Source of the DNA: an uncultured Chloroflexia bacterium
GTDB taxonomy: Bacteria; Chloroflexota; Limnocylindria; Limnocylindrales; CSP1-4
Length of the DNA stretch: 64,000 nt
Direction of reading: 5' to 3'
Assembly (NCBI GenBank): GCA_963760735.1
Contig: CAVXEB010000007.1
Span: forward strand, 543,930-607,929
A model generated the notes under the pieces. That model saw only the letters and a program-made list of their open reading frames with translations. It made no database searches and was not told where the DNA came from. Positions 1-64,000 of this stretch are shown piece after piece. The position numbers and the translations under genes are program-made. Position 1 is the first letter of the stretch; every line of letters starts with the position of its first letter.

Positions 1-469
1 CGAGGTTGATCTCCGGCTGGCCGAACCGCGCATCCTCGCCCGCGACGATCAGGTCGCAGCTCATCGCGAGCTCGCAGCCGCCGCCGAGGGCGAACCCGCG
101 AACGGCCGCGACGAGCGGCTTGCGGATCGCGCTGATCCGGTCCCAGACGGCGAACCGGTCCTCGACCGTGAGCGTCACCGGCGTCTGGCGGGCGAGCTCC
201 CGGATGTCGGCGCCGGCGGCGAACGCCCGCTCGCCCGAGCCCGTGAGGACGATCACCCGGCAGGCCGGGTCGGTGTCGAGGGCGTCGAGGGCGTCGGCGA
301 GCGCATCGAGGAGATCGAAGCTCAGGGCGTTCAGGACGTCCGGGCGGCGGATCGTGACGAGGGCGACGCCACCGACGGGTCCGTCCGGCCCGGCGGCGGG
401 GACGGCGACGCTGACGAGCTGGTCGTCGGCCGGCTGGTCCCGAGCGGTCGGCGCGGTCTGGGTCAACAC
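1..469 (-). CDS. Enoyl-CoA hydratase/isomerase family protein (runs off window start)
   Basis: Manual translation gives KPLVAAVRGFALGGGCELAMSCDLIVAGEDARFGQPEINL (crotonase signature); GTG at 469 with GGAGG upstream. Confidence 0.9.
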   Translation of the reverse strand, partial: MLTQTAPTARDQPADDQLVSVAVPAAGPDGPVGGVALVTIRRPDVLNALSFDLLDALADALDALDTDPACRVIVLTGSGERAFAAGADIRELARQTPVTLTVEDRFAVWDRISAIRKPLVAAVRGFALGGGCELAMSCDLIVAGEDARFGQPEINL

Positions 470-545
470 GATCCCTCCGTCGGTGCCCACAGTAGCAGCG
501 GGCGACGCCCAGCGGAACCGATCCGACCTGGGTCGGGAACCCAAT

Positions 546-868
546 TCACGGCGGACCGGCGTCGTCCTCGAGCACGACCAGCGTCGACAGCCCCGGGGCG
601 ATCTCTCGCAGGTTTCGACCCGCCTGGCGCATCGCGTCGGATGCGAGCCCGGCGTCGAGCGCGGCCCGGTCGTCGAACTCCATCGCGGTGATCATGACCA
701 GGTCCGTGTCGCCCCCGAGCGCCTCCGCGACCCGCTGAACCCTGGTGGACCGCAGGCCCGGCGTCTGCGCGACGAGGGGCAGGTGCTCCGCGTGGTAGCG
801 CCGCAGGAACGTCGCGAGGGCGTCGTCGCGCCGACCGGGCGGCGGAAGAGTGCGAGCAGCGTGGTCAC
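546..868 (-). CDS. EthD family protein (frameshift near 830)
   Basis: MTTLLALFRRP in one frame joins FLRRYHAEHLPLVAQTPGLR...MEFDDRAALDAGLAS in another; GGAGG SD; GTGA overlap with upstream gene. Confidence 0.75.
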
Positions 869-1794
869 GATGAGTCCTCCTGACGGGCAGTGCGGCTCGC
901 ATCGGCGAGCCAGTCGCGATCGGATCGCTCGTCGTCGGGCGGGCCGCCGGCGAGCGGGTTGGGATCGGCGGTCGCGGCCGCCGCCGGCGTGGCGAGCGCC
1001 CGCGACCCCGTGCCGGCCTCGGCCCGCGCCGACGCGACCGCCTCGGTCGCCCGGAAGAACCCGGCCAGCGCCTCGTTGAACAGCGCGGGCTTTCGGGCCA
1101 TCACCTCGTGGCCGCACGCGGGTGCCACGAACAGCCGGCCGTCGGGCAGCTGCCGGCGCAGGCCCGAGGCGTGCTCGACCGGGGCGAACGGATCCCGGTC
1201 GCCGCAGACGACGAGGCTCGGTGCGTCGATCCGACGCAGGTCGCGCGGCGAGAGCAGCGGCTGGCTCGCGACATCCGCCGCGATCGCGGGGAGGAGGCGG
1301 CGCCACGCGCCCGCGCCCTGCCCGGCTTCGTGCCGGCGTCCCAGCAGGGCCGCCCAGGCCGGGTCGTCGCGATCGGCCCGGACCGGGTCCATCAGGCGCC
1401 GGGCGACCGACGCCCGCGGCTCGCGCTGGGTGGTGATCCCGACGGTCGTCATCGTCCGGAGTCGCTCCGGGTGGCGGACGCCGAACTGGAGCGCGGTCAT
1501 CGCCCCCATCGAGAACCCGACGACGTGGAACGTGTCGAGCCCGATCGCGTCGACGAACGCGGCGAGGTCGTCGACGAGCCAGTCATGGCGGAAGCCGTCC
1601 GCGGCGTCCCAGCGCGTGCCGCCGTGGCCGCGGGCGTCCGGGACGATGCACCGGAACCTACGGGAGAAGAGCGGGATCTGCGCGGCGAAGTCCTCCCGGC
1701 CGAGTGACGTCGCGCCGTGGAGGAGCAGGAGGGGCGGACCGGCACCCTGGGCCTCCCAGGCGATGTCGAGGCCGTTCGCCCGGATCGTCGGCAC
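865..1794 (-). CDS. Alpha/beta hydrolase
   Basis: GPPLLLLHG, PDARGHG, GFSMG nucleophile elbow, CGH; GTG at 1794 after AAGGAGG. Confidence 0.9.
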   Translation of the reverse strand: MPTIRANGLDIAWEAQGAGPPLLLLHGATSLGREDFAAQIPLFSRRFRCIVPDARGHGGTRWDAADGFRHDWLVDDLAAFVDAIGLDTFHVVGFSMGAMTALQFGVRHPERLRTMTTVGITTQREPRASVARRLMDPVRADRDDPAWAALLGRRHEAGQGAGAWRRLLPAIAADVASQPLLSPRDLRRIDAPSLVVCGDRDPFAPVEHASGLRRQLPDGRLFVAPACGHEVMARKPALFNEALAGFFRATEAVASARAEAGTGSRALATPAAAATADPNPLAGGPPDDERSDRDWLADASRTARQEDSS

Positions 1795-1878
1795 GCGCTG
1801 GCTCCTCCTTCCGTCCGCCGGCAAGTCTACGGTCACGCTCCGCGGGGCCGGTGCCGCAGCGGTATCGTCCGTTGGGCC

Positions 1879-2829
1879 TTGGCAAGGGGAACCCTCACCT
1901 CGCGCGCCTTCTCCGGTCCGGACGACCTCCGGATCCTGACCCGGATGCTCTCGGCGGCGTGGGCGGGCCCCACCCGGCCGCTCGTGTCCGCGACCCCCGG
2001 CGACCTCGAGTGGTGGACCGCCCAGGGCGGACCCGACCCCGACTGGCCCGGACGAATCCGGATCTGGGAGATCGGCGGGCACGCGGTCGGCTGGTGCTGG
2101 TTCAAACCGCCGGTTGAAGCCGACTGGTTCGTGGCGCCGGATCTCGCCATCCACGACGCCACGCACGTCCGGGATGAGATGCTCGCGTGGCACCGGCTCC
2201 AGGCGCTGCGTGGCGCCCGGGATCGCCCCCTCGCCGGCACGGACGACGGCGAGCCGCCGGCCCTCGAGCTGTGGGCGGCGGACGGCTGGCCCGACGCCGC
2301 GTTCCTCGCGGACCGCTCGTGGACCCCGGGCGGGGTCATGCTCACGCAGTACCACCAGGCGCTCGACGTCGAGCTCGACCCGCCACGGGTCCCCGACGGC
2401 TACCGGATCCGGACCCTGACGGGACCGGACGACATCCCGGCTCGCGTCGAGGTCCATCGGGCGGCATTCGCCCCGTCGAAGCTCACCATCGAGAAGTACG
2501 AGACCCTCGTCCGCCAGGACCACTACCGGTTCGACCGGGATCTCGTCATCGAGGCCCCGGATGGCTCGTTCGCGGCGTTCGCGATGTGCTGGGTCGACCC
2601 CGTCGGTTCCATCGGCGAGTTCGAGCCGGTCGGCGTCCACCCCGATCATCAGCGGCGCGGCCTCGGCAAGGTCGTGATGCGCGATGGCCTGCGCCTGATG
2701 CGGGCCGCGGGCGTCGGTGACGCGATCGTCTTCTCGCTCCGCTCGAACGCCGCATCGGAGGCGCTCTATCGATCGGCGGGTTTCCGGGAGCTGGCCGTTC
2801 ACCGCCGATACACGAAGCCGATCGCCTGA
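1879..2829 (+). CDS. GNAT family N-acetyltransferase
   Basis: C-terminal EPVGVHPDHQRRGLGK and NAASEALYRSAGF acetyl-CoA motifs; TTG start is approximate. Confidence 0.85.
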   Translation: MARGTLTSRAFSGPDDLRILTRMLSAAWAGPTRPLVSATPGDLEWWTAQGGPDPDWPGRIRIWEIGGHAVGWCWFKPPVEADWFVAPDLAIHDATHVRDEMLAWHRLQALRGARDRPLAGTDDGEPPALELWAADGWPDAAFLADRSWTPGGVMLTQYHQALDVELDPPRVPDGYRIRTLTGPDDIPARVEVHRAAFAPSKLTIEKYETLVRQDHYRFDRDLVIEAPDGSFAAFAMCWVDPVGSIGEFEPVGVHPDHQRRGLGKVVMRDGLRLMRAAGVGDAIVFSLRSNAASEALYRSAGFRELAVHRRYTKPIA

Positions 2830-2851
2830 GCCGGCCGCCTACAATCGCGTC

Positions 2852-4273
2852 ATGACGACGGAGCCCCGGGCGGCGACCCGCATCGAGCGTGACTCGATGG
2901 GCGAGATGGAGGTCCCGCTCGACGCGCTGTACGGCGCGTCCACGCAACGCGCCGTTCTGAACTTCCCGATCTCGGGCCAGCGGTTCCCGCGGCCGTTCAT
3001 CCGGGCGCTGGCCCTGATCAAGCGGGCCGCCGCCGAGACGAACGCCGACCTCGGGCTTCTCGATGCCGACGTCGCGGCCGCGATCGGCACTGCCGCGGCC
3101 GAGGTCGCCGAGGGGCGCCACGACCAGCAGTTCCCGATCGACGTCTACCAGACGGGATCCGGCACCTCGACGAACACCAATGCGAACGAGGTCATCGCCC
3201 ACCTCGCGACCGAGCGTCTGGCGGCCACCGGGAGCCCGACGAAGGTCCACCCGAACGACCACGTCAACAAGTGCCAGTCCTCGAACGACGTGATCCCGAC
3301 CGCGCTGCAGCTGTCCGCGGCGATGACGATCGGGGAGGCCCTGATCCCTGCCCTCGAGACGCTCCGCGCCGCGTTGGACGCGAAGGCCGACGAGCTGTGG
3401 CCGGTCGTGAAGACGGGCCGGACGCATCTCCAGGACGCAACCCCGATCCGGCTGGGCCAGGAGTTCCGCGGCTACGCCGGACAGGTCGAGGAGTCGATCC
3501 GGCGGGCCCGGTCGGCCCAGGCAGAGCTGCTCGTCGTGCCGCTCGGCGGGACGGCCGTCGGCACGGGGATCAACGCCCACCCGGACTACGCGCCCGGCGC
3601 GACCCGGCGGCTGTCGGCCCTGACCGGGCTCGACGTCCGCGAGACCGGCAACCACTTCCACGCCCAGGCGTCGCTGGACGCGGCGATCGCCGCCCACGGC
3701 GCGATCCGGACGATCGCCCTGTCGCTCTGGAAGATCGGCTCGGACCTGCGGTTGATGGGGATGGGGCCGCGGGCCGGGCTTGGCGAGATCGCCCTCCCCG
3801 AGACCCAGCCCGGTTCGTCGATCATGCCGGGCAAGGTGAACCCGGTGATCATCGAGAGCCTGACGATGGTCGTCGCGCGGGTGATCGGCAACGACGCGAC
3901 GGTTGCGTTCGGCCAGACCGGCTCGCTGCTCGAGCTGAACGTGATGCTGCCCGTGACCGCGGTCTCCCTCCTCGAGTCGATCGCGCTCCTCGCCGCGGCT
4001 GCCCGCAACCTCGCCGCTCGGGCGGTGGCCGGCCTGACGGCGACGGACCGCGGACCGGCGCTGGTCGAACAGGGCCTGATGCTCGCGACGGCCCTCGCCC
4101 CGGAGATCGGCTACGACGCCGCCGCGGCGCTCGCGAAGGAGGCCCTCAGGAGCGGCCGGACGATCCGCGAGATCGCAGCCGAGCGGGGCATCGCACCGGA
4201 TCGCCTCGATGAGCTGCTCGACCCGGCGGCCATGACGGAGCCGGGTCTCGGCGGCGGTCCCGCGGGCGGCTGA
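2852..4273 (+). CDS. fumC: Class II fumarate hydratase
   Basis: RIERDSMG, YQTGSGTSTN, HPNDHVN, KTGRTHLQDATP, GSSIMPGKVNP. Confidence 0.93.
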   Translation: MTTEPRAATRIERDSMGEMEVPLDALYGASTQRAVLNFPISGQRFPRPFIRALALIKRAAAETNADLGLLDADVAAAIGTAAAEVAEGRHDQQFPIDVYQTGSGTSTNTNANEVIAHLATERLAATGSPTKVHPNDHVNKCQSSNDVIPTALQLSAAMTIGEALIPALETLRAALDAKADELWPVVKTGRTHLQDATPIRLGQEFRGYAGQVEESIRRARSAQAELLVVPLGGTAVGTGINAHPDYAPGATRRLSALTGLDVRETGNHFHAQASLDAAIAAHGAIRTIALSLWKIGSDLRLMGMGPRAGLGEIALPETQPGSSIMPGKVNPVIIESLTMVVARVIGNDATVAFGQTGSLLELNVMLPVTAVSLLESIALLAAAARNLAARAVAGLTATDRGPALVEQGLMLATALAPEIGYDAAAALAKEALRSGRTIREIAAERGIAPDRLDELLDPAAMTEPGLGGGPAGG

Positions 4274-4285
4274 GACCCGACCGGA

Positions 4286-4960
4286 TCAGCCTCCGCAGCC
4301 GCGGGCGACGCGCGGCGGAATCAGGCCCGGCTGGCCGAGCACGACCGGCTGCGGGCCCTGGGTGATCTGGTTCGGCATGACGGTCAGGACGCCGTCGCGG
4401 TCGACCTCGATCGCCATCCGATCCATGCCGCGATCGGCCGGTCCGAGGCCCGCGGCCTTGATCCCGTGACCGTCGTAGCGCGACTGGTGGCACGGACAGT
4501 GGAACCAGAAATCCTCCACGCACGGGTTCGGCCGACAGCCGAGATGGGGACAGACCTGCGAGAGGACCCGGACGTTCAGGGCTGTCCCGTCGCCGGTGGA
4601 GTCGACTCCCGGCGTCCAGCCCCTCGCGGGATCGAGGGTCAGCACGAACGCATGCGCGTCGGGCACGTAGGCGGGGAACCCATCGGAGATGGGCAGGCTC
4701 GGGTTCGCGGCCGCCAGGTCGGCCAGCGTCCCGATCCGGACCCGCTTCGAAGCGGCGATCGACGACGGCCATCCGCCGCCAACGACGGCGGCAAGCGCCT
4801 CGACCCCGAGGACGCCGAGTCCGGCTCCGATCGACCGGCGCAGGAGCGAACGCCGCGAGAACCCGGCTGTCGGTCGGTTCCGGGTCCGGGCGATGGCTCG
4901 TGCCGCGATCAGGTCGTGGCCGTCATCCGGTTCGAGCGGGCCCGGCGTGCGAGCGCCCAT
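4286..4960 (-). CDS. Rieske [2Fe-2S] protein with Tat-like signal/anchor
   Basis: CPHLGC...CPCHQSRY boxes; FSRRSLL followed by a hydrophobic helix. Confidence 0.85.
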   Translation of the reverse strand: MGARTPGPLEPDDGHDLIAARAIARTRNRPTAGFSRRSLLRRSIGAGLGVLGVEALAAVVGGGWPSSIAASKRVRIGTLADLAAANPSLPISDGFPAYVPDAHAFVLTLDPARGWTPGVDSTGDGTALNVRVLSQVCPHLGCRPNPCVEDFWFHCPCHQSRYDGHGIKAAGLGPADRGMDRMAIEVDRDGVLTVMPNQITQGPQPVVLGQPGLIPPRVARGCGG

Positions 4961-4970
4961 CGGGTCGCGG

Positions 4971-5666
4971 TCAGCCGCCGGCCGGCGCGGGCTCGCCCAC
5001 GGACCGTGTGCGGAGGGCGAGGAGGCCGATCAGGATCCAGACGATCCCGAACGGGACCGCGACCAGCGCCTGGTCGTTCTCGGTGTTGAAGATGAACATC
5101 GGCAGCGCAGCGATCGCGAGGACGGCGCCGATCGGCCGCGACACGTCCGCGACGAGCGCGCCACCGTACACGATCGCGGCGATGAGGTAGCCGTAGAAGC
5201 CGATCACCATGACCGGCCACGGCAGGATCATCACGAGCGACAGGACCACCATCGCCGCCCCGCTCTTCGACATCGCCGGTGACGGTCGGGCGAGCGAGCG
5301 CTCGAGCGCGCATGCCGCAAGTCCGGTCAGGAGGGCGCCGAGCACGAGGAGCAGCATTGCACCGGTCGCGTCCCGGTAGCCGAACTCGTTATAGCGCGCG
5401 GTCTTCATCGCGAGGCCGCCAGCGGCCCACGCGCCACCACCGAGGACGCCCAGGATCGTCGCGGTGAACCGGCCCCAGCTGCGATCGTCGGAATCGACGG
5501 CCGCAGCGGTCTTGACGAGTTGCGGGTGCCGCCACGCATCCATGGCGCCGCGGATCAGGTCGAGGCGGTCGCCGACACCCGGCGGACGAGCCTCGAGGAG
5601 GTCGTTGACCTCCGCTTCGTATCGCTCTCTCCAGGCGGCCGGATACAGGCGCAACAGTCGGCTCAT
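4971..5666 (-). CDS. PadR-associated membrane protein
   Basis: N-terminal LLRLYPAAWRERYEAE motif typical of genes following PadR; about 5 TM segments; ATGA overlap. Confidence 0.75.
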   Translation of the reverse strand: MSRLLRLYPAAWRERYEAEVNDLLEARPPGVGDRLDLIRGAMDAWRHPQLVKTAAAVDSDDRSWGRFTATILGVLGGGAWAAGGLAMKTARYNEFGYRDATGAMLLLVLGALLTGLAACALERSLARPSPAMSKSGAAMVVLSLVMILPWPVMVIGFYGYLIAAIVYGGALVADVSRPIGAVLAIAALPMFIFNTENDQALVAVPFGIVWILIGLLALRTRSVGEPAPAGG

Positions 5667-5986
5667 GCCAGGTCCCCTCCGAGTCGCTCGAGCCCCGTCC
5701 GCAGGAACCCCTCGAGCTGGGCGAGCTGTGCTCGCAGGGTGGTGGCACCGAGGCCCGTCAGGCGGTACGGCCGCCGTCGCTCGTCGGGCTCCATCGCCTC
5801 GATCAGGCCGCGACGCTCGAGCCGCGCCAGCGCCCCGTACAACGTCCCGGGCCCGAGCGGCGACCCGGACATCGCCTCGACGTCCGTCATGATCGCGTAG
5901 CCGTGTCGCGGCCCCGAGCTCAACGAAACGAGGATGTAGAGCGACGGCTCCGCGAAGCGTCCGAGCTGGCCGACCGGCTCGTTCAT
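5663..5986 (-). CDS. PadR family transcriptional regulator
   Basis: GPRHGYAI, GPGTLYGALARLE, RRRPYRLTGLG. Confidence 0.9.
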   Translation of the reverse strand: MNEPVGQLGRFAEPSLYILVSLSSGPRHGYAIMTDVEAMSGSPLGPGTLYGALARLERRGLIEAMEPDERRRPYRLTGLGATTLRAQLAQLEGFLRTGLERLGGDLA

Positions 5987-6231
5987 GCATGACCCTCCGT
6001 GCCCGCGGTCAGACGATACGCCGCCCGGCCCTCACCGTTCGTCGTGCATTCGATCAGCCGGCCCCGTTCCAGCCTGGCGATTGCCGCGTAGAGCGAGCCC
6101 GGACCGATCGGCCCGTCGAGGCGGCGGACCTCGTCGAACAGGCCGGACGCCGGACGCGGTCCGTCGCGGAGCGCGACGAGGACGAGCCTCGCCGGCTCCG
6201 CGAACCGCCCGAACCCCCGTCGGTCGACCAC
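5983..6231 (-). CDS. Short divergent PadR-like regulator
   Basis: GRFAEP...GPGSLYAAIARLE...YRLT; paralog of the adjacent PadR. Confidence 0.75.
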   Translation of the reverse strand: MVDRRGFGRFAEPARLVLVALRDGPRPASGLFDEVRRLDGPIGPGSLYAAIARLERGRLIECTTNGEGRAAYRLTAGTEGHA

Positions 6232-6232
6232 C

Positions 6233-6799
6233 TCAGTCGGCCACGATCACGCCGCACGCGATCCGACCACCGCTGTTGCCGTTCGTGGCATCGGTGACCT
6301 GGTCGTCTTCGTTCGCGTGGATGATGAACGCACTGCCGACGGCGTTGACGGTCTGGTCGAACAGGGTCGTCGGCCCGTCGGTCAGGGTGACCCGGTCCGT
6401 CGTCGCGTCGAGATGCGCGACGCCGGCGCCGTTCACGATCAGGTTCGGCAGGTCGCCCGCGTGCGCCCCGGCGGGGTTCAGAAGCCCGTGCTTCAGCCCG
6501 AGCGGGTTGTAGTGGCCGCCGGCCGCGGCGAACGTCGGGCCGCAGGCCGCGACCGAGTGGATGTGGATGCCGTGGAGGCCAGGCGTCAGGCCCTTCACGT
6601 GGACGTTGACGTGGACCGTGCCCGCGCCGTCCTCGATGAGCTTCGCCCAGCCGATGACCGCACCGCCGGCGTCGACGAAGGTTGCACTCGCGTGCGTCGC
6701 ACCACCTCCGGCCATTGAGCTGCCGGCAAATGCCGCCGTCAGGGCCACCAGCGCGCCGAACGCCGCGATGCCCGTGAGGACCTTGCTCCGGGTCGTCAT
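6233..6799 (-). CDS. sodC: Cu/Zn superoxide dismutase family protein, exported
   Basis: HGIHIH, GGHYNP, KHG, HAGDLPN, IIH, GGRIACG; signal peptide; GGAGG SD. Confidence 0.9.
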   Translation of the reverse strand: MTTRSKVLTGIAAFGALVALTAAFAGSSMAGGGATHASATFVDAGGAVIGWAKLIEDGAGTVHVNVHVKGLTPGLHGIHIHSVAACGPTFAAAGGHYNPLGLKHGLLNPAGAHAGDLPNLIVNGAGVAHLDATTDRVTLTDGPTTLFDQTVNAVGSAFIIHANEDDQVTDATNGNSGGRIACGVIVAD

Positions 6800-6825
6800 G
6801 ACCCACCTCCGAGATGCTCGCCTGA

Positions 6826-6865
6826 TGATATACCGCGTGTCGATATATCGTGTGGCGATATATAC
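6826..6865. promoter_or_regulatory. Triple operator-like box upstream of the sodC-padR operon
   Basis: TGATATACCG (6826), CGATATATCG (6841, perfect palindrome), CGATATATAC (6856) at 15-bp spacing. Confidence 0.7.
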
Positions 6866-6945
6866 ACCCGGTGAGGGCGATGTCAAGAGGCGAGTCGCAG
6901 CCGCAGCCCGTCGGGCGACCGAGCCACGCCGCTACAATCGCCGCG

Positions 6946-7744
6946 ATGGCCACCACGCGACGATGGGACGGCGCCGCCGACCTGATCCCCGCCCCGACCG
7001 GCCGGCGGCCGCGCCCGGAGATCGTGGCGCTCCCGGCCACGTCCCTCCCGTCGCTCGGCGAGCTCTTCACGTTCATGCGCGACGCCGAGCTCCGCTTCGA
7101 CACGCTCCGGATGCGGATCGAGGAGGTGTCGTTCACGGTCGGGCGGCGAGCACACCGTGGTCTCGGACGTCGTCATCCGCCATCCCGACCAGGCGAAGGT
7201 CACGACGAGCGTCCCCGACCACGAGCCGCGTGGGAGCTACGACATCTGGATCTCCGACGGCGCGACGGTCCGGACGTGGAGCGGCGTCCATCGGCTCGGG
7301 ACGCAGCGACCGGTCCGGCGGACGCTCGTCGGCATCAGCGGGCCCGAGGCGCACGACCTGCCGGGCACGTCCAGGGTGTACCGGCCGCTCACGGACCTGC
7401 CGATGGAGACGCTGCCCGACACGTTCATCCATCCGGCGGGCTACTGCCAGAACGTGCTGTCGACCGGTGACTGCCGGATCGTCGGCCTCGACGAGGTCTC
7501 CGGGCGCGAGACGATCGTGGTCGAGTGCGACCACCCTCGGACGATCGAGATCACGGCCGACCGGCCGGACTTCCGGATCCGGATGGCGGTCGACCGCGCT
7601 GACGGGGTGATCCTCCGGCTCGAGGAATCGATCGGCGGCGTGGCCACCCGGGACGCCCGCGCCACCGAGTACGCGCCGAATGCCCCACTCGCCCCGAACG
7701 CGTTCGACTTCGTGTTCCCGGCCGGCGCGACGATGCTCTTCTGA
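6946..7744 (+). CDS. LolA-like/outer-envelope carrier-fold hypothetical protein (frameshift near 7140)
   Basis: Two ORF pieces join; YDIWISDGATV and terminal AFDFVFPAGA resemble LolA-fold proteins; TACAAT -10 upstream. Confidence 0.55.
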
Positions 7745-7768
7745 CGAGCACCTCCGTCGCCTGAATCG

Positions 7769-7796
7769 GAACGCCCGGCCGGTGGCGGGGCGTTCG
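7769..7796. terminator. Hairpin between convergent genes
   Basis: GAACGCCC...GGGCGTTC inverted repeat. Confidence 0.5.
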
Positions 7797-7818
7797 TCAT
7801 GTCGAGCGGGATCGGGCC

Positions 7819-9441
7819 TCAGGCCTCGGCGAGCTCCAGCTCGCGCTCGATGGCGGCCAGCTCCTCAGGCGAACCCTGGACCTTGGGGCCCTTGAACCAG
7901 TTCTTGGCCGATACGACCCACCATAGCGCGGCGCCACCCAACACGATCAGGAACACGACCGGGGTGTAGTTGAACGTGGTGATGTTGATCGGCTGCGCCT
8001 GGGGAAGGGTGAACAGGATCACGATCACGATCACCCAGATCGTCCCGAGGATCCCGATCGGACGGCTCCAGCGGCCCAGCGTCCAGGGCCCTTCCTGGAA
8101 TTTCGAGCCCGCCCGCACGCGGAGGAAGACGGGGGCGATGTAGGCGACGTACAGGCCGATGACCGCGATCGACGTCACGGCGGCGTACGCGACCGGGCTA
8201 TAGAGGTACGGCAACGCGAGGATGAACGCGCCGACGGCCGCCAGCCAGATCGAGTTCGTTGGCGTCCGCGTCCGCGGATTGATTCGGTGCCAGAAGCTCG
8301 CACCGGGGACGGCGCCGTCACGCGAGAATGCGTAGATCATCCGCGAGTTGGCCGTGACCGACGACATCCCGCAATAGAACTGGGCGCCGATCACGAGCAG
8401 CAGGACGATCAAGCCGCCGGTCTGGCCCACGGCGTCGATCCAGATCTGGACGGGCGGACCGGCGTTGGACAGCGAGGCCGCCGAGTCGAGCGCGTGCTGA
8501 TAGCCGGCGACCGCGTTCGGCGTCCCGTCAGGGCTGGGAAACACCGTCTCTGGGGTGATCCCGACGTTCATCGCGGTGAGCAGGATGAACCCCATGATCA
8601 CCGAGACGACGACCGAGAAGACGATGCCGCGCGGAGCGGACGTGTCGGCGTGGTGCGTCTCCTCCGACATGTGGGCGGACGCGTCGAACCCGGTCAGCGT
8701 GTACTGCGCGTTGAGCAGTCCGATGAGCATCACGTAGAGCGGGATCCCGAGGACGATCGGACCCGGCCATTGGGGGTTGTCGCCGCCACTGCCGGTGTTG
8801 TTCACGAACGTCGAGAAGACGGTCCCGATGTCGGTCCGACTGTGCTGGTTCAGAACGACGCAAACCAGCACGATCGCGGAGACGCCGACGACGTGCCACC
8901 AAACGGAAACGTCATTGAGCACCTTCACCAGCCGGATCCCGAACGTGTTCAGAAGCCCGTGGATGAACAGCACGATCGCGAGGATCAGGATCGTGACCGG
9001 CGGCGCCGTCGAAACGCCCCACACGATGTTCAGGAAGGCGTTGATGAAGAACGCCAGGCCGAAGTCGATGCCGGCCGTGACGGCGACCTGACCGACGAAG
9101 TTGAACCAGCCGACGAACCAGCTCCAGGCTGCGGGATTCCCGCCGGACTCGGGCGCCAGCTTGGCCGCCCAGTAGTACAGCCCGCCGGCCGTCGGATAGC
9201 TCGAGGCGACCTCGGCCATTCCGAGCGCGACGAGGGTCACGAAGAACCCCACCACGAGCCAACCCAGCGTCATCACCGCCGGGCCGCCGGTGTTCATGGC
9301 GAAGTAGAACAGCGTGAGGCAGCCCGACAGGATCGAGATGATCGTGAAAGAGACCGCGAAGTTGGAGAACGTCCGCATCCCGCGGCGGAGCTCCTGGGCA
9401 TATCCGAGCCGGTGCAGCTGCTCGGTGTCCGAACCTGCCAT
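7819..9441 (-). CDS. APC-family amino acid/amine permease
   Basis: LGYAQELRR, FSNFAVSF, SSYPTAGGLY, GFDASAHMSEE, SRDGAVP; about 12 TM. Confidence 0.92.
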   Translation of the reverse strand: MAGSDTEQLHRLGYAQELRRGMRTFSNFAVSFTIISILSGCLTLFYFAMNTGGPAVMTLGWLVVGFFVTLVALGMAEVASSYPTAGGLYYWAAKLAPESGGNPAAWSWFVGWFNFVGQVAVTAGIDFGLAFFINAFLNIVWGVSTAPPVTILILAIVLFIHGLLNTFGIRLVKVLNDVSVWWHVVGVSAIVLVCVVLNQHSRTDIGTVFSTFVNNTGSGGDNPQWPGPIVLGIPLYVMLIGLLNAQYTLTGFDASAHMSEETHHADTSAPRGIVFSVVVSVIMGFILLTAMNVGITPETVFPSPDGTPNAVAGYQHALDSAASLSNAGPPVQIWIDAVGQTGGLIVLLLVIGAQFYCGMSSVTANSRMIYAFSRDGAVPGASFWHRINPRTRTPTNSIWLAAVGAFILALPYLYSPVAYAAVTSIAVIGLYVAYIAPVFLRVRAGSKFQEGPWTLGRWSRPIGILGTIWVIVIVILFTLPQAQPINITTFNYTPVVFLIVLGGAALWWVVSAKNWFKGPKVQGSPEELAAIERELELAEA

Positions 9442-9588
9442 CCCTTCCTCCATTCGTCGCATCTGACGATTCCCGGGACGCGGGGACTCCCCGTTCGCAA
9501 CAATAGGCTTGGCCGAATGGGGCGCACAAGGCGATGACGCGGTGGGTGGGCCCACGAACTCGGGCCCGTCCGGCGTCGGAGGTGGGCG

Positions 9589-10347
9589 ATGGGCGATCGA
9601 TTGGCCGGCAAGGTGACGATCGTGACCGGGGCCGGGTCGGGCATCGGCCAGGCGACCGCGATCCGGTTCGCCGAGGAGGGCGCCCGGGTCACCTGCGTCG
9701 ACATCGCGCAGGACGCCGTCATGGCGACGGCGTCCGGGATCGGTGACGCCGCCCACGCCGTGGTCGCCGACGTCTCGGATCCGGCGCAGGTTCGCGCCTA
9801 CACGGACGCCACCGTCGAGCGCTGGGGCGGGCTCCACGCGGTCTTCAACAACGCCGGGGTCAACATCCCCGGCGTGTTCCATGAGGTCCCCGACGAGGTG
9901 ATCGACCGGACGCTGGACGTCAACGTCAAGGGCTGCATCTACGGCTGCCGTTACGCGATCCCTCACATGCTCCGCGGCGGTGGCGGGTCGCTGATCAACA
10001 CGAGCTCCGTCAACGGGCTCGTCGCCGAGCCGTTCCTGGCCGTCTACGCGACGTCGAAGGGCGCGATCGTGATGCTGAGCAAGGGCATCGCCCTCGACTA
10101 CGCGAAGCAGGGCATCCGGTGCAACGCGATCGCCCCCGGCTGGGTCGACACGCCGATCAACTACGCCCATGCGGAGATGCTCGGCGGCCTCAGCGAGGTC
10201 TATGCGACGATCGACTCGTTCCAGCCGATCGGCCGGCCGGGCGAGCCGCGAGAGATCGCCAATGTCGCGCTCTTCCTCGCCTCGGACGAGTCGTCGTTCG
10301 TCACCGGCAGCGTCGTCGTCGCCGACGGCGGGATGACCGCGAAATGA
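9589..10347 (+). CDS. SDR oxidoreductase
   Basis: TGAGSGIG, NNAG, YATSK. Confidence 0.92.
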   Translation: MGDRLAGKVTIVTGAGSGIGQATAIRFAEEGARVTCVDIAQDAVMATASGIGDAAHAVVADVSDPAQVRAYTDATVERWGGLHAVFNNAGVNIPGVFHEVPDEVIDRTLDVNVKGCIYGCRYAIPHMLRGGGGSLINTSSVNGLVAEPFLAVYATSKGAIVMLSKGIALDYAKQGIRCNAIAPGWVDTPINYAHAEMLGGLSEVYATIDSFQPIGRPGEPREIANVALFLASDESSFVTGSVVVADGGMTAK

Positions 10348-10387
10348 CGTCCCCGGCAGGCCGCCGGACTGGCGGAGGAGGCTTCCG

Positions 10388-11806
10388 ATGACCACCGCGG
10401 CCCACGACGACCATGGCTCGCACCAGGGCGGTCCGGAGCACCCCCGTCTGCAGGAGCTCCAGGCGATGGTCCGCGACGGCAGGATCGACACGCTGATCGT
10501 CGCCCTCACCGACATGCAGGGCCGGCTCATGGGCAAGCGCGTCCAGGCCCAGGCGTTCCTGCAGGGCGTCATCGACCACGGCGCGCACTTCTGCACGTAC
10601 CTCCTCGGCACGGACATGGAGATGAACACGCCCGAGGGGTTCGCCCTGATGAACTGGGAGACGGGCTACGGCGACTGGATCGCCGAGCCGGTCTGGGACA
10701 CGCTGCGGGTCCTCCCGTGGCTGGAGAAGACGGCCCTCGTCCTGTCGGACACCTACACCGACGAGGACCACGGCGACATCCCGGTCTCGCCACGGACGAT
10801 CCTCAAGCGGCAGGTCGCGCGCGCGGCCGACGCCGGCATCGCCATCAAGGCCGGCTCGGAGTTCGAGTACTACGTCCTCAAGGAGTCATGGGAGGAGTCC
10901 GCCCGAGCCGGCTGGGGCATCCCGCAGCGGTTCGGCTACTACAACGAGGACTACCACCTCCTCCAGGCCACGAAGGCGGAGCCACTCCATCGCCTCCTCC
11001 GCAACCAGATGACGGAGGCCCGGATCCCGATCGAGTTCAGCAAGGGCGAAGCGGCTCCCGGCCAGCACGAGGTCAACATCCGCTACGACCACGTCCTCGA
11101 ATCGGCCGATCGGAGCGTCCTGTTCAAGCATGGGGCGAAGGAGATCGCCTACCTGAACGGCTGGGGCATCACGTTCATGTCGAAGCCGGACCACACCTGG
11201 ACCGGCTCGTCGGGCCATCTCCACATGTCGATCTGGGACGCCGCGGGCGACCATCCCCTGACCCACGACGAGGACGCCGGGCTGCCGTACGGCATCAGCC
11301 GCCAGTTCAGCCAGTTCGTCGCCGGGATGATGGCCCACTCGCGGGAGCTCGCCATCTTCATCGCCCCGAACATCAACTCGTACAAGCGCTACGCGTCGCT
11401 GTCGTGGGCGCCGGTCAACATTGTCTGGGGCCGCGACAACCGCACGACCGGCTTCCGGCTCGTCGGCCACGGGCCGTCGCTCCACGTCGAGAACCGCTTC
11501 CCGGGCGGCGACATGAACGCGTACCTCACCTACGCGGCGATGATCGGGGCCGGGCTGCGCGGCATCGAGCAGGGCCTGACGCTCGCCGACGAGTTCAAGG
11601 GCAACGGCTACGTCGCGACGGGCGTGCCGCGGATGCCGCGGGCCCTGTACGAGGCGATCGCGGAGCTCGAGAAGAGCGAGGCGGCCGTCGACATCTTCGG
11701 CCAGGACGTCGTCGACCACTACCTGAACGCCGCACGCGTCGAGCAGGAGACCTACGACGCGATGGTCCACGACTGGGATCGCGAGCGGTATCTCGAGCGC
11801 GCCTAG
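10388..11806 (+). CDS. Glutamine synthetase-like gamma-glutamyl ligase (GlnA4/PuuA type)
   Basis: DMQGRLMGKR, EFEY, KGEAAPGQHE, GSSGHLHMS, WGRDNRT, ENRFPGGD, C-terminal WDRERYLE. Confidence 0.88.
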   Translation: MTTAAHDDHGSHQGGPEHPRLQELQAMVRDGRIDTLIVALTDMQGRLMGKRVQAQAFLQGVIDHGAHFCTYLLGTDMEMNTPEGFALMNWETGYGDWIAEPVWDTLRVLPWLEKTALVLSDTYTDEDHGDIPVSPRTILKRQVARAADAGIAIKAGSEFEYYVLKESWEESARAGWGIPQRFGYYNEDYHLLQATKAEPLHRLLRNQMTEARIPIEFSKGEAAPGQHEVNIRYDHVLESADRSVLFKHGAKEIAYLNGWGITFMSKPDHTWTGSSGHLHMSIWDAAGDHPLTHDEDAGLPYGISRQFSQFVAGMMAHSRELAIFIAPNINSYKRYASLSWAPVNIVWGRDNRTTGFRLVGHGPSLHVENRFPGGDMNAYLTYAAMIGAGLRGIEQGLTLADEFKGNGYVATGVPRMPRALYEAIAELEKSEAAVDIFGQDVVDHYLNAARVEQETYDAMVHDWDRERYLERA

Positions 11807-11928
11807 CGGCAACCCGCCCAGACGGCAACGCCATAGGAGTCGTTCGGCAGACAGCGCCGGCCCGCGGCCGGACGGTATGCTCGCGGCCACGAGCGCCGGC
11901 CGGGCTCCGGCGCCTCTGAAGGAGCAGC

Positions 11929-14900
11929 GTGGCGTCCAAGGCTCAGGGATCGGGGACCCGCGCATCCGCGACGACGGACCTCGATGCCCTCCGGGCGCGC
12001 GTCGCCGAGCTCGAGGCGCGGGAGGCCGAGCACTCTCGATCCGAGCGTGTCCAGGCCGCGCTCTACCGGATCGCCGAGGCGGCCAGCGCCGCGACCGACC
12101 TCCCCGAGTTCTACCGGACGGTCCACGAGATCGTCGGCGAGCTGATGTACGCCCGGAACTTCTACATCGCCCTCCACGACGCCGACCGTGGGCGGATGAA
12201 CTACCCGTACTACATCGACGAATTCGACAAGGACGTCCCCGACCCGAACGCCTGGGAGCCGTTCGGCGAAGGTCAGGCGCGCGGGATCACGGCATACGCA
12301 CTGCGCCTCGGCCGTCCGTTGCGGATCGACGGGGCGGCGTACCGAGACCTCATCGAGCGCCAGGAGATCGAGCTCCTTGGTGTCGTGACGGACGAGGCGG
12401 TCTGGATGGGTGTCCCACTCCCGGCCGAGGGACACAGCCAGGGCGTGCTCGTGATCCAGAGCTACTCCACGGACCATCGCTACTCGGACAGTGACCTGGA
12501 CCTGCTCACATTCGTCGGTCAGCACGTCGGATCCGCGCTGAGCCGGGTCCGCGCCATCGAGGAGACCCGCCAGCGAAACGCCGAGCTCGCTGTCATCAAC
12601 GAGATTGGTGCGGCCCTCGCCCGGCAGCTCGACTTCGACTCGATCTGCGAGGTTGTCGGGGAGCGGGTCCGATCGATCTTCGGTTCTCGCGATATGTATG
12701 TCGCGATCCACGACAGCGCGACCAACATCATCCGATTCGCGTACGAGGTCGTGGCCGGGGACCGGATCCACAGCGAGTCCATCCACCTCGGCGAGGGACT
12801 GACCTCGGAAGTCATTTCCTCGAAGCGCCCGCTCCTCCTCCGCACCTACGAGGAGAGCGTCGAGCATGGAATGATCGCCGTTGGCACACGTGCGGAGTCA
12901 TGGCTCGGCGTGCCGATCATGGCCGGCGACCGGGTCCTCGGGGTGATCGCGCTGGAAGACCTCCGCCCACACGTGTTCGGGGACGCCGACGAGCGACTGC
13001 TGAGCACGCTCGCTGCCGGCATGGGCGTCGCGCTCGAGAACGCGCGCCTGTTCGACGAGACGAAGCACCTCCTGGCCGAGTCGACCGAGCGCGCGGCCGA
13101 GCTCGCGGTCATCAACGAGATCAGTGCCGCGCTCGCCCAGCAGCTCGACTTCAACGCAATCACCGAGCTTGTCGGCGAACGCGTTCGCGAGCTCTTCGAT
13201 GCCCGTTCGATCTTCATCGCCCTGCATGATCCCGTCACGAACACGATCTCGTGGCCGTACGACATCGACGAGGGCGAGCGGTTCGAACGCGGCGTCTATC
13301 CGTTCGGGCCAGGGATGACCTCGCGCGTGATCCAGACCGGCAAGCCGCTCCGCGTCGGCACGTCCGCCGAGCAAACGGCGGCCGGTGCCGTGCAAGCTGG
13401 CGGGACGGACACCAAGTCCTGGCTCGGCGTGCCGATCACCGGTGCGGACCGGGTCATCGGCGTCCTCGGACTCGAGAGCGTCCAGGAACACGCATACACG
13501 GATGGTGACGAGCGGCTGCTCAGCACGCTGGCCGCCAGCATGGGCGTCGCGCTCGAGAACGCCCGCCTGTTCGACGAGACGAAGCGGCTCCTGACCGAGA
13601 CGGATGCGCGAGCCGCCGAGCTGGCAGTCGTCAACGAGGTCCAGGGCGGGCTGGCCCAACAGCTAGACTTCGACGCCATCGTCCAACTCGTCGGCGACCG
13701 GATCCGCCGGATCTTCAAGGCTCGGACCATCTATATCGGCGTTCTCGACGCCGCCACCGGGATGTTGTCGTTCCCGTTCGATTTGACAGACGGTGAACCG
13801 GTCCACACGGAGCCGTACGTCGTCGGGCCAGGGCCCGTCTCGATCGTCGTACAGACCTCGAAGCCGCTCCTGCTGCGGAGCTCGGAGGAGGCGCGGCGGG
13901 TCGGTCATGTCGACTACGGCACCCCAACGGAGTCATGGCTCGGCGTCCCGATCGTCACCGGCGACCGTGTCTTCGGCGCGCTCGTCGTCGAGTCCCCGGA
14001 ACGCGATGCCTATGACGACGGTGACCAACGACTGCTCTCGACCCTGGCATCGAGCATGGGCGTGGCGCTTGACAACGCCCGGCTGTTCGACGAGACGAAG
14101 CGCCTTCTGACCGAGACCGACGAGCGCGCCAGCGAGCTGTCGGTCATCAACGAGATCGGCTCCGCGCTCGCCGAGCAGCTCGAGTTCGACTCGATCATCG
14201 AGCTCGTCGGCAAGCGGATCGCCGACATCTTCCACGTCGACGCGCTCCAGGTGCTCCAGTACCACGAGGCCGCCGGCCGGATCGAGCGCCGCTACGGGAT
14301 CGAGGCCGGCGTCCGGAGCGAAACGATGGCCTTCCCGTTCGGCGAAGGGCTGACGTCGCGGGTGATCCGGTCCCGGACGCCGCTGAACATCGGGTCGGAC
14401 GACGACCTGAACGCGGCCGGGGCGATCCGGACGGGCCTCCGCAACGAGTCGTGGCTCGGTGTCCCGATCCCGGCGGGCGACCGGATCTTCGGCGTGATCG
14501 CCCTCGAGAGCATGAAGAAGCAGGCGTTCGACGAGCCCGACGTCCGCCTGCTGAGCACCCTCGCATCGAGCATGGGCGTCGCCCTCGAGAACGCCCGGCT
14601 GTTCGACGAGACGAAGCGCCTCCTGACCGAGACGAACGAGCGGGCTGCCGAGCTCGCACTGATCAACGACGTCCAGCGCGGCCTCGCCGAGAAGCTCGAC
14701 ATCCAGGCGATGTACGAGCTCGTCGGCGACAAGATCCAGGAGATCTTCGACGCCCAGGTCGTCGACATCGGGATCTACGACAGCGACGAGGACATGATTC
14801 GCTTCCCGTACGCGATCGAGCGCGGCGTGCGCTTCCCGGACGACGCGATCCCGATCCGCGGCTTCAGCCAGTACGTCCGCGACCGACGAGAGCCGGTCCA

Positions 14901-17900
14901 TGTCTCCGGCGACCTGTCGGGGTGGCTGGTGGAACGCGGGTACGAGCCGGCGGTCACCCAGGGAGAGGACGCCAAGACGGTGCTCTTCGCGCCGATGATC
15001 GTCGGCGACGAGGTCCGTGGCCGGATCTCGCTCCAGAACCTGGACCGCGAGGACGCCTTCAGCGAGTCGGACGTCCGGCTGCTGACGACGCTCGCCGCCA
15101 GCCTGAGCGTCGCCCTCGAGAACGCCCGCCTGTTCGACGAGACCCGTCGCCTCCTGACCGAGACGAACGAGCGGGCCGCCGAGCTGGCCCTGATCAACGA
15201 CGTCCAGAGCGGGCTCGCGAAGAAGCTCGATCGCCAGGCGATGTACGACCTCGTCGGCGACCGGATCCAGGCGATCTTCGACGCTCAGGTCGTCGACATC
15301 GGCGTGGTGGACAGCGGAGTCGAACGTAGTCCACTTCCCGTACACGATCGAGCGCGGGCGTGCGATTCCCGGAGGAGCCGATGCCGATCCGTCGGCTTCC
15401 GGAAGGCCGTGATCGAGTCGCGCAGACCGCTCCGCGTCAACCGCGACACTCAGGCGCGGTCGCCGAGAGCGTGCGCGTCGAGCAGGGCCCGATCCTCCAG
15501 GCGAGCTAGCCGACTGTCCGGGCTGTGGGTCCCGTCGACGGTGGGCGACGAGGTCCGAGGCGTCATCTCGCTCCAGAACCTCGACCGGGAGGACGCCTTC
15601 AGCGACTCGGATGTCGAGCTGCTGACGACGCTCGCGTCGAGCCTGAGCGTCGCCCTCGAGAACGTCCGCCTGATCGACGAGACGCGCCAGCGCCTGGCGG
15701 AGCTGGCGACGTGAACGAGGTCGGCAACGCGCTCGCGACCCAGCTCGACCTCGACAACCTGATCCAGCTCGTCGGCGACCAGATGCGCCGGACCTTCGAG
15801 GCGGACATCGTCTACGTGGCGCTCCACGAGGCCGACCGGGGCTGATCCGTTCCCGTACTACAACGAGTTCGGCAGCGCGGACCGGCCAGGAGGCGATCGC
15901 CGTACGGCGAGGGCCTCACGTCGGAGATCATCCGGGATCGGCACGGTCAGCTCCTCCTCAACCGCGAAGCGGACTGGGAGGCCCTGGGGACCCGCGGCGT
16001 CGGCACGCAGTCGAAGTCATACCTCGGTGTGCCGATCATCGCGGCGACCGGGCGATCGGGGCGATCAGCGTCCAGAGCACGAACCGGGAAGGCCGATTCA
16101 GCGAGTCGGACGCCCGGCTCCTTCGACGATCGCGGCGAACGTCGGCGATCGCGCTCCAGAACGCGCGGCTCTTCCGGAGGCGCACCGCCGCGGCGACGAG
16201 ATGGCGGTGCTCGCGGAGGTCGGCCAGGAGATCTCGGCGACGCTCGAACGCCGCGACGGTCATCGACCGCATCGGGGAGCGGGTCCATAGTCTGCTGGCG
16301 GCCGACACGACTGCGCTCTTCGGCGCCGACCCGGACGGGCGGACGTTCCGCGCGATCCTCGCCATCGGCGAGCTCGCCGACGCGATCCGCGCCGACGCGA
16401 TCACGGAAGGCGAAGGGATCATCGGCGACGCGATCCGGACGGGGACGCCGCAGTTCGTCAACGACGCTCGGCACGGACCCCGGACGGTCGATATCCCGGA
16501 CACCGACGAGCACGACCCCCGAGCTCGAGCGCCTGATGATCGCGCCGCTCGATCGCGCGCGACCGGGTCACCGGCGCCGCGGCGATCTGGCGCACGGCGG
16601 GCGAACCGTTCAGCCAGGCGGACCTCGACTTCCTCGTCGGGCTCGCCCGCCAGGCGTCGATCGCCCTCGAGAACGCCCGCTTGTTCGGCGCTGCGCAGGA
16701 CGCGCAGGCCGCGGCCGAGGCGGCGAACCAGGCGAAGAGCGCGTTCCTCGCGTGCGATGAGCCACGAGATCCGGACGCCGATGAACGCGGTGATCGGGAT
16801 GAGCGGCCTGCTCCTCGAGACGGAGCTCGACCCGGAGCAGCGTGACTTCGCCGACACCATCCGGACGTCGGGCGACGCCCTTCTGACGATCATCAACGAC
16901 ATCCTCGACTTCTCGAAGATCGAGGCGGGCAAGGTCGACCTCGCGGCGGAGCCGTTCTCCCTCCGGACGTCGGTCGAGAGCGCCCTCGACGTGGTCGCGC
17001 CGACGCCGCGAGGAAGGGCGTCGAGCTCGCTTATGCGATGGGCGCCGACCTGCCGGAGGCCATCGTCGGCGACGCCGGACGACTCCGCCAGATCGTCCTC
17101 AACCTGCTCTCGAACGCGATCAAGTTCACCGAGCATGGCGAGGTCGTCCTGTCCGTCGAGGCCAAGCCAGGGCGACCGGACGCCCGCGAGCAGTGGACGA
17201 TCGACATCGACGTGCGGGACACGGGCATCGGGATCGCGGCGGACCGGATGGACATGCTGTTCCAGTCGTTCAGCCAGGTCGACGCATCGATCCGCCGGCG
17301 GTACGGCGGGACGGGCCTCGGCCTCGCGATCAGCCGGCGCCTCGCGGAGTCGATGGGCGGCACGCTGTCGGCGACAAGCAGCGGCGTCGCCGGCGAGGGC
17401 AGCACGTTCCACCTCGGTCCTGCCCGCCCAGGCGACGACGCTGCCCGACGCGCCGCCGGCGGCACCGGAGCGGAGCATCCGCGGCTGCCGGATCCTCGTC
17501 GTCGACGACAACGCAACGAACCGCCGGATCATCACGAGCTTCCTCGGCGCTGGGGCGTCGACGGCGAGGCGACCGCCTCGCCGAAGGAGGCGCTGACGTG
17601 GGTTCGCGCCGGTCGGGAGTTCGACGCGGCCGTCCTCGACTTCCTGATGCCCGAGCTGGACGGCGTCGAGCTCGCCGAGGCGCTGCTGAAGCTGCGGCCG
17701 GACCAGCCGATGCCGGTCGTCATCCTGTCGTCGATCGGCCAGCACGCCCGGCACGGCCGCGAACATCACCTCGACGCTCATCAAGCCGGTCAAGCCGTCC
17801 GCCCTGCATGACGCGCTCGCGGACGCGCTTGCGGGACTCGGCCGCCGACGATGTCCGTCGACGCCGCGCCCGGAGCCGCAGCCGCGACGCCGAGACGCCG

Positions 17901-18328
17901 CCAGGTCACGCCGGCCGCGAGCGCGACCGACGTGTCGCGCGACGGCGCTGCGCATCCTCCTCGCCGAGGACAACGCGGTGAACCAGAAGCTGGCGCTGCG
18001 GTTGCTCGAGCGGATGGGCTTCCGGGCCGAGGTCGTGGACGACGGTCGGGCGGCCGTCGAGGCGATCGGCGATGGCGAGTACGACGTCGTCCTGATGGAC
18101 GTCCAGATGCCGGAGATGGACGGCCTCGAGGCGACCCGTCAGGTGCGGTCGCGCTGGCCGGATCGACCGATCCGGATCATCGGCCTGACCGCCAACGCGA
18201 TGGCCGGCGACCGCGAGGCCTGCCTCGCCGCCGGGATGGATGACTACGTCAGCAAGCCGATCCGCCCCGAGGAGCTCGAGGCGGCGATCGCAAAGGCCCG
18301 ACCAACCCTGACCGGAGGACCTGCATGA
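11929..18328 (+). CDS. Giant cytoplasmic hybrid histidine kinase: 9 GAF + HisKA + HATPase + 2 REC (multiple frameshifts after about 15320)
   Basis: Repeated SWLGVP...[11 protein letters not shown] units; [11 protein letters not shown]-box; [23 protein letters not shown]; LVVDDN and LLAEDN...[10 protein letters not shown] receivers. Confidence 0.88.
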
Positions 18329-19947
18329 CCCCACCCGGCGACGGAACGACCCAGCCGGGGCGGATCCTGGTCGTCGACGACACCGCGTTCAACCGGCAGC
18401 TGCTGGCGCGGTTGCTGCGCGGGATCGGCCACGAGCCGGTCGAGGCCGAGGATGGCCGCAAGGCCCTCGATCGGCTGCGCGACCCGGACCAGCCGCCGAT
18501 CGACGTGATCCTCCTCGACATCCTGATGCCGGAGATGGACGGCTACCAGGTCCTCGAGGCGCTGGCGGCGGACCCGGCCCTGCGGCATCTGCCGGTGATC
18601 GTCATCTCCGGGGTCGACGAGCTCGACAGCGTCGTCCGCTGCCTCGCGATGGGCGCCGCCGACTACCTCCCGAAGACCGTCGACCCGGCGATCCTCCAGG
18701 CCCGGATCGCGTCGTCGCTCGCCCGGAAGCGGCTCCACGACGCAGAGCGTGAGGCCGTCGACCGCCAGGCCGCGACGAACGAAGTCCTCGCAATCATGAG
18801 CCGTTCGGCGTTCGATCCCCAGGTCGTCCTGGAAGCGGTCGTCCGGGCCGCGGTCCGGCTGTGTCGGGCCGACTACGGCGTGGCCTACGTCCTCGACGGT
18901 AGCTCGTACCGGGTCGCCGCCTCGGCCGGCGGCACGCCGGAGCTGGACGACTGGGAGCGCGACCACCCGATCCGACCGGGGCGGGAGACGGTCGTCGGGC
19001 GAGTCGCCCTGATCGGCGAGGCGATCCGGGTCGACGACGTCCTCGCCGACCGCGAGTACCAGGCGAGCCCGGGCCAGGCGGTGGGCGGCTATCGCACCCT
19101 GGTCGGCGTCCCGATGGCACAGGACGGAGCGGTCAGCGGCGTGCTCGCCCTGACCCGCAACGAGGTCCGCCCGTTCACCGATGCCGAGACCGCGCTCGCG
19201 GTCGGCTTTGCCGAACAGGCGGCGATCGGGATCGCCAACGCCCGGCTGCTCGAGACGATCGAGCGGCAGCGCGGCCAGCTCGCGAGGTTCCTGTCGCCCC
19301 AGGTCGCCGAGCTCGTCTCGAGCGCCGAGGGAGAGGCGATGCTCGCCGGCCATCGCCGGGAGATCACCGCGATGTTCTGCGACCTGCGCAACTTCACGAC
19401 GTTCTCCGAGGCGGCCGAGCCGGAGGAGGTCCTCGGGTTCCTGCGCCGCTACCACGCGACGGTCGGCGCACTCGTGGTGGAGCACGAGGGCACGCTCGAG
19501 CACTTCGCCGGGGACGGGATCATGGTCTTCTTCAACGACCCGGCCCTCCAGGACGACCACGCCGCGCGAGCCGTGCGAATGGCGATCGCGATCCGTGAGC
19601 GGTTCGTCGAGATCAGCGAGGAATGGCGCCGTCGCGGCCACGTCCTGCAGGTCGGGATGGGGATCGCGACGGGCTACGCGACGATGGGCCGGATCGGGTT
19701 CGAAGGCCGCTACGACTACGGCGGCATCGGCAACGCGATCATCCTCGCGTCGCGGCTCAGCAGCGAGGCTGTGGCCGGCGAGATCCTGATCTCCCAGCGG
19801 ACCTACGCGGCGATCGACGGCCAGATCGAGGCCGAGTCCGTGGGCGAGCGCCAGTTCAAAGGGTTCAGCCGGCCGATGGAGACGTACCGCGTCGGGGCCG
19901 CGGATCGCCGCGGGGCGGTGGCGGCTCCGGCCGCGGAGGCCTCATGA
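18325..19947 (+). CDS. Response regulator REC-GAF-class III nucleotide cyclase
   Basis: ILVVDD...[11 protein letters not shown]; GAF; [21 protein letters not shown]. Confidence 0.92.
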
Positions 19948-20312
19948 ACGCCGGTCTCCCGATCGATCCGGTCGCCTTCGCGAATCTCGTCGAGATGACA
20001 GGCGGCGACTACGGATTCATCGACGACCTCGTCGACACGTACCTCGAGGAGGGCGTCGGGCTCATCGACGGGCTCCGCGCCGCCGCGTCGTCGGGCGTGC
20101 CCGACGATCTCGTCCGGCCGGCGCACTCCCTGAAGTCGAGCAGCCAGAACATCGGGGCGACCGGGCTCGCCGACGCCTGTCGGAGCCTCGAGGAGGAGGC
20201 CCGCGGCGGCGCCGTGCCGGACGCGCCGGAACGCGTCGCGGACATCGCCACGGCATTCGACGCGGTCCGGATCGCGCTGCTCCAGGAGCGGGCCCAGCGC
20301 GCCGCCGGCTGA
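19944..20312 (+). CDS. Hpt phosphotransfer protein
   Basis: AHSLKSSSQNIGA; ATGA overlap with the cyclase. Confidence 0.9.
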   Translation: MNAGLPIDPVAFANLVEMTGGDYGFIDDLVDTYLEEGVGLIDGLRAAASSGVPDDLVRPAHSLKSSSQNIGATGLADACRSLEEEARGGAVPDAPERVADIATAFDAVRIALLQERAQRAAG

Positions 20313-20354
20313 GGGCGACGCGCCGGATCCTTTCGTCAGCCGCCGACGAACCGA

Positions 20355-21641
20355 TCAGGGAGCGTCCCGTCGCCAGGCAGGCAGGGAGCCGACCTGCCAG
20401 TCGACGTGCGACTCAACGCCAGTCGCCGGGTCGATCGAGACGAAGTCGTCCTTCGTGAGGTACAGGAGGATCGACTTGCCGTCGGGCGACCAGATCATGT
20501 CGAGCGACGTTCCATCGCCATTGAAGTGGTGCTTGCCGATCTCCCTCGCGGGTCCGCTGCCGTCCGCAGGGAACAGGACCAGCCAGACTGCCGACGGATC
20601 GAACGTGAACCGCTGCGCCATGATCGTCGTCCCGTCGGGTGAAAGCCTCGCCCACGCCTGATTCACGCCGTCCACCGGGGCCGGCAGCCGGACGTCGCCC
20701 GACCCATCGGGGTTGACGAGGTGCATCCGGAACTGGCCGTCGCCGGTCTTCGGGTTCCGCTCGACGGCGTTGTACGTGATCCGGTCGCCGTTCTGGTTCC
20801 AACCGGCGCCGGACAGGTCGTACTCCGGGCCAAAGATCTGCTCGCTGGGCAGACCGAGCGCGTGGAGCTCGGAGCCGTCGGTCCGAACCGTGAACAGGTC
20901 GACCGAACCATCCGGTTTCTGGGCGCGGATGAGGAACTCCCGATCGTCGGGCGGCCGCCACTGGAAGTCCATCAGGGTCAGGTCGCCGAGCGGAACCGTG
21001 GTCAGGCCGGTTCCGTCGACGTTGACGACCTGGAAGATCCGCCGACCGTCGACCATCGAGGCGACGGCAAGCCGTCGACTATCGGTTGACGACTGGATCC
21101 AGGGGTTGGGGTCGACGAGCAGCTGCGGGAGGACGCGAACCGGGTTCGAGCCGTCCGCGGCGGCCGACATCAGGTAGACCGATGTCCCCTCGTGGCGGAA
21201 GAACACCAGTCGCTCGTTGTCCGCACCGAGGTAGCCGGGGCCGTCGTCGTTGGTGTCGCCCGTCAGGAGCGGACGGATGGCGCTGGTCAGCGAGTCGCGG
21301 ATGAAGAGATCGCCACCCTGGGAGAAGACGAAGGGCCCGTTCGCAGCCGGTCCGAACGGCGGTGGGGCATGCCGTCGCGAACCGACGACGAACAGGGTCG
21401 CGGCGAGGATGACGGCGATCAGGGCGAGGACGCCGATCACGCGCCACGGGATCGGAACGTTCGGCAAGCGCCGAGCGGCGAGGTCCATGGGGATCCACCT
21501 TTCGGGGAACGTCCAGGCAGGCCGCTGCCGATGCGTCGCGGTCTGCTCGAACAGCTCATCTCGGTAGTCGGGGGTCCCGGCGAGGTACATCTCGGCGAGG
21601 AGCGCCGGGAGGTCCTGCTCGAGACGTCGCGGAGTGGTCAT
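20355..21641 (-). CDS. Membrane-anchored TolB-like beta-propeller protein (probable anti-sigma partner)
   Basis: One TM then repeated V..DGS/WSPDG motifs; overlaps the sigma factor stop. Confidence 0.75.
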   Translation of the reverse strand: MTTPRRLEQDLPALLAEMYLAGTPDYRDELFEQTATHRQRPAWTFPERWIPMDLAARRLPNVPIPWRVIGVLALIAVILAATLFVVGSRRHAPPPFGPAANGPFVFSQGGDLFIRDSLTSAIRPLLTGDTNDDGPGYLGADNERLVFFRHEGTSVYLMSAAADGSNPVRVLPQLLVDPNPWIQSSTDSRRLAVASMVDGRRIFQVVNVDGTGLTTVPLGDLTLMDFQWRPPDDREFLIRAQKPDGSVDLFTVRTDGSELHALGLPSEQIFGPEYDLSGAGWNQNGDRITYNAVERNPKTGDGQFRMHLVNPDGSGDVRLPAPVDGVNQAWARLSPDGTTIMAQRFTFDPSAVWLVLFPADGSGPAREIGKHHFNGDGTSLDMIWSPDGKSILLYLTKDDFVSIDPATGVESHVDWQVGSLPAWRRDAP

Positions 21642-22201
21642 GCGAGCTGCCCTCCCACGACGACGTCGGTGCCGGGTTCGTCTCGGGCGGACACGGACCG
21701 GCGCATCGCGGCGAGCGCGTAGTGCAGCCGGGACTTGGCCGTCCCGAGCGGGATGCCGAGGGATGCCGCCACCTCGGGCAGCGGCAATCCCAGCAGGTAG
21801 TGCAGGGCGACGACCGCTCGATGCTCCGGATCGAGGCGCGCCAGCGCCTCGTCCAGGACCTGGCGATCGTCGACGCCGCCGGTCGCGTCCATCGCGACCG
21901 GGACGTCGAGTGGGGTGAGCTCGACCTCGATCACCCGCCGGCGTCGGCGGCGAACGAGGTCGAGACAGGCATGCATCAGGAGTCGGTGGAGCCAGGCATC
22001 GAGACGGTCCGGGTCGCGGAGGACCGGGATGTCCCGCCAGGCTCGGATGGATGCCTCCTGGACCGCGTCGTGCGCGAGCTCCGGGTCCCGGAGGATCAGT
22101 CGGGCCGCCGCGTCCAGCCGCGCAAGGCGCGCGTCGAGCAGGGTCGTGAAGGCGTCATGATCGCCTCGCCTCGCCCGCTCCACGAGTCCTCGCTGGTCCA
22201 C
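21638..22201 (-). CDS. ECF RNA polymerase sigma factor
   Basis: ARRGDHDAF, AHDAVQE, WLHRL, EVAASLGIPLGTAKSRLHYA. Confidence 0.92.
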   Translation of the reverse strand: MDQRGLVERARRGDHDAFTTLLDARLARLDAAARLILRDPELAHDAVQEASIRAWRDIPVLRDPDRLDAWLHRLLMHACLDLVRRRRRRVIEVELTPLDVPVAMDATGGVDDRQVLDEALARLDPEHRAVVALHYLLGLPLPEVAASLGIPLGTAKSRLHYALAAMRRSVSARDEPGTDVVVGGQLA

Positions 22202-22292
22202 GGTCGCCTCGTCTGCGGCACGGCCAGGACGGTCGTGCTTGCCACAGTAGGCGTCGGGCCAACACGAATCGTTCAGCTGTTTCGGGCGCGCG

Positions 22293-22955
22293 CTACCAAA
22301 TGCGAGCGGCGAGCTGGGCGTGGCCGGCCGCTGCCGCGAGGTCGGCCGCCGTCCGGCCGTCGTCCGTCCGGGCGGTTCGGTCCGCGCCTGCGGCCAGCAG
22401 CCGGTCGACCGTCGTCTCCGCTCCGTTCTGGGCGGCGCCATGGAGTGGCGTGTAGCCGCCGCGCTGGGTCGCGTTCACGTCCGCGCCGGCCGCGATGAGG
22501 ACCGCGACGACATCGTCGTGGTTGCCGGCGCACGCCGAGTGGATCGGCAGGACGTCGAAGTCGTTCGCCGAGCGCGCGTCCACGTCCGCGCCGGCGTCCA
22601 GCAGCGCCCGGGCGACGGTGGCTGCGTCCCGCCCGCCGAAGAACGCCGTGTAGTGGAGCGCGGTGAACCCGTCCGGGCTGGACGCGCGGGCCAACGACGG
22701 ATCGGCAGCCAGGAGCTCCCGAACGCGGTCGGCGCGTGCCAGCGCCGCCACCTCGAACACATCGAGGGCCGGCAGCGCCGAGGCGAGCTGCTCGGCGATC
22801 GCCGGCCGGCCCCGATACAGGGCATGCATCGTGGCGCTGACGCCATGGCCGTCCCGGGCTGCGGCGAGATCCGGGTCGGCCCCGAGCATGGCGTCGACGG
22901 CGGCCTCGTCACCCGCATCGATCGCCTGGAGCAGATCGGCGGCGGTCGCGGTCAT
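22293..22955 (-). CDS. Ankyrin repeat protein
   Basis: [34 protein letters not shown]. Confidence 0.9.
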
Positions 22956-23111
22956 CGGTCCGATCCTGCTGGGGTCATCGGTCGATGGTAGTTGCCTCCT
23001 CGGCGACACCTGACCGCGAGTACCATCGACGGACCGCGCGGGATCGCGGTTCATCCGGCGCTCGGCCCATCCCGCCGGCGGCGCCCCGCAGCCCGAGGGA
23101 GGCCTTCGACC

Positions 23112-23879
23112 GTGCGTCTCCAGGACAAGGTCACGATCATCACCGGGGCCGGCGGCGGCATGGGCCGGACGGCCGCCCGGATGTTCGCCGCCGAAGGCGC
23201 CCGGGTCGTCTGCGTCGACGTGACCGAGGAGATGGCCGAATCGGCGGCCGCCGAGGTCCGGGCGGCGGGCGGCGAGGCGACCGCGGTCGCCGCGGACGTG
23301 TCGCAGGAGGACCAGGCCAAGCGGATGGTCGATCACACGGTCGCGACGTACGGCCGGGTCGACGCCCTGTACAACAACGCCGGGATCATGCCCGCCGCGG
23401 ACCACTCGGTTGTCGACACGGACGTCGCGACGTGGGACAAGGTCATGGCCGTCAACGTCCGCGGCGTGTACCTCGGCTGCAAGTTCGCCATCCCGAAGAT
23501 GGTCGAGCAAGGCTCCGGCTCCGTGATCAACGTCGCGTCGTTCGTGGCGATCCTCGGCTGCTCCGTGCCCCAGGACGCCTACACGGCGTCGAAGGGCGCC
23601 GTCCTCGCGCTGACGAAGAGCCTCGCGGTCCAGTTCGCGCCGCAGGGCGTCCGGACGAACTCGATCTCGCCCGGGCCGATCGAGACGCCGCTCCTCTTGG
23701 ACTGGCTCGTGAAGGACGAGGAGGCGAAGCGGATCCGCCTGGCCCGGAACCCGACCGGCCGCTTCGGCAAGCCCGAGGAGATCGTTCATGTCGCGCTGTA
23801 CCTCGCGTCGGACGAGAGCCGCTGGACGAACGGGGCGAACCTCGTGATCGACGGCGGCATCACCGTCAACTACTTCTGA
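23112..23879 (+). CDS. SDR oxidoreductase (type found in GlnA4 clusters)
   Basis: [22 protein letters not shown]; GGAGG SD. Confidence 0.9.
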
Positions 23880-23889
23880 GGCCGGCCGG

Positions 23890-24702
23890 ATGGACGCGCC
23901 ATCGACCAACCGGATCGCCGTGGGGGTTGACGTCGGCGGAAGTGGGATCAAGGCCGCCGTCGTGGACCTCGATCGAGGTCTGCTGGCGGGACCCCGCCTG
24001 CGGGTCGCGACCCCCCAGCCGTCGACGCCGGACGTCGTCGTCCCGGTCATCATCCGGACCGTTCGTCGGGCCCTCGTCGAGATGGGCGTCATCGCCGGCC
24101 GCAATGCGGTGGTTCGCTTCCCCGTTGGCGTCGGGATGCCCTCGGTGGTCATCGACGGCGTCACGAAGACCGCTGCGAACATCGACCCCGGTTGGGTCGA
24201 TTTCGACCTCGGCTCGCGGCTCCGCGACGTGTTCGCGGGGACCGTTGTCGTCCTCAACGACGCGGATGCCGCCGGTCTCGCCGAGATGCGATTCGGGGCC
24301 GGCGCCGGCGAGCGCGGCGTCGTGTTCGTCCTGACCCTCGGGACCGGCCTCGGGTCCGGCCTGTTCAACGACGGCGTGCTCGTCCCGAACACGGAGCTCG
24401 GCCACATGGAGATCCGCGGCCGGGACGCCGAAAAGCGGTCGGCCGCCGTCGCCCGGACCAGGCGGGGCCTGTCGTGGAAGGCCTGGGCGACCGACCTCGA
24501 CGAGCATCTCCACGCGATCGATCGGCTGTTCTGGCCGAACCTGATCATCCTCGGTGGTGGCGTGAGCAAGAACGCCGACAAGTTCATCCCACGCCTGACG
24601 GTCCGGCCGCACGTCGTGCCGGCGACGCTTCGCAACGACGCCGGGATCGTCGGTGCCGCGCTGGCCGCGGGGGAGCACTACGTCGAGGGTGGGGTGACCT
24701 GA
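23890..24702 (+). CDS. ppgK: Polyphosphate glucokinase (ROK family)
   Basis: [43 protein letters not shown]. Confidence 0.85.
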
Positions 24703-24712
24703 GCCCCGGGCG

Positions 24713-25366
24713 TCAACTCGGACGAGGTTCGGGTGGCTCGCCGCAGACCCAACGGAGATAGCCGGAGCGGGGCTGCTGCGTGACCTGGGGCGGATGCTCC
24801 GGATCGACGACTTCGCTCACCACGAACGCCGCGACGCCCGAGCGATGGTCCGGGTCGGCCTGGACGAGCCGCCGGTCGCCCGCGTTGCCGAACGTCGAGA
24901 CATCGCCATTGGCGCTGGTGGCCTCGATCTCGAGCCGTGGCGGATCGATGAAGATGTTGCCGGCGACCTGCGGTCCGCCTCCGACCGACGTCGGGAGGCC
25001 GTCGACCTCGGTAACGGCCGATCGATCGGGCGACCAGACACACCAGGCCGTCCCCTCGACCGCCACGGCGGCTGGCGCGGTCAGGCACAGCCGGAACCGG
25101 CCCGGCCCGGAGTCCGCCGTGTCGACCAGGTCGCCGCCGCCCTTCGGTGGCGCATCGGCCGGGCCGGGCGCCTGCCCGATCGTGCACGTCGAGGGATCGA
25201 TCGCCGCATCGGTCGATGCCGCCGGGGTCACCTCCTGGCTCGGCCCGGACGGCCCGGTTGAGGCGGCCGGCGGCTGCGAGCCATCCAGGCCGGAGCATCC
25301 GATCACCACGAGGGCGAGCCCTGCGATCGAGGCGAGGACGGCAGGCGCGCGATTGGGCCGCTTCAC
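24713..25366 (-). CDS. Hypothetical lipoprotein
   Basis: Signal peptide ending VVIGC, P/S/A linker, Cys-containing domain. Confidence 0.6.
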   Translation of the reverse strand: MKRPNRAPAVLASIAGLALVVIGCSGLDGSQPPAASTGPSGPSQEVTPAASTDAAIDPSTCTIGQAPGPADAPPKGGGDLVDTADSGPGRFRLCLTAPAAVAVEGTAWCVWSPDRSAVTEVDGLPTSVGGGPQVAGNIFIDPPRLEIEATSANGDVSTFGNAGDRRLVQADPDHRSGVAAFVVSEVVDPEHPPQVTQQPRSGYLRWVCGEPPEPRPS

Positions 25367-25475
25367 GCATCCGAGACGCCTCCGATCGCGGGTCCGTGAC
25401 GGCGAGCGGCGTACCATCTGGCGCACGAGCAGCGGCCGTCCGCCGCACCCACCACACTCCGAGGAACCCCGACCG

Positions 25476-26969
25476 ATGACGACCGAACAACAGACCCCGG
25501 GCGGGACCGCGACCGACGGGCCGACGACCGCCCGGATGGTCATCGGCGGCGAGTCCGTCGATGCGGCCGACGGCCAGACGTTCGACGTCGTCAATCCGGC
25601 CAACGGCGCCACCGTCGCGACGGCGCCGATGGGCGGTCGCGAGGACGTCGACCGGGCCGTGGCCGCCGCCCGGAGGGCATTCGAGGATCGGAAGGGCTGG
25701 CCGAGCTGGGCCGCCGGCAAGCGCGGCCGGTCCCTGTCCAGGCTCGCGGACCTGATCAAGAAGAACAGCGAGGAGCTCGCCTGGCTGGAGAGCCGGAACG
25801 TCGGCAAGCCGATCGGCGGCGCGCGTGGCGAGGTGATCGGGGCGAGCCTCGTCTTCGACTACTACGCGGGAGCCGCGAACAAGGTCTTCGGCCAGACGAT
25901 CCCGGTGTCGAAGCCCGGCCTGGACCTGACCCTCCGCGAGCCGATCGGCGTCGTCGGGCTGATCGTGCCGTGGAACTTCCCGCTGCTCATGGCCTCGTGG
26001 AAGGTGGCACCCGCGCTGGCGGCCGGCAACACCGCGATCCTGAAGCCCGCCTCGTACTCGCCGCTGACGGCGATCCGGCTCGGCGAGCTCGCCCTGGAGG
26101 CCGGCATCCCGGCCGGAGTCCTCAATGTCGTCACCGGGCCGGGCGGCACCGCCGGCGCATCGATCGCGGCGCACCCGGGGATCGGCAAGGTCGCCTTCAC
26201 CGGCGAGACGACGACCGGCCAGGAGATCATGCGGCTGGCCTCGGGCAACGTGAAGAAGATCAGCCTCGAGCTCGGCGGCAAGAGCCCGAACATCGTGTTC
26301 GCCGACGCCGACCTCGAGAAGTTCGCCCGCGAGTCGCCGTATTCGGTCTTCGACAACTGCGGCCAGGACTGCTGTGCCCGGAGCCGGATCCTCGTCGAGC
26401 GGTCGGTCCACGATCAGGTGGTGGAGCAGTTCGCGGCGGCGACGCGGAACGTGAAGGTCGGCGACCCTGCCGACGACGCGACCGAGGTCGGGACCCTCGT
26501 GAGCTTCAGGCAGCGCGACCGGGTCACGGACTACATCGAGATCGGGCTGAGCGAAGGCGCGACGATCGTCGTCGGCGGCGAGGCCCCGGACGATCCGGCG
26601 CTGGCCGGCGGCGCGTACCTGATGCCGACGGTCTTCGACGGCGTCTCGAACGAGATGAGGATCGCGACCGAGGAGATCTTCGGACCGGTGGTCTCGATCA
26701 TCCCGTTCGACACCGAGGAGGAGGCGCTCCGCCTCGCGAACGCGACGCCGTACGGCCTGTCCGGCTCGATCTGGAGCCGCGACATCGGCAAGGCGCTGCG
26801 CGCGGCGAAGGCCCTCCAGTCGGGCGTCATCTCGGTCAACTCGAACAGCTCGGTCCACACCGAGGCGCCGTTCGGCGGGTACAAGATGTCGGGCATCGGC
26901 CGCGAGCTCGGGATGTCCGCGCTGGACCTGTACACGGAGACGAAGAACGTCTTCATCGACCTCACCTGA
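25476..26969 (+). CDS. Aldehyde dehydrogenase
   Basis: VPWNFP, FTGET, LELGGK, GQDCCARSR, EEIFGP. Confidence 0.95.
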   Translation: MTTEQQTPGGTATDGPTTARMVIGGESVDAADGQTFDVVNPANGATVATAPMGGREDVDRAVAAARRAFEDRKGWPSWAAGKRGRSLSRLADLIKKNSEELAWLESRNVGKPIGGARGEVIGASLVFDYYAGAANKVFGQTIPVSKPGLDLTLREPIGVVGLIVPWNFPLLMASWKVAPALAAGNTAILKPASYSPLTAIRLGELALEAGIPAGVLNVVTGPGGTAGASIAAHPGIGKVAFTGETTTGQEIMRLASGNVKKISLELGGKSPNIVFADADLEKFARESPYSVFDNCGQDCCARSRILVERSVHDQVVEQFAAATRNVKVGDPADDATEVGTLVSFRQRDRVTDYIEIGLSEGATIVVGGEAPDDPALAGGAYLMPTVFDGVSNEMRIATEEIFGPVVSIIPFDTEEEALRLANATPYGLSGSIWSRDIGKALRAAKALQSGVISVNSNSSVHTEAPFGGYKMSGIGRELGMSALDLYTETKNVFIDLT

Positions 26970-27015
26970 CGGGTTCGCTGCCCGGGCGCGGGTCTCTCGC
27001 GGGCGCGGCTGGCAG

Positions 27016-27351
27016 GTGTCGCTGGTCGTTCCGCCACTGGCCCTCGCCGCGGTGATCGGGCTCGCCGTCACCGGTCGAGATCGCCCGGCCTCGCCGGTGG
27101 TCGCCGACGCGGCGCCGAGGAACGTGGTGCCCGCTCCGTCGCCGACGCCCGGGGTCGCTCCGAACACCGAGGCCGCCGCCGTCCCGGTCGCGACGCCGCT
27201 GCGAGTCCTCGTCAACGGGGAGTACCGAAACCGGTTCACGGTCGGTGAGCCGATGACGGCCCGGGTGGAGCCGGCCCGCCGCAAGCCCAGCCGGCCGAGC
27301 TTCCGGGTCGGCGGCCCGGCCAACGATCGCGTCGACCCCGACACCCGCTGA
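27016..27351 (+). CDS. Small hypothetical membrane-anchored protein
   Basis: Hydrophobic N-terminus and Pro-rich linker; no recognised motif. Confidence 0.35.
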   Translation: MSLVVPPLALAAVIGLAVTGRDRPASPVVADAAPRNVVPAPSPTPGVAPNTEAAAVPVATPLRVLVNGEYRNRFTVGEPMTARVEPARRKPSRPSFRVGGPANDRVDPDTR

Positions 27352-27555
27352 CGCGGCTCCGTCCGTGGCCCGGCCCGCGGACCGGTCCGTTCTCCTGCGC
27401 AGCACCCTCCAAACGGCGGCCGGCAATGACTCGCCAGCCGAAACCGAGTGGATCGGGCTCGTCCGACGTGGATTGGCGCGGCCGTCGCCCGAACGCAGCC
27501 TGGACGGGGACCCGGGCGTCGCGTCTTGCGTCCGGTACATGACGAGGCCTTCGCG

Positions 27556-28206
27556 TCACAGCACGACGATGCCGCTCCGGCCCGGAGCCGTCCCCCGACG
27601 CAACGGACCAAGCAAGGCGCGCGAGTCGCGACTCAACCCGCTGAACGCGCTGGGCGCGGCTGCGAGGGCCCGTCGATTCCGCCGGGTGTCCGACACCAGC
27701 AGGATCACATGCTCGATCGCTCCGTCGCGCTGCTTGAGCGCAAGCCGTCGTTCGACAGCCTGGAGATCGTCGAGGGCAGTCTCGGCTTCCACGGCGATTC
27801 GCCATCCGTCCCCACGGATCAACGCATCCCATGCCCTCCTGTCGCCCTCGACGGGAAGCGGGACCTCGGTGCGCCAGTGGAGATCCGCAGCGACTTGCGA
27901 CCGTAGGCGGCGGAGGAGCCGCTGCTGGCCGGCGTCGCGGATCGGGTCGCCGGCGACATAGGCCCGCAGCCGCAGCTCCAGTCCGACAGCAGCAGCCATC
28001 CCAGCCAACAAGCGCAGGTCAGGACTCTCCGTCGCCCCCGATATCGTTCGAGCGGCGGTCGAGCCGGCGACGTGGCAGGCGGCCCCGATCGAGTCGAAGC
28101 TGAGTCCGGTCGCGAGCCGCGCGGTTCCGATCTCGAGGCGAACGCGGTGCAGGTCTTCGTCGATCCGACGGGCAGCTCGAGCGACGGGTCCTGATCGTGT
28201 AGCCAT
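27556..28206 (-). CDS. HTH + DUF559/PD-(D/E)XK-like nuclease domain protein
   Basis: XRE-like N-terminus; TEVPL...AWDALI...IAVEAET restriction-endonuclease-like core. Confidence 0.65.
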   Translation of the reverse strand: MATRSGPVARAARRIDEDLHRVRLEIGTARLATGLSFDSIGAACHVAGSTAARTISGATESPDLRLLAGMAAAVGLELRLRAYVAGDPIRDAGQQRLLRRLRSQVAADLHWRTEVPLPVEGDRRAWDALIRGDGWRIAVEAETALDDLQAVERRLALKQRDGAIEHVILLVSDTRRNRRALAAAPSAFSGLSRDSRALLGPLRRGTAPGRSGIVVL

Positions 28207-28512
28207 GTACGCCATCGTGGTCGAGACACGTTGCCCAGCGGTTGGCTGCGACTTCACGCATCGTCGGCACACCGTCGTGTCATTGCGAGGTCAACCCGCT
28301 ACCGCTCGAGCATCCAGCGCCTGATCCGGCGACCGAGAACCAATGAGATCGGTCCATCAGCCCGCCCAGGGCATCATTCGCCGTCCAACCCTGCGTGGGA
28401 CGCGCCAAGCGACGGCCGACGGCATCGCCAATTGTCATATCGGGCGTCCGGCGCATCAGCGGGGACCGAAGAAGTCGAAGAAGCCGCCGGATGCGACGGC
28501 AGGGCGACGCGC

Positions 28513-29184
28513 TTACTCGTCCCAGTGCCGGTCGGCCGGGTGGATGTCCGGGCGGCGGCGATGGAGCCAGTCACGGATCGCCCAGTACGACGTCTTGAAG
28601 GCGATCCCCGGCCAGGGAATGGCCTCCGGTAGGAACGACTGGATCTCGAGGGCCTCCGGGTTCAGGCGCGGGGTCCCGCCGACGACCCGGGCCTCGAACG
28701 CGAGCACCACCACGGCGGCCTCGAGCCGCGAGTAGAGCCCCACGATCTCGCCCGGCTCGACGATCAGGCCGGTCTCCTCGAGCGTCTCGCGGACGGCCGC
28801 CTCGCCGACGGTCTCGTCGACCTCGAGGAACCCGCCGGGCTGGGCCCACCAGCCGCGACCGGGATCGATGCCCCGGCGGAGGAGGACGATCTCGCCGGCG
28901 TCGGTGACCGGGATCGTCGTCACGACCAGGCGAGGGTTGACGTAGGCGATGTGGCCACAGGCGGGGCAGCCGAGCCGGTCGCGGTCCTCGCCCTCGATCG
29001 GGCCGAAGGTCAGCTCCGTCCCACACCGGGAGCAGTAGTTGAGCATCCCCGCCATCCATGACGGGATGCCGCCGCCGGACGGGATGCTCGTCGATCGGGC
29101 ATCCGGACCCCGGCCGAACGCGTCGAGCAGCTCGCCCGCCTCGTCGGGCAGTCCGCCGAACGACGAGCCGTCGGACATGATCAT
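28513..29184 (-). CDS. NUDIX hydrolase with N-terminal zinc ribbon
   Basis: CSRCG...CPACG; PGGFLEVDETVGEAAVRETLEETG Nudix box; start may be internal. Confidence 0.88.
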   Translation of the reverse strand: MIMSDGSSFGGLPDEAGELLDAFGRGPDARSTSIPSGGGIPSWMAGMLNYCSRCGTELTFGPIEGEDRDRLGCPACGHIAYVNPRLVVTTIPVTDAGEIVLLRRGIDPGRGWWAQPGGFLEVDETVGEAAVRETLEETGLIVEPGEIVGLYSRLEAAVVVLAFEARVVGGTPRLNPEALEIQSFLPEAIPWPGIAFKTSYWAIRDWLHRRRPDIHPADRHWDE

Positions 29185-29642
29185 GCGAGCAGAACCGCGA
29201 TTGACGCGGCCACCAGCGCTGCCAGTCCGACGATGCTGACGACGACCCAGGCGAGCCGGAAGAGGCCCTTCGACCGGTCGACCGGCATCCACGCCCAGGC
29301 GGACCGCCAGATCCGGACGACAGCGTCCGCGGTCGTGATGACGAGCAGCGGCGCGGCGATCAGGACGCACAGCTTGACCAGCGGGCTGCCGAGGGGCGTG
29401 CCGAGCTCGAGTGCGGTGATGGCGATCGCGCCGAGGATGAGGACCGGGACCGACAGCAGGACGTAGTGCTTCTGGAGCGGCGTGGGGGCGGTCTCCGGGA
29501 CCGAGCGCGGCGGGAGGCCCTGGAGGCTCGGCGGGAGCGTCGTCACCGGGGAGATGGGCCGAGCAGGCCGCGCCCCGCCGGCCACGCCGACGGCCTGGCG
29601 GTCGAGGACCGGCATCCCCTGCTCCCAGCGCTCGTCGTCCAT
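29181..29642 (-). CDS. Hypothetical membrane protein (about 3 TM)
   Basis: Hydrophobic helices; TACACT -10 upstream; overlaps the NUDIX start. Confidence 0.65.
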   Translation of the reverse strand: MDDERWEQGMPVLDRQAVGVAGGARPARPISPVTTLPPSLQGLPPRSVPETAPTPLQKHYVLLSVPVLILGAIAITALELGTPLGSPLVKLCVLIAAPLLVITTADAVVRIWRSAWAWMPVDRSKGLFRLAWVVVSIVGLAALVAASIAVLLA

Positions 29643-29713
29643 CAGGCGCCGAGTGTACGACCGCCGTGGAAAGAGCCTTCGGCATGGCTTGCGCCCCCTG
29701 CCAGACTGCCGCC

Positions 29714-30463
29714 ATGGACAAGCGCAGCAGATACGCCGACGTCAACGGGATCCGGATGTATCACGAGACCGTCGGAGACGGTCCTCCGCCCCTCGTCCTC
29801 CACGGCGGGACGTGCACGATCGACCTCCCGGGGATGGAGATCCCGTTCTTCGCGAGCGAATTCGAGGTCATCGCCCCCGAACAGGTCGGGCATGGCCGGA
29901 CCGAGGATCGACCGGACCGGGACCTTCACTACCACGACATGGCCGAGGACACCGTCGAGCTCCTCAGCCAGCTGGACGTCGGTCCGGTCTCCGTGTTCGG
30001 GTTCAGCGACGGCGGGATCATCGGGCTCGACCTGGCAATCCACCATCCGGAGCTCGTGACGAAGCTCGTGCTGACAGGGACGAACTTTCGCACCGACGGA
30101 CTCGGTCCAGGCACGGGCGAATGGCTCGCGACGGTCAAACCCGAGGAGTGGCCGGAGTCGTTCCGACTCGAATACGCGCGACTCTCGCCGGACGGGGCCG
30201 ATCATTGGCCGGTCGTGCCCGAGCGACTGAAGCGGATGTGGGCGAGTGAGCCGAACTACACCGACGAGGAGATGGCCGGCATCGGCGCGCCCACGCTGGT
30301 CATCGCCGGAGACCGCGACGCGATCACTCCGGAGCACGCCGTCGCGACGTACCGACTGATCCCCGACTCGCAGCTCTGCATCGTCCCGCACGCGGGGCAC
30401 GGCGCGATGGCCCGCGAGCAGGTCCTCGCGTTCCTCAACGAGCCGGCTGCGGTCGTCGCCTGA
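29714..30463 (+). CDS. Alpha/beta hydrolase
   Basis: VLHGG, GHGRT, GFSDGG, GDRD, AGH. Confidence 0.9.
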   Translation: MDKRSRYADVNGIRMYHETVGDGPPPLVLHGGTCTIDLPGMEIPFFASEFEVIAPEQVGHGRTEDRPDRDLHYHDMAEDTVELLSQLDVGPVSVFGFSDGGIIGLDLAIHHPELVTKLVLTGTNFRTDGLGPGTGEWLATVKPEEWPESFRLEYARLSPDGADHWPVVPERLKRMWASEPNYTDEEMAGIGAPTLVIAGDRDAITPEHAVATYRLIPDSQLCIVPHAGHGAMAREQVLAFLNEPAAVVA

Positions 30464-30477
30464 CCCCGGCCCCGAGG

Positions 30478-30981
30478 CTACAGGCCCTCGTTCGCGGGAT
30501 CCGCCGCGATCGATGCCGCCTGGGCGGCGCGTCGCGCCGCGAGCCGTTCCCGGAGGGCCGGATCCGACACCGCGAGGATCGCGGCGGCCAGGAGACCGGC
30601 GTTCTCGCCGTTGCCGACGCCGACCGTCGCGACCGGCACGCCCTTCGGCATCTGGACGATCGCGAGGAGTGCGTCGAGACCGTCCGACACACCGCCCGGC
30701 ATCGGCACCCCGATCACCGGCAGCGTCGTCTGCGACGCGACGACGCCCGGGAGATGCGCGGCCAGCCCGGCGATCGCGATCACGACGCCGATCCGCCGCT
30801 CCTCGGCCGAGGCGATCCACGAGGCCAGCAGGTCCGGCGCGCGGTGGGCCGAGATCACCCTCGTCTCGGACCCGACGCCGAGCTCGTCGAGGACGGCAGC
30901 AGCCTTCTCTGCCGCGGCGATGTCGCTTCGGCTCCCGACGACGATCCCGACCCGGTTCGACGGTTCCACGTGTTCCTCCAT
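30478..30981 (-). CDS. purE: N5-CAIR mutase
   Basis: GSRSD, SAHRAP, AGLAAHLPG, PVIGVP, QMPKGVPVATV. Confidence 0.95.
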   Translation of the reverse strand: MEEHVEPSNRVGIVVGSRSDIAAAEKAAAVLDELGVGSETRVISAHRAPDLLASWIASAEERRIGVVIAIAGLAAHLPGVVASQTTLPVIGVPMPGGVSDGLDALLAIVQMPKGVPVATVGVGNGENAGLLAAAILAVSDPALRERLAARRAAQAASIAADPANEGL

Positions 30982-30990
30982 GACAGGCGA

Positions 30991-31611
30991 TCAGCGATCC
31001 GGGGCGCCGGCGGGCGCGCCCGCCTCGCCGACCGGGCCGCCCTGGACGTTGACCGGCCGCGGAATCCCGAGCCGGTCGAAGACCTCGAGAATCCAGTCGC
31101 CCTTTTCGGCCTGGTAGCGGACCGCGTCGACCGGGCCGCCGTCGGGTCCGGCGATGTCGGACTTGACCCGCGCGTAGCCGTCGCGGAGCTCAGGGTCCTC
31201 GCGAAGAGCGTCCCGGAATCGGAGGTCCTTGTCGAGGTCGGCGGTGCCGTGCGGCTGGACGTGGAAGTGGATCCGGTGCTCCTCGCCGTCGACGACGATC
31301 GACCCGACGAGCATCGGGCGGGTCGGCGGCCACGGAGCGGGTCCCGGCTGCGGCCCGAAGCCGAGGCCGTACAGATCGGTCCTGATCGCCGGGATGTCGG
31401 CCGGGTCCACCTCGGTGCCGAGGTCGATGATCCCCTTGCCGGGCAGACCCGGGACCGCGGTGCTCCCGATGTGCTCGATCTCGAGCTCGGGTCGGACCGA
31501 GTGGACGATCTCGGTCACGCGCGCCGCCGCGATCTCGTACTGGGGATCCCACGGACGGACGCTCGCGGCGCGGCGCTCGTACGGACCGATGGGCGTCGGG
31601 GTCGTGGGCAC
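30991..31611 (-). CDS. GrpB family protein
   Basis: IEHIGSTAVPGLPGKGIID, FRDALR, YQAEK. Confidence 0.88.
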   Translation of the reverse strand: MPTTPTPIGPYERRAASVRPWDPQYEIAAARVTEIVHSVRPELEIEHIGSTAVPGLPGKGIIDLGTEVDPADIPAIRTDLYGLGFGPQPGPAPWPPTRPMLVGSIVVDGEEHRIHFHVQPHGTADLDKDLRFRDALREDPELRDGYARVKSDIAGPDGGPVDAVRYQAEKGDWILEVFDRLGIPRPVNVQGGPVGEAGAPAGAPDR

Positions 31612-31637
31612 GGGACGAAGTGTAGAGTTCGGCGATC

Positions 31638-32339
31638 ATGCGCCGTGTCATCGGCCGGCGACTCCACGAGGTGGACGTCGGCTAACTCGCCCATCGGACG
31701 GCAGACGCCGATCGAGTCCTCGTCGACCTCGGCACCGGTGACGGTCGGGTCGCCGTCGGCCTCGCTCGTCGGAGACCGACCGACTTCGTGATCGGCCTCG
31801 ACGCCAGCGCCGCGGCGATGGCCGAGATGTCTCGTCGTGCCGCCCGGCCGCGGTCGAAGGGCGGCCTGCCGAACCTGCTGTTCGCCGTTTCGGCCGCCGA
31901 GTGCCCGCCCCACGACCTGTGCGGCCGAGTCGATGAGGTGACTGTCCTGTTCCCGTGGGGCTCGCTGCTGCGGGGCCTGCTTGCCCTCGATCCGGCCGCC
32001 GCCGGCGGGCTGGCGGCGCTGCTCGCGCCGGCCGGCATCGTCCGCGCGCTCGTGTCGATCGCCGACCGCGATCGGGCGGCCACCGACCTCCGACCGCTGA
32101 GCGCAGCCGACCGCGACGACCTGGCCCGACGGTGGGCGAAGTTCGGCCTCTCGGTCGTCGCGTTCACGCCGGCATCGGACGAGGAGGTCCTCGCCTCCGG
32201 CTCCAGCTGGGGCCGCCGCCTCCGAGCGGGCGAACGAGCCCGCTCGCGCGACTCGATCACCGATCGAGCGGTCTGGCGGATCGAGCTCCGACACCAGACG
32301 CCACGGGTGTCGATTGGACGGTCCGATGACCCGCGCTAG
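31638..32339 (+). pseudogene. KamB/NpmA-like 16S rRNA (adenine1408-N1)-methyltransferase with in-frame TAA at 31683-31685
   Basis: MRRVIGRRLHEVDVG*LAHRTADADRVLVDLGTGDG...GLDA...KGGLPNLLF...LFPWGSLLRG...SSWGRRL matches Kam/NpmA motifs from recall. Confidence 0.75.
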
Positions 32340-32351
32340 AATCTCGCGACC

Positions 32352-33158
32352 GTGCGTCGCCTCCCGGTCCGCCGCCTGCCCCGCCCCAGCGCCCTGGTCG
32401 TCGCCGCGATCACGGCGCTGACGCTCGCGCTCACGAGCGGTCCGTCCCTCGCGCCAGCTCCGACGGTTTCCGCGGCGACCACGACGCGATTTCGCATCGA
32501 CACCGCCCGCACGGGAGACTTCGTCGCCCAGGCGAACTTCGTCCAGTGCGTCGGGGCCAGCATGCAGATGATGCTGAACATCATGAACCCACGGAACGAC
32601 CGCACGGCCACCACCCAGCGACGACTCCAGTCGTTCGCGCGCGACCTCTCGGGCCCGACCCGGGAAGGATTTGCCCGGAAGGGCGCCAGCGTCCGGGGCT
32701 GGTCGGCCGGGCTCAACAAGCTGGGTGCCGGGCCGTACCGCCTCGTCGGGACGACGACGCTCGCGGAGGCGATGCGGCTCGCCGCGGTCTCGATCCGGAA
32801 CACGGGCAAGCCGGTCGGGCTCCTCGTCTGGGCCGGTCGCCACGCATGGGTGATGAGCGGGTTCGAAGCGACGGCGGACCCCGCCAGGACCTCGACGTTC
32901 AAGGTGACGAAGGCGATCGTGATGGATCCGCTCTATCCCTACGGCTCGAGCCGCTGGGGCGCCAGCCCGAGACCGCGCGAGGCGATCACGACGGCGACAC
33001 TCGGCAAGCAGTTCGTGCCGCGCCGCCGCGGAATGTGGGCCGGCGCGGTCTCGAGCACCGAGAGCGCCGCGACGATGAACGCCCTCGCCGGTCGCTACGT
33101 CCTCGTGCTCCCGTACCGGCTGGTCCTTCTCGCCCGCCACCGCAGCGTCGCCGCCTGA
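32352..33158 (+). CDS. Secreted papain-like (C39-like) peptidase-fold protein
   Basis: Signal peptide; Q...CVGASMQMML, HAWVMSG, DPL (Cys-His-Asp order). Confidence 0.6.
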   Translation: MRRLPVRRLPRPSALVVAAITALTLALTSGPSLAPAPTVSAATTTRFRIDTARTGDFVAQANFVQCVGASMQMMLNIMNPRNDRTATTQRRLQSFARDLSGPTREGFARKGASVRGWSAGLNKLGAGPYRLVGTTTLAEAMRLAAVSIRNTGKPVGLLVWAGRHAWVMSGFEATADPARTSTFKVTKAIVMDPLYPYGSSRWGASPRPREAITTATLGKQFVPRRRGMWAGAVSSTESAATMNALAGRYVLVLPYRLVLLARHRSVAA

Positions 33159-33265
33159 CCGCGCCGCTCCGTCCGACCGATGAGCCGCGCGGCCGGCCGC
33201 CGTCTCATGACCGAAGGGCCCAGGACATCGCAACGGCGATCGGGCCGCAACAACGAGGTGCACGC

Positions 33266-33649
33266 GTGGACCCGTGGCCCAGGAAGCTCTCCGCGATCAC
33301 CCTCTTCACCGAGGATCTCGACGCGACGAAGCAATTCTACGCCGAGGTCTTCGGCGTGCCGAAGGTCCTCGAGGACAACGATTCCGCTGTCTTCGACTTC
33401 GGCAACACCCTCGTGAACCTGCTCCGGATGTCGGCGGTTCCGGAGCTGATCGACCCCGCCACGCCGGGTGAGGCCGATGCCGGTCCGAGGTTCCAGCTCA
33501 CGGTCGACGTCGAGGACGTCGACGCCACGTGCGCCGAGCTGGCCCGACGAGGTGTCCAGCTCCTGAACGGCCCGATGGATCGCCCGTGGGGCGTCCGGAC
33601 GGCGACCTTCCGCGACCCGGCCGGGCACGTCTGGGAGATCGCGAAGTAG
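33266..33649 (+). CDS. VOC/glyoxalase family protein
   Basis: FYAEVFG, VEDVD, DRPWGVRTATFRDPAGHVWEI. Confidence 0.9.
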   Translation: MDPWPRKLSAITLFTEDLDATKQFYAEVFGVPKVLEDNDSAVFDFGNTLVNLLRMSAVPELIDPATPGEADAGPRFQLTVDVEDVDATCAELARRGVQLLNGPMDRPWGVRTATFRDPAGHVWEIAK

Positions 33650-33686
33650 CCGACCGCGTCGGCGGAACAGGCGGTACCGTCAGGGC

Positions 33687-34751
33687 ATGACGACGACCCC
33701 ACTGATCCTCGACGTCGACACGGGGATCGACGACTCGCTTGCGCTGCTCTACGCCGCGGCCTCGCCCGAAGCGGAGATCGTCGCCGTGACCTGCGTCGGC
33801 GGGAACACCGACGCCCGGCAGGTCGAGCGGAACACCCGCGCGGTGATGGAGCTGGCCGGGCGGACGGACGTGGAGGTCTCGCTGGGACGAGAGCAGCCCC
33901 TCGTCCGGGCGGTCGAGACGACGCCCGAGACGCACGGCCCGCAGGGTCTCGGATACGCCGAGCTGCCGCCGCCGAGCCGGCCGCTCAGCGAGCGCCACGC
34001 CGCCGACCTGTTCATCGACGAGGCCCGCCGCCGGCCCGGCGAGATCACGCTCGTCACGTGCGGGCCGCTCACGAACGTTGCGGTCGCCCTCCTGCGCGAG
34101 CCCGCCCTGCCCGTCCTGCTGAAGGGCTGGGTGCTGATGGGCGGTTCCTATCGCCATCCGGGCAACACCGCGCCGACGACCGAGTGGAACATCCACTGCG
34201 ATCCCGACGCCGCGAAGATCGCGTTCTCGGCCTGGGGTGCGTCGGCGACGGCGCACGGGCACCCGCGACCGGTCGCGCTCGGGCTCGACGTCACGGAGAA
34301 GGCGAAGATCCTGCCGGACCACGTCGTCGCCCTCGCGAGGGCCGCCGGGAGCACGCCGGACGACTCGATCGCCCTCGCCCGGGGCGAGGAGCCGATGCTG
34401 GCGACGCGGTCCGTGGCGAGCAATCCGATCGTCCGCTACGTCGCCGATGCGCTGCGGTTCTACATGGAGTTCCACAGCCACTACGACGGCTTCTACGGCG
34501 CCTTCATCCACGATCCTCTGGCCGTCGCCGCGGCCCTCGATCCGGGCCTGCTGACGACCCAGCCCGTCGCCGTCGACGTCGAGCTCGGCGGGACGCTCAC
34601 GACCGGCGAGACCGTGACCGACTGGCGCGGTGTCTGGGGCCGCCCGCCGAACGTCGACGTGGCGGTGGACGCCCGCGCGGACGAGTTCCTCCGTCGGTTC
34701 GTGGAGCGGGTCGGGCGGCTGGCGGCCGACCGGGTAAACGTGGCACAGTGA
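33687..34751 (+). CDS. Nucleoside hydrolase (IUNH family)
   Basis: DVDTGIDD, GPLTN, MGG, EWNI..DP, HDP. Confidence 0.92.
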   Translation: MTTTPLILDVDTGIDDSLALLYAAASPEAEIVAVTCVGGNTDARQVERNTRAVMELAGRTDVEVSLGREQPLVRAVETTPETHGPQGLGYAELPPPSRPLSERHAADLFIDEARRRPGEITLVTCGPLTNVAVALLREPALPVLLKGWVLMGGSYRHPGNTAPTTEWNIHCDPDAAKIAFSAWGASATAHGHPRPVALGLDVTEKAKILPDHVVALARAAGSTPDDSIALARGEEPMLATRSVASNPIVRYVADALRFYMEFHSHYDGFYGAFIHDPLAVAAALDPGLLTTQPVAVDVELGGTLTTGETVTDWRGVWGRPPNVDVAVDARADEFLRRFVERVGRLAADRVNVAQ

Positions 34752-34853
34752 TCCCCGGAGGGATCGATCGGGCCGACGAGCGGGCTGTGGCCGCGCGGCG
34801 CGTGAAGGTGCGTGGGAGTGCCGGCGGGAGACGCCGACGACCGGAGGATGTCC

Positions 34854-36104
34854 GATGAACCTCGAGCTGGCTCACGATCTGCCCCGAGGGCCAGACCCAG
34901 GACTGCATCCAGTCGATCCAGCTCGTCTACCTCGCGGCACTCGTCATCGGCGTCGTCGTCATCGCCGTCATCGCCGTTCGGTCGCGTGACCTGTCGACGT
35001 CCACGCTCGTTCTGATGTCAGTGGCGATCGCGATCAACATTGCGGTCGGCGCGATCATCGTCGCTTTGCGCCTCCCGATCTACCTCGACTCGATCGGCAC
35101 GGTGCTCGTTGGCGCCCTGGCCGGGCCGTGGGCCGGCGCCCTGACCGGATTGCTGGCGAACCTCATCTGGTCGATCCTGCCCGTGCCAGGCGGGGCCGGA
35201 CCCGTCATCGCGTTCTTCGCGCCGGTGGCCGGCGTCATCGGCCTGATGGCTGGCTTCTGGGCGAGCCGGGGCGTGTTCCGCCTCCGGCCGAACGACACCC
35301 GGGTCGGTGGGTTCCTGGCGCTCGCGGCGGGCATCGCTGCGGCGGGCGATCGGGCTCCTCGTCGTCCAGCTGACGATCGGGATCCCCTCGCTCGACTTCG
35401 ACGATCCCAACGCCACCGACAACCAGACCCGGTTCGTGCTGATCTCGGTCGCCCTGCTCGACCCTCGGCATCGTCGTCACCTGGATCAGCGGCCGGACTG
35501 TCTTCCAGCTCGATGGCCAGCCCGATCGGGCACGAAGCTATCTGCAGGTGGCAGCCGCGTTGACGGCGGGCCTCTTGATCTTTGCGGTGATCCGCCTCCT
35601 CATCGGCCCGACGGGCTATTTCTCCGGCCTCGACGGGATCGGACCCGGACGGCGACGGCCCGCTCGGTCCGCTGTTCGGTGGGGCGAACCTGACCGGGCT
35701 GGCGTTCGCCGACCCGGGAGGCCTGATCGTGGCCCTCGGGATCGGGTTCGTCATCGCGGCGCTCGTCTGGACGTGGGCTCGACGCGGCGAGAACGCCCGC
35801 CTGTTCCCGGTCTGGGTCGGCGGCCTCACAACCGGACTGGTCGCCGCGGCAATCTCCGCGCCGATCGCGGCTGGCGTTTTCGGCAGGCGTCACCGGCGGC
35901 GGCACTGACGCGCTGGTCGCACTGTTCCGGACGCTCGGATTGAACGTGTTCCAGTCCGCCTTCGCCCAGGGCCTGACGAGCGACCCGCTCGACAAGACGA
36001 TCAGCTACACGATCGTCTACGCGATCCTGATCGCCCTGCCGATCACGGTTCGGACGATGTTCAGTCGGGGCGAGGAAACCGTGGTGGAGCCGGCGGGGGC
36101 CTAG
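34854..36104 (+). CDS. ECF transporter S component, enlarged (several frameshifts)
   Basis: AIAINI...LPIYLDSIGTVLVGALAGPWAG N-part; SDPLDKTISY C-part; start approximate. Confidence 0.75.
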
Positions 36105-36141
36105 CCCCGCGCCACCGCCTCGGATCCGGAACGACTCGAGG

Positions 36142-36921
36142 GTGTCAGCGACCTCCGGCTATTACCGATCCGGCACGAGCTGGCTCCACCATCGGCATCC
36201 GGTGACGAAGCTGCTTGGGGTCGCGTTCGTCCTCCTGACCACGTTCATCTTGGCGCCGGTCGTCCTGGTCCCGCTCGCGGTCGGTCTGCTCCTGCTCGCC
36301 GCGTCCGCCGGGCTGCTCCGAGCATTGATCCGGGCTCTCCGGATCCCGCTCGTCCTGTTGGCCTCGATCGTCGTCGTCAATGCGCTCTTCTTTCCGGGCG
36401 CCGTTGATCGGCTGTTCTCCATAGGGCCGCTTTCGGTCACTCGAGAGGGCTTGACGTTCGGGGTCGTCTCGGCCGGACGGGTGTTCGTGGCGTTCCTCGC
36501 GTCGGTCCTCTTCCTGTTTACGACTCTTGCGGACGACCTCCTCGAGGCGCTCGTCGCGCGTGGCGCCAGCCACCGCTTTGCGTTCGTCGTCCTGTCGGCC
36601 GTGCAGATGGTGCCGCGGATGCAAAGCCGGGCAGGCTCGATCCTCGAGGCCCAGCAGGCCAGGGGTCTCCCGATCCGCGGATCGCTCCGGGTCCGGGCGC
36701 GCGCCCTCGTGCCGTTGATCGCACCCGTCCTGTTGGGGTCGCTGATCGACGTCCGTGAGCGGACGTTCGCCCTCGAGGCGCGCGGCTTCGGGGCTCGTCG
36801 GGAGCGCAGCGCATACCGCGTCGTCGTCGATCCCCCCGGAGATCGCCTGCTGCGTTGGCTGATCGTCGTGGCGATGTTCGGAGTGGTGGTGCTCGCGGTG
36901 ACGGGCGCCCTCGGCCGATGA
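36142..36921 (+). CDS. ecfT: ECF transporter T component
   Basis: HPVTK, AQQARG, ALEARGF motifs. Confidence 0.9.
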   Translation: MSATSGYYRSGTSWLHHRHPVTKLLGVAFVLLTTFILAPVVLVPLAVGLLLLAASAGLLRALIRALRIPLVLLASIVVVNALFFPGAVDRLFSIGPLSVTREGLTFGVVSAGRVFVAFLASVLFLFTTLADDLLEALVARGASHRFAFVVLSAVQMVPRMQSRAGSILEAQQARGLPIRGSLRVRARALVPLIAPVLLGSLIDVRERTFALEARGFGARRERSAYRVVVDPPGDRLLRWLIVVAMFGVVVLAVTGALGR

Positions 36922-38663
36922 CCGAAGTTGCGGCGGATGCCTCGGACGGGATCGCCGCCCGGGACCTGCGAGTCCGCTATCCGGGCCGTTCGACGCCGGC
37001 CCTTGCCGGGATCGACCTCGATGCGAGGCCGGGTGAGCTGCTGGGCGTCGCCGGACGAACCGGCGCCGGCAAATCGACGTTGGCGCTCGCCGTCGCAGGC
37101 TTCCTGCCACGTGTCGTCCGCGCGGCGGTCGAAGGAACACTTCGCGTGGACGGCATCGATCCCATCCGGGCGACCGCCGCCGACCTGCTCGGACGCGCCG
37201 GGATCGTGTTCGCGACGCCGGCCAACCAGCTGTCCGCCTCGAAGCAGACGGTCCGCGAGGAGCTCGCGTTCGGGCTCGAGAACCTCGGCGTCCCCCGTCC
37301 GGAGATGGATGGCCGGATCGACGATGTCCTGGACCGACTCGGGATCGCCCTCCTGGCCGATCGAGAGCCGTTCGCGCTGTCCGGCGGGGAGCAGCAGAGA
37401 GTGGCGATCGCGAGCATTGTCGCCATGGGCAGCCGCGTCCTTGCCCTCGACGAGCCGACCGCCCAGCTGGATCCGGGCGGAACGGCGGCCGTCGTCGAGC
37501 TCCTCGTCGCGCTGGCTCGCGATGGAGCGACGATCCTTGTTGCGGAGCACGATCCCGTGGTCCTCGGCAGCCTCGACCGGGTCCTCGTGCTCAATGCCGG
37601 CCGAGTCGCGGCGAGCGCCAGACCTGGCCTCGCGCTCGGCAGCGCCGCTCTCCGGCCGATCGGCCTCGAGCCGCCGACCCTCGTCCGCCTGGCCGAGGCG
37701 GCCGGCCTGCCGCCGGGACAGGCGTTCGACGAGGACGCCATCGCCCGGGGCCTGACGAAGGGACTGGGCCCGACGGTGGTTGGGCAGGCGGCGGACCCTG
37801 GTCCCGCCTCCAGCCTCGACTGGACGGCCGTCTCGGATCGGCCATCGGTCCGGATCGAGGTCGCCGAGGTGACCCACCGCTACCCCGGCGGCATCGAGGC
37901 CGTCCGTGGGGTTTCGCTCCGGTTCGAGCCGGGCGAGACCGTCGCGATCGTGGGCCAGAACGGGTCCGGCAAGACGACGCTCGTCAAGCACCTTGACGGC
38001 CTGCTTCGGCCGGATGCCGGACGGGTGCTGATCGACGGCAGTGACATCGCCGGCCAACCGATCCATGTTCTCGCGAGGACGATCGGCTTCGTCTTCCAGA
38101 GCCCTGACGATCAGCTGTTCCAGCGCACGGTCGAGCGCGAGATCTCGTTCGGGCCACAGACGTTGGGCGTGGAGACCGCACGCATGGCCAGGCTGATCGC
38201 CGCAGCGATCGAGGCGGCCGGCCTGGCCGACGTCCGGTCGACCAACCCGTACGACCTGGACCTGAGCCGTCGCAAGCTGGTCGCCTTGGCCAGCGTGCTG
38301 GCAATCGATCCGGCCGTGCTCATCCTCGACGAGCCGACAACTGGGCAGGACGGTGAGGGCGTCTCGAGGGTCGGGTCGATCGTGGACGCCTTCGCCAACG
38401 CCGGTCGAACCGTCTTGGCGGTCACCCACGACATGGAGTTCGCCGCGCGCCATTTCGAGCGAATCGTCGTGATGCGGCAGGGCGAGGTCGCGCTCGATGG
38501 ACCGCCGAGCCGTGTCTTCGCCGCGGACGAGGTTGAACTGCTGGCTACAACCGGTCTAATCCCACCGCCCGCCGCTCGCGTCGCGGCTCGCCTCGGGCTG
38601 ATTGATGTCCCAGCGGACGCGCCCGGACTCATCAGCCTGTTGCGGAGGCGAGCCGTCTCCTGA
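36918..38663 (+). CDS. ECF transporter fused double ATPase
   Basis: GRTGAGKST/LSGGEQQR/DEPT and GQNGSGKTT/DEPT/THD. Confidence 0.92.
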   Translation: MTEVAADASDGIAARDLRVRYPGRSTPALAGIDLDARPGELLGVAGRTGAGKSTLALAVAGFLPRVVRAAVEGTLRVDGIDPIRATAADLLGRAGIVFATPANQLSASKQTVREELAFGLENLGVPRPEMDGRIDDVLDRLGIALLADREPFALSGGEQQRVAIASIVAMGSRVLALDEPTAQLDPGGTAAVVELLVALARDGATILVAEHDPVVLGSLDRVLVLNAGRVAASARPGLALGSAALRPIGLEPPTLVRLAEAAGLPPGQAFDEDAIARGLTKGLGPTVVGQAADPGPASSLDWTAVSDRPSVRIEVAEVTHRYPGGIEAVRGVSLRFEPGETVAIVGQNGSGKTTLVKHLDGLLRPDAGRVLIDGSDIAGQPIHVLARTIGFVFQSPDDQLFQRTVEREISFGPQTLGVETARMARLIAAAIEAAGLADVRSTNPYDLDLSRRKLVALASVLAIDPAVLILDEPTTGQDGEGVSRVGSIVDAFANAGRTVLAVTHDMEFAARHFERIVVMRQGEVALDGPPSRVFAADEVELLATTGLIPPPAARVAARLGLIDVPADAPGLISLLRRRAVS

Positions 38664-38666
38664 TCG

Positions 38667-39224
38667 TCAGCCGCGGCGGTGGAGCGAGACGACGACCAGC
38701 AGGAACGACGTCTCGAGGACGTCCACACCGGCGATCACGAGGGCGACCACGAGGGGCAGCGGGTGGCCGATCAGCCAGCCGGAGGCGGCGGCGAACGCGG
38801 CGACCGCGAGGAACACCAGCCGCACGCCGCGGATCATGCCGGTCACGTCGCGCTCGGCGACGAGCCCGCTCCTCGCGATCGGCACGTCGGCGGCGTCCGG
38901 GTCGCCCGCCAGCCGGGTCACGGCCGTCAGCAGCAGCACGATCCCCAGCGCAACCGAGCCGCCCACGAGCGCCGCACGGATCAGCGGCGGCGGGGTGACG
39001 ACCGTCGCGAGCGCGGTCGGATCCCAGCCGAGCGCCGTCCCGGCGGCGATCGCCGCCGCGCCACCCAGCAGCCACAGGAGTCGCGACGAGTCGGCGCCGT
39101 CACCGGCCCGATCGTCGTGCCGGCCGCGGTCGCCGCGCTTCGGATCGGGATCGTGCCCCGGCCCGGACTCGGTCGGGTCGGCGCCCTCCGGCCGGCGATG
39201 CCCGGGCTCGAACTCCGCGCTCAT
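38667..39224 (-). CDS. Hypothetical membrane protein
   Basis: About 4 hydrophobic helices; ATGA overlap. Confidence 0.65.
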   Translation of the reverse strand: MSAEFEPGHRRPEGADPTESGPGHDPDPKRGDRGRHDDRAGDGADSSRLLWLLGGAAAIAAGTALGWDPTALATVVTPPPLIRAALVGGSVALGIVLLLTAVTRLAGDPDAADVPIARSGLVAERDVTGMIRGVRLVFLAVAAFAAASGWLIGHPLPLVVALVIAGVDVLETSFLLVVVSLHRRG

Positions 39225-39874
39225 GCGGGCGGAACCCGGGCGACCACCCACAGGAACCGGGCGTCCTGGCGGTCCTCCGGTTCGGCGACCACGTCGGCGC
39301 GCTCGACGACGAAGCCGGCCTCCTCGAGGAGCCGGAGGCTCACCCGAGCCGAGAAGTGGCTGAAGTACATGTCCACGCCGAGCCAGTCCGCCTCGATCCC
39401 GCCCGGATCGTCCTCCACGCCGAGCGACGCGATGAACCGGCCGCCGGGTCGAAGCCAGTCACGGATCCGCCGCAACAGCGTGGCCTGCTCGTCGCGCGGG
39501 ACGTGGGTGAGGGAGTAGAAGGCGACGACGGCGTCCAGGCTGGCACTGGGCCACTCGAGAGTCGTCATGTCCGCCTGCCGGAAGGTGGCCTCCGGGACAT
39601 TGCGGCGGGCCCGTCGCACCTGCTCCCGCGAGATGTCGATCCCGGTCAGCCGCCGGCCCGCGGCGAGCCGGGCACTCATCGGCAACCCCGCGCCGCAGCC
39701 GAGCTCGAGGACGTCCGCCCCCGCGGGGATCAGCGCGTCGGCCAGGTCGAGCGCCGCGACCCGGGCCGCCGACGGCCGGAGCGCGCTCCACTCGAGGTAG
39801 CGATCGGCGATCGCGTCGTAGCCGGCGGCGACCACCGCCTTCGGGTCGACCGGGCCCGACACGTTCGCGGTCAC
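39221..39874 (-). CDS. Class I SAM-dependent methyltransferase
   Basis: VLELGCGAG, GIDIS, LRPGG. Confidence 0.9.
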   Translation of the reverse strand: MTANVSGPVDPKAVVAAGYDAIADRYLEWSALRPSAARVAALDLADALIPAGADVLELGCGAGLPMSARLAAGRRLTGIDISREQVRRARRNVPEATFRQADMTTLEWPSASLDAVVAFYSLTHVPRDEQATLLRRIRDWLRPGGRFIASLGVEDDPGGIEADWLGVDMYFSHFSARVSLRLLEEAGFVVERADVVAEPEDRQDARFLWVVARVPPA

Positions 39875-40323
39875 GACGCCCCCACCAGGATCTCGACCGG
39901 ATGGATCGTGCCGTCGACGATCCGGTACGCGCCGAGGGCCGGCTCGTCCGCGGCGAGCGACACGAGGAGATAGATCGCGTCCGGGTAGAACGCCAGCCCC
40001 ACGTCGGTCGGGCTGGGCGACGCGGGCGAACGGACGTGGCTGTGGACGATCGCCCAGAACACCTCGTCGGCGTCGTCGGTCGCGATCGTCAGCCGGAGCA
40101 GGTCGTCGGGGTGGATCTCGTAGCGGTACGGCGACGCGGCCTTGTTGCGGGTCGGCTCGAAGCGGAGCGCGGTGCCACCGGCGGCCGCCGGCCGGTCGCC
40201 CACGATCAGGCCGCAGGCCTCGTTGGGGTCCTCCGCCCGGGCATGGGCCACGATCGCCTCGACGAGCGCGACCGGCAGGTGGACGGACGGCGGCCCGGGA
40301 TGGGACACGAGGGGTGACGACAT
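39871..40323 (-). CDS. mec: JAB/Mov34 (M67) metallopeptidase, CysO-Cys peptidase-like
   Basis: NEACG, HSHVRSPASPSPTD JAMM motif; near cysO-cysM. Confidence 0.85.
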   Translation of the reverse strand: MSSPLVSHPGPPSVHLPVALVEAIVAHARAEDPNEACGLIVGDRPAAAGGTALRFEPTRNKAASPYRYEIHPDDLLRLTIATDDADEVFWAIVHSHVRSPASPSPTDVGLAFYPDAIYLLVSLAADEPALGAYRIVDGTIHPVEILVGAS

Positions 40324-40420
40324 CGTCAGCCCATCCTATCCCGGCGCGGCCGACCGCCCCGCCGAGGGTGGTTCGGGTGGATTGACCGCCGCCTTGGATC
40401 GACCGTACCGTTGCCCGACG

Positions 40421-41813
40421 ATGGGTGCCGATCCTGGTTCGACGGATCGTGGGGCGCGCACGGCGGCGGGCCGCCGTCTCGGGGCGCTGGCGTGCGTCGT
40501 CCAGCTGATCGTCGTCGGCTGCGGAAGTGCTCCCGTGCCACCGACCACGCGGCCGGCCGCGACCGACGTCCAGGTGGCCGTCGGCTCGCCGGTCGCGACA
40601 GCGACTCCGATCCAGACCGCCGAGTCGTCGGCCACGCCCGGCCCGTCGCCCACGAGTTCGATCGTGCCGCAACCCTCTCCCGTCGCCTCGACGCGACCGC
40701 CAGGATCGAGCGTGCCCGACCCGGACCCCGGCACCGACGCCCGCAGCGACGCCGCGCCCGACCCCGAGGGCCGCGTCCCCGACCTCGTTCTCGTGGAGCG
40801 TCCTCAGGATCGACCCGGACCCGGTGACGTTCAGCGGCACCGGCCATCCCGGGAAGCCGAACAGCGTCGCGTCGATCGCGGGAAACCTGATCGTCGGCGG
40901 CTACCGCGCGCCAGGTCCGAGCACGGGCACCGCGACCGGAGCCGTCTGGACGTCGTCGGATGGGCACTCATGGACGGTGACCGAGCTCACCGGAACGGGC
41001 GGCGTCGCGGTCGCGTCCGATGGATCCCACGCAGTCGCGCTGGGCGGCGACGATGGCTGGATCTCCACCGACGGCCGGACCTGGACGCCTGTCCCGTCGT
41101 CGCCGCCGTCGTTCGGCGGCAGCGTGATCGGCCTCCCTTCGGGTGGGTTCCTCGCGAGCGCGGACCGCGGCGCCGCGGACACACACTGTTCGGTCTGGTT
41201 CTCGCCGACCGGCGAGACGTGGAGCCGACGCTCGACAGGTCCGGTCGGCGGCACCTGCCCAACCGACCTCGCCGTGGGTCCCGACGGCGTTGTCGCCGTC
41301 GGCTCGACCTTCCCGACCAGCAACCATGGCTGGATCTCGTGGTCGGGCGATCTCGGCCGGTCGTGGCGGACGGTGGTCGCTTCGATCGGTCACCCGGTCA
41401 CGGTCGTCAGTGCCCTGAACGGCGGATTCCTCGCAGCGACGAGCTCCTTCGGCGCCGGGCAGGACCTCCACGGGGAGACGTGGCGATCAGCCGACGGACA
41501 GGCGTGGAGGATGGTCGGAACGATCCCGTTGCGACACAGCTATTCGTACACCGACCTGCACTCCATCGTCCGCTTCGGCACCGGGTATCTCGCGTTCGGC
41601 CACTCCGGGATCCCGGACTCGACCTTCGCCGAGGCGAGGTCCAGCCAAACGGGCTCGACCTGGAGCTCGACGCCCTGGGGCGTCGAGCGGGGCGACGTCG
41701 AGCTGCTCGATGGCGTCGTCTGGAAGAGCCGCGTCGTCGTCGTCGGCGAGTCCGACTCCGCCTCCGAGGGCGAGCTCAACAACGTCCTCGCGTTCATCGG
41801 CACTCCGAGGTAG
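40421..41813 (+). CDS. Lipoprotein with P/T/S linker and BNR-like repeats (frameshift near 40720)
   Basis: IVVGC lipobox; WTSSDG.SW, ISTDGRTW, SADGQAW repeats. Confidence 0.6.
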
Positions 41814-41861
41814 CGTCGGGCGGTCAGCACCGCCCAGGTTCGCCCAGCCTCGTCGGCAGAG

Positions 41862-42416
41862 CTACGTCAGCTCGTCGGCGAGGAGATCCATCAGCAGCCC
41901 GTCATGCCAGGACCCGTCGCGCCAGCGCTCGTACCGCCGCATCGCCCCAACGGGCCGGAAGCCGACCGCGGTGTAGGCCCGGACCGCTCGCTCGTTGGCG
42001 AGCGACGGATCGATCGTCAGCCGATGGTGGCCGCGGACGTCGATCAGCCAGCGCGCGACGGTCCGCACGGCGTCGCGGCCGAGGCCGCGCCCCTGCCCGG
42101 CATCGACGAGGGCGATGTCGATCCCGGCGTGGCGGTACTGCGGGTCCGTCTCCTCCGAGGCAATCACCAGCCCGATCCCGACTCCATCGGACTCGACGAT
42201 CCAGATGGCGAGCTCCTCGTCGGCGAGCAGCTCCGCGACGTCGGCCGGCGGATCGGGCGCCTGCCACCACGCGTCGACCGTGGGATCCGAGATGATCGCC
42301 GTCATCAGGGCCGCGTCAGCCGGGGTCGCCGGGCGCAGGTGGACCCGGTCATGGTCCAGTGGCTCGATCGCGTCGCGGATGGATGGCAGCCCGGCCGGTG
42401 ACCGGCTGTCGCTCAC
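41862..42416 (-). CDS. GNAT acetyltransferase, AAC(6')-like
   Basis: YRHAGIDI, QGRGLG, GHHRLTIDP..ANERAVRAY..VGF..VG.MRRYER; GTGA overlap with cysM. Confidence 0.8.
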   Translation of the reverse strand: MSDSRSPAGLPSIRDAIEPLDHDRVHLRPATPADAALMTAIISDPTVDAWWQAPDPPADVAELLADEELAIWIVESDGVGIGLVIASEETDPQYRHAGIDIALVDAGQGRGLGRDAVRTVARWLIDVRGHHRLTIDPSLANERAVRAYTAVGFRPVGAMRRYERWRDGSWHDGLLMDLLADELT

Positions 42417-43480
42417 CACCAGTTGACGCCGCCCTCGAGATCGTCGTGCATCTCGTCGAGGTCGCGGGTGAACGTGCCGGCGCTCAGGTACTTCCAGCCG
42501 CCGTCGGGCAGGAGCGCGACGATCGTGCCGCCGTCCATCAACTTCGCCTCCCGCGCGGCGGCCACGAGGACGGCACCGCACGACGGTCCCCCGAAGATCC
42601 CCTCGCGGTCGACGAGGTCCCGGAGCGCCGCGATCGCGTCGGCGTTGCTGATCAGGTACTTCGTGGCGAGGAGCGTCGGATCCAGGATCTCGGGGATGAA
42701 CCCTTCCTCGAGCGAGCGGAGGCCCTGGACGCCCTCGCCGGGCAGCGGCTCGGCCGCCACGATGCGGACGCCGGGCTTCGCGCGGGCGAGATAGCGGGCG
42801 ACGCCCATGAGCGTCCCGCTCGTCCCGAGACCGGCGACGAACACGTCGATCTCGGGGCAGTCGGCGAGGATCTCCGGGCCGGTCGTCTCCTCGTGGGCGC
42901 GTGGGTTGGCGTCGTTGCCGTATTGGTACGGCATCACGAACCGCGCGTCCTTCGAGACGAGGTGCTTGGCGAGGGCGATCGCCCCGTTCGAGCCGAGCTG
43001 CCCGGGCGAATCGATCACCTCCGCCCCGAACAGGGCGGCCATCTGGCGCCGCTCGTTCGTGACGTTGGCGGGCATCACGAGGGCCACCCGGTAGCCCTTC
43101 CGCCGGCCGATCATCGCGAGGGCGATGCCGGTGTTCCCGGACGTCGGCTCCAGGATGATCGAGTCCGGCCGAAGAAGGCCGCGCGTCTCGAGATCCTCGA
43201 TGAGGTACTTCGCAACGCGATCCTTGACCGAGCCCGTCGGGTTGGCCATCTCGAGCTTCGCGAAGATCCGGACGCTCGGGTTCGGCGACATCCGCGGGAT
43301 CTCGACGAGCGGCGTGTGCCCGATCGCGTCGAGGATGTCGTCATACCGACCGCCGTGCGGGGCCCCGGCCTCGTGCGCGCGGGCGTGGTCGCCCGCCGAG
43401 GTGTCGACGCCGGCCGGATCGTCCGACCCGCCGCTCCCGGTCCCGGGGGCGACGAGCGGCTTCGGCAGCGCCATCGTCAC
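42413..43480 (-). CDS. cysM: PLP cysteine synthase, CysO-thiocarboxylate-dependent type
   Basis: NPTGSVKDR, EPTSGNTG, GLGTSGT, PDGGWKYLS; adjacent to the sulfur carrier. Confidence 0.88.
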   Translation of the reverse strand: MTMALPKPLVAPGTGSGGSDDPAGVDTSAGDHARAHEAGAPHGGRYDDILDAIGHTPLVEIPRMSPNPSVRIFAKLEMANPTGSVKDRVAKYLIEDLETRGLLRPDSIILEPTSGNTGIALAMIGRRKGYRVALVMPANVTNERRQMAALFGAEVIDSPGQLGSNGAIALAKHLVSKDARFVMPYQYGNDANPRAHEETTGPEILADCPEIDVFVAGLGTSGTLMGVARYLARAKPGVRIVAAEPLPGEGVQGLRSLEEGFIPEILDPTLLATKYLISNADAIAALRDLVDREGIFGGPSCGAVLVAAAREAKLMDGGTIVALLPDGGWKYLSAGTFTRDLDEMHDDLEGGVNWW

Positions 43481-43749
43481 CCCCCGGCCATCGCCGGCAG
43501 GATCCGGACCTCGTCGCGATCGCCGACCGCCGTCTTGAGGCCGTCCAGGTAACGGACGTCCTGGCCGTTGACGTAGACGTTCACGAAGCGGTTCAGCTCG
43601 CCGCCGTCGGCGAGGAGCTGGCCGCGGAGCGCCGGGTACTGGTCCGCGAGCGCGGCGACCAGCTCGCCGACGGTCGACCCGCCGAGCTGGAGCTGCTTGT
43701 TGCCGCCGGCCTGGGCCCGGAGGACCTGCGGGATCCAGACGGTGCTCAC
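43477..43749 (-). CDS. cysO: Ubiquitin-like sulfur carrier (MoaD/ThiS/CysO)
   Basis: FVNVYVNGQDVRYLDGL...ILPAMAGG with C-terminal GG. Confidence 0.88.
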   Translation of the reverse strand: MSTVWIPQVLRAQAGGNKQLQLGGSTVGELVAALADQYPALRGQLLADGGELNRFVNVYVNGQDVRYLDGLKTAVGDRDEVRILPAMAGG

Positions 43750-44963
43750 GCCTGGCCCCCGAGGACGAACGGCTCGTCGATCGCGGCCGTGCCGGCGCCG
43801 GCGAGGGCCCCGAACACCGGGATCGGCAGCGGCCGGCCCTCGGCCCGGGCGGCGACCGCCTCGGTCGAGCAGACCGGGCAGGCCGGATCGCGGCGGAGCT
43901 TCAGCTCGGTGAAGGTGGAGTCCAGGGCATCGAACAGGAGCAGACGCCCGGCGAGGGTCTCGCCGATCCCGAGGAGGACCTTCAGCGCCTCGTTGGCCTG
44001 GAGCATGCCCATGATCCCGGGCACGACGCCGAGGACGCCGGCCACGGAGCAGCCCGGTGCGAGCTCGGGCGGCGGCGGGGTCGGGTAGAGGCAGCGATAG
44101 CACGGTCCCTCGAACGGGATGAACGTCGTCAGCTGACCCTCGAACCGGAACACGCTGGCGTGGATCACCGTGATGCCCTTCGCGACCGCGGCGTCGTTCA
44201 GGAGGTACCGCGTCTCGAACGTGTCGGTCCCGTCGATGATCACGTCGTAGCCAGTGATGATCCGGTCGACGTTGTCGGCGACGAGCATCTCCTCGTACGT
44301 CACGACGTTCACGTCGGGGTTCAGGGCCGTGATCGTCTTGCGGGCCAATTCGACCTTCCGCTCCCCCACCCGCTCGTTCGTGTGGAGGATCTGGCGCTGG
44401 AGGTTCGACAGGTCGACGACGTCGAAGTCGACGATGCCGATCGTGCCGACGCCCGCGGCGGCCAGGTACAGGGCCGCCGGGGAGCCGAGACCGCCGGCGC
44501 CGATGAACAGCGCCTTGCTGTCGAGCAGCCGCGCCTGGCCCTCCGGTCCGACCTCGGGGATCAGAAGGTGGCGGCTGTAGCGCTGCTTCTGCTCCTGGCT
44601 GAGGGAGACCGGCTTGTCCCAGGGCAGGCCGGCGGACTTCCATGCCTGGAACCCGCCCGACATCGAGGCGACGTTCGTGTAGCCGAGCTGCTCGAGCGTC
44701 TGAGCGGCGAACAGCGATCGGACACCGCCGGCGCAGTACAGGACGACCGGCGCGTCGCGGTCGCCGACGGCGCCCTCGATCTGCTGCTCGACGTAGCTCT
44801 TGCTGATGTGGAGGGCATTGGGCAGGTGGCCCTGGTCCCACTCCGAGTCCTCGCGGACGTCGATCACGGTCGTGCCCTGGGGCAGGGCGTCGACCTCCCC
44901 GGGTGTGACCTCCCGGATCTGGGAGCGGGCCTCCCGGAGGAGGTCGGCGTAGGTTCGTGGCAT
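43746..44963 (-). CDS. moeB: Rhodanese-MoeB/ThiF adenylyltransferase fusion (MoeZ-like)
   Basis: DVRE..EW...YCAGGVRS rhodanese; RYSRH, GAGGLG, SNLQRQ, PCYRC, CPVC. Confidence 0.92.
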   Translation of the reverse strand: MPRTYADLLREARSQIREVTPGEVDALPQGTTVIDVREDSEWDQGHLPNALHISKSYVEQQIEGAVGDRDAPVVLYCAGGVRSLFAAQTLEQLGYTNVASMSGGFQAWKSAGLPWDKPVSLSQEQKQRYSRHLLIPEVGPEGQARLLDSKALFIGAGGLGSPAALYLAAAGVGTIGIVDFDVVDLSNLQRQILHTNERVGERKVELARKTITALNPDVNVVTYEEMLVADNVDRIITGYDVIIDGTDTFETRYLLNDAAVAKGITVIHASVFRFEGQLTTFIPFEGPCYRCLYPTPPPPELAPGCSVAGVLGVVPGIMGMLQANEALKVLLGIGETLAGRLLLFDALDSTFTELKLRRDPACPVCSTEAVAARAEGRPLPIPVFGALAGAGTAAIDEPFVLGGQA

Positions 44964-45105
44964 GGGCGGGGTGGCTCCGGTGACGACGGGCTGCCGGCTG
45001 GTCGCGCGGCAGGGCGGTTCGACGATGTGGCTGTGGCGTGGGCGCTCGGCCCGCCGGCTCAGGCCGGCCCGAGACACCTGCAGCGGCCCGGCAGGGGTTG
45101 TCGCG

Positions 45106-45504
45106 TCACGCCGTCGCGCCTTCCGGCGGCTTCGCGCCGCCGGTCTCGGCCAGCGCCTTCTGGAGGGTCTCGTGACTGAGCATCGCGCACTTCAGGCGCG
45201 CCGGGCTGATGTCGATCCCGAGCAGGTCGAGGAGGTCGTCCGCGCGGAACGCCTCGACCTCGGTCACGGGCTTGCCCTTGATCTCGTCGGTCAGCAGGGA
45301 TGCCGACGCCTGGCTGATCGCGCAGCCGCGGCCGGTGAAGCCGACCCGCTCGACGACGCCGTCGCGGACGCCGATCTGGAGCGTGATCCGGTCGCCGCAC
45401 AGGGGGTTGCTCCCCTCGAAGGTCGCGGTCGGATCCTCGATCACCCCGAAGTTGTGGGGCCGTCGATAGTGCTCGAGGATGTAGTCGCGGTAGAGGTCGT
45501 CCAT
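45106..45504 (-). CDS. sufU: SufU/NifU-type sulfur-transfer scaffold
   Basis: YILEHY, NPLCGD, GCAISQAS, RLKCA. Confidence 0.92.
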   Translation of the reverse strand: MDDLYRDYILEHYRRPHNFGVIEDPTATFEGSNPLCGDRITLQIGVRDGVVERVGFTGRGCAISQASASLLTDEIKGKPVTEVEAFRADDLLDLLGIDISPARLKCAMLSHETLQKALAETGGAKPPEGATA

Positions 45505-45534
45505 TCGGTGTCCGGTGCGTGCGATCGAGGGAAG

Positions 45535-45565
45535 ATCAATCCCGAGGAATTTGATCGGGATTGAT
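45535..45565. promoter_or_regulatory. Palindromic operator upstream of sufU (Rrf2-type candidate)
   Basis: ATCAATCCCGA-N9-TCGGGATTGAT overlapping a minus-strand TAGCAT -10. Confidence 0.8.
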
Positions 45566-45689
45566 GCTATGGCCGAGTCCGGGCGGCGTCAATCGTGCGT
45601 GCCGACAGGTCGCTGTCGTGGGGTCCACGCCCCCGCGGAAGAGGGACCGGCCCCTTGCACCAACCGTTGTCCGGGCGCGTAGACTCCGC

Positions 45690-45873
45690 CACGTCACGGT
45701 CTGACCATCTCCAGCCTTTCGAGCCCGCAGTTGGGGACGCGGCGCGGACGCTCGTCATCGAAAGGAGCGAGTTCATCAACGACTCGCGGTCACACCTGGG
45801 AGGAAGCCGCAACCGGTCTCCGGAGATCGGTCGCGGATCAGGGAACGCAGAGCCCATCTCGGAGGAACGACAC
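45690..45873 (+). promoter_or_regulatory. Long structured 5' leader of the ABC importer operon
   Basis: TTGCAC/TAGACT promoter upstream; several stems; GGAGG at 45861. Confidence 0.45.
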
Positions 45874-47081
45874 GTGCCAAGGTTGAGTTCACGGATCGCC
45901 GCGACATTCGGTGTCACGGCCATCCTCGTCGCCGCGTGCAGCACCGGCGCCACCCCCTCGCCCAGCTCCGCCGCGCCGAGCGCCGCCGCCCCGAGCGCCG
46001 CGGCGCCCAGCACCGCGGCCTCGGGCGGCGCCAGCCAGGCCGCCGCCGGCGACCCGAAGACGGCGAAGACCGCGGCCGAGGCGGGCGGCGTCGACGCCGT
46101 CTGCGCCGCCGGCAAGACCGAGGGTCAGGTCAACATCATCGCGACCCCGCCGGACTGGGCGAACTACGGCCAGATCATCACCGACTTCTCGGCCAAGTAC
46201 GGGATCAAGGTCCAGTCGGACAAGCCCGACGGGAACGGCCAGGATGAGATCAACGCGGCCACGCAGCTCGCCGGAACCGGGCGCCAGCCCGACATCTTCG
46301 ACATCGGGTCGTCGTCGTCGCCGCCCACACCGACATGTTCACCCCGTACCAGGTGGCCACCTGGGCGGACATCCCTGACGGGAACAAGGAGCCGACCGGA
46401 CTCTGGAACAACAACTACACCGGCTTCGTGTCGATCGGATACGACACCAAGCTCGGCGACATCGCGAAGGTCAGGGATCTCGCCGATGCAAAGTACAAGG
46501 GCAAGGTCGCCCTGAATGGCGACCCGCTCAAGGCGTCCGCCGGCTTCAACGGCGTCGTCATGGCCGCCCTCGCCAACGGCGGCTCGGCCGACAATATCGC
46601 CGCCGGTGTCGACTTCTTCAAGAAGCTCGCCGACAGCGGGCAACCTCATGCCGGTCGACCCGAACCCGGCCACGATCGCATCCGGCCAGACCCCGATCGT
46701 GATCGACTGGACCTACAACAACGGCGCCCAGACGGCGGTTCTCGCGCCGAAGGGCATCACCTGGAAGACCGTGATCCCGAGCGACGCGGCACCGGTCGCC
46801 TCGTTCTACAACGACGCGATCAACAAGGACGCGGCACATCCCGCGGCCGCCCGCTGCTGGATGGAATACATCTTCTCCGACGCCGGCCAGAACACCTGGC
46901 TGAAGGGCTTCGCCCTGCCGATCCGACTCGCCGCCGATGCAGAAGGCCGGAACCGTCGACGAGACGGCGCTTGCCGCGCTCAATCCCGCCGACGACCCCG
47001 CCGGTCCAGCTGACGCAGGCGCAGATCGATGCGGCAACGAAGTACCTCACCGACAACTGGAAGTTCATCGCCATCAAGTAG
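45874..47081 (+). CDS. ABC substrate-binding lipoprotein, PotD/Fe/thiamine-like class (frameshifted)
   Basis: LVAAC lipobox, PDWANYG, YKGKVALNGDP, HPAAARCW. Confidence 0.82.
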
Positions 47082-47113
47082 CAGACGCAGGACGATCGAC
47101 CGGAGTCGCCCGC

Positions 47114-48050
47114 GTGACCGATCGTCGGTCAGCGCGCCCACGCCGCCCACGGCACAGACAGCCGGCCTCACCTCCGGCAGGGCCGGCTCACGCCGCTTCC
47201 GGAAGGCGGGGAACTACCTCGCCCTCGTCCCCTTCCTCGGCTACGTCGGGATCTTCCTGATCCTTCCGACGCTTGTCGTGGCCGTCGGTGCGTTCACGAC
47301 GGCGAGCGGCCAGTTCACCCTCGACAACGTGTCGCGGCTGTTCGCCGACGAGGTGTTCGTCAACGCGTTCGTTCGCTCGATCCAGCTCGCCGTCGCGACC
47401 GCGATCGCCGGGGCGATCCTCGGCGCAGTGCTCGCCTGGGCGGTCGTCCGCGGCGATCCGAACGGCGTCTTACGCCAGCTGGTGATCGCCGCGTCGGGCG
47501 TCCTCGCCCAGTTCGGCGGCGTGATGCTCGCGTTCGCGTTCCTGGCGACGTTCGGGTTCAACGGCCTCGCGACGCTGTTCTTCCGAGACATCCTCCACGT
47601 CGACCTCCTCACCGACGCGTCGTGGCTGTACAGCCTCGCGGGCCTCGTCGTCGTCTACACCTACTTCCAGATCCCACTCATGCTGATCGTCTTCCTCCCG
47701 TCGCTCGATGGGCTCCGCCAGGAGTGGTACGACGCGTCCGCGAGCCTCGGCGGCTCGCTCGTGGTCGTTCTGGAGGAACGTCGGCGGACCGATCCTGGCC
47801 CCGGCGTTCCTGGGCTCGCTGCTGCTGCTGTTCACGAACGCGTTCTCCGCATACGCGACGGCTGCCGCCCTCATCAGCCAGGGAAGCCCGATCATCACCC
47901 TGCAGATCGCCGACGCCATGCAGAGCGAGGTCGTCCTCGGCCAGGAGAACGTCGGCAAGGCGCTGGCGCTCGGGATGATCGTCGTGGTCGTCGCTGGTGA
48001 TGCTGGTGTACGCCTTCATCCAGCGGCGCGCCTCGAGGTGGGTCCAATGA
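47114..48050 (+). CDS. ABC permease (frameshifted)
   Basis: FGGVMLAFAF, YFQIPLM, EWYDASASLG, AFSAYATA. Confidence 0.82.
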
Positions 48051-48941
48051 CCGCGTCGCCCGGCGGCCCGCTCTCGGCCGCCGCGCCGCATGGCGGCGCC
48101 CTCGTCCGCCCCCAAGGGACGCGGGTCGGCCGGCGCGGCTCCCGCCGTCAGCTCGGTGTCCGGATCGCGATCCTGGTCCTCGTCTTCGGCTACCTGGTCC
48201 TGCCGCTGTTCGCGATGCTCGAGTTCTCGACCCGCGGCAACTACGGCAGTCGGACGCTGAATTCGTACGCCGCGATCTTCAGCAACCAGGACCTGATCGA
48301 CGCAGTCACCACGTCGCTCGAGATCGCGGTGCTGACCGTCTTCGGCATGCTGCTCCTGCTCGTCCCGACGATGGTCTGGACGGTCGTCCGGGTCCCGCGG
48401 CATGCGCCGCGTCGTCGAGTTCCTGTGCCTCCTGCCGCTCGCGATCCCCGCGATCGTCATCGTCGTCGGCATCGCCCCGATCTACCGCTGGATGGGCCAG
48501 CATCTCGGCGCGGTCGGCGCATCACCGCTGACGCTCGCCCTCATCGACATCATCCTCGTGCTGCCGTTCGCCTACCGGGCGATCGATGCGAGCCTCCGGT
48601 CGATCGACACGGCGACGCTCTCTGACGCCGCGCGCAGCCTCGGCGCCGGCTGGCCGCGGACGATCCTCCAGGTGATCGTCCCGAACATCCGCGGCGGGAT
48701 CCTGTCGGCATCCGTCCTCGCGGTCGCGCTGGTCCTCGGCGAATACACGATCTCGTCGCTGCTGTCCTTCAACACGCTCCAGGTCGTCATCTACCTGCTC
48801 GGCAAGCGCGATCCGTTCATCTCGGTCGCGGTCGCCTTCGCCGCGCTGCTGTTCGCGTTCGTCCTGCTGTTCGTCATCACCCGCGTCGGAGCCGGCGGCG
48901 ACCGCCGTGCCCAGGTCGAGAGCGAGGAGCCCGCCACATGA
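48047..48941 (+). CDS. ABC permease (frameshifted)
   Basis: LPFAYRAID, DAARSLGA, LGEYTI. Confidence 0.82.
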
Positions 48942-50010
48942 CCGCCGCGAGCGCAATCCCGATCGAGACCGGGCATGGCGTCGCCGTCGAGTTCGACGAG
49001 CTGCATCGCTGGTACGGCTCCGTGCATGCGCTCGACGGGCTGACGATCAACATCGCGCCCGGGCGAGCTGATCGCCCTGCTCGGGCCGTCGGGCTGCGGC
49101 AAGACCACCGCGCTCCGCGCCCTCGGCGGGCTCGACGAAGTCGACCAGGGCCGGATCCTCGTCGGCGGGAAGGAGATCACCAACGTCCCCGCGAACAAGC
49201 GGAACATGGGTGTCGTCTTCCAGGCCTACAGCCTCTTCCCCAACATGACGGCCCGCGACAACGTCGCCTACGGCCTGCGACTCCGCGGGATCAGCGGCGC
49301 GACCCGCAAGAAGAAGGCCGAGGACATGCTCGAGCTGGTCGGCCTCGGCCAGCAGGCGAGCCGCTACCCGCACCAGATGTCGGGCGGCCAGCAGCAGCGG
49401 GTCGCGCTCGCGCGCGCGCTCGCGATCGAGCCGAGCGTGCTGCTCCTCGACGAGCCGCTGTCGGCGCTCGATGCGAAGGTCCGGCGCCAGCTGCGCGAGG
49501 AGATCCGGCGCATCCAGATCATGATCGGGATCACGACCCTGTTCGTGACCCACGACCAGGAGGAGGCCCTCGCGATGGGCGACCGGGTCGGGGTGATGTC
49601 CGCCGGGCGTCTCGAGCAGATCGCCGCGCCGGCCGAGCTCTACGACCGGCCGAAGACGCGCTTCGTCGCGGAGTTCGTCGGATTGACCAACCGGATCCCG
49701 GGGACGGCCGCCAGCGGCGGCGTCGAGCTGCTCGGGACCCGCGTGCCGCTGCTCGAGGGCTCGGCGACGTCCGGTCCGGGTCCAGGCCCTCGTCCGGCCG
49801 GAGGCGATCCGCATCGTCCCGGACGAGGCGGGCGACGCCCACGTCGTCGCCGTCAGCTTCCTCGGTTCGGTCTGCCGGGCCCAGGTGGCCCTCAAGGACG
49901 GCACGATCGTCTTCGGTCAGCTGTCCGCGGCCGAGGCGGAGGGCCTCGCCCAGGGCACCGCCGTCCGGGTGAGCGTCGTGCCGTCACCGGTGTTCGCGGT
50001 CGCCGACTAG
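48938..50010 (+). CDS. ABC ATPase, PotA-like (frameshifted)
   Basis: GPSGCGKT, MSGGQQQR, LLDEPLSALD, THDQEEA. Confidence 0.88.
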
Positions 50011-50028
50011 CCCGCGGGAAGCCTGCGG

Positions 50029-51395
50029 GTGACCCGGATCCGCGAGCCGGCCCGGTCGGTCGACGTCATTCACGAGACCGACGTCCTCGTCGTCGGGAGC
50101 GGTCCCGGCGGCCTGTCCGCGGCGCTCGCCGCGGCCCGCGCCGGCGCCACGACGACGCTCCTCGATCGCTACGGCTGCTTCGGCGGGAACATGACCCAGG
50201 TCGGCGTCGAGAGCATCGGCTGGTACCGCCACGAGCAGACCGTCGAGGCCGACGGCATCGGCCGCGAGCTGGAGGAGCGGGCGGCGGCGATGGGCGCGGC
50301 GAACCCCGAGAGCCAGTCGTTGAGCATGGGCATCGACGGCGAGCGGTTCAAGTTCGTCGCCGACGTCCTCGTCGGCCGAGGCGGGCATCACGCCGATGCT
50401 CCATCGCCTCGCCGTCGCAGCCGATCGTCGAGGACGGGGCGATCCGCGGCGTCATCACGGAGAGCAAGTCGGGCCGGGAGGCGATGCTCGCGAAGCGGGT
50501 CGTCGACGCGACGGGCGACGCCGACATGGCCGCCCGGGCCGGCGCGCCGGTCCGCAAGACGCCGCGCGAGGAGATGCTCGCCGCGTCGGTGATGTTCTCG
50601 ATGACCGGGGTGAACAAGGGCAGGTTCCTCGACGAGGTCAAGGCCGATCCGCAGACCTACCGTGACTGGGCCGGCAACGCCGAGTGGGACATCGAGACGA
50701 CCGGCAAGGAGGACGAGCTCTTCTCGCCGTTCCTCCGCAAGCCGTTCAAGAAGGCCGTCGAGGAGGGGTTGATCCCGCCCGGCCTGATCACGCTCGCCGG
50801 CACGTGGGGCACCGTGACCGACCAGGGCGACCTGACCTACCTCAACCTCGTCCACCTCGCGGAGGTCGACGGAACGAGCGCCGACGACCTGACCCGTGGC
50901 GAGATCGAGGGCCGCCAGCAGGCGATGCAGGCGATCAAGGCGCTCCGGGCGTTCATGCCGGGCTGCGAGGATGCGAAGCTCCGCAACTTCGGGATGACGA
51001 TCGGGATCCGCGACACGCGGAAGATCGAGGCCCTGTACGACCTGACCGGCGAGGACGTCCGCGAGCAGGGACGGTTCGAGGACTCGATCGGCATCTTTCC
51101 GGAGTTCATCGACGGCTACGGGATCCTGATCCTGCCGACCACCGGGCGCTACTACCAGGTGCCCTACCGGTCGCTCGTTCCGAAGGAGATCGGCAACCTC
51201 ATCGTCGCCGGTCGCTCGATCGGCGGCGACCAGGTCTCGCATGCGTCGACCCGGAACATGATGTGCTGCACGGTCAGCGGCCAGGGCGCCGGCGTCGCCG
51301 CGGCGCTCTCGATCCGGACCGATCGGCCGTTCGATCGCCTCGAGATCGGGCCGGTCCAGGCCGAGCTGCGCCGGCAGGGCGTCCGGCTCGACTGA
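50029..51395 (+). CDS. FAD-dependent oxidoreductase (frameshift near 50380-50420)
   Basis: VVGSGPGG, VDATGDAD, YQVPYRSLVP, AGRSI, GQGAGVAAA. Confidence 0.85.
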
Positions 51396-51419
51396 ACCCC
51401 GGAAATGGCCTCGAGGGCC

Positions 51420-53042
51420 TCAGTCGCCGAAGAGCTTCTGGACCTCGAGCAGGCCGTCGGCGAGGCGATCGATGTCGTCGCGGGTCGTGTAGACGCTGAA
51501 GCTTGCCCGGGCGGTGGCCGCGAGATCGAGCCGCTCGTGGAGGGGCATCGTGCAATGGTGCCCGGCGCGGACCGCGATCCCGAACCGATCGAGGACCTGG
51601 GCGACGTCGTGCGGGTGGATGCCCGGCAGGTTGAACGGGACGACGCCGCCGCGCTTGTCCGGGTCGAGCGGGCCGTACAGCTCGATCGCCGGGATCCGGG
51701 CCGGCAGCGTCTCGAGCGCGTACGCGACGAGCGCTCGTTCGTGCTCGCGCACCGCGTCCATCCCGATCTGCATCAGGTACTCCGCCGCCACGCCGAGCCC
51801 GATCGCGTCGCCGACGGCCGGGGTCCCGGCCTCGAACTTCCACGGGATGTCATTCCAGTCCGAGCGACGGAGATGGACCTCGCGGATCATCTCCCCGCCG
51901 GCGAGGAACGGCGGCATCGCCTCGAGCAGCTCGCGCCGGGCCCACAGGGCGCCGGAGCCCATCGGGGCCAGCATCTTGTGACCGCTGAACGCGTAGAAGT
52001 CGGCACCGAGCTCCTGGACGTCGACCGGAACGTGCGGGACGGCCTGGGCCCCGTCGACGAGGACGAGGGCGCCGGCGGCGTGGGCCATCTCGACCATCTC
52101 GCGGACCGGGTTGATCGTGCCGAGCGTGTTCGAGACGTGGGTGAACGCGACGAGCTTCGGGCGGAGCTTCAGCAGGACCTCGAACACGTCGAGGCGGAGG
52201 AGCCCGTCGTCGGTGATCGGGATGAACTCCAGGTCGCCGTCCCGCTCCTGGACGAGAAGCTGCCACGGGACGAGGTTGGCGTGGTGCTCCATCTCGGTCA
52301 GGACGATGGCGTCGCCGCGCGAGATGTTCGTCCGGCCCCACGAGTAGGCGACCAGGTTGATCGCCTCCGTCGCGTTGCGGGTGAAGATCACCTCGTGGGC
52401 GTCCGGCGCGTTGATGAACCGGGCGACCCTCGCTCGGGCTCGCTCGTACTCGGCCGTCGACTTCTCGCCGATCGTGTAGATCCCGCGGTGGACGTTCGCG
52501 TTGTACTCGCGGTAGTAGGTGTCGATCGCGTCGATCACGACCTGCGGCTTCTGGCTCGATGACGCGGAGTCCAGGTAGATGAGCGGGTGGCCGTTGATCT
52601 CCTGGGCGAGGATCGGGAAGTCGCGCCGGAGCGCGACCGGATCCAGCCGGGTGGCGTCGGCGCGCGGGACATCGAAGGTGACCGTCAGATCGGTCAGATC
52701 CTCCCCTCGATGGCCGAGCCGGATCGTCCCGGTCGTCCCGGTGTCGTGCCAGGCGAAGCGAGCGACGATCGTCTGGTCGTCCGGCTCGGTGGTCGACAAC
52801 ACGTCGATCGTGTCGTCGGGCGGATGGTCGCGGTAGGCCTGGGCGATGGCGTCGCGACCGTGGAATGGCCCGAACGGCAGGCTCACGAACGTCGCGGTTG
52901 CGTCCTCGGTGAAGTGGCCGACCATGTCACCGAAGTCGCCCGATCGGACGCCCGCGTTGAAGCGTTCGATGTGCGCGGCGAACAGCGGCGCGATGGGCGC
53001 CGCGGAAGGTGCTGCCGCCTTGGCCTCCGTCTCGATCGCCAT
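51420..53042 (-). CDS. sufS: Cysteine desulfurase SufS with N-terminal SnoaL/NTF2-like domain
   Basis: YLDSASS, NVHRG, EHHAN, SGHKM, RAGHHC; about 130-aa N-terminal FTEDA...GRDAI domain. Confidence 0.9.
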   Translation of the reverse strand: MAIETEAKAAAPSAAPIAPLFAAHIERFNAGVRSGDFGDMVGHFTEDATATFVSLPFGPFHGRDAIAQAYRDHPPDDTIDVLSTTEPDDQTIVARFAWHDTGTTGTIRLGHRGEDLTDLTVTFDVPRADATRLDPVALRRDFPILAQEINGHPLIYLDSASSSQKPQVVIDAIDTYYREYNANVHRGIYTIGEKSTAEYERARARVARFINAPDAHEVIFTRNATEAINLVAYSWGRTNISRGDAIVLTEMEHHANLVPWQLLVQERDGDLEFIPITDDGLLRLDVFEVLLKLRPKLVAFTHVSNTLGTINPVREMVEMAHAAGALVLVDGAQAVPHVPVDVQELGADFYAFSGHKMLAPMGSGALWARRELLEAMPPFLAGGEMIREVHLRRSDWNDIPWKFEAGTPAVGDAIGLGVAAEYLMQIGMDAVREHERALVAYALETLPARIPAIELYGPLDPDKRGGVVPFNLPGIHPHDVAQVLDRFGIAVRAGHHCTMPLHERLDLAATARASFSVYTTRDDIDRLADGLLEVQKLFGD

Positions 53043-53058
53043 CGTGATCGCGCCCGCC

Positions 53059-53982
53059 CTAGCGGGCGACCGCCGCCGGCTCGTGCTCGCCGGTCGTCGT
53101 GGCGTCGGCGTCGTCGCCGGCCGGACCCCGCGGGACGAGCAACGCCTCGTCGGAGACCGTCGTCTCGAGACCAGCCTCGCGGAGGATCGGGCCGTAGCCC
53201 TCGTCCTCGAGCCGCAGGGCGAGGTCCTTGCCGCCGCTCTTGACGATCCGGCCCTGGGCGAGCACGTGGACGACGTCGGGGGTGATGTAGTTCAGCAGCC
53301 GCTGGTAGTGGGTGATCAGCAGCACGCCGAGCTCCGGGTTGAGCATCGCGTTGACGCCCTCGGCGACGATCCGCAGCGCGTCGATGTCGAGGCCCGAATC
53401 GGTCTCGTCGAGGATCGCGATCTGCGGCTCGAGGACCGCCATCTGGAGCATCTCGAGGCGCTTCTTCTCGCCGCCGCTGAAGCCCTCGTTCACATAACGG
53501 GTCGCGATCGCCTCGTCCATCCCGAGGAGGGCCATCTTCTCGCGCATCTTCGTCCGGAAGTCACGCATCGAGACGCCACCCTTCATCGGGTCGGTCGGGT
53601 CGACGTCGCTGGTCTTGTCCATCCCCTGGAGCTTCGCGTTGAGGGCGCTCCGGATGAACGACGCGACGCTGAGGCCGGGGATGGCGGTCGGGTACTGGAA
53701 GGCGAGGAACATCCCGAGGCGGGCCCGCTTGTCCGGGCTCAGCTTCAGGACGTCGCGTCCCTGCCAGGTGACCTTGCCACCGGTCACGACGTAGGCCGGG
53801 TGGCCCATCAGGGCGTAGGCGAGGGTCGTCTTGCCGGAGCCGTTCGGGCCCATGATCGCGTGGACCTCGCCCTTGCCGACGTCGAGGTCGATCCCCTGGA
53901 GGATCTCGGTCTTCGGGCTGGCGACGGGCGCGACGCGGAGGCCGCGGATGACGAGGCGGTCGGTCTGGTCGGTGTCGGTCAC
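53059..53982 (-). CDS. sufC: Fe-S assembly ATPase SufC
   Basis: GPNGSGKT, FQYP, GFSGGEKKR, DETDSGLDID, THYQRLL. Confidence 0.95.
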   Translation of the reverse strand: MTDTDQTDRLVIRGLRVAPVASPKTEILQGIDLDVGKGEVHAIMGPNGSGKTTLAYALMGHPAYVVTGGKVTWQGRDVLKLSPDKRARLGMFLAFQYPTAIPGLSVASFIRSALNAKLQGMDKTSDVDPTDPMKGGVSMRDFRTKMREKMALLGMDEAIATRYVNEGFSGGEKKRLEMLQMAVLEPQIAILDETDSGLDIDALRIVAEGVNAMLNPELGVLLITHYQRLLNYITPDVVHVLAQGRIVKSGGKDLALRLEDEGYGPILREAGLETTVSDEALLVPRGPAGDDADATTTGEHEPAAVAR

Positions 53983-54494
53983 GAGGTGATCAGTGCTCCC
54001 TGGAGGTCGTCGACGGCGACCGGGCGCGACGGCACCAGGTCGGCGAGGGTCATGGATTCGAGCGCCCCGGTGATCGCGTCGCGGACGCGGACCCAGAGGA
54101 CGTTGACGGTGCACCGGGAGCTGCGATCGCAGACGAGCGCGTGCTCCGGATCCTCGGTCGCGCAGAGCATCGGCGCGATCGGGCCCTCGAGGGCGCGAAC
54201 GACGTCGCTCATCCGGATGTCGGCCGGCGGCCGCGTCAGCTCGTAGCCGCCGTGGGCGCCGCGGGTGCTGGCGACGAGGCCCGCGTCGCGGAGGCTCATC
54301 ACGAGCTGCTCCAGGTACGCCCGCGGCAGGTCCTCGTCGGCCGCCATCTCGGCGAGGCTCGCCGGTCCGGTCCCGTACCGCCGTCCCAGCTGGACCATCA
54401 GCCGCACGCCGTACTCGCCCTTCGTGCTGAAGGCGACGGCGCCCGAGCCGTGGAAGGTCGGGCGGGTCGTGGAGGTCGAGAGCTGCTGAGCCAG
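53979..54494 (-). CDS. Rrf2 family regulator (IscR/CymR-like, 3 Cys)
   Basis: FSTKGEYG, YLEQL, RGAHGGY, C-x10-C-x5-C; start uncertain (CTG at 54494). Confidence 0.88.
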   Translation of the reverse strand: MAQQLSTSTTRPTFHGSGAVAFSTKGEYGVRLMVQLGRRYGTGPASLAEMAADEDLPRAYLEQLVMSLRDAGLVASTRGAHGGYELTRPPADIRMSDVVRALEGPIAPMLCATEDPEHALVCDRSSRCTVNVLWVRVRDAITGALESMTLADLVPSRPVAVDDLQGALITS

Positions 54495-54527
54495 GGGAGG
54501 GTCCTCGTGGTCCTCGGGTCGACGGTC

Positions 54528-54552
54528 AATCCCGAGTGATTTCGTCGGGATT
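54528..54552. promoter_or_regulatory. Palindromic operator upstream of rrf2
   Basis: AATCCCGA-N9-TCGGGATT abutting a minus-strand TACACT -10. Confidence 0.8.
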
Positions 54553-54646
54553 AGTGTAGGCGGGCCGCCTGACGGAGCGCAACGAGGCGGTCCCCGCGCC
54601 GGCCTCCCACGTCCCGCGACCGAGGCTCGCCCACGCTGGATGCGAA

Positions 54647-54684
54647 CGAAGGCCGGAGCTCGAGATCAAGAGCTCCGGCCTTCG
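54647..54684. terminator. 15-bp perfect hairpin
   Basis: CGAAGGCCGGAGCTC-N8-GAGCTCCGGCCTTCG. Confidence 0.65.
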
Positions 54685-55018
54685 ATGAGTCCCCGGCGGT
54701 GTTCGCCGACGCGGTCAGCATGGGTGCCCCCAATCCGGATGTCGAGGCATCCAATGGTCGTGGTGGTGCCTGCCGGCTCCAGTCCGGCGCCCGCCCGGCC
54801 GCGATTGTCGGTTGCCGTTGCCTCCACCAGGCTCGATGCGCTCCCTGATTGCCCGAGGATCCGCCTGATGCCGCACTGGATGTCCGGTGACGAAGCCTGG
54901 GAGCTCCTCCGCGTCCGCGTCCGGCCTGGGAAGGCCTTCGGCCGAGCAGGCGTCGCCGGATGACTGCGACCCGCGATTCCTGACACGCCCCGGCGACAAC
55001 GCGACGGACCATGCCTCC

Positions 55019-55456
55019 ATGGATGACGAACGTCCGATCGAGGTCTTCCTCGACGACTACCCACCCGCGATCCGCGACACCGGCCTCCGCCTGCGCGAGC
55101 TGATCTTCCTCGCGAGGCCGGATGCGGTCGAGGGCGTCCGGACAGGCTGGCGCTGGATCGGCTACTCGCTGCCGGACGGACGTCGCAAGCGCACGTTTGC
55201 GTGGATCGGGCCGGAGCGGAAGCACATCCACCTGGGCTTCGAGCACGGGGTGCTTCTGGCGGACCCGGAGCACATCCTCCACGGCGCCGAGGAGCGCCTC
55301 CGGAAGTTCCGCTACTTCACGTTCGCCCCGTCGATCGACCTCGACGACGACGTCATCCTCGACTACCTGCGTGCCTCGGCCGCCCTCGCCACGATGCCGG
55401 CGGCCGCACGCCGCGCGATGGCGGAGATCGCAGCGGAACCAGTCGAGGCCGACTGA
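55019..55456 (+). CDS. DUF1801/YdhG-like protein
   Basis: LRELI...PDAVEG..GW..IGY...HIHLGFEHG..L.DP. Confidence 0.75.
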   Translation: MDDERPIEVFLDDYPPAIRDTGLRLRELIFLARPDAVEGVRTGWRWIGYSLPDGRRKRTFAWIGPERKHIHLGFEHGVLLADPEHILHGAEERLRKFRYFTFAPSIDLDDDVILDYLRASAALATMPAAARRAMAEIAAEPVEAD

Positions 55457-55463
55457 GGGTCCG

Positions 55464-55859
55464 TCAGCTCCCGCCGGTGAGCGAGGTCAGGACCCGGAAC
55501 CCGTCGGCCGTGCCCGGCCATCGCCCGAGGAGCATGTCGCGGCCGAGCCGGCGGCGGACGTAGCGCAGGACGACGACCGTCACGATCACGTCGTCGATCG
55601 GACCGACGAGCGGGATGAACTCCGGGATCAGGTCGATCGGGCTGATCAGCCACACGAGCAAGATCACGAGTGCCGCGCGGACGCCGGTCGGTGTCGACGG
55701 GTCCCCGATCAGGCTGCGCGCCAGCCGGACGATGTCCGGGACGACCCGCACGATCTCCCGGGCGCTGACGTCACGCGGGCGGATCAGCCACAACAGCACG
55801 ATCAGCGCCAGCCAGGCTGCAACGAGTCCGAGGATCACGGCCGCGAGGACTTCCGTCAT
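55464..55859 (-). CDS. DUF1232/YkvA membrane protein
   Basis: SPIDLIPEFIPLVGPIDD. Confidence 0.88.
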   Translation of the reverse strand: MTEVLAAVILGLVAAWLALIVLLWLIRPRDVSAREIVRVVPDIVRLARSLIGDPSTPTGVRAALVILLVWLISPIDLIPEFIPLVGPIDDVIVTVVVLRYVRRRLGRDMLLGRWPGTADGFRVLTSLTGGS

Positions 55860-55922
55860 CTCCGAAGTATCCGCGTCCGAACGGTCGGGCCCGATCCCTT
55901 CGATCGTCCTACCCTAGCGGCC

Positions 55923-57365
55923 ATGCACGACATCGCCACGAGGGCCGTCGAGGCCGCCCTCGCCGCCGGCGCGACCTACGCCGACGCGCGTGTGATGGAG
56001 ATCCGGACCGAGGCGATGAGCGCGCGGAACGGCGTCGTCGAGGCGCTCGACCGTGAGGAGCGCGCCGGCGTCGGCGTCCGTGCCCTGATCGGCAGCAGCT
56101 GGGGCTTCTTCGCGGTTCCCGACGTCGGCTCGTCCGCGGCGCGGCGCGCCGGGGAACAAGCGGCGGCGGTCGCCCGCGCGTCAACACTCGTCGCCGGCAA
56201 GGACCTCGGCCTCGCGCCGGAGGCGCCGGTCACCGGCCACTGGGAGAGCGAGTGCCGGGAGGATCCGTGGTCGGTCGGGCTGGCCGAGAAGGGCGACCAC
56301 CTCGCGCGCGTGACGCGGACGATGCAGGAGCACGACGCCGACCTCGCCGAGGCCAGCCACCGGATCTGGGACACGCGGAAGTGGCTCGTCTCCTCGGAGG
56401 GAACGGCCGTCGACCAGCACATCGTCGAGACCGGCGCCGCGATGAGCGCGACCGCCGTCGGCGAGAACGAGACGCAGCGGCGGTCCTATCCCGGCATTCG
56501 CGGCCAGTACGGGACCCGCGGCTGGGAGCTCGTCCGCGACCTGGACCTGTCCGGCAACGCAGCCCGGATCGCGGAGGAGGCCCGCCGGCTCCTGACCGCC
56601 GACGTCTGCCCGTCGCTCGACGCGACCGACCTGATCCTCGGCAGCGAGCAGATGGCGCTGCAGATCCACGAGTCCGTCGGGCACGCGACGGAGCTGGATC
56701 GGATCCTCGGTTGGGAGGCCGCCTTCGCCGGCACCTCCTGGCTCGACCTGCAGCAGCTCGGCTCGCTCCGCTTCGGCTCGGAGCTGATGAACGTCACGGC
56801 AGACGCGACCCTGCCGGGGGCGCTCGGGAGCTTCGGCTACGACGACGAGGGCACACCCGCCCATCCGGTCGACATCGTCAAGGACGGGATCTGGGTCGGT
56901 GCCCTGAGCGGGCGCGATTCCGCCGCCCTCGCCGGGATCGAGCGATCCGGCGGCGCGGTCCGGGCCGACGGCTTCGACCGCATCCCGATGGTCCGGATGA
57001 CGAACGTCGGACTGCTCCCGGGCAGCGACTCCCTCGAATCGATGATCGCCGCGACCGATGACGGGATCCACATGGACACCAACCGGTCGTGGTCGATCGA
57101 CGACAAGCGGCTCAACTTCCAGTTCGGCTGCGAGATCGGCTGGGAGATCAAGGGCGGCAAGCGCGGCCGGCTCCTGAAGAACCCGACCTACACCGCGATC
57201 AGCCCGCGCTTCTGGGGATCGATGGACATGCTCGGCGGCCACGACGAGTGGACGTTCTGGGGAACGCCGAACTGCGGCAAGGGCCAGCCCCAGCAGATCG
57301 GCCACACCGGCCATCCGTCCGTTCCGGCACGGTTCCGTGGGATCCGGGTGGGAGTTCGGGGATGA
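55923..57365 (+). CDS. tldD: TldD family metalloprotease
   Basis: YADAR, HESVGH, YDDEG, PMVRMTN, CGKGQP. Confidence 0.92.
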   Translation: MHDIATRAVEAALAAGATYADARVMEIRTEAMSARNGVVEALDREERAGVGVRALIGSSWGFFAVPDVGSSAARRAGEQAAAVARASTLVAGKDLGLAPEAPVTGHWESECREDPWSVGLAEKGDHLARVTRTMQEHDADLAEASHRIWDTRKWLVSSEGTAVDQHIVETGAAMSATAVGENETQRRSYPGIRGQYGTRGWELVRDLDLSGNAARIAEEARRLLTADVCPSLDATDLILGSEQMALQIHESVGHATELDRILGWEAAFAGTSWLDLQQLGSLRFGSELMNVTADATLPGALGSFGYDDEGTPAHPVDIVKDGIWVGALSGRDSAALAGIERSGGAVRADGFDRIPMVRMTNVGLLPGSDSLESMIAATDDGIHMDTNRSWSIDDKRLNFQFGCEIGWEIKGGKRGRLLKNPTYTAISPRFWGSMDMLGGHDEWTFWGTPNCGKGQPQQIGHTGHPSVPARFRGIRVGVRG

Positions 57366-58735
57366 GCGACGTGGCGAGCACCGAGACGCCGGGGAGCGCG
57401 GGCCTCAACTCGCGAGTCGGCCGGGTCCTCGATCTCGTCCGGAAGCGGTCCGCCTCCGCCGAAGCCGAGGTCACCGCCCGGTGGGGCACCTCCGCCCTGA
57501 CGCGCTTCGCGACGAGCTTCATCCACCAGAACGTTGCCGAGGAGGTCAGCCACACGTTGCTCCGCGTCGCGGTCGACGGGCACGTCGCATCGGTGACGCT
57601 CGACGGACCACCGGACGACGAGCATCTCGCGCGTCTCGTGGACAACGCCTTCGACGCGGCCGAAGCCCTGCCGGTCGACCCCGGGTGGCCCGGCCTGACG
57701 CCCCCGACCGTGGGCATGCCGGCCGACCACTTCGACGAGGAGACCGCGGACTGGAACGCCGATGCGCGCGCCGCGAGGGTCCGGGCGTTCGTGGATGCCG
57801 CGGGCGGGCTCGAGACGGCCGGCTTCTGCTCCACGTCGGTCGTCCTGCTGAACTTCGCCAACACCGACGGTCACCACCTCAGCGGTCGCGGGACGGTCGC
57901 GGAGATCGACGGGATCGCCCGGACCCCGACGGCCGATGGCTCGAGCCGTCACGCGTCCGTCCGGATCGGCGACCTCGATGGGCAGGCGACCGGCGAACGA
58001 GCGGCGACGAAGGCCCGGACCGCGAGCAACCCGACCGACCTCGAGCCGGGACGCTACGAGGTCATCCTCGAGCCCGATTGCGTCGCGAACATCCTGTCGT
58101 TCCTGCTCGTCGCCGGCTTCAACGGCAAGGCGGTCGAGGAAGGTCGGTCGTTCGCCCGCGTCGGCGACGCTCAGTTCGATCCCTCGATCACGCTCCGCGA
58201 CGACGTCACCGATCCCGGCACGCTCGGCATCCCGTTCGACATCGAGGGAACGCCCAAGCGGCCGCTCGACCTCGTTCGCGACGGGGTGACGCGGGGCCTG
58301 CTCCACACCCGTCGGACGGCGAAGGCCGCCGGCGTCGAGAGCACCGGCCACGCCGTCGAAGGCGGAGCCGCCTGGGGCGCGCTCGGAGCGAACCTCACCA
58401 TCGACGCGGGCGAGAAGACGACCGACGACCTGATCGCGGGCGTCGAACGAGGCGTGCTCGTGACCGACTTCTGGTACACCCGGATCCTCGATCCGAGGAC
58501 GCAGGTCGTGACCGGGCTGACCCGGAATGGGGTCTGGCTGATCGAGGATGGCCGTGTCGTTCGGCCGGTGACCAACCTCCGGTTCACGCAGTCGTTCCTC
58601 GACGCGCTGGGGCCGGACTCCGTTCGCGGGATTTCCGCGGAACGAGCCCTCGTGATGGCCGGCTGGGACTCGATCTACCTCGTGCCGAGCCTCCACCTCG
58701 CGTCGTGGAACTTCACGGGCGGCGCGAAGGGCTGA
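57362..58735 (+). CDS. pmbA: TldE/PmbA family protein
   Basis: TRFA..IHQN, PGRYEVILEP, FDIEG, TGLTRNG; no HExxH; follows tldD. Confidence 0.85.
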   Translation: MSDVASTETPGSAGLNSRVGRVLDLVRKRSASAEAEVTARWGTSALTRFATSFIHQNVAEEVSHTLLRVAVDGHVASVTLDGPPDDEHLARLVDNAFDAAEALPVDPGWPGLTPPTVGMPADHFDEETADWNADARAARVRAFVDAAGGLETAGFCSTSVVLLNFANTDGHHLSGRGTVAEIDGIARTPTADGSSRHASVRIGDLDGQATGERAATKARTASNPTDLEPGRYEVILEPDCVANILSFLLVAGFNGKAVEEGRSFARVGDAQFDPSITLRDDVTDPGTLGIPFDIEGTPKRPLDLVRDGVTRGLLHTRRTAKAAGVESTGHAVEGGAAWGALGANLTIDAGEKTTDDLIAGVERGVLVTDFWYTRILDPRTQVVTGLTRNGVWLIEDGRVVRPVTNLRFTQSFLDALGPDSVRGISAERALVMAGWDSIYLVPSLHLASWNFTGGAKG

Positions 58736-59451
58736 TGACGGAGCTGGACTACGGCGCGTTCGACGCGCTCACGTTCGACTGCTACGGCACGCTGATCGAC
58801 TGGGAGGCGGGGATCCTGGCCGGCCTCCGAACCGCGTTCGCGCCGCACGGCGTCGACGCGCCGGACGATGAGCTCCTCGAGTCGTTCGCCACGGTCGAGG
58901 CACGGCTGGAGAGCGGGACGTACCTGCCCTACCGGACGATCCTCGCGATGGCCGCCCGCTCGGTCGGCGCCGGGCTCGACGCGGCCCTCACCGACGACGA
59001 GGCGATCGCGTTCGGAGGATCGGTCGAGGACTGGCCGGCGTTCGACGACTCGACGCGATCGCTCCGGATCCTCCGAAGGCGGTTCCAGCTCGGCGTGCTG
59101 ACCAACTGCGACGACGACCTCTTCGCGGCCTCCAACCGGCGGCTCGGCGTCGACTTCGACTGGGTGGTCACCGCCCAGCAGGTCGGCTCGTACAAGCCCA
59201 ATGTCCACAACTTCGAGGTGCTCCGCGAGCGGCTGCACACGTCGGGGATTGCGGCCGGCCGCATCCTGCACGTCGCCCAGAGCCTGTTCCACGACCACGC
59301 GCCTGCCCAGCGGCTCGGGATGCACACCGTCTGGATCGATCGACGCCACGACCGACCCGGGGGCGGCGCGACGCCGCCGTCCGACGCACGACCGAACGCG
59401 ACGTACCCGTCGATGGCCGCCTTCGCCGCGGCCGCCGTGCCGAAGGCCTGA
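58735..59451 (+). CDS. HAD hydrolase (haloacid dehalogenase type II-like)
   Basis: FDCYGTLIDW, SYKP, HVAQSLFHD. Confidence 0.9.
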   Translation: MTELDYGAFDALTFDCYGTLIDWEAGILAGLRTAFAPHGVDAPDDELLESFATVEARLESGTYLPYRTILAMAARSVGAGLDAALTDDEAIAFGGSVEDWPAFDDSTRSLRILRRRFQLGVLTNCDDDLFAASNRRLGVDFDWVVTAQQVGSYKPNVHNFEVLRERLHTSGIAAGRILHVAQSLFHDHAPAQRLGMHTVWIDRRHDRPGGGATPPSDARPNATYPSMAAFAAAAVPKA

Positions 59452-59472
59452 CGCCCTGGTCATCCGCCCTGG

Positions 59473-59940
59473 TCAGGCTCGGCGCGCCCGCCGGATCTGG
59501 TCGGCGTGGTCGTGCGGGTGCGAGGCGTAGATCCGGACCCAGCCCTCGACGCTGTACGGCCCCGACTCCGAGTGCGTCCCGGTGCGTGACCACTCCTCCG
59601 CGGTCAGCGACTCGAGCAGCTGGAGACTGGACGCCCGGACCGCCCCCATGACGGCCAGGGACGGCTCGATCGGCCGGTCGTAGTGAAGCCGGCGGGCCCA
59701 TTCCGGCTCGTCGTATCCCTGGATCGTCGGCTCCGAGTCCGCGACGAGCCGCCGCAGGCGCGTGTAGGCCATCGCCTCGCTGTCGGCCAGGTGATGGACG
59801 ACCTGCCGCGCGGTCCAGCCGTCCGCCTCGGCGGGTTGCCGGTCGAGGTCGTCGTCGGTGATCCCGGACAGGGCGTCGTCGACGGCTGCCGAGCCGGTGC
59901 GGTAGCGATCGATCAACAGGGCTCGTTCGGTGTCGTCCAC
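59473..59940 (-). CDS. DinB family protein
   Basis: WTARQVVHHLAD, YDEPEWA, HPHDH. Confidence 0.88.
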   Translation of the reverse strand: MDDTERALLIDRYRTGSAAVDDALSGITDDDLDRQPAEADGWTARQVVHHLADSEAMAYTRLRRLVADSEPTIQGYDEPEWARRLHYDRPIEPSLAVMGAVRASSLQLLESLTAEEWSRTGTHSESGPYSVEGWVRIYASHPHDHADQIRRARRA

Positions 59941-60088
59941 AGGTCCTCCTTGGGTCGAGGATCGCACGTTCGCCCGCGGGCCACTCGACGACCCTCGTCC
60001 GTCATGCATGTCGTCACCCATCGCTGGGTGGCCACATGCATCGGCAGAAGGGGCGAGCGGGGACGCCGGCGCGGTACCCTTCCGGCCC

Positions 60089-61111
60089 GTGCCCGATCCG
60101 ACCGTCCTCGTCCGCGACCTCCGCAAGACATTCAGCGTCCCCGTCCGCGAGGGCGGGCTGTCGGCGGCCGCTCGCAGCCTCGTCCGGCGTCGGAACCGGG
60201 AGATCCAGGCCGTCGCCGGCATCTCGTTCCAGGTCGATCCAGGCGAGGTCGTCGGGTTCCTCGGCCCGAACGGAGCGGGCAAGACGACCAGCCTCAAGAT
60301 GCTCAGCGGACTCCTCTACCCGACGTCTGGCGAGGCGACGGTGCTCGGCTTCGTCCCGTCGCGCCGCGAGGCGTCGTTCCTGCGCCGGATCACGATGGTG
60401 ATGGGCAACCGGAACCAGCTCCAGTGGGACCTGCCCGCCCTCGACTCGTTCGAGCTGACCCGGGCGATCTACCGCCTGGATCCGGCCGACTTCCGCCGGA
60501 CTCGCGACGAGTTCGTCGAGCTGCTGGATCTCGGTGAGCTCGTCCACAAGCCCGTCCGCAACCTGTCCCTCGGGGAGCGGATGAAGATGGAGTTCGTCGG
60601 TGCCCTGCTCCACCGGCCGCAGGTCCTGTTCCTCGACGAGCCGACGCTCGGCCTCGACGTCACGATGCAGAAGCGGATCCGGAGCTTCGTCGCCGAGTAC
60701 AACCGGCGCTACGGCGCGACGGTGCTCCTGACGAGCCACTACATGGCCGACGTCCAGGCGCTCTGCCGGCGGGTGATCGTCATCCACCACGGCCGGATCC
60801 TGTTCGACGGCAACCTCGCCGATCTCGCGACCCGGTTCAACGCGACGAAGACGATCGGGGTCACGCTCAAGGACGGACCCACCGACACGGCCCCGGTCGA
60901 CTTCTCCGCCTACGGCGAGATCCTCCCGACCGACGACGACCGGGTGATGCTCCGGGTCATGCGGACCGACGCGGCCGAGGTCACGACCCGGCTCCTCCGC
61001 GACCTGCCCGTCGCGGACCTGACGATCGAGGACCCGCCGATCGAGGACGTCATCGAGCAGGTCTTCCTCGAGGCGCACGACGAGCGCGTCGAGGCGGCCC
61101 CCACCGGATGA
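60089..61111 (+). CDS. ABC exporter ATPase
   Basis: GPNGAGKT, LSLGERMK, DEPTLGLD, TSH. Confidence 0.92.
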   Translation: MPDPTVLVRDLRKTFSVPVREGGLSAAARSLVRRRNREIQAVAGISFQVDPGEVVGFLGPNGAGKTTSLKMLSGLLYPTSGEATVLGFVPSRREASFLRRITMVMGNRNQLQWDLPALDSFELTRAIYRLDPADFRRTRDEFVELLDLGELVHKPVRNLSLGERMKMEFVGALLHRPQVLFLDEPTLGLDVTMQKRIRSFVAEYNRRYGATVLLTSHYMADVQALCRRVIVIHHGRILFDGNLADLATRFNATKTIGVTLKDGPTDTAPVDFSAYGEILPTDDDRVMLRVMRTDAAEVTTRLLRDLPVADLTIEDPPIEDVIEQVFLEAHDERVEAAPTG

Positions 61112-61974
61112 GCGCGGCGGCGCCGGCCTCCACCCTCCCGCCGACGGTCCGTCTCGGACTCCTCGGGGCCGTCCGCGCCTGGGTCGACTTCTACACGACG
61201 GAGATGCGGGTCGCGATCGCGACCCAGATCCAGTACCGCGTCTCGAACTACTTCTACATGATCGGGATGATCGCGGAGCCGGTGATCTACCTGGTCGTGT
61301 GGTCGACGGTCGCGACCCAGCAGGGCGGCGAGGTCGGCGGGTTCACGCCCGGCGACTTCGCCGCCTACTACATCGTCTGGACGCTGGTCCGGAACATGAA
61401 CATCGCGCTCACGCCGTGGGCCTGGGAGGAGCGGGTCCGGCAGGGCGAGCTCTCGGCGATGCTTCTCCGCCCGATCCATCCGATCCACGCCGATCTCGCC
61501 GGCATGGCCGGCTGGAAGGTCGTCGTCATCATCCTGTGGCTGCCTCTGGCGGCGTTCCTGTCGCTGATCTTCCACCCGACGTTCGACACGAACCTGCTCG
61601 ACATCGTCGTCTTCTTCATCGCGATCTGGGGCGCCTACGTCCTGCGCTCGATGCTGCTCTGGCTGCTCGGATTGGTGACCTTCTGGACGACCCGGGTCGG
61701 GCCGGTGTTCGACATCTTCTTCACCGCGGAGCTGCTGCTGTCCGGCCGGCTCGTGCCGCTGAGCCTGATGCCGGAGTGGGCCCAGCAGCTCGCGGCGGTC
61801 CTGCCGTTCCAGTGGTCGTTCGGCTTCCCGATCGAGGCGCTGATCGGCCAGCTCCCGCCCGAGCAGCTGGCCTACGGCCTCTTCATGCAGGTTCTGTGGA
61901 TCACGATCAGCGCGGTCGCCGTCGCGTTCACGTGGAAGCGGGCCGTCCGTCGCTTCTCGGCGGTCGGCGGATGA
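61108..61974 (+). CDS. ABC-2 permease (DUF990 type)
   Basis: GELSAMLLRP, LSGRLVPL; about 6 TM. Confidence 0.85.
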   Translation: MSAAAPASTLPPTVRLGLLGAVRAWVDFYTTEMRVAIATQIQYRVSNYFYMIGMIAEPVIYLVVWSTVATQQGGEVGGFTPGDFAAYYIVWTLVRNMNIALTPWAWEERVRQGELSAMLLRPIHPIHADLAGMAGWKVVVIILWLPLAAFLSLIFHPTFDTNLLDIVVFFIAIWGAYVLRSMLLWLLGLVTFWTTRVGPVFDIFFTAELLLSGRLVPLSLMPEWAQQLAAVLPFQWSFGFPIEALIGQLPPEQLAYGLFMQVLWITISAVAVAFTWKRAVRRFSAVGG

Positions 61975-61981
61975 AGCCGCG

Positions 61982-62839
61982 ATGACCGCGATCGTCCCGG
62001 ACTCGGTGCCGCCCCCGGCCCGGCCGTTGCCGGCCGATCCGCCGCGCCAGCTCTTCCGGTCGATCCGCCTGTTCGCGATCTTCTTCCGGATCGGCGCGCT
62101 GAACGAGCTCCAGTACCGGGCGAACCTCGCCGTTCAGCTGTTCCAGTCGCTGATCGCGCTCTTCACCGGGCTCGCGGTGCTGGCCCTGGTCTTCGACCAG
62201 ACGTCGAACCTCGGCGGCTGGTCCCAGTCGGAGCTCCTCGCGGTGATGGGGGTCCACATCCTGATGGGCGGGGTGATCCGGACGGCGATCCAGCCGAACA
62301 TGGAGCGGCTGATGACCGACGTCCGCCAGGGCACGCTCGACTACCTGCTGACGAAGCCCGAGGACGCCCAGGTGATGATCAGCGTCCGCGAGTTCCGGAT
62401 CTGGCAGGCGGTCGACATCGTCGTCGGCGCGGTCGTGCTGGCGATCGGGATCGGGCGGCTCGAGACGTCGATCGGGGTGGGATCCGCGCTGATCTTCGCC
62501 GGGGCCCTCCTCCTCGGCGCGGTGATGATCTACTGCTTCTGGCTGATCCTCACGACGGCGGCGTTCTGGGTCGTCCGGATGGACGAGCTCCACGAGCTCT
62601 TCGACGGGATCTACCAGTCCGGTCGCTGGCCGGTGACGATCTACCCGGGCTGGCTCCGCATCGGGCTGACGTTCCTCGTCCCGATCGCGTTCGCCGTCAC
62701 GGTCCCGGCCGAGGCGCTCACCTCGCGGTTGACGCCGGAGACGCTCGCGATCGCGGCCGCCTTCGCGATCGCCCTCATCGTGGTCAGCCGCTGGTTCTGG
62801 CGGACCGGCCTGCGCCAGTACTCGGGGGCATCCGCCTAG
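61982..62839 (+). CDS. ABC-2 permease (DUF990 type)
   Basis: YRAN, GTLDYLLTKP, WPVTIYP, YSGAS. Confidence 0.85.
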   Translation: MTAIVPDSVPPPARPLPADPPRQLFRSIRLFAIFFRIGALNELQYRANLAVQLFQSLIALFTGLAVLALVFDQTSNLGGWSQSELLAVMGVHILMGGVIRTAIQPNMERLMTDVRQGTLDYLLTKPEDAQVMISVREFRIWQAVDIVVGAVVLAIGIGRLETSIGVGSALIFAGALLLGAVMIYCFWLILTTAAFWVVRMDELHELFDGIYQSGRWPVTIYPGWLRIGLTFLVPIAFAVTVPAEALTSRLTPETLAIAAAFAIALIVVSRWFWRTGLRQYSGASA

Positions 62840-62874
62840 GCAGGATCCAGCGGTTCGACGCCGACCCTTCCTGG

Positions 62875-63693
62875 TCACGCCGCCGGCGGACGGAGGAGGC
62901 GGAGGGGGATCACGGTCCCGAGGTAGATGGCCAGGACGCCTGCGCCGGCGAGCGCCCCGAAGATCAGGGCCGGGGACGGGGACGCCCACGGACCTTCCCG
63001 GATCGCGTGCCAGAGATCGAAGGCGACTGCGGCGCCGACGGCGAGGACGACGCCGAAGAGCCAGCGGTGACGGCGCGGGCTCAGCGACGATCGATCGAGG
63101 AACCGCTCGAGATCCGAGGCCGCCCGGTCGATCGGGCGGCCGACACCGATCACGTTCGCGATCTCGGACGCCAGGCCGATGAGGTCGTCGACGACATCGG
63201 GCTCGAACGCTTCGAGGGGCGATGTGGGCGTCGCGACGGCGGCGGCCCGGATCGTCGAGGCGAGCGCCAGACCCGACAGAACGATCGACGCGGCCACCAG
63301 GCCGACGAGGACCGGTGCCCCAACGCCCGCTTCGGGCCCGAACCCGTTGGCGACGATCGCCTGGGCGTCAACGCCCGCCGCGATGAGGACAATGCCGGCG
63401 GCGAGGCCCGATCCGAGGCGGATCCGGGATGCGGTCGCCGCGGGGAGGACCCGCTCGCGATGGCGGAGGCTGCGGATCCACGTCGCGCTCGCGACCACCG
63501 GCAGGAAGATCGCGGCGTAGCTCGCGAACGCGTCCCATGGGTCGTCGCCGAACGGCGAGAACTCGCGGATCGTCGCGACCTGGGTCGACAGGACCCAGAG
63601 GATCGCGTACCCGACCACGGCCGCGGCCGCGATGTTCGCCGCGTCGCGGGTGGCCCGGGTCGCGCGATCGGGCGAGCGGTGCCGATGCGTCAC
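62875..63693 (-). CDS. Hypothetical membrane protein
   Basis: About 6 TM; SPFGDDPWDA; GTGA overlap. Confidence 0.65.
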   Translation of the reverse strand: MTHRHRSPDRATRATRDAANIAAAAVVGYAILWVLSTQVATIREFSPFGDDPWDAFASYAAIFLPVVASATWIRSLRHRERVLPAATASRIRLGSGLAAGIVLIAAGVDAQAIVANGFGPEAGVGAPVLVGLVAASIVLSGLALASTIRAAAVATPTSPLEAFEPDVVDDLIGLASEIANVIGVGRPIDRAASDLERFLDRSSLSPRRHRWLFGVVLAVGAAVAFDLWHAIREGPWASPSPALIFGALAGAGVLAIYLGTVIPLRLLRPPAA

Positions 63694-64000
63694 CTCCGGA
63701 GGCTCGCGATGTGCTCGTCGTCATGGTCCGCGGCCTTCGCCATCAGCCCGGCAACGTCGATGACGCCGAACGTGTCGTGCGTGCCCGTCCGCGCCCAGCC
63801 GTCCGGGCCGAGCGCGTCGAGGATCGCGAGGGTGGATGCACGCGCGGCGGCATGGGTGGCGATGACGTCCTCGAGACCGGCGCCGGGCGCGCCGAGCCAT
63901 TGGTCGGGCTCGGCCCACGCCCAGCGAGGGTGGTCCTCGGTCTCCAGCTGGCGAAGGCGGACCTGCCAGACCTGTTCCTCGACCGCGATCAGGTGGCGCA
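63690..64000 (-). CDS. DinB-like protein (5' end beyond window)
   Basis: Manual translation RHLIAVEEQVW...WARTGTHDTFG...DHDDEH, open to TGA at 63690. Confidence 0.75.
   Translation of the reverse strand, partial: RHLIAVEEQVWQVRLRQLETEDHPRWAWAEPDQWLGAPGAGLEDVIATHAAARASTLAILDALGPDGWARTGTHDTFGVIDVAGLMAKAADHDDEHIASLRR

Follow-up and report, generated by a model that had tools for sequence, protein, structure and literature searches.

Do the three adjacent genes at positions 11929 to 20312 of the window, the 64,000-nucleotide stretch of DNA from an uncultured Chloroflexia bacterium analysed here, form a self-contained phosphorelay, and does that relay end in the synthesis of a cyclic nucleotide, as a first-pass annotation had proposed? 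The locus is a real three-gene, translationally coupled operon of Limnocylindrales-type soil Chloroflexota, arranged as kinase, receiver-cyclase, then Hpt. It probably encodes a multistep phosphorelay with a receiver-controlled class III nucleotidyl cyclase as its output, the frame changes in its kinase gene being errors of the assembly.

Layout of the operon

The features of the operon are as follows.

11929-18328, plus strand: hybrid histidine kinase gene (one gene in relatives; three frames in the sequence as given)
12034-16701, plus strand: nine GAF units of 165-177 amino acids each, with conserved helical linkers between units (Pfam; unit map)
15316-17932, plus strand: patch with 22 frame changes, from GAF7 to receiver 1, read as assembly indel errors
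16732-16930, plus strand: HisKA (DHp) domain (Pfam HisKA, 70.7 bits, cut-off 26.9)
17068-17431, plus strand: HATPase_c catalytic domain (Pfam, 92.3 bits, in the open frame 16846-17808)
17492-17836, plus strand: kinase receiver 1, split over two frames (three-frame translation; partial Pfam match, 29.9 bits)
17954-18292, plus strand: kinase receiver 2, intact (Pfam Response_reg, 102.3 bits)
18325-19947, plus strand: REC-GAF-class III cyclase gene, 540 amino acids, intact (Pfam; PDB CyaB 3r5g)
about 18364-18708, about 18814-19233 and about 19357-19890, plus strand: REC, GAF and cyclase domains of the cyclase gene (Pfam)
18517, 19501, 19720 and 19741, plus strand: codons of cyclase residues Asp65, His393, Gly466 and Ile473 (residue mapping)
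19944-20312, plus strand: Hpt phosphotransfer protein gene, 122 amino acids (Pfam Hpt; ATGA overlap)

The kinase gene starts with a GTG at 11929, 4 nucleotides downstream of an AAGGAG sequence (11919-11924). Both of the ATGA overlaps that had been described can be read: the ATG of the cyclase gene at 18325 overlaps the kinase stop codon (TGA, 18326-18328), and the ATG of the Hpt gene at 19944 overlaps that of the cyclase (TGA, 19945-19947). The annotation of the two downstream genes also holds, as Pfam finds REC-GAF-Guanylate_cyc in the first and Hpt in the second, and no DNA-binding regulator lies inside the operon, as had been stated. The same three-gene split is found in the orthologous locus of genome G015, and the gene set is conserved in relatives.

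A search with Rfam at gathering thresholds gave no matches in 9000-23000. A consensus scan for promoters and terminators over 9300-20700 found no promoter-like site and no operon boundary signal; its one terminator-like site is within the kinase gene, and shuffled sequences give more. None of the three proteins has an NCBIfam model at cut-off. An ECF sigma gene is present at 21638-22441, on the strand opposite to the operon.

Residues of the probable phosphorelay

The domain order HisKA-HATPase-REC-REC, as first annotated, is present here and in the intact G015 orthologue (nine GAF, HisKA, HATPase_c and two Response_reg domains), where HATPase_c scores 98.9 bits. The phospho-acceptor His is encoded at 16763-16765, in the H-box SHEIRTP (16760-16780). 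The acceptor Asp and the Ser/Thr and Lys residues are present in both kinase receivers: the DD pair, acceptor Asp, Ser and Lys of receiver 1 are all readable from its two pieces, and this domain is intact in G015, while the acceptor Asp of receiver 2 is encoded at 18098-18100. The Hpt protein matches PF01627 with 50.2 bits (cut-off 24.6) and carries His61 (codon 20124-20126) in an AHSLKSS motif of the HxxKG/S type. In the receiver of the cyclase protein, all 49 relatives keep D18, D19 and D65, and nearly all keep K117. This anatomy, and the fact that relatives keep the same set of genes, support the earlier claim of a phosphorelay, and since the phospho-acceptor residues are intact, the wiring is likely to be a His-Asp-His-Asp relay.

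Active site of the cyclase

The cyclase domain matches Pfam Guanylate_cyc (PF00211) with 74.4 bits (cut-off 21.9). Its metal aspartates, D353 and D397, are invariant (13/13 and 49/49 sequences), as are Arg477 and Lys512 among cyclase relatives. Three canonical positions are altered: His393 stands in place of Lys, Gly466 in place of Asp/Thr and Ile473 in place of Asn, and these residues are themselves invariant in 49/49 relatives. The proposal that the output is a cyclic nucleotide stays plausible, but with three catalytic or specificity positions changed it is weaker than originally stated.

The first specificity position, three residues before the GD motif (LEHFAGDG), is occupied by His in 6 of the 13 aligned sequences, Arg in 4, Gln in 2, Asn in 1 and Lys in none. 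The second base-contacting position (Gly466, DYGGIG) is Gly in 10, Thr in 2 and Ala in 1. Neither position carries the residue of the adenylyl cyclase pair, which is Lys with Asp, or Lys with Thr in class IIIb. The rule for guanylyl cyclases, as given in PMC4215837, is Glu at the first position and a residue such as Cys, Ser or Gly at the second; here the required Glu is replaced by His393. The nucleotide product is not predictable from the cyclase sequence.

Because three canonical residues are missing, the cyclase might be inactive. The domain would then be a dead or very weak pseudo-enzyme, and the REC-GAF-cyclase protein would act by binding a nucleotide or a partner instead of making a second messenger. 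Fixation of all three replacements among the relatives is consistent with such a loss, and so is the state of the Asn-Arg pair, which stabilizes the transition state in most class III cyclases (PMC4215837): the pair is incomplete, with Arg477 kept and the Asn replaced by Ile473, and Ile is found at this position only in five of the 13 aligned sequences, all from Chloroflexota, the other eight having Asn. A dead site would not, however, be expected to hold D353, D397, Arg477 and Lys512 invariant. Two of the replacements also have counterparts in working enzymes described in the same paper (PMC4215837): the adenylyl cyclase Ma1120 is active with Ala at the Asn position and becomes less so once Asn is restored, and the active guanylyl cyclase Cya2 has Gly at the second specificity position. 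We therefore regard a pseudo-enzyme as unlikely and continue with an active, receiver-controlled cyclase as the preferred reading.

Frame changes in the kinase gene

The kinase gene, whose single open reading frame had been flagged as a point to confirm, is not one reading frame in the given sequence. Aligning the G015 protein to the DNA with a frameshift-aware method required 22 frame changes, all within 15316-17932, and none in 11929-15315 or 17933-18322. Alignment to the orthologue with MAFFT gave 23 indels of a length other than a multiple of three in the broken stretch, whereas elsewhere in the coding region only multiples of three occur. Window-wide blastn indel counts against G015 were too noisy, with paired 1-base gaps throughout, and were replaced by tblastn, a GC3-based Viterbi frame scan and the frameshift-aware alignment.

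We are fairly confident that these frame changes are assembly errors and not gene decay. They are confined to 2.6 kb; within the operon, none occurs in the 3.4 kb before this stretch or in the 2.4 kb after it. Measured against G015, codon positions 1, 2 and 3 diverge by 0.139, 0.115 and 0.283 in the broken part, compared with 0.170, 0.122 and 0.342 in the intact part, and the codon-position substitution ratio is 2.23 in the patch versus 2.34 in the intact 5' part. As both divergence and codon-position bias match those of the intact part, the broken part shows no sign of relaxed selection, and three-frame translation finds all key residues still readable across the frame pieces.

Similar patches occur across the assembly. 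The GC3-based scan recovered 288 frameshift-like events genome-wide, 154 of them within 1.5 kb of another (versus 20% expected if they were uniform), and 20 patches contain three or more such events. Two further genes in the window, whose proteins are 95-100% identical to those of G015, are also frame-split, which brings the split genes to three of the 21 window genes compared, the kinase included (tblastn frames against G015). Contigs from four independent short-read soil runs agree with G015 at 8 of the indel sites in the window; these contigs come from relatives that are 88-99% alike, not from the same strain, and only the covered parts were used as evidence. The assembly thus carries patches of indel errors, and its 'broken' genes should not be taken as pseudogenes unless checked.

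The competing view holds that in this strain the kinase gene has truly become a pseudogene with a decayed 3' half, leaving an orphan REC-GAF-cyclase and Hpt that would be fed, if at all, by other kinases. The 22 frame changes do stand in the sequence as given, and the indels are not tied to homopolymers, so that they lack a simple error signature. A search of sequencing runs for source reads reached only 0.07 of the words in the best run, and because no reads of the source assembly were found, the artefact reading is indirect. Over the region that is broken here, four of the five same-genus orthologues examined (G015, G014, G007 and G016) have one continuous open frame, but the fifth, from G013, is likewise split over at least two frames. 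Decay that had left 22 indels should, on the other hand, have brought many neutral substitutions with it, yet codon positions 1 and 2 have diverged no more in the broken part than in the intact part, and the bias towards position 3 is the same in both. The absence of frame breaks from the 5' 3.4 kb and from both downstream genes, and the patchy breaks found assembly-wide, even in nearly identical genes, also disfavor a pseudogene, which we consider improbable. Assembly error remains our reading of the patch, and the kinase is treated below as one protein.

The GAF array and its possible ligands

The G015 orthologue (L009:5828-12193) is a single open reading frame of 2,122 amino acids with nine GAF domains, and the kinase shares 78% identity with it over 2,109 aligned codons. 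Aligned in this way, the units of the kinase end at 12561, 13056, 13596, 14091, 14607, 15138, 15678, 16176 and 16701, all within about 30 nucleotides of the nine ends originally listed, and a linker motif is present at every unit end. Pfam alone finds seven GAF stretches in the first open reading frame (11929-15714) and the ninth GAF as two fragments in two frames; GAF8 is visible only through the orthologue alignment. The absence of PAS and transmembrane segments is likewise borne out. No PAS family was matched by Pfam here or in the G015 orthologue, and because no 19-residue window exceeds a Kyte-Doolittle hydropathy of 1.46, the kinase is taken to be soluble.

GAF units 2-8 of G015 share 38-62% mutual identity; for units 1 and 9, identity to the other units is about 21-36%. 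Among close relatives, the middle units appear to have been gained, lost and reshuffled. Unit-by-unit mapping between orthologues is approximate, because in several orthologues the regular expression used for unit ends failed to pick up the first unit, and in G007 it missed one boundary. GAF arrays of this kind are also found in kinases whose partner cyclase has no GAF.

Among solved structures, the nearest relatives of kinase GAF3 by sequence are the GAF-A domains of DosT and DevS from Mycobacterium tuberculosis (PDB 2w3d, 2vzw; E 1.5e-12 to 4.5e-11), which likewise belong to soluble multi-GAF histidine kinases. The cyclase's own GAF also has DosT/DevS GAF-A as its best solved relative (E 3.2e-06). 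Matches to cyclic nucleotide-binding GAFs are weak, both for kinase GAF3 (PDE5 and CyaB2, E 0.003-0.044) and for the GAF of the cyclase (E 0.0076-0.79, the lowest value being that of PDE2A GAF-B). In the DevS/DosT GAF-A domains, haem is coordinated by a proximal His of the ...YHPPMRTFLGVP segment; the residue aligned to it in the kinase GAF is Gly, and units 2-6 have no His there.

Proposed mechanism

In the mechanism we propose, the nine cytoplasmic GAF domains, joined by continuous helical linkers, would sense one or more intracellular ligands or states and thereby control autophosphorylation by the HisKA/HATPase core. Phosphate would pass from the His encoded at 16763 to the Asp of the kinase's own receivers, of which there are two candidates, then to His61 of Hpt and on to Asp65 of the REC-GAF-cyclase. 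Phosphorylation of this receiver may change the pairing of cyclase domains in a homodimer and so switch cyclic nucleotide synthesis, with the GAF between receiver and cyclase serving as a putative second, independent input. The product would act on effectors encoded elsewhere in the genome, which has 28 matches to PF00211 (class III cyclase) and 14 to PF00027 (cyclic nucleotide-binding). Given these numbers, cyclic nucleotide signalling appears to be a large part of regulation in this genome.

A bolder possibility, which we put forward as a long shot, is that the His/Gly/Ile site, fixed in this clade of Chloroflexota with the metal Asp residues, Arg and Lys kept, marks a class III cyclase whose substrate or product is other than that of cAMP or cGMP synthesis. 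The inserted GAF could then be a sensor of the product or of a co-signal, and the poly-GAF kinase a fast-evolving combinatorial integrator feeding a new second messenger. If this were true, abundant soil bacteria would use a so far unknown second messenger, the Limnocylindria-type Chloroflexota being abundant and uncultured in soil. Both the cyclase gene and the Hpt gene are intact and of a size suited to expression, which makes this relay, with its nine sensor modules and a cyclase of unpredictable specificity, a tractable place to start.

The first-pass annotation had also raised feedback, in which the cyclase product would bind the kinase GAF array; the cyclase's own GAF would be another possible target. 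GAF domains can bind cyclic nucleotides, the operon combines ten GAFs with a cyclase, and there is precedent, as cAMP acts on GAF-B of Anabaena CyaB1; the GAF of the cyclase even has its weak match to PDE2A GAF-B. The sequence comparisons with solved GAFs give the idea no support: the best solved relatives of both GAF types are DosT/DevS GAF-A, with lower E values than the cyclic nucleotide-binding domains, and kinases with such an array are also paired with GAF-less cyclases. We consider feedback very doubtful.

Relation to known systems and distribution

It is extremely unlikely that the cyclase belongs to the Pycsar type of anti-phage pyrimidine cyclases. The PADLOC PycC models do match the domain (best E 6.6e-18, 63 bits), but more weakly than Pfam Guanylate_cyc and CyaB (135 bits), a result that any class III fold would give. 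The genes next to it are those of the kinase and Hpt, not of an effector, and the cyclase is embedded in a two-component operon conserved by descent. We rejected this identity, as PADLOC gave generic PycC cross-matches only.

CyaC, the type IIIb adenylate cyclase of Spirulina platensis and Anabaena (receiver, GAF, histidine kinase, receiver), resembles the operon in having GAFs and in placing a class III cyclase under the control of a histidine kinase and a receiver. The Spirulina enzyme is activated by phosphorylation of the receiver proximal to the cyclase (PMC3009899). Unlike the operon, with its three genes, nine kinase GAFs and separate Hpt, CyaC consists of a single polypeptide that has two GAFs and lacks an Hpt; the operon further differs by a GAF placed between the receiver and the cyclase domain, and by His, Gly and Ile at the three canonical active-site positions. 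A fused kinase-cyclase of the CyaC type is ruled out by the three genes with their stop/start overlaps.

The NCBIfam models of TorS, BarA, ArcB and LuxQ match the kinase core (HisKA-HATPase-REC) with E values of 1e-98 to 1e-132, all below the curated cut-offs. The phosphorelays of such hybrid kinases (TorS, BarA, ArcB, LuxQ-LuxU-LuxO) share a separate or fused Hpt step followed by a response regulator. They have a periplasmic or membrane sensor, whereas the kinase here has a soluble nine-GAF array and two tandem receivers, and its response regulator carries a cyclase instead of a DNA-binding domain.

Among solved structures, the cyclase domain is closest to the catalytic domain of Pseudomonas aeruginosa CyaB (PDB 3r5g; E 2.8e-38, residues 341-525). 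Both metal Asp residues, the Arg and the C-terminal Lys align, but CyaB has Lys, Thr and Asn where the cyclase has His393, Gly466 and Ile473. CyaB is membrane-anchored and has a MASE2 sensor.

A histidine kinase gene is directly upstream of the receiver-cyclase in 11 of the 13 scanned loci, which come from six or more phyla-level groups; at L021, in a close relative, no same-strand kinase gene is directly upstream among the open reading frames listed. The operon is one member of a very common cassette, sets of kinase and receiver-cyclase occurring in several phyla. Its two-component logic is ordinary; its output is uncommon and unstudied. A literature search, with few subscription journals covered, returned no paper on the poly-GAF kinase/Hpt/receiver-cyclase cassette or on Limnocylindria signalling. 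The description of the locus as a strong candidate for an uncharacterized system stands in so far as the family is unstudied, and falls short in that the cassette is very common and its wiring ordinary. The gene order in the operon is kinase, cyclase, Hpt, with a GAF of its own in the response regulator, and GAF-less receiver-cyclase forms exist in the same genus.

Anatomy of the operon

The nine-GAF hybrid kinase (11929-18328), the REC-GAF-class III cyclase (18325-19947) and the Hpt protein (19944-20312) form a real operon, in which the two-component logic is ordinary and the output uncommon. Particular to this locus are the kinase-cyclase-Hpt gene order, the insertion of a GAF domain into the response regulator, and the His/Gly/Ile residues of the cyclase active site. 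The stop-to-stop frames of the region, all on the plus strand, are 11920-15714, 15674-17596, 16846-17811, 16887-17981, 17690-18328, 18244-19947 and 19599-20312, and Pfam recognizes the following domains.

11929-15714, plus: seven GAF stretches
15674-17596, plus: half a GAF, then HisKA (70.7 bits)
16540-16842, plus: other half of the GAF found in the HisKA frame
16846-17808, plus: HATPase_c (92.3 bits) and a receiver fragment
17690-18328, plus: complete receiver
18244-19947, plus: Response_reg, GAF and Guanylate_cyc
19599-20312, plus: Hpt

These matches bear out the domains and domain order of the first-pass annotation, and its GAF boundaries lie within about 30 nt of the mapped unit ends. The ATGA overlaps that it reported are present at both junctions: the cyclase ATG at 18325 shares bases with the kinase TGA at 18326-18328, as does the Hpt ATG at 19944 with the cyclase TGA at 19945-19947. 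The kinase begins with GTG at 11929, 4 nt after an AAGGAG. The description of the kinase as free of TM and PAS segments also holds: Pfam gives zero matches to PAS families in the operon proteins or the orthologue from the same-genus genome G015, and the Kyte-Doolittle mean stays at or below 1.46 over every 19-residue stretch, so that all three proteins are soluble.

Apparent disruption of the kinase reading frame

Although first described as one long coding region, the kinase is not a single frame in the window. In G015 it is one 2122-aa ORF with nine GAFs, HisKA, HATPase_c and two receivers, followed by a REC-GAF-cyclase 87% identical to the window protein. A protein-to-DNA alignment to G015, written for this analysis with a heavy frameshift penalty, requires 22 frame changes, all in 15316-17932, and gives 78% identity over 2109 codons. 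Global DNA alignment (81% identity) shows 23 indels of a length not divisible by three, every one in 15312-17930, while the remaining coding-region indels are all multiples of three. Over the disrupted stretch, G015, G014, G007 and G016 each have a single open frame.

We consider it quite probable that these frame changes are assembly errors, on five lines of evidence: codon-position divergence, readable motifs, similar patches elsewhere in the assembly, open frames in relatives, and short-read contigs. A pseudogene old enough to have gained 22 indels should carry extra, evenly spread substitutions, and these are absent. Divergence from G015 at the three codon positions is 0.139/0.115/0.283 in the broken stretch (position-3 ratio 2.23) and 0.170/0.122/0.342 in the intact 5' part (ratio 2.34). 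This shared codon-position bias counts against true decay of the kinase in the source organism, which we judge unlikely, even though the indels are not homopolymer-bound, a point against assembly error. All functional motifs of the kinase can still be read in the frame pieces; in REC1, for example, a 12-residue stretch, the Ser and the Lys are spread across two frames. Contigs from four independent short-read soil metagenome runs (at least 88% likeness) agree with G015 at eight indel sites of the window (16122, 16148, 16175, 16256, 16752/3, 17004, 17418 and 17748), with site 16752/3 supported in all four runs. These contigs come from relatives rather than the same strain, and a search for sequencing runs of the source found none; both points also weigh against the assembly-error reading.

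Frame disruption extends to other parts of the assembly (7 contigs, 3.84 Mb, 71% G+C), in which the window occupies G000:C7:543930-607929. A GC3-based Viterbi frame scan detected 288 frameshift-like events genome-wide. Of these, 154 have a neighboring event no more than 1.5 kb away, where a uniform spread would predict 20%, and there are 20 patches with at least three events. Besides the kinase, the scan marked these patches in the window and, as examples, elsewhere in the source assembly (G000, contigs C1, C2 and C7).

35335-35641 (35.3-35.6 kb): frame-switch patch in the window
46306-50398 (46.3-50.4 kb): frame-switch patch in the window
G000:C2:401509-409927: patch elsewhere
C1:329193-333558: patch elsewhere
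C7:69664-75124: patch elsewhere

Of 21 G015 genes that have a counterpart in the window, three are split over frames there, the kinase among them; the other two (47113-48047 and 50029-51185, in 3 and 2 frames) retain 95-100% protein identity to G015. The assembly has local patches of indel errors, and apparent pseudogenes in it need checking.

Among the orthologues examined, the kinase is split in G013 only. That gene (locus L010; G013:C20, minus strand, 3735-9073) is divided over two or more frames, with 3 GAFs in one piece and GAF-HisKA-HATPase-REC-REC in another.

A putative phosphorelay onto the cyclase

The kinase has the H-box SHEIRTP (His codon at 16763), and both of its receivers, REC1 and REC2, have the acceptor Asp, Ser/Thr and Lys. 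Hpt has His61 in the motif AHSLKSS, and the cyclase receiver has D18, D19, D65 and K117. In 49 relatives sampled along the list of the 120 best matches, D18, D19 and D65 never vary and K117 hardly does. The kinase core resembles hybrid kinases of the TorS/BarA/ArcB/LuxQ type, with all matches below the NCBIfam cut-offs. Given this core and a full set of acceptor residues, a His-Asp-His-Asp relay that would end on the cyclase receiver is the natural reading, and the anatomy fits the phosphorelay first proposed. Class III cyclases under receiver control have precedents: passages of PMC3009899 describe activation of Spirulina CyaC by phosphorylation of the cyclase-adjacent receiver and up-regulation of Anabaena CyaC through its N-terminal receiver, and algal two-component cyclase opsins offer another case (PMC6284317).

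An atypical cyclase active site

The nearest solved relative of the cyclase is the catalytic domain of P. aeruginosa CyaB (3r5g, E 2.8e-38). In the alignment, the window protein shares with CyaB the metal Asp residues D353 and D397, Arg R477 and the C-terminal Lys K512, whereas His393, Gly466 and Ile473 occupy the positions of Lys, Thr and Asn in CyaB. Each of these seven residues is the same in all 49 relatives compared (74-100% identity). Among 13 aligned cyclase domains of receiver-cyclases from several phyla, the first specificity position is His in six, Arg in four, Gln in two, Asn in one and Lys in none; the second is Gly in 10, Thr in two and Ala in one. The transition-state Asn is present in eight, with Ile in its place in the five Chloroflexota sequences. 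We know of no characterized precedent for His at the first specificity position.

As set out in passages of PMC4215837, the marker residues are Lys and Asp in adenylyl cyclases and Glu in guanylyl cyclases, and the usual transition-state pair is Asn-Arg; Cya2, with a Glu-Gly pair, is an active guanylyl cyclase, and Ma1120 is active with Ala replacing Asn. By analogy with these two enzymes, the Gly and the absent Asn are compatible with cyclase activity. The cyclic-nucleotide output first proposed is plausible but less secure than stated there: His393/Gly466/Ile473 are non-canonical, and the product cannot be predicted. Matches of the cyclase to PycC (PADLOC) were rejected as generic class III cross-hits.

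GAF domains of the kinase and the cyclase

In the G015 kinase, GAF units 2-8 are 38-62% identical to each other, and units 1 and 9 about 21-36% identical to the remaining units. Unit-by-unit mapping, for which the splitting into units is approximate, shows that end units (2, 8 and 9) correspond one to one across orthologues, while middle units vary in number and order among loci L009 (G015), L011, L013, L023, L024 and L012. There are nine units in the window and in G015, seven in G014 and L024, six in L023, and at least seven in G007 and five in G016, both cut by a contig end. This pattern suggests that middle units have been gained, lost and reshuffled within the array.

Among solved GAFs, the haem-binding GAF-A domains of DosT/DevS are closest in sequence (E 1.5e-12 to 4.5e-11); a Gly in the window kinase GAF aligns with their proximal His, the haem ligand. 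Cyclic-nucleotide feedback onto the array, raised in the first-pass annotation, finds no support: the cNMP-binding GAFs of PDE5 and CyaB2 match at only E 0.003-0.044, and DosT/DevS are far closer.

The GAF of the cyclase protein is of another subtype, with no match to the kinase GAFs at E < 1e-3 and a best paralogue in the genome of 28-36% identity. Compared with the 79% identical, GAF-less form at locus L023, it forms a discrete segment of some 165 residues within the helical linker.

18748-19254, plus: GAF block, residues 142-310 of the cyclase protein (from comparison with L023:10816-11958)

Within the genus, a GAF-bearing receiver-cyclase occurs in eight of 18 genomes (75-87% identity), adjoining receiver and cyclase without GAF in four, and weaker matches only in six, which are genomes of 64-84% completeness and include the unpublished G010. 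This GAF was probably gained within the window's lineage, because all receiver-cyclases scanned from other phyla are without it.

A widespread cassette family

The operon belongs to a widespread, experimentally uncharacterized family of cassettes. At least 7935 proteins reach E <= 1e-20 among the 8000 candidates scored, and all of the best 120 listed (75-100% identity) have REC, GAF and cyclase. A scan of one genome per species confirmed at least 592 relatives, the closest among the matches listed being from Candidatus Limnocylindrales/Chloroflexota. ORFs were listed at 16 of the 80 loci kept, and those of 13 loci were scanned with Pfam. A same-strand histidine kinase lies directly upstream of the receiver-cyclase at 11 of the 13, a stand-alone receiver lies between the two at five, and Hpt is present at three. 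Kinase inputs range from HAMP or dCache-HAMP-GAF (Binatia, Variovorax) to 2, 4, 6, 7 and 9 GAFs, and a 10-GAF ORF lies upstream at one further locus; no kinase is found among the upstream ORFs listed for a close relative, L021. The cassette of other phyla, with a stand-alone receiver and without Hpt, is a different wiring for the same output. At five such loci (L028, L029, L033, L039 and L046), the extra receiver gene is joined by overlapping stop and start codons and Hpt is missing.

Neighboring genes

The operon is flanked by the following genes.

9589-10347, plus: short-chain dehydrogenase (SDR), upstream of the kinase
10388-11806, plus: glutamine-synthetase-like gene, directly upstream of the kinase
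20355-21641, minus: 428-aa ORF, after the ECF sigma gene, convergent with the operon
21638-22441, minus: ECF sigma factor, convergent with the operon

The two upstream genes are 94-95% identical in G015, in the same order; the glutamine-synthetase-like gene does not reach the cut-off of either the type III or the type I GS model. The 428-aa ORF, with no match in Pfam or NCBIfam, is probably the anti-sigma partner of the ECF sigma factor. Rfam, promoter and terminator scans around the operon gave no family, no promoter-like site and no convincing terminator. Farther downstream, a long minus-strand ORF (22293-24635) has ankyrin repeats at its C-terminal end only (about 22300-22600), and a plus-strand gene (23106-23876) encoding a protein 96% identical to one in G015 overlaps its middle; the true ankyrin gene probably covers far less than this ORF.

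Follow-up and report, generated by a model that had tools for sequence, protein, structure and literature searches.

Does a stop codon close to the beginning of a resistance-type methyltransferase gene mark a dead gene, or does it belong to the way in which the gene works? The locus that raises this question lies in the window, by which we mean the whole 64,000-nucleotide stretch of DNA that was analysed, from an uncultured soil Chloroflexota lineage whose relatives are named Candidatus Limnocylindrales. An earlier note on this DNA had recognized a KamB/NpmA-like gene there and had offered three explanations for its stop codon: a silenced gene one substitution from reactivation, a protein restarting near position 31710 or a base-call error.

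Reading frame and enzyme family

The frame runs on the + strand from 31638 to 32339. It opens with an ATG (31638–31640), has 15 sense codons (31638–31682) encoding MRRVIGRRLHEVDVG, is interrupted by an in-frame TAA as codon 16 (31683–31685) and is then open to a terminal TAG (32337–32339). By HMMER and Pfam alignment, the first 15 codons are homologous to the N-terminal β-hairpin of KamB and NpmA. The methyltransferase body (codons 17–233; 31686–32336, + strand), recognized by its match to the Pfam NpmA model, its invariant residues, its dN/dS and its predicted structure, carries the SAM loop DLGTGDG (31725–31745), FPWGSLL with Trp107 (31950–31970) and SSWGRRL with Trp191 and Arg194 (32202–32222); the motif GGLPN is also present in the frame. 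Reading upstream in frame through the TAA does recover the N-terminus and the SAM loop, as the earlier note had it. It was also right that the sole ORF listed mechanically at the locus is the C-terminal 183 residues, from a GTG at 31788 to 32339 (+ strand; protein-database entry P0002). This ORF starts past the SAM-binding loop and, judged from its sequence, could not work as an enzyme alone. Between the TAA at 31683 and the GTG at 31788 the window has no in-frame ATG, GTG or TTG, and the protein said to restart near 31710 finds no start codon there.

A sequencing or assembly error at 31683 is so improbable that it can be disregarded: an independent soil-metagenome contig (1002 nt, ∼95.5% identical, run X1) spans 31304–32303 with no listed difference at 31683–31685, and the codon is the same in dozens of assemblies made independently. 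This contig and the related loci described below exclude the base-call error that had been proposed. Two soil metatranscriptome contigs (X15 and X16) cover only 31503–31653, plus a 36-nt conserved piece from a relative, and reveal neither transcription of the gene nor its 5′ end. The Pfam types among the nine neighbouring ORFs include NUDIX, alpha/beta hydrolase, PurE, GrpB, glyoxalase and nucleoside hydrolase, which agrees with the previous remark that no aminoglycoside cluster or mobile element is nearby. No conserved partner gene was found, the neighbours being of housekeeping type and differing between genera, and a tblastn search for plasmid carriage against PLSDB gave no match at E 1e-5.

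The read-through product (P0001; 233 residues with X at the stop) scores 167.9 bits against the Pfam NpmA model (PF24675; cutoff 60 bits), with residues 2–201 aligned to profile positions 1–205 of 214. Against the NCBIfam models it scores 171.2 bits for WarA (NF051863), 131.1 for KamB (NF000363), 88.3 for NpmB (NF040634) and 64.9 for NpmA (NF000030), which is under the strict cutoffs of all four (305, 350, 460 and 470 bits, respectively). With only 18 bits for TrmB and m1A1408 enzymes as the best matches, the KamB/NpmA-like assignment stands. Among solved structures, the top HMMER match is KamB (3MQ2; E = 8e-29, aligned from residue 1), followed by NpmB1, CacKam, Kmr and NpmA.

An AlphaFold2 model calculated with 43 read-through relatives as input has a mean pLDDT of 90.2 and the class I methyltransferase fold with an N-terminal β-hairpin (strands 2–5 and 8–11); stop position 16 falls in the loop between this hairpin and a helix at residues 18–23. 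The family is marked by this fold, by the hairpin and by extended β5/6 and β6/7 linkers, and the model agrees with it. The top 19 Foldseek matches of the model, which may lean on the solved members of the family, are all m1A1408 methyltransferases (KamB with TM 0.83/0.89), and the next family in the list (E = 1e-10) is eleven orders of magnitude behind them. Gly32, Gly34, Gly36, Trp107, Trp191 and Arg194 are invariant in the 43 sequences, and the last three align with the KamB motifs PWGSLL and SWTRRL. The KamB residues reported as critical in the accessible part of PMC2995053 are Trp105, Trp193, Arg196 and Arg201; both tryptophans and one arginine are matched in the read-through protein, and the counterpart of Arg201 could not be confidently placed.

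The read-through product is clearly predicted to be an NpmA/KamB-family 16S rRNA m1A1408 methyltransferase. The classification of the window gene as an intact WarA-type clade member of the m1A1408 Kam/NpmA resistance methyltransferases is firmly supported. In place of the uninterrupted coding frame by which Kam/NpmA genes are recognized, it has a TAA at codon 16, an interruption conserved in the clade.

Distribution of the codon-16 stop

With P0001 as the query in a search run on 60 related genomes, 28 of the 36 other genomes of the same genus gave a match from residue 1 with one in-frame TAA; the eight genus genomes without such a match are 68–89% complete. Six-frame reading of 20 loci placed the TAA at the same codon in all 20, within an invariant EVDVG-stop. 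The corresponding stretch in the window is GAG GTG GAC GTC GGC TAA CTC (Glu-Val-Asp-Val-Gly-stop-Leu; 31668–31688, + strand), a context that is kept in relatives. A family-wide search with the Pfam model found the gene in 150 of 401 genomes and in 30 of 49 genera, and all but ten of the ∼150 rows have exactly one stop (TAA or TAG). When the family loci L002–L061 were fetched, the stop was at the same codon in 56 of the 60 (40 TAA and 16 TAG) and the other four had a sense codon. Strict extraction retained 53 of these 56 stop loci; L020, L024 and L033 were dropped by the motif filter only. About 18 rows of the family-wide list match only the first 120–148 profile positions and may be frameshifted copies or long-read errors; G009 and G026 have a second gene piece in another frame, and many assemblies in the family, which consist of few contigs, may carry indel errors.

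Over the phylum, 23 of 35 rows are stop-free, all from other families. The 12 stop rows comprise seven from the window's family, two from sister families of its class and three from two other families; the stop also occurs in Chloroflexota classes other than that of the window. Four of the five stop rows outside the window's family share the DVG-stop site. L217 has Asp-Pro-Gly and then two stops, and L201 and L217 both have an extra stop (stop-TTC-TGA). The G1405 (FmrO) methyltransferases of the same 401 genomes are without a stop in 83 of 84 rows; the in-frame stops are therefore not an artefact of assembly or of the search. The counts of the genus, family, phylum and G1405 lists include the unpublished genomes G010, G141, G196, G248, G473 and G576.

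A degenerate DNA pattern that combines the stop site with the SAM loop matched at least 120 stretches in species-representative genomes, 80 of which were listed with their source. Most of the matches listed are from Candidatus Limnocylindria or other Chloroflexota MAGs, and the others are from Nocardia sp. NPDC050793, Actinomycetota MAGs, an Egibacteraceae MAG (L153, from the unpublished genome G812) and a Binatia MAG. Within the genus Nocardia the gene is present in 17 of 251 genomes, all 17 with the stop (sixteen with one TAA and one with two TGA). Judged from these genomes, more than a hundred bacterial species, clinical Nocardia among them, keep the codon-16 stop.

The Nocardia genes link the window to a named resistance enzyme. 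WarA is said to have been published by Hershko et al. in 2024 (Int J Antimicrob Agents) as an aminoglycoside-resistance determinant of N. wallacei. Read with X at the stop, 8 of 12 Nocardia proteins pass the WarA cutoff (305.4–347.3 bits). Their leader has the arrangement MRIV[CS]GKKIR[DE]VD[VI]G-TAA, with a −10-like hexamer immediately upstream of the ATG. The WarA profile, of 190 positions, starts at residue 27 or 28 of the Nocardia read-through proteins, i.e. 11–12 codons past the stop. No description of an in-frame stop, leader or readthrough in warA/NpmA-family genes was found in the literature searched, outside which lay the original WarA paper and supplements.

When metagenomes were scanned with TAA, TAG, TGA or TGG permitted at the site, at least 120 matches came up; in frame among those listed were 80 TAA, 25 TAG and 8 TGA. 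Seven of the eight TGA cases listed look genuine, each being followed by Phe, and no genuine TGG is among the matches listed, the two found both being spurious low-complexity sequence. The statement that the site is never TGA, drawn from 0 of 53 relatives, was dropped on account of the ∼7 genuine TGA variants among the metagenome matches listed.

The 2410 confident long ORFs of the window's genome (G000) end in TGA 1890 times, in TAG 470 times and in TAA 50 times. The choice of codon at the stop site, where TAA is the most common, is opposed to this usage, in which TAA is the rarest.

In a tree of 99 sequences, a branch with SH-aLRT 98 separates all 84 stop-bearing sequences and six sense variants from the nine uninterrupted outgroups; the Nocardia clade is nested within the stop-bearing clade. 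The tree is compatible with one origin of the stop, with about five losses needed, and TAA and TAG have been exchanged at least twice (six times by parsimony). At the stop position sense relatives have Glu, Gln, Asp, Ser, Trp, Ala, Gly or Arg; uninterrupted relatives mostly have Glu or Gln, and the in-clade sense variants (one of which, L222, is from the unpublished G248) have Glu, Ala, Gly, Gln or Arg. Three stop codons and essentially no sense codon occupy the position among sequences with identity down to 40%, and we therefore take the stop to be selected as such. On this comparative evidence it is a selected feature of the whole clade, including the clinical enzyme WarA, and it is probably a built-in control on the amount of enzyme and not damage.

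The alternative of a decaying resistance gene, silenced through a nonsense mutation, fits an in-frame TAA with no start after it in the window, the extra stops in a few relatives (L201 and L217) and the truncation of some family-wide matches. We nevertheless regard it as very improbable. Of 60 loci, 56 have the stop at one and the same codon, as do several phyla and all 17 Nocardia copies, and one stop codon has been substituted for another; the frame after it is uninterrupted in all 53 extracted sequences, although the extraction demanded in-frame motifs; the catalytic residues are invariant; and dN/dS for codons 28–200 (Nei–Gojobori) comes to 0.39 when the genus alone is compared and to 0.48 for the full set of 53 sequences, values that are likely to be overestimates in a 71% G+C genome. 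In Nocardia, moreover, warA carriage tracks amikacin resistance (Cramer's V 0.89 in the available portion of PMC12488653). The idea of a silenced gene one substitution from reactivation is contradicted by a stop that is kept at one codon across several phyla, that varies between TAA, TAG and rarely TGA, and that is followed by an intact, conserved frame.

Altered decoding, in which TAA and TAG are read as an amino acid through a suppressor tRNA or a reassigned code, is less probable still. It would suit a site that is mostly TAA or TAG and not TGA, but TGA variants exist at the site, and ARAGORN found no TTA or CTA anticodon among the 57 tRNAs of the 92%-complete genome, in which TAG and TAA end the 470 and 50 confident ORFs noted above. 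A motif search gave no second G000 gene with the same stop context, and cultured Nocardia, with their standard genetic code, have the feature too.

Leader, stop context and translation start

The residues Asp, Val and Gly ahead of the stop are each present in all 53 stop-bearing relatives. All 53 use GTC for the Val at −2 (background 0.65), and 40 of the 48 with Val at −4 use GTG there (background 0.26). Only Leu, Val, Phe or Ile follow the stop as residue +1, each a hydrophobic residue as in the uninterrupted homologues KamB, NpmB1 and CacKam. Asp-Val-Gly is lost in all six in-clade sense variants, which links this context to the stop and not to the enzyme's fold. Gly6, Arg7 and Arg8 are each conserved via four synonymous codons, from which it follows that the leader is translated. 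One Asp-Val-Gly-TAG site elsewhere in G000, at C7:189346 (− strand), has open frames on both sides.

The leader is the most conserved part of the protein in the stop clade (mean pairwise identity 71%, versus 61% for the core) and the least conserved part in the sense relatives, which are uninterrupted (28% versus 53%). Residues 17–27 have 42% identity in the stop clade, versus 40% for residues 121–200, and 27% in uninterrupted relatives; the dN/dS of codons 17–27 is 0.73–0.99, which counts against constraint there. Synonymous-site constraint is highest at codons 12, 14 and 15 and, oddly, also at codon 26 (CGG in 42 of 46), with p-values that ignore relatedness. The relatives are not independent of one another, and binomial p-values overstate.

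As expected for readthrough, diverged relatives share the stop, and the sequence to either side of it is under coding constraint. A stimulatory RNA structure downstream, which might also be expected, is not seen: the alifold consensus around the stop is nearly empty (−3.3), with no conserved structure, and the conservation sits in the primary sequence and peptide upstream of the stop. In the Chloroflexota set the SD-like GAGGTG is over-represented ahead of the stop, and in Nocardia it is not conserved; an internal SD with a start was rejected on this ground and for want of a start after it. A required frameshift was likewise rejected, as leader and body are already in one frame.

Upstream of the ATG, a −10-like hexamer TAGAGT (31623–31628, + strand) lies 9 nt away without a Shine–Dalgarno sequence between. 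A TAnnnT hexamer ends 6–10 nt before the ATG in 50 of 53 relatives, whereas a control window shifted upstream by 40 nt yields one in 1 of 53, and an SD-like core is found upstream of the ATG in 4 of 53; a generic sigma-70 scan made no call at TAGAGT (31623–31628). From the hexamer near the ATG and the lack of a Shine–Dalgarno sequence we infer a leaderless-mRNA promoter.

The 15-codon leaderless ORF could instead be a regulatory leader peptide, with re-initiation downstream (e.g. at the Val codon 11 codons past the stop) giving a shortened active enzyme, the ∼190-residue form annotated as WarA. We consider this unlikely, although several observations speak for it. Residue 27 of the read-through proteins is where the NCBI WarA profile begins. 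Conservation of the leader, which is far above that in the sense relatives, is of the kind known from regulatory leader peptides. At +11, 20 of 46 Val codons are GTG (background 0.26; p = 0.008, uncorrected for relatedness), and Nocardia codon 27 is GTG in 8, GTC in 4 and GTT in 1 of 13 copies. The KamB hairpin was judged to be non-critical, with R8A like the wild type, in what is accessible of PMC2995053; taken with the post-stop WarA profile, the short form could therefore be active if it could be started.

The difficulty lies in starting it. No ATG, GTG or TTG lies between the stop and the SAM loop in 26 of the 53 relatives, and the first in the window, the GTG at 31788, is beyond the loop. 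The remaining 27 mostly have GTG at Val +11 and some have ATG or TTG, and by an estimate from the codon figures Val codon usage by itself would lead one to expect about as many start-less cases as the 26 seen. The candidate restarts are not preceded by an SD-like sequence or a conserved hairpin. The leader shares one frame with the body and keeps the Gly-Arg/Lys hairpin residues of the uninterrupted homologues, and residues 17–27 keep protein-like conservation. As far as canonical start codons can tell, restart is not a solution that the clade conserves, and this window does not permit it.

Proposed control of expression and comparison with known systems

The reading that we prefer is that the full-length enzyme is made only by readthrough of the stop codon, which would throttle its expression; we would put the chances of this at even. 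The ribosome would start at the 5′-terminal AUG, make the 15-residue peptide and usually terminate at the UAA, and rare near-cognate decoding of the stop would give the full-length enzyme. UAA is normally the hardest stop to read through, which counts against readthrough. A costly ribosome-modifying enzyme would thereby be held at a very low level; fitness costs of m1A1408-type enzymes are described in the accessible text of PMC12406665.

A further proposal, somewhat doubtful in our view, is that the conserved stop is a sensor of the enzyme's own drug through aminoglycoside-induced miscoding. Unmethylated ribosomes with aminoglycoside bound would misread the UAA or UAG at codon 16 and so make more A1408 methyltransferase; methylated ribosomes would no longer bind the drug, termination would again be faithful and synthesis would switch off, making the system self-limiting. 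Termination at codon 16 would be tuned by the invariant nascent peptide, with Asp-Val-Gly at its end, and a KamB-type increase in accuracy would add negative feedback. Aminoglycosides have their binding site at A1408, and phenotypic suppression by them is established. Amikacin induces stop-codon readthrough in Escherichia coli reporters, according to the part of PMC10959953 available, and KamB is reported to raise translational accuracy in the corresponding part of PMC12406665. A general sensor design has no convergent support, because the G1405 family, whose rows were stop-free with one exception, lacks the feature.

WarA-type genes explain the intrinsic amikacin resistance of the Nocardia transvalensis complex, and the databases hold only their post-stop ORF, with a start that varies with the caller. 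If the gene begins 26 codons earlier and is stop-gated, then annotation, resistance catalogues and expression constructs start wrongly, and the level of resistance may depend on translational fidelity and drug exposure. To our knowledge, selected in-frame stops are rare in ordinary bacterial genes, apart from those for selenocysteine, pyrrolysine and RF2; the present one has persisted across phyla, and it sits in the gene for an enzyme that modifies the decoding centre itself, which makes the long-discussed idea of mistranslation as a cellular signal directly testable. If the sensor proposal were true, it would be a new class of antibiotic-inducible resistance control, by induced miscoding and not by induced stalling, acting in the WarA of clinical Nocardia and in soil bacteria. 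More generally, a resistance gene that looks 'broken' in a metagenome deserves a comparative check before it is dismissed.

The closest known relative is WarA of N. wallacei, the best NCBIfam match of the window protein (171 bits). The WarA-grade genes of Nocardia have the same 15-codon leader, the same Asp-Val/Ile-Gly-TAA and a −10-like hexamer just before the ATG; the window protein differs in being under the equivalog cutoff (171 versus 305 bits), and the WarA profile covers only the part after the stop. The solved m1A1408 enzymes KamB, NpmA, NpmB1, Kmr and CacKam (3MQ2, 3MTE, 7EHF, 4RWZ and 4X1O, respectively) have the same fold (TM 0.75–0.84) at 23–35% identity to the window protein, and share with it the N-terminal hairpin, the SAM loop, the two Trp and the Arg, with N-termini aligned from residue 1. 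Unlike the window gene, they have uninterrupted frames, with Glu at the stop position in three alignments.

In the translational attenuation of erm, cat and cmlA, a separate downstream ORF has its SD and start freed by a hairpin change. As in these systems, a short conserved peptide is encoded upstream, ahead of a gene for resistance to a ribosome-targeting drug, and, under the sensor proposal, the drug's action on the ribosome would switch expression on. The window gene differs in having no conserved hairpin, SD or start, and thus no downstream ORF with its own hairpin-masked SD and start, and its leader is read in the enzyme's frame and is homologous to the N-terminus of the enzyme itself. 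The remaining comparison is with prfB, the gene for RF2. RF2 needs a +1 frameshift, whereas the window gene continues in the same frame and plain readthrough would suffice, and a GAGGTG of the window type is not conserved in Nocardia. What the window gene has in common with prfB is an early conserved in-frame stop, often after an SD-like GAGGTG, and, if the stop is read through as we propose, an expression coupled to the ribosome's handling of a stop codon.

Codons near the internal stop and at the gene ends

The strongest synonymous-site signal of the methyltransferase gene (31638–32339, + strand) lies ten codons 3′ of the conserved internal stop at codon 16 (TAA, 31683–31685): codon 26 (31713–31715), which encodes arginine, is CGG in 42 of 46 relatives, compared with a background of 0.30. 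A double stop of a single layout (stop, TTC, TGA) is found in two unrelated copies: TGA TTC TGA at locus L201 of Nocardia (genome G885) and TAG TTC TGA at locus L217 of Chloroflexota (genome G634). The metagenome variants with a single TGA at the stop site have phenylalanine as the next residue in all of the matches listed. At the other end of the gene, the complete copies among the same-family loci L002–L061 terminate with TAG (32 of 51) or TGA (19 of 51); TAG closes only 470 of the 2410 long ORFs of the window's genome. The TAG share at the methyltransferase gene ends could stem from common ancestry or from a link to the internal stop.

Genome context and distribution of the methyltransferases

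The Asp-Val-Gly residues that stand directly before the internal stop in 53 of 53 stop-bearing relatives also precede a TAG elsewhere in the window's genome (G000), at C7:189346 (− strand), with open high-GC3 frames extending for 50 codons upstream and 280 codons downstream; here one gene probably ends and a second, sharing its reading frame, comes after it. ARAGORN called three copies each of tRNA-SeC(tca) and tRNA-Gln(ctg) in this 92%-complete genome and no tmRNA; the tRNA-SeC(tca) calls may be false positives.

In a phylum-wide search, genes for the G1405-type (FmrO) methyltransferase were present in 72 of 401 genomes but in none of the 22 sampled from the window's family, in which the A1408 type is common. 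Within this family, the A1408-type proteins of L019 (genome G019, the window's genus) and L058 (genome G258, another genus) are identical, which may reflect recent transfer or a binning mix-up.

Promoter-like sites

The gene 3′ of the methyltransferase (32352–33158) starts with GTG and encodes a protein of 268 amino acids with a signal-peptide-like N-terminus and no assigned Pfam family. As at the methyltransferase gene, a −10-like hexamer precedes the start codon: TAGAAT (region 32315–32352) ends 9 nt before this GTG and is the sole promoter-like site called in the promoter scan. Leaderless starts may be common in the window's genome.

The Nocardia loci (L195 and L199–L214) have a conserved AT-rich GAAAAT or GAAATT followed by CGGATGCGC, approximately 30–45 nt 5′ of the methyltransferase ATG and upstream of the −10-like hexamer. 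This arrangement presumably resembles the AT-rich site that adjoins the −35 element in the WhiB7-dependent resistance promoters of actinobacteria.

Follow-up and report, generated by a model that had tools for sequence, protein, structure and literature searches.

Gene content of the locus

The window analysed here, a stretch of 64,000 nucleotides, comes from an uncultured soil bacterium assigned to Candidatus Limnocylindrales (Chloroflexota); it is not an actinobacterium. Domain and NCBIfam matches agree with the gene orders originally predicted for its minus strand, rrf2-sufC-sufS and sufU-moeZ-cysO-cysM, and all window genes of this section lie on that strand. The first group opens with rrf2 (53979–54494), encoding a regulator of 171 aa. 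The GTG start of sufC (53059–53982, 307 aa; TIGR01978 313 bits, cut-off 212.8) overlaps the rrf2 stop (GTGA). Then comes sufS (51420–53042, 540 aa; TIGR01979 551.7 bits, cut-off 475.1; Aminotran_5 483 bits) with a fused N-terminal SnoaL-like domain (SnoaL_2 at residues 25–108), a fusion found as the same single reading frame in loci L085, L087, L096 and L142.

The second group begins with sufU (45106–45504, 132 aa; TIGR01994 113.6 bits, cut-off 92.5), the sole NifU_N-type gene of the assembly. It is followed by a gene for a rhodanese-ThiF E1-like adenylyltransferase/sulfurtransferase (43746–45077; NF006444 542 bits, cut-off 449), for which an ATG at 44963 may be the true start. The gene had been labelled moeZ, but its product has the rhodanese domain at the N-terminal end, the reverse of the order in MoeZ. 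It scores 542 bits with the PRK08762 MoeB model, above the cut-off of 449, but only 349 of the 647 bits that the MoeZ model requires. Despite the reversed domain order it is predicted to fill the MoeZ role. The GTG start of a cysO-like gene (43477–43749), encoding a sulfur carrier of 90 aa with a C-terminal Gly-Gly (best solved relative 3dwg_C, 73.7 bits), overlaps the E1 stop, and 2 nt past the cysO stop lies the ATG of a cysM-like gene (42413–43474, 353 aa). Its product, a predicted O-phosphoserine sulfhydrylase, has 3dki_A as its best solved relative (318.6 bits vs 228.5 for the best CysK) and narrowly misses the TIGR01136 cysKM cut-off (320.1 vs 344.15). A mec-like gene for a JAB/JAMM peptidase (39871–40323; Prok-JAB domain) lies 2.1 kb after cysM; in relatives the two genes are separated by between a few and a few hundred nt. 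The CysO-pathway set thus appears complete, with a CysM-type enzyme, a Gly-Gly carrier, an E1 with rhodanese and a JAMM peptidase.

The SUF set (SufB, SufD, SufC, SufS and SufU) is also complete in the assembly (G000; 3,838,665 bases, 92.3% complete). SUFBD_core occurs twice on another contig, C2 (296 and 188 bits); sufC and sufU are single-copy and these sufBD genes are likewise the only ones found. An ISC system was not seen in the assembly, which has a single U-type gene.

A palindrome precedes three suf transcription units

The palindrome AATCCCGA-N9-TCGGGATT occurs at 45538–45562, before the sufU operon, and at 54528–54552, before rrf2-sufC-sufS, with no mismatch at either place, as had been claimed. 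These are the only sites in the window with up to three mismatches; shuffled windows gave a mean of 0.33 and reached two in 4 of 100 shuffles. Box 1 (AATCCCGAGTGATTTCGTCGGGATT, 54528–54552) is the predicted autoregulatory operator over the predicted +1 of rrf2. Box 2 (AATCCCGAGGAATTTGATCGGGATT, 45538–45562), the predicted operator of the sufU operon, ends 33 nt upstream of the sufU ATG.

The original prediction expected a further match at sufBD when the whole genome was scanned, and one is present. A third box, AATTCCGA-N9-TCGGAATT, lies at C2:381785–381809, 59 nt before sufB. Scanning the assembly at up to two mismatches gave a count of 18 vs 0 in a backwards-read control; the only A/T-flanked sites were the three boxes, and one exception was a GATC-flanked site within a coding region. 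With the family-level consensus WWWYCCGA-N9-TCGGRWWW at up to one mismatch, exactly three sites were found in the 3.84 Mb, the rrf2, sufU and sufB boxes, and none in the reversed genome. A weight matrix scored the three boxes at 39.8–45.8 bits and the next site at 15.9, scores that are partly circular because the matrix was made from pattern-selected sites. Additional sites may exist, given that the assembly is 92.3% complete. All three boxes precede SUF genes and, since the sufC, sufU and sufBD genes concerned are the only ones found in the assembly, together they span the whole SUF set.

A putative TTGACG-17/18-TAnnnT promoter is conserved at all three boxes, and each box overlaps or abuts it. 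The predicted minus-strand -10 beside each window box was recovered, TACACT (54558–54553) directly abutting box 1 and TAGCAT (45569–45564) 1 nt from box 2, which puts the box at -10/+1 in both promoters. For rrf2 the putative minus-strand -35 hexamer is TTGCGC (54577–54582), with TTGACG in most relatives; in the 23 same-genus loci TCGTTGACGC is conserved 18 nt upstream of the -10, whose place is held by TACACT, TAGACT or TACAAT in all of them. The putative sufU -35 hexamer, also on the minus strand, is TTGACG (45587–45592; the same in 12 of 13 loci), and the sufU promoter was the sole sigma-70-like match in a promoter scan of 15.5 kb. At sufB the -10 hexamer GATAAT falls within the box spacer.

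Conservation of the boxes and the sufS-sufU split

The rrf2 box is free of mismatches in all 23 same-genus loci, and 79 of another 80 loci also have a box in front of rrf2, which makes 102 of 103 altogether. The sufU box is kept in 13 of 13 same-genus loci and in 41 of 44 in a wider scan, and the sufB box in all 26 loci of relatives. Flanks and leaders drift among relatives and the boxes stay conserved; within the boxes the arms are invariant and the spacers variable. In a sister family a degenerate box precedes rrf2 in 9 of 11 scanned loci (two gave no output) and sufB in one of two. The two flank types, AATC and ATAT, showed no co-variation with residues of the recognition helix, so that this independent support is missing.

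That the palindrome arose as a repeat by chance, or is structural, such as an RNA hairpin or terminator, is close to refuted by this pattern of conservation. The palindrome could fold as RNA, but a spacer of 9 nt that varies in sequence lies between its invariant half-sites, it sits at -10/+1 of two promoters and encloses the -10 of sufB, where it would not be fully transcribed, and it is perfectly conserved amid drifting flanks. A genome has only three copies, each of them in front of SUF genes.

The sufS stop (51420) and the sufU start (45504) lie about 5.9 kb apart. As had been noted, an opposite-strand ABC importer/oxidoreductase block of roughly 5.8 kb separates them. This filling (45840–51395, plus strand, start approximate) encodes a solute-binding protein, a two-domain permease, a PhnT2-like ABC ATPase and an FAD-dependent oxidoreductase (FAD_oxidored), and as assembled here it shows no fewer than 9 frame changes; as far as can be seen, its genes lie outside the regulon. 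Among relatives the gap ranges from 26 nt to 12 kb, the block of the window being one of many alternative fillings of 1.4–12 kb, and the contiguous order rrf2-sufC-sufS-sufU occurs in the sister family. The sufU box is present also where the gap is only 69–82 nt and therefore was not created by the split. It is, on this comparison, a predicted internal operator older than the insertions and not a copy due to them. Synteny thus upholds the split but not a duplication of the operator through it.

The Rrf2 regulator

The description of the regulator as a three-Cys Rrf2 protein is confirmed by its superfamily matches (PF02082 116.2 bits, cut-off 30; TIGR00738 118.6 bits, cut-off 73.3) and by three Cys residues, Cys111, Cys122 and Cys128 (C92, C103 and C109 in canonical numbering; spacing C-x10-C-x5-C), that are invariant in nine sequences from two families. 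The gene has no canonical start codon. A minus-strand Shine-Dalgarno sequence GAGGA (54506–54502) and a CTG (54494–54492) mark the putative start (54492–54506 together). The arrangement SD-N4-10-CTG is found in frame in 101 of 102 rrf2 loci, and in the sister family ATG, TTG or GTG stands at the homologous place. The resulting N-terminal extension of 19 aa contains a conserved FHGSGAV.

The best solved relative is PDB 4cic (145 bits, E 1e-41); E. coli IscR scores 70 bits in the same comparison. The protein fails the cut-offs of the IscR equivalog TIGR02010 (89.1 vs 207.55 bits) and of PRK10857 (71.4 vs 275). Glu27 and Arg31 (Glu8 and Arg12 in canonical numbering) are both invariant. No His follows the third Cys, the sequence there reading TVNVLW, and alternative candidates for the fourth cluster ligand are Glu8 and the FHGSGAV His in the extension.

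Proposed regulation and alternatives

The same 25-base site stands before three separate Fe-S operons, and therefore a single sensor probably switches them together. We put at roughly 60% the probability that the neighbouring 171-aa Rrf2 has the 25-bp palindrome as its operator and acts as an IscR-like sensor of Fe-S status. Co-regulation of Fe-S assembly and CysO-dependent cysteine synthesis by one three-Cys Rrf2 with a defined box, the central proposal of the original prediction, held up in all the computational tests applied; with binding still a prediction, it is supported by the third site, the footprints, the promoter positions, the IscR-like motif, the invariant Cys residues and the identity of CysM/CysO. 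What we infer from the sequence is that this protein binds, that it carries a cluster, and in which direction and by which signal it regulates.

In this scheme the dimer would probably hold one Fe-S cluster per subunit through Cys111, Cys122 and Cys128, and the fourth ligand is likely, as in NsrR, to be a carboxylate contributed by the other subunit, here Glu27 in a salt bridge with Arg31. With clusters in ample supply, the holo-dimer would occupy all three boxes, at its own rrf2-sufC-sufS promoter, at the sufU-E1-cysO-cysM promoter, from which transcription probably reaches mec (across a 2.1-kb gap here), and at the sufB-sufD promoter on the other contig. With the box at or next to the -10 and over the start (rrf2 and sufU), or enclosing the -10 (sufB), a bound dimer is expected to keep RNA polymerase out or obstruct it. 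Raised Fe-S demand, or iron, sulfur or redox stress destroying the cluster, would cause the apo-protein to leave the DNA, and the whole SUF machinery would then be made together with the thiocarboxylate-dependent CysO/CysM route, whose cysteine would serve as the SufS substrate. Counting against an IscR-like sensor are the failed IscR and CymR cut-offs, the Cys spacing, the absent His and the presence of other candidate regulators.

The Rrf2 could instead sense stress in the manner of NsrR/RsrR, with a [4Fe-4S] or redox-active [2Fe-2S] cluster answering NO or redox and with SUF and CysO/CysM as repair functions. The invariant Glu8-Arg12 mirrors Asp8-Arg12 of the Streptomyces coelicolor protein, and the M. 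tuberculosis CysO route is tied to oxidative stress according to PMC8280819. NsrR and RsrR are nevertheless the weakest solved matches (39–52 bits), and no NO-detoxifying or redox gene carried a box in the scan of the assembly. The idea also overlaps largely with sensing of Fe-S status because oxidants lower holo-IscR too, and as a separate explanation it is unlikely.

We consider it similarly doubtful that the same Rrf2 at the same boxes is a CymR-like sulfur or cysteine sensor, set by cysteine supply and not by an Fe-S cluster. Its signal could then be association with a cysteine synthase (CysM, for example) or thiol modification, and the regulon would be one of sulfur supply that includes SUF. 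CymR is the best-scoring named model (NF047409, 129.1 bits, with IscR at 89.1), CymR chains rank second to fourth among the solved relatives (127 bits), one target operon makes cysteine, and BsCymR is described as binding DNA in complex with O-acetylserine thiol-lyase (PMC9338935). Yet this score does not reach the CymR cut-off of 195, the solved CymR chains have no Cys segment in the alignments whereas the three Cys here never vary in either family, two of the three target operons are purely SUF, and no further cysteine or sulfate gene of the assembly had a box.

Very improbable is a different protein at the palindrome, whether a second Rrf2, a SufR-like protein or a further factor, with the neighbouring Rrf2 regulating something else. 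The genome does contain two more candidate Fe-S-type regulators whose targets might include suf promoters as well, a second three-Cys Rrf2 (C4:76405–76839) and a SufR-like frame (C1:39631–40341; TIGR02702 91.4 bits, below the cut-off of 178.8). Against this, the box stands before a window-type rrf2 in 102 of 103 loci, the paralogue Rrf2 has its own palindrome, AATCCCCAC-N7-GTAGGAATT, 21 nt before its ATG, and in length and core the box is like Rrf2 (IscR type-1) sites and unlike the ArsR-type sites of SufR. SufR, which has an ArsR/DeoR-type HTH and a C-terminal Cys motif, was rejected as the suf-adjacent regulator, the regulator there being the Rrf2 and the SufR-like frame lying elsewhere.

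Comparison with known systems

The Fe-S-sensing Rrf2 favoured here shares with IscR the Rrf2 fold, three Cys residues, a place as autoregulated first gene of an Fe-S operon and a promoter-overlapping box; by analogy, repression by the holo-form would be the expected logic. The suggested resemblance of the motif to CymR/IscR-type boxes can be narrowed to the IscR type-1 kind. The E. coli type-1 consensus is given as ATASYYGACTRWWWYAGTCRRSTAT in PMC3899308, and type-1 sites are described as bound solely by the cluster-bound form (PMC3899308, PMC5411485). Consensus and window box are both 25 bp with the core SYYGA-N9-TCRRS. Against this consensus, from E. coli where the host here is a Chloroflexota bacterium, box 1 matches at 19 of 25 positions and the other window box at 17, the P. 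aeruginosa sites from the literature reach 17 and 19, and P. aeruginosa iscR site A is identical to box 2 at 21 of 25; the sufB box reaches 13 of 25 only, which counts against the likeness. In E. coli IscR the fourth ligand is His107, three residues past the third Cys. The x10/x5 spacing here is unlike that of E. coli, and the window regulator is predicted to control SUF only, with type-2 sites not known for it.

PDB 4cic, which we take to be the apo-IscR of Thermincola potens (database title 'BadM/Rrf2 family'), presumably comes from a monoderm-type bacterium in which this Rrf2 is linked to suf; between the first and second Cys positions it has a DDPEH stretch in common with the window protein. 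Differences here are the three suf units with three boxes, the cysteine-synthesis operon, the N-terminal extension and the CTG start.

CymR of B. subtilis and S. aureus (PDB 2y75, 3t8r) regulates cysteine metabolism and functions without a cluster; its chains have no Cys-bearing segment in the alignments and act with CysK, whereas the window Rrf2 keeps three Cys and scores below the CymR cut-off. RisR of Myxococcus xanthus, likened here by description, is reported in PMC9973013 as an Rrf2 heading suf genes whose holo-form represses Fe-S biogenesis operons, with C92, C102 and C108 spaced closely to the Cys residues here; within the Rrf2 proteins it falls into a distant group, IS6, and its control extends to isc as well as suf. 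NsrR of Streptomyces coelicolor is described as holding its cluster by three Cys of one subunit and Asp8, salt-bridged to Arg12 (PMC5411485). This pair is paralleled by Glu8/Arg12, an equivalence from collinear alignment numbering and not from structure; NsrR scores 39 bits to the window Rrf2, and the targets here are SUF genes, not NO-detoxifying ones. Since the host is a Chloroflexota bacterium, comparison with actinobacterial SufR-controlled suf operons is not directly applicable.

For the second operon the closest parallel is mec-cysO-cysM of M. tuberculosis, the CysO-dependent cysteine pathway, whose CysM and CysO chains are the best solved relatives of those in the window; there as here a JAB peptidase and a rhodanese-bearing E1 accompany CysM/CysO. 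PMC8280819 describes the M. tuberculosis genes as regulated by AosR, instead of which an Rrf2 box is found here, with predicted control by Rrf2. The operon here is also headed by sufU, and its E1 gene lies inside it and has the rhodanese domain N-terminal. An Fe-S-sensing Rrf2 as SUF repressor is a fairly ordinary case of already known control; the modestly new feature is that CysO/CysM cysteine synthesis is predicted to be brought under Rrf2 control of the Fe-S type.

The palindromic box in the window and in the genome

A pattern search of the whole window for AATCCCGA-N9-TCGGGATT found the palindrome at 45538-45562, before sufU, and at 54528-54552, before rrf2, with no mismatch in either copy. 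No further match was found in the window at up to three mismatches, so the two copies described in the original prediction are exact and are the sole ones there. The same search was applied to the whole of the window's own assembly (7 contigs, 3,838,665 bases, 92.3% complete), where the prediction had expected a match at sufBD. A third, symmetric variant, AATTCCGA-N9-TCGGAATT, was indeed found at C2:381785-381809, on a second contig of the assembly, 59 nt upstream of the sufB start codon, an ATG. The search also returned a GATC-flanked site lying inside a coding frame. When the pattern was read backwards as a control it gave 0 matches in the assembly against 18 for the forward pattern.

The family-level consensus drawn from relatives, WWWYCCGA-N9-TCGGRWWW, matched exactly the three boxes in the assembly when one mismatch was allowed and matched nothing in the reversed genome. 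With a weight matrix the three boxes scored 39.8-45.8 bits and the next-best site 15.9, though only the size of this gap counts as the matrix was built from sites selected by the pattern. No convincing fourth box was found in the assembly using the weight matrix, the degenerate consensus at up to two mismatches and a check of coding context; the weaker candidates were dismissed because they lacked the palindromic core or lay within coding frames. The three boxes are real, functional-looking and specific, and that they act as an operator is close to certain.

Genes following the boxes

The genome has a G+C content of 70.6%, which makes open frames alone weak evidence, and genes were therefore called using family models. 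The first box precedes, all on the minus strand, rrf2 (PF02082, 116 bits), sufC (TIGR01978, 313 bits, cut-off 212.8), which begins with a GTG overlapping the stop codon of rrf2, and, 16 nt past sufC, a single 540-aa frame containing a SnoaL-like domain and sufS (TIGR01979, 551.7 bits, cut-off 475.1). The second box precedes, also on the minus strand, sufU (TIGR01994, 113.6 bits, cut-off 92.5), an E1-like protein (NF006444, 542 bits, cut-off 449) combining a ThiF domain with a rhodanese domain at its N-terminus, a 90-aa MoaD/ThiS-type carrier ending in Gly-Gly whose start lies on the E1 stop, and a CysM-like enzyme starting 2 nt past the carrier stop. The best solved relative of the CysM-like enzyme is M. 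tuberculosis 3dki (318.6 bits, best CysK 228.5), described as cysteine synthase B / O-phosphoserine sulfhydrylase, and that of the carrier is M. tuberculosis 3dwg_C (73.7 bits). A JAB peptidase was recognised by its family model beyond cysM. The third box is followed on the minus strand by sufB (ATG at C2:381726), sufD and then a 164-aa frame. The names originally given to these genes hold as to function, except that the E1 called 'moeZ' has the reverse of the MoeZ domain order.

The assembly contains one sufC, one NifU_N-type gene, which is the sufU of the window, and two SUFBD genes. Given this single set, the three boxes precede every SUF gene found.

Several features of these genes vary among relatives or fall outside the family models. 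The in-frame N-terminal fusion of a SnoaL/NTF2-like domain to SufS (52640-53042, minus strand) also occurs in four relatives' loci (L085, L087, L096 and L142) and is missing from most. SufC is 307 aa long and the sufC model stops well short of its C-terminus (53059-53220, minus strand), beyond which several dozen residues form an acidic tail. The gap between cysM and the JAB gene is 2.1 kb (40324-42412), whereas in relatives it can be as short as a few nt and reaches at most a few hundred; neither Pfam nor NCBIfam has a family matching the minus-strand frames within it, 40901-41323 and 41540-41830. Three relatives have, between sufU and its box, a short open reading frame that encodes a hydrophobic product and is absent from the window (approximately L035:10440-10540, L036:12905-13005 and L038:8170-8275).

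Separation of sufS from sufU

In the sister family, whose genomes are of ~1.1 Mb, rrf2-sufC-sufS-sufU-E1-JAB is contiguous, with sufS and sufU 26 nt apart and no box between them. The sufC matches in this gene-order comparison, and in the one across other genera, indicate homology at the DNA level alone, their query having been translated in the wrong frame. In the window's family the gap between sufS and sufU ranges from 47 nt to 12.2 kb and its filling varies. The synteny thus bears out the insertion proposed from the window sequence. The sufU box is already present where the gap is only 69, 71 or 82 nt (L155, L120 and L142). It is therefore likely that the genes were contiguous at first, that a box next arose internally, ahead of sufU, and that varied DNA was afterwards inserted there repeatedly. 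'Duplicated operator' consequently remains correct as a description, but the duplication is not a consequence of the split.

The gap in the window is filled by genes for a solute-binding protein, a permease, a PhnT2-like ATPase (268 bits with a partial query) and an FAD-dependent oxidoreductase, and the same importer/oxidoreductase block follows sufS in several other genera. Compared with intact homologues in L104, L119, L129 and L146, all four genes of the block (45840-51395, plus strand) shift frame, with at least nine changes in total. No frame breaks were seen in the flanking suf and cys genes. Related contigs from four public runs have 1-base indels at or near seven places of frame change (46313, 46634-46641, 46929/46934, 46988, 48397, 49778 and 50027); the best share of words was 0.19, and the contigs are mostly 90-95% alike and so do not come from the same strain as the window. 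The frame changes may represent either decay of the block genes or a local fault in the assembly.

The Rrf2 protein and other candidate regulators

The rrf2 frame has no ATG, GTG or TTG start upstream of its conserved N-terminus, and the listed open reading frame begins within helix 1. A GAGG-type Shine-Dalgarno sequence with an in-frame CTG 4-10 nt downstream was found in 101 of the 102 loci having both gene and box; any canonical in-frame start between the box and the Rrf2 domain was found in just 20 of these 102. In the window, GAGGA stands 7 nt before the CTG, and the 19-aa extension (54438-54494, minus strand) ends in FHGSGAV. Across the loci the stretch opened by the CTG ends in R-P-x-(F/Y)-H-G-S-G-A-V, with the peptide retained via synonymous changes, and the sister family keeps L-H-G-(S/T)-G-A-V with ATG, TTG or GTG as the homologous start. 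Taken together, these features place the predicted start at the CTG at 54494-54492, which would give a product of 171 aa.

Nine sequences from two families all carry the C-x10-C-x5-C motif together with Glu8 and Arg12 (canonical numbering), without exception. The nearest solved protein by sequence is 4cic (145 bits), which we take to be the apo-IscR of Thermincola potens, followed by CymR chains (116-127 bits), E. coli IscR (67-71 bits), RsrR (52 bits) and NsrR (39 bits). Among named models CymR (129.1 bits, cut-off 195) scores above IscR (89.1 bits, cut-off 207.55), both falling below their cut-offs. The CymR chains lack the cysteine segment in the alignments, whereas the Rrf2 of the window carries three cysteines.

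Two further proteins encoded in the assembly could add a layer of control. One is a second three-cysteine Rrf2 at about C4:76405-76889, which starts at a normal ATG and has, 21 nt before that codon, a different palindrome of its own, AATCCCCAC-N7-GTAGGAATT; it is probably a separate autoregulated regulator. The other is a full-length SufR-like protein at C1:39631-40341 on the minus strand (TIGR02702, 91.4 bits, cut-off 178.8), which has a C-terminal cysteine motif and no suf gene adjacent. Each fits the box less well than the neighbouring Rrf2. We favour the adjacent Rrf2 as the protein predicted to bind the boxes, with a probability of roughly 0.85-0.9.

Conservation of the boxes among relatives

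The best 80 Rrf2 loci are nearly all labelled as Candidatus Limnocylindrales, Chloroflexota or Chloroflexia MAGs, a few being labelled Verrucomicrobiia, Methylomirabilota or Saccharimonadales; the host is a soil Chloroflexota lineage rather than an actinobacterium. Within the genus, the rrf2 box has no mismatch in 23 of 23 loci (the window's own genome counted), the sufU box is exact in 13 of 13 loci and the sufB box fits AATYCCGA-N9-TCGGRATT in 26 of 26, a count leaving out L074, whose genome is flagged as unpublished, and L081, for which upstream sequence is lacking. Among further loci of the family the rrf2 box is present in 79 of 80, the exception having just 49 nt of upstream sequence. 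Its half-sites are paired as AATCCCGA/TCGGGATT in 34 loci, as ATATCCGA/TCGGATAT in 25, as a hybrid in 12 and as minor forms in 8. The sufU box was found in 41 of the 44 loci where both the end of sufS and the start of sufU could be located, at least three of these loci representing a contig that was retrieved twice. Of two sister-family loci, one has the sufB box, with one mismatch, and in that family a degenerate box, AWMTCYGAC-N7-GTCRGAWWT, precedes rrf2 in 9 of 11 loci scanned (9 gave output). Flanking and leader sequences vary freely among the genomes compared.

Other genera (L101, L116, L133 and others) have ATATCCGA-N9-TCGGATAT or hybrid boxes before rrf2, and only CCGA-N9-TCGG and the A/T-rich character of the flanks are fixed across the family. 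Co-variation of flank type with Rrf2 residues, considered for the 34 AATCCCGA and 25 ATATCCGA loci, was rejected. Only one Rrf2 column, D or E and outside the recognition helix, differs between the two sets, and L101 combines an ATAT-type box at rrf2 with an AATC-type box at sufU; the flanks thus appear simply degenerate.

Position of the boxes relative to the predicted promoters

The three promoters are predicted from their conservation. Before rrf2 the relatives have TCGTTGACGC, 18 nt, TACACT, TAGACT or TACAAT and then the box, which starts directly after the -10-type hexamer or three bases within it; the predicted hexamers in the window are TTGCGC at 54582-54577 and TACACT at 54558-54553, on the minus strand. 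The sufU promoter has TTGACG, 17 nt, TAGCAT or TAGATT, one base and the box, and it was the single match to a consensus promoter scan of 15.5 kb in which 0.6 would be expected by chance. The sufB promoter has TTGACG, 17 nt and GATAAT, this -10 hexamer lying inside the spacer of the box. Rrf2 proteins form dimers, and a bound dimer would cover the -10 hexamer or the start site at all three promoters, which is the layout of a repressor.

Additional roles for the sufU box at the divergent solute-binding-protein gene (start ~275 nt off) and for the sufB box at the divergent DUF1269/DUF4332 gene (start ~400 nt off) were rejected given these distances and the retention of the boxes where the neighbours are different.

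Discussion

The predicted regulon is complete and directly testable, a single regulator and a single 25-bp box serving three promoters that cover every SUF gene, and it belongs to an uncultured but abundant soil lineage without genetics. It suggests that some bacteria induce the CysO/CysM cysteine route along with the cysteine-consuming machinery. A literature search joining Rrf2, CysO, cysteine and regulon found nothing; judged by titles and the opening of abstracts, papers on Rrf2 and suf in Chloroflexi contained none on regulation and there were none linking CysO and IscR. None of the matches listed mentioned 'Limnocylindr'.

The order sufS-sufU-rhodanese/E1-JAMM is conserved in two families. 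It is conceivable, though we think it unlikely, that the Rrf2 forms a distinct Limnocylindria subclass, defined jointly by an NsrR-like Glu8/Arg12 fourth ligand and the CTG-started (F/L)HG(S/T)GAV extension, which links Fe-S assembly to thiocarboxylate-based sulfur trafficking. If so, the conserved order would represent a physical sulfur relay from SufS/SufU to an E1 loading CysO-type carriers, and the tie between suf and CysO would exceed a co-regulated supply of cysteine.

That an Fe-S-sensing Rrf2 represses Fe-S biogenesis is a well-established principle, and the result is tidy rather than surprising. It adds one case to the suf-adjacent Rrf2 groups, whose Fe-S binding is, according to PMC9973013, still to be experimentally validated. 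A specialist might note the coupling to CysO/CysM and the three-way split of suf with one box for each part, as well as the CTG start with its conserved extension and the occurrence of an NsrR-like Glu/Arg pair with an IscR-type box.

The resemblance to IscR-type sites, proposed from the window sequence, is upheld by comparison with the E. coli type-1 consensus, ATASYYGACTRWWWYAGTCRRSTAT in an excerpt of PMC3899308. The boxes have the same 25-bp length and the SYYGA-N9-TCRRS core, and fit the consensus at 19/25 (rrf2), 17/25 (sufU) and 13/25 (sufB) positions. Two published P. aeruginosa sites fit it at 68% and 76% (PMC3899308, same excerpt), and the sufU box is identical to site A of these at 21/25 positions. 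Type-1 sites are bound solely by cluster-loaded IscR according to passages of PMC3899308 and PMC5411485, and this is the main reason to expect a repressor active in its holo form; a requirement for the cluster in binding and repression is reasonably likely here. Holo-RisR of M. xanthus represses suf, as stated in a section of PMC9973013. In ScNsrR, as outlined in part of PMC5411485, three cysteines from one subunit and Asp8 from its partner hold the [4Fe-4S] cluster, Asp8 being salt-bridged to Arg12. The Glu8/Arg12 pair of the Rrf2 in the window fits this scheme, the equivalence being one of collinear numbering only.
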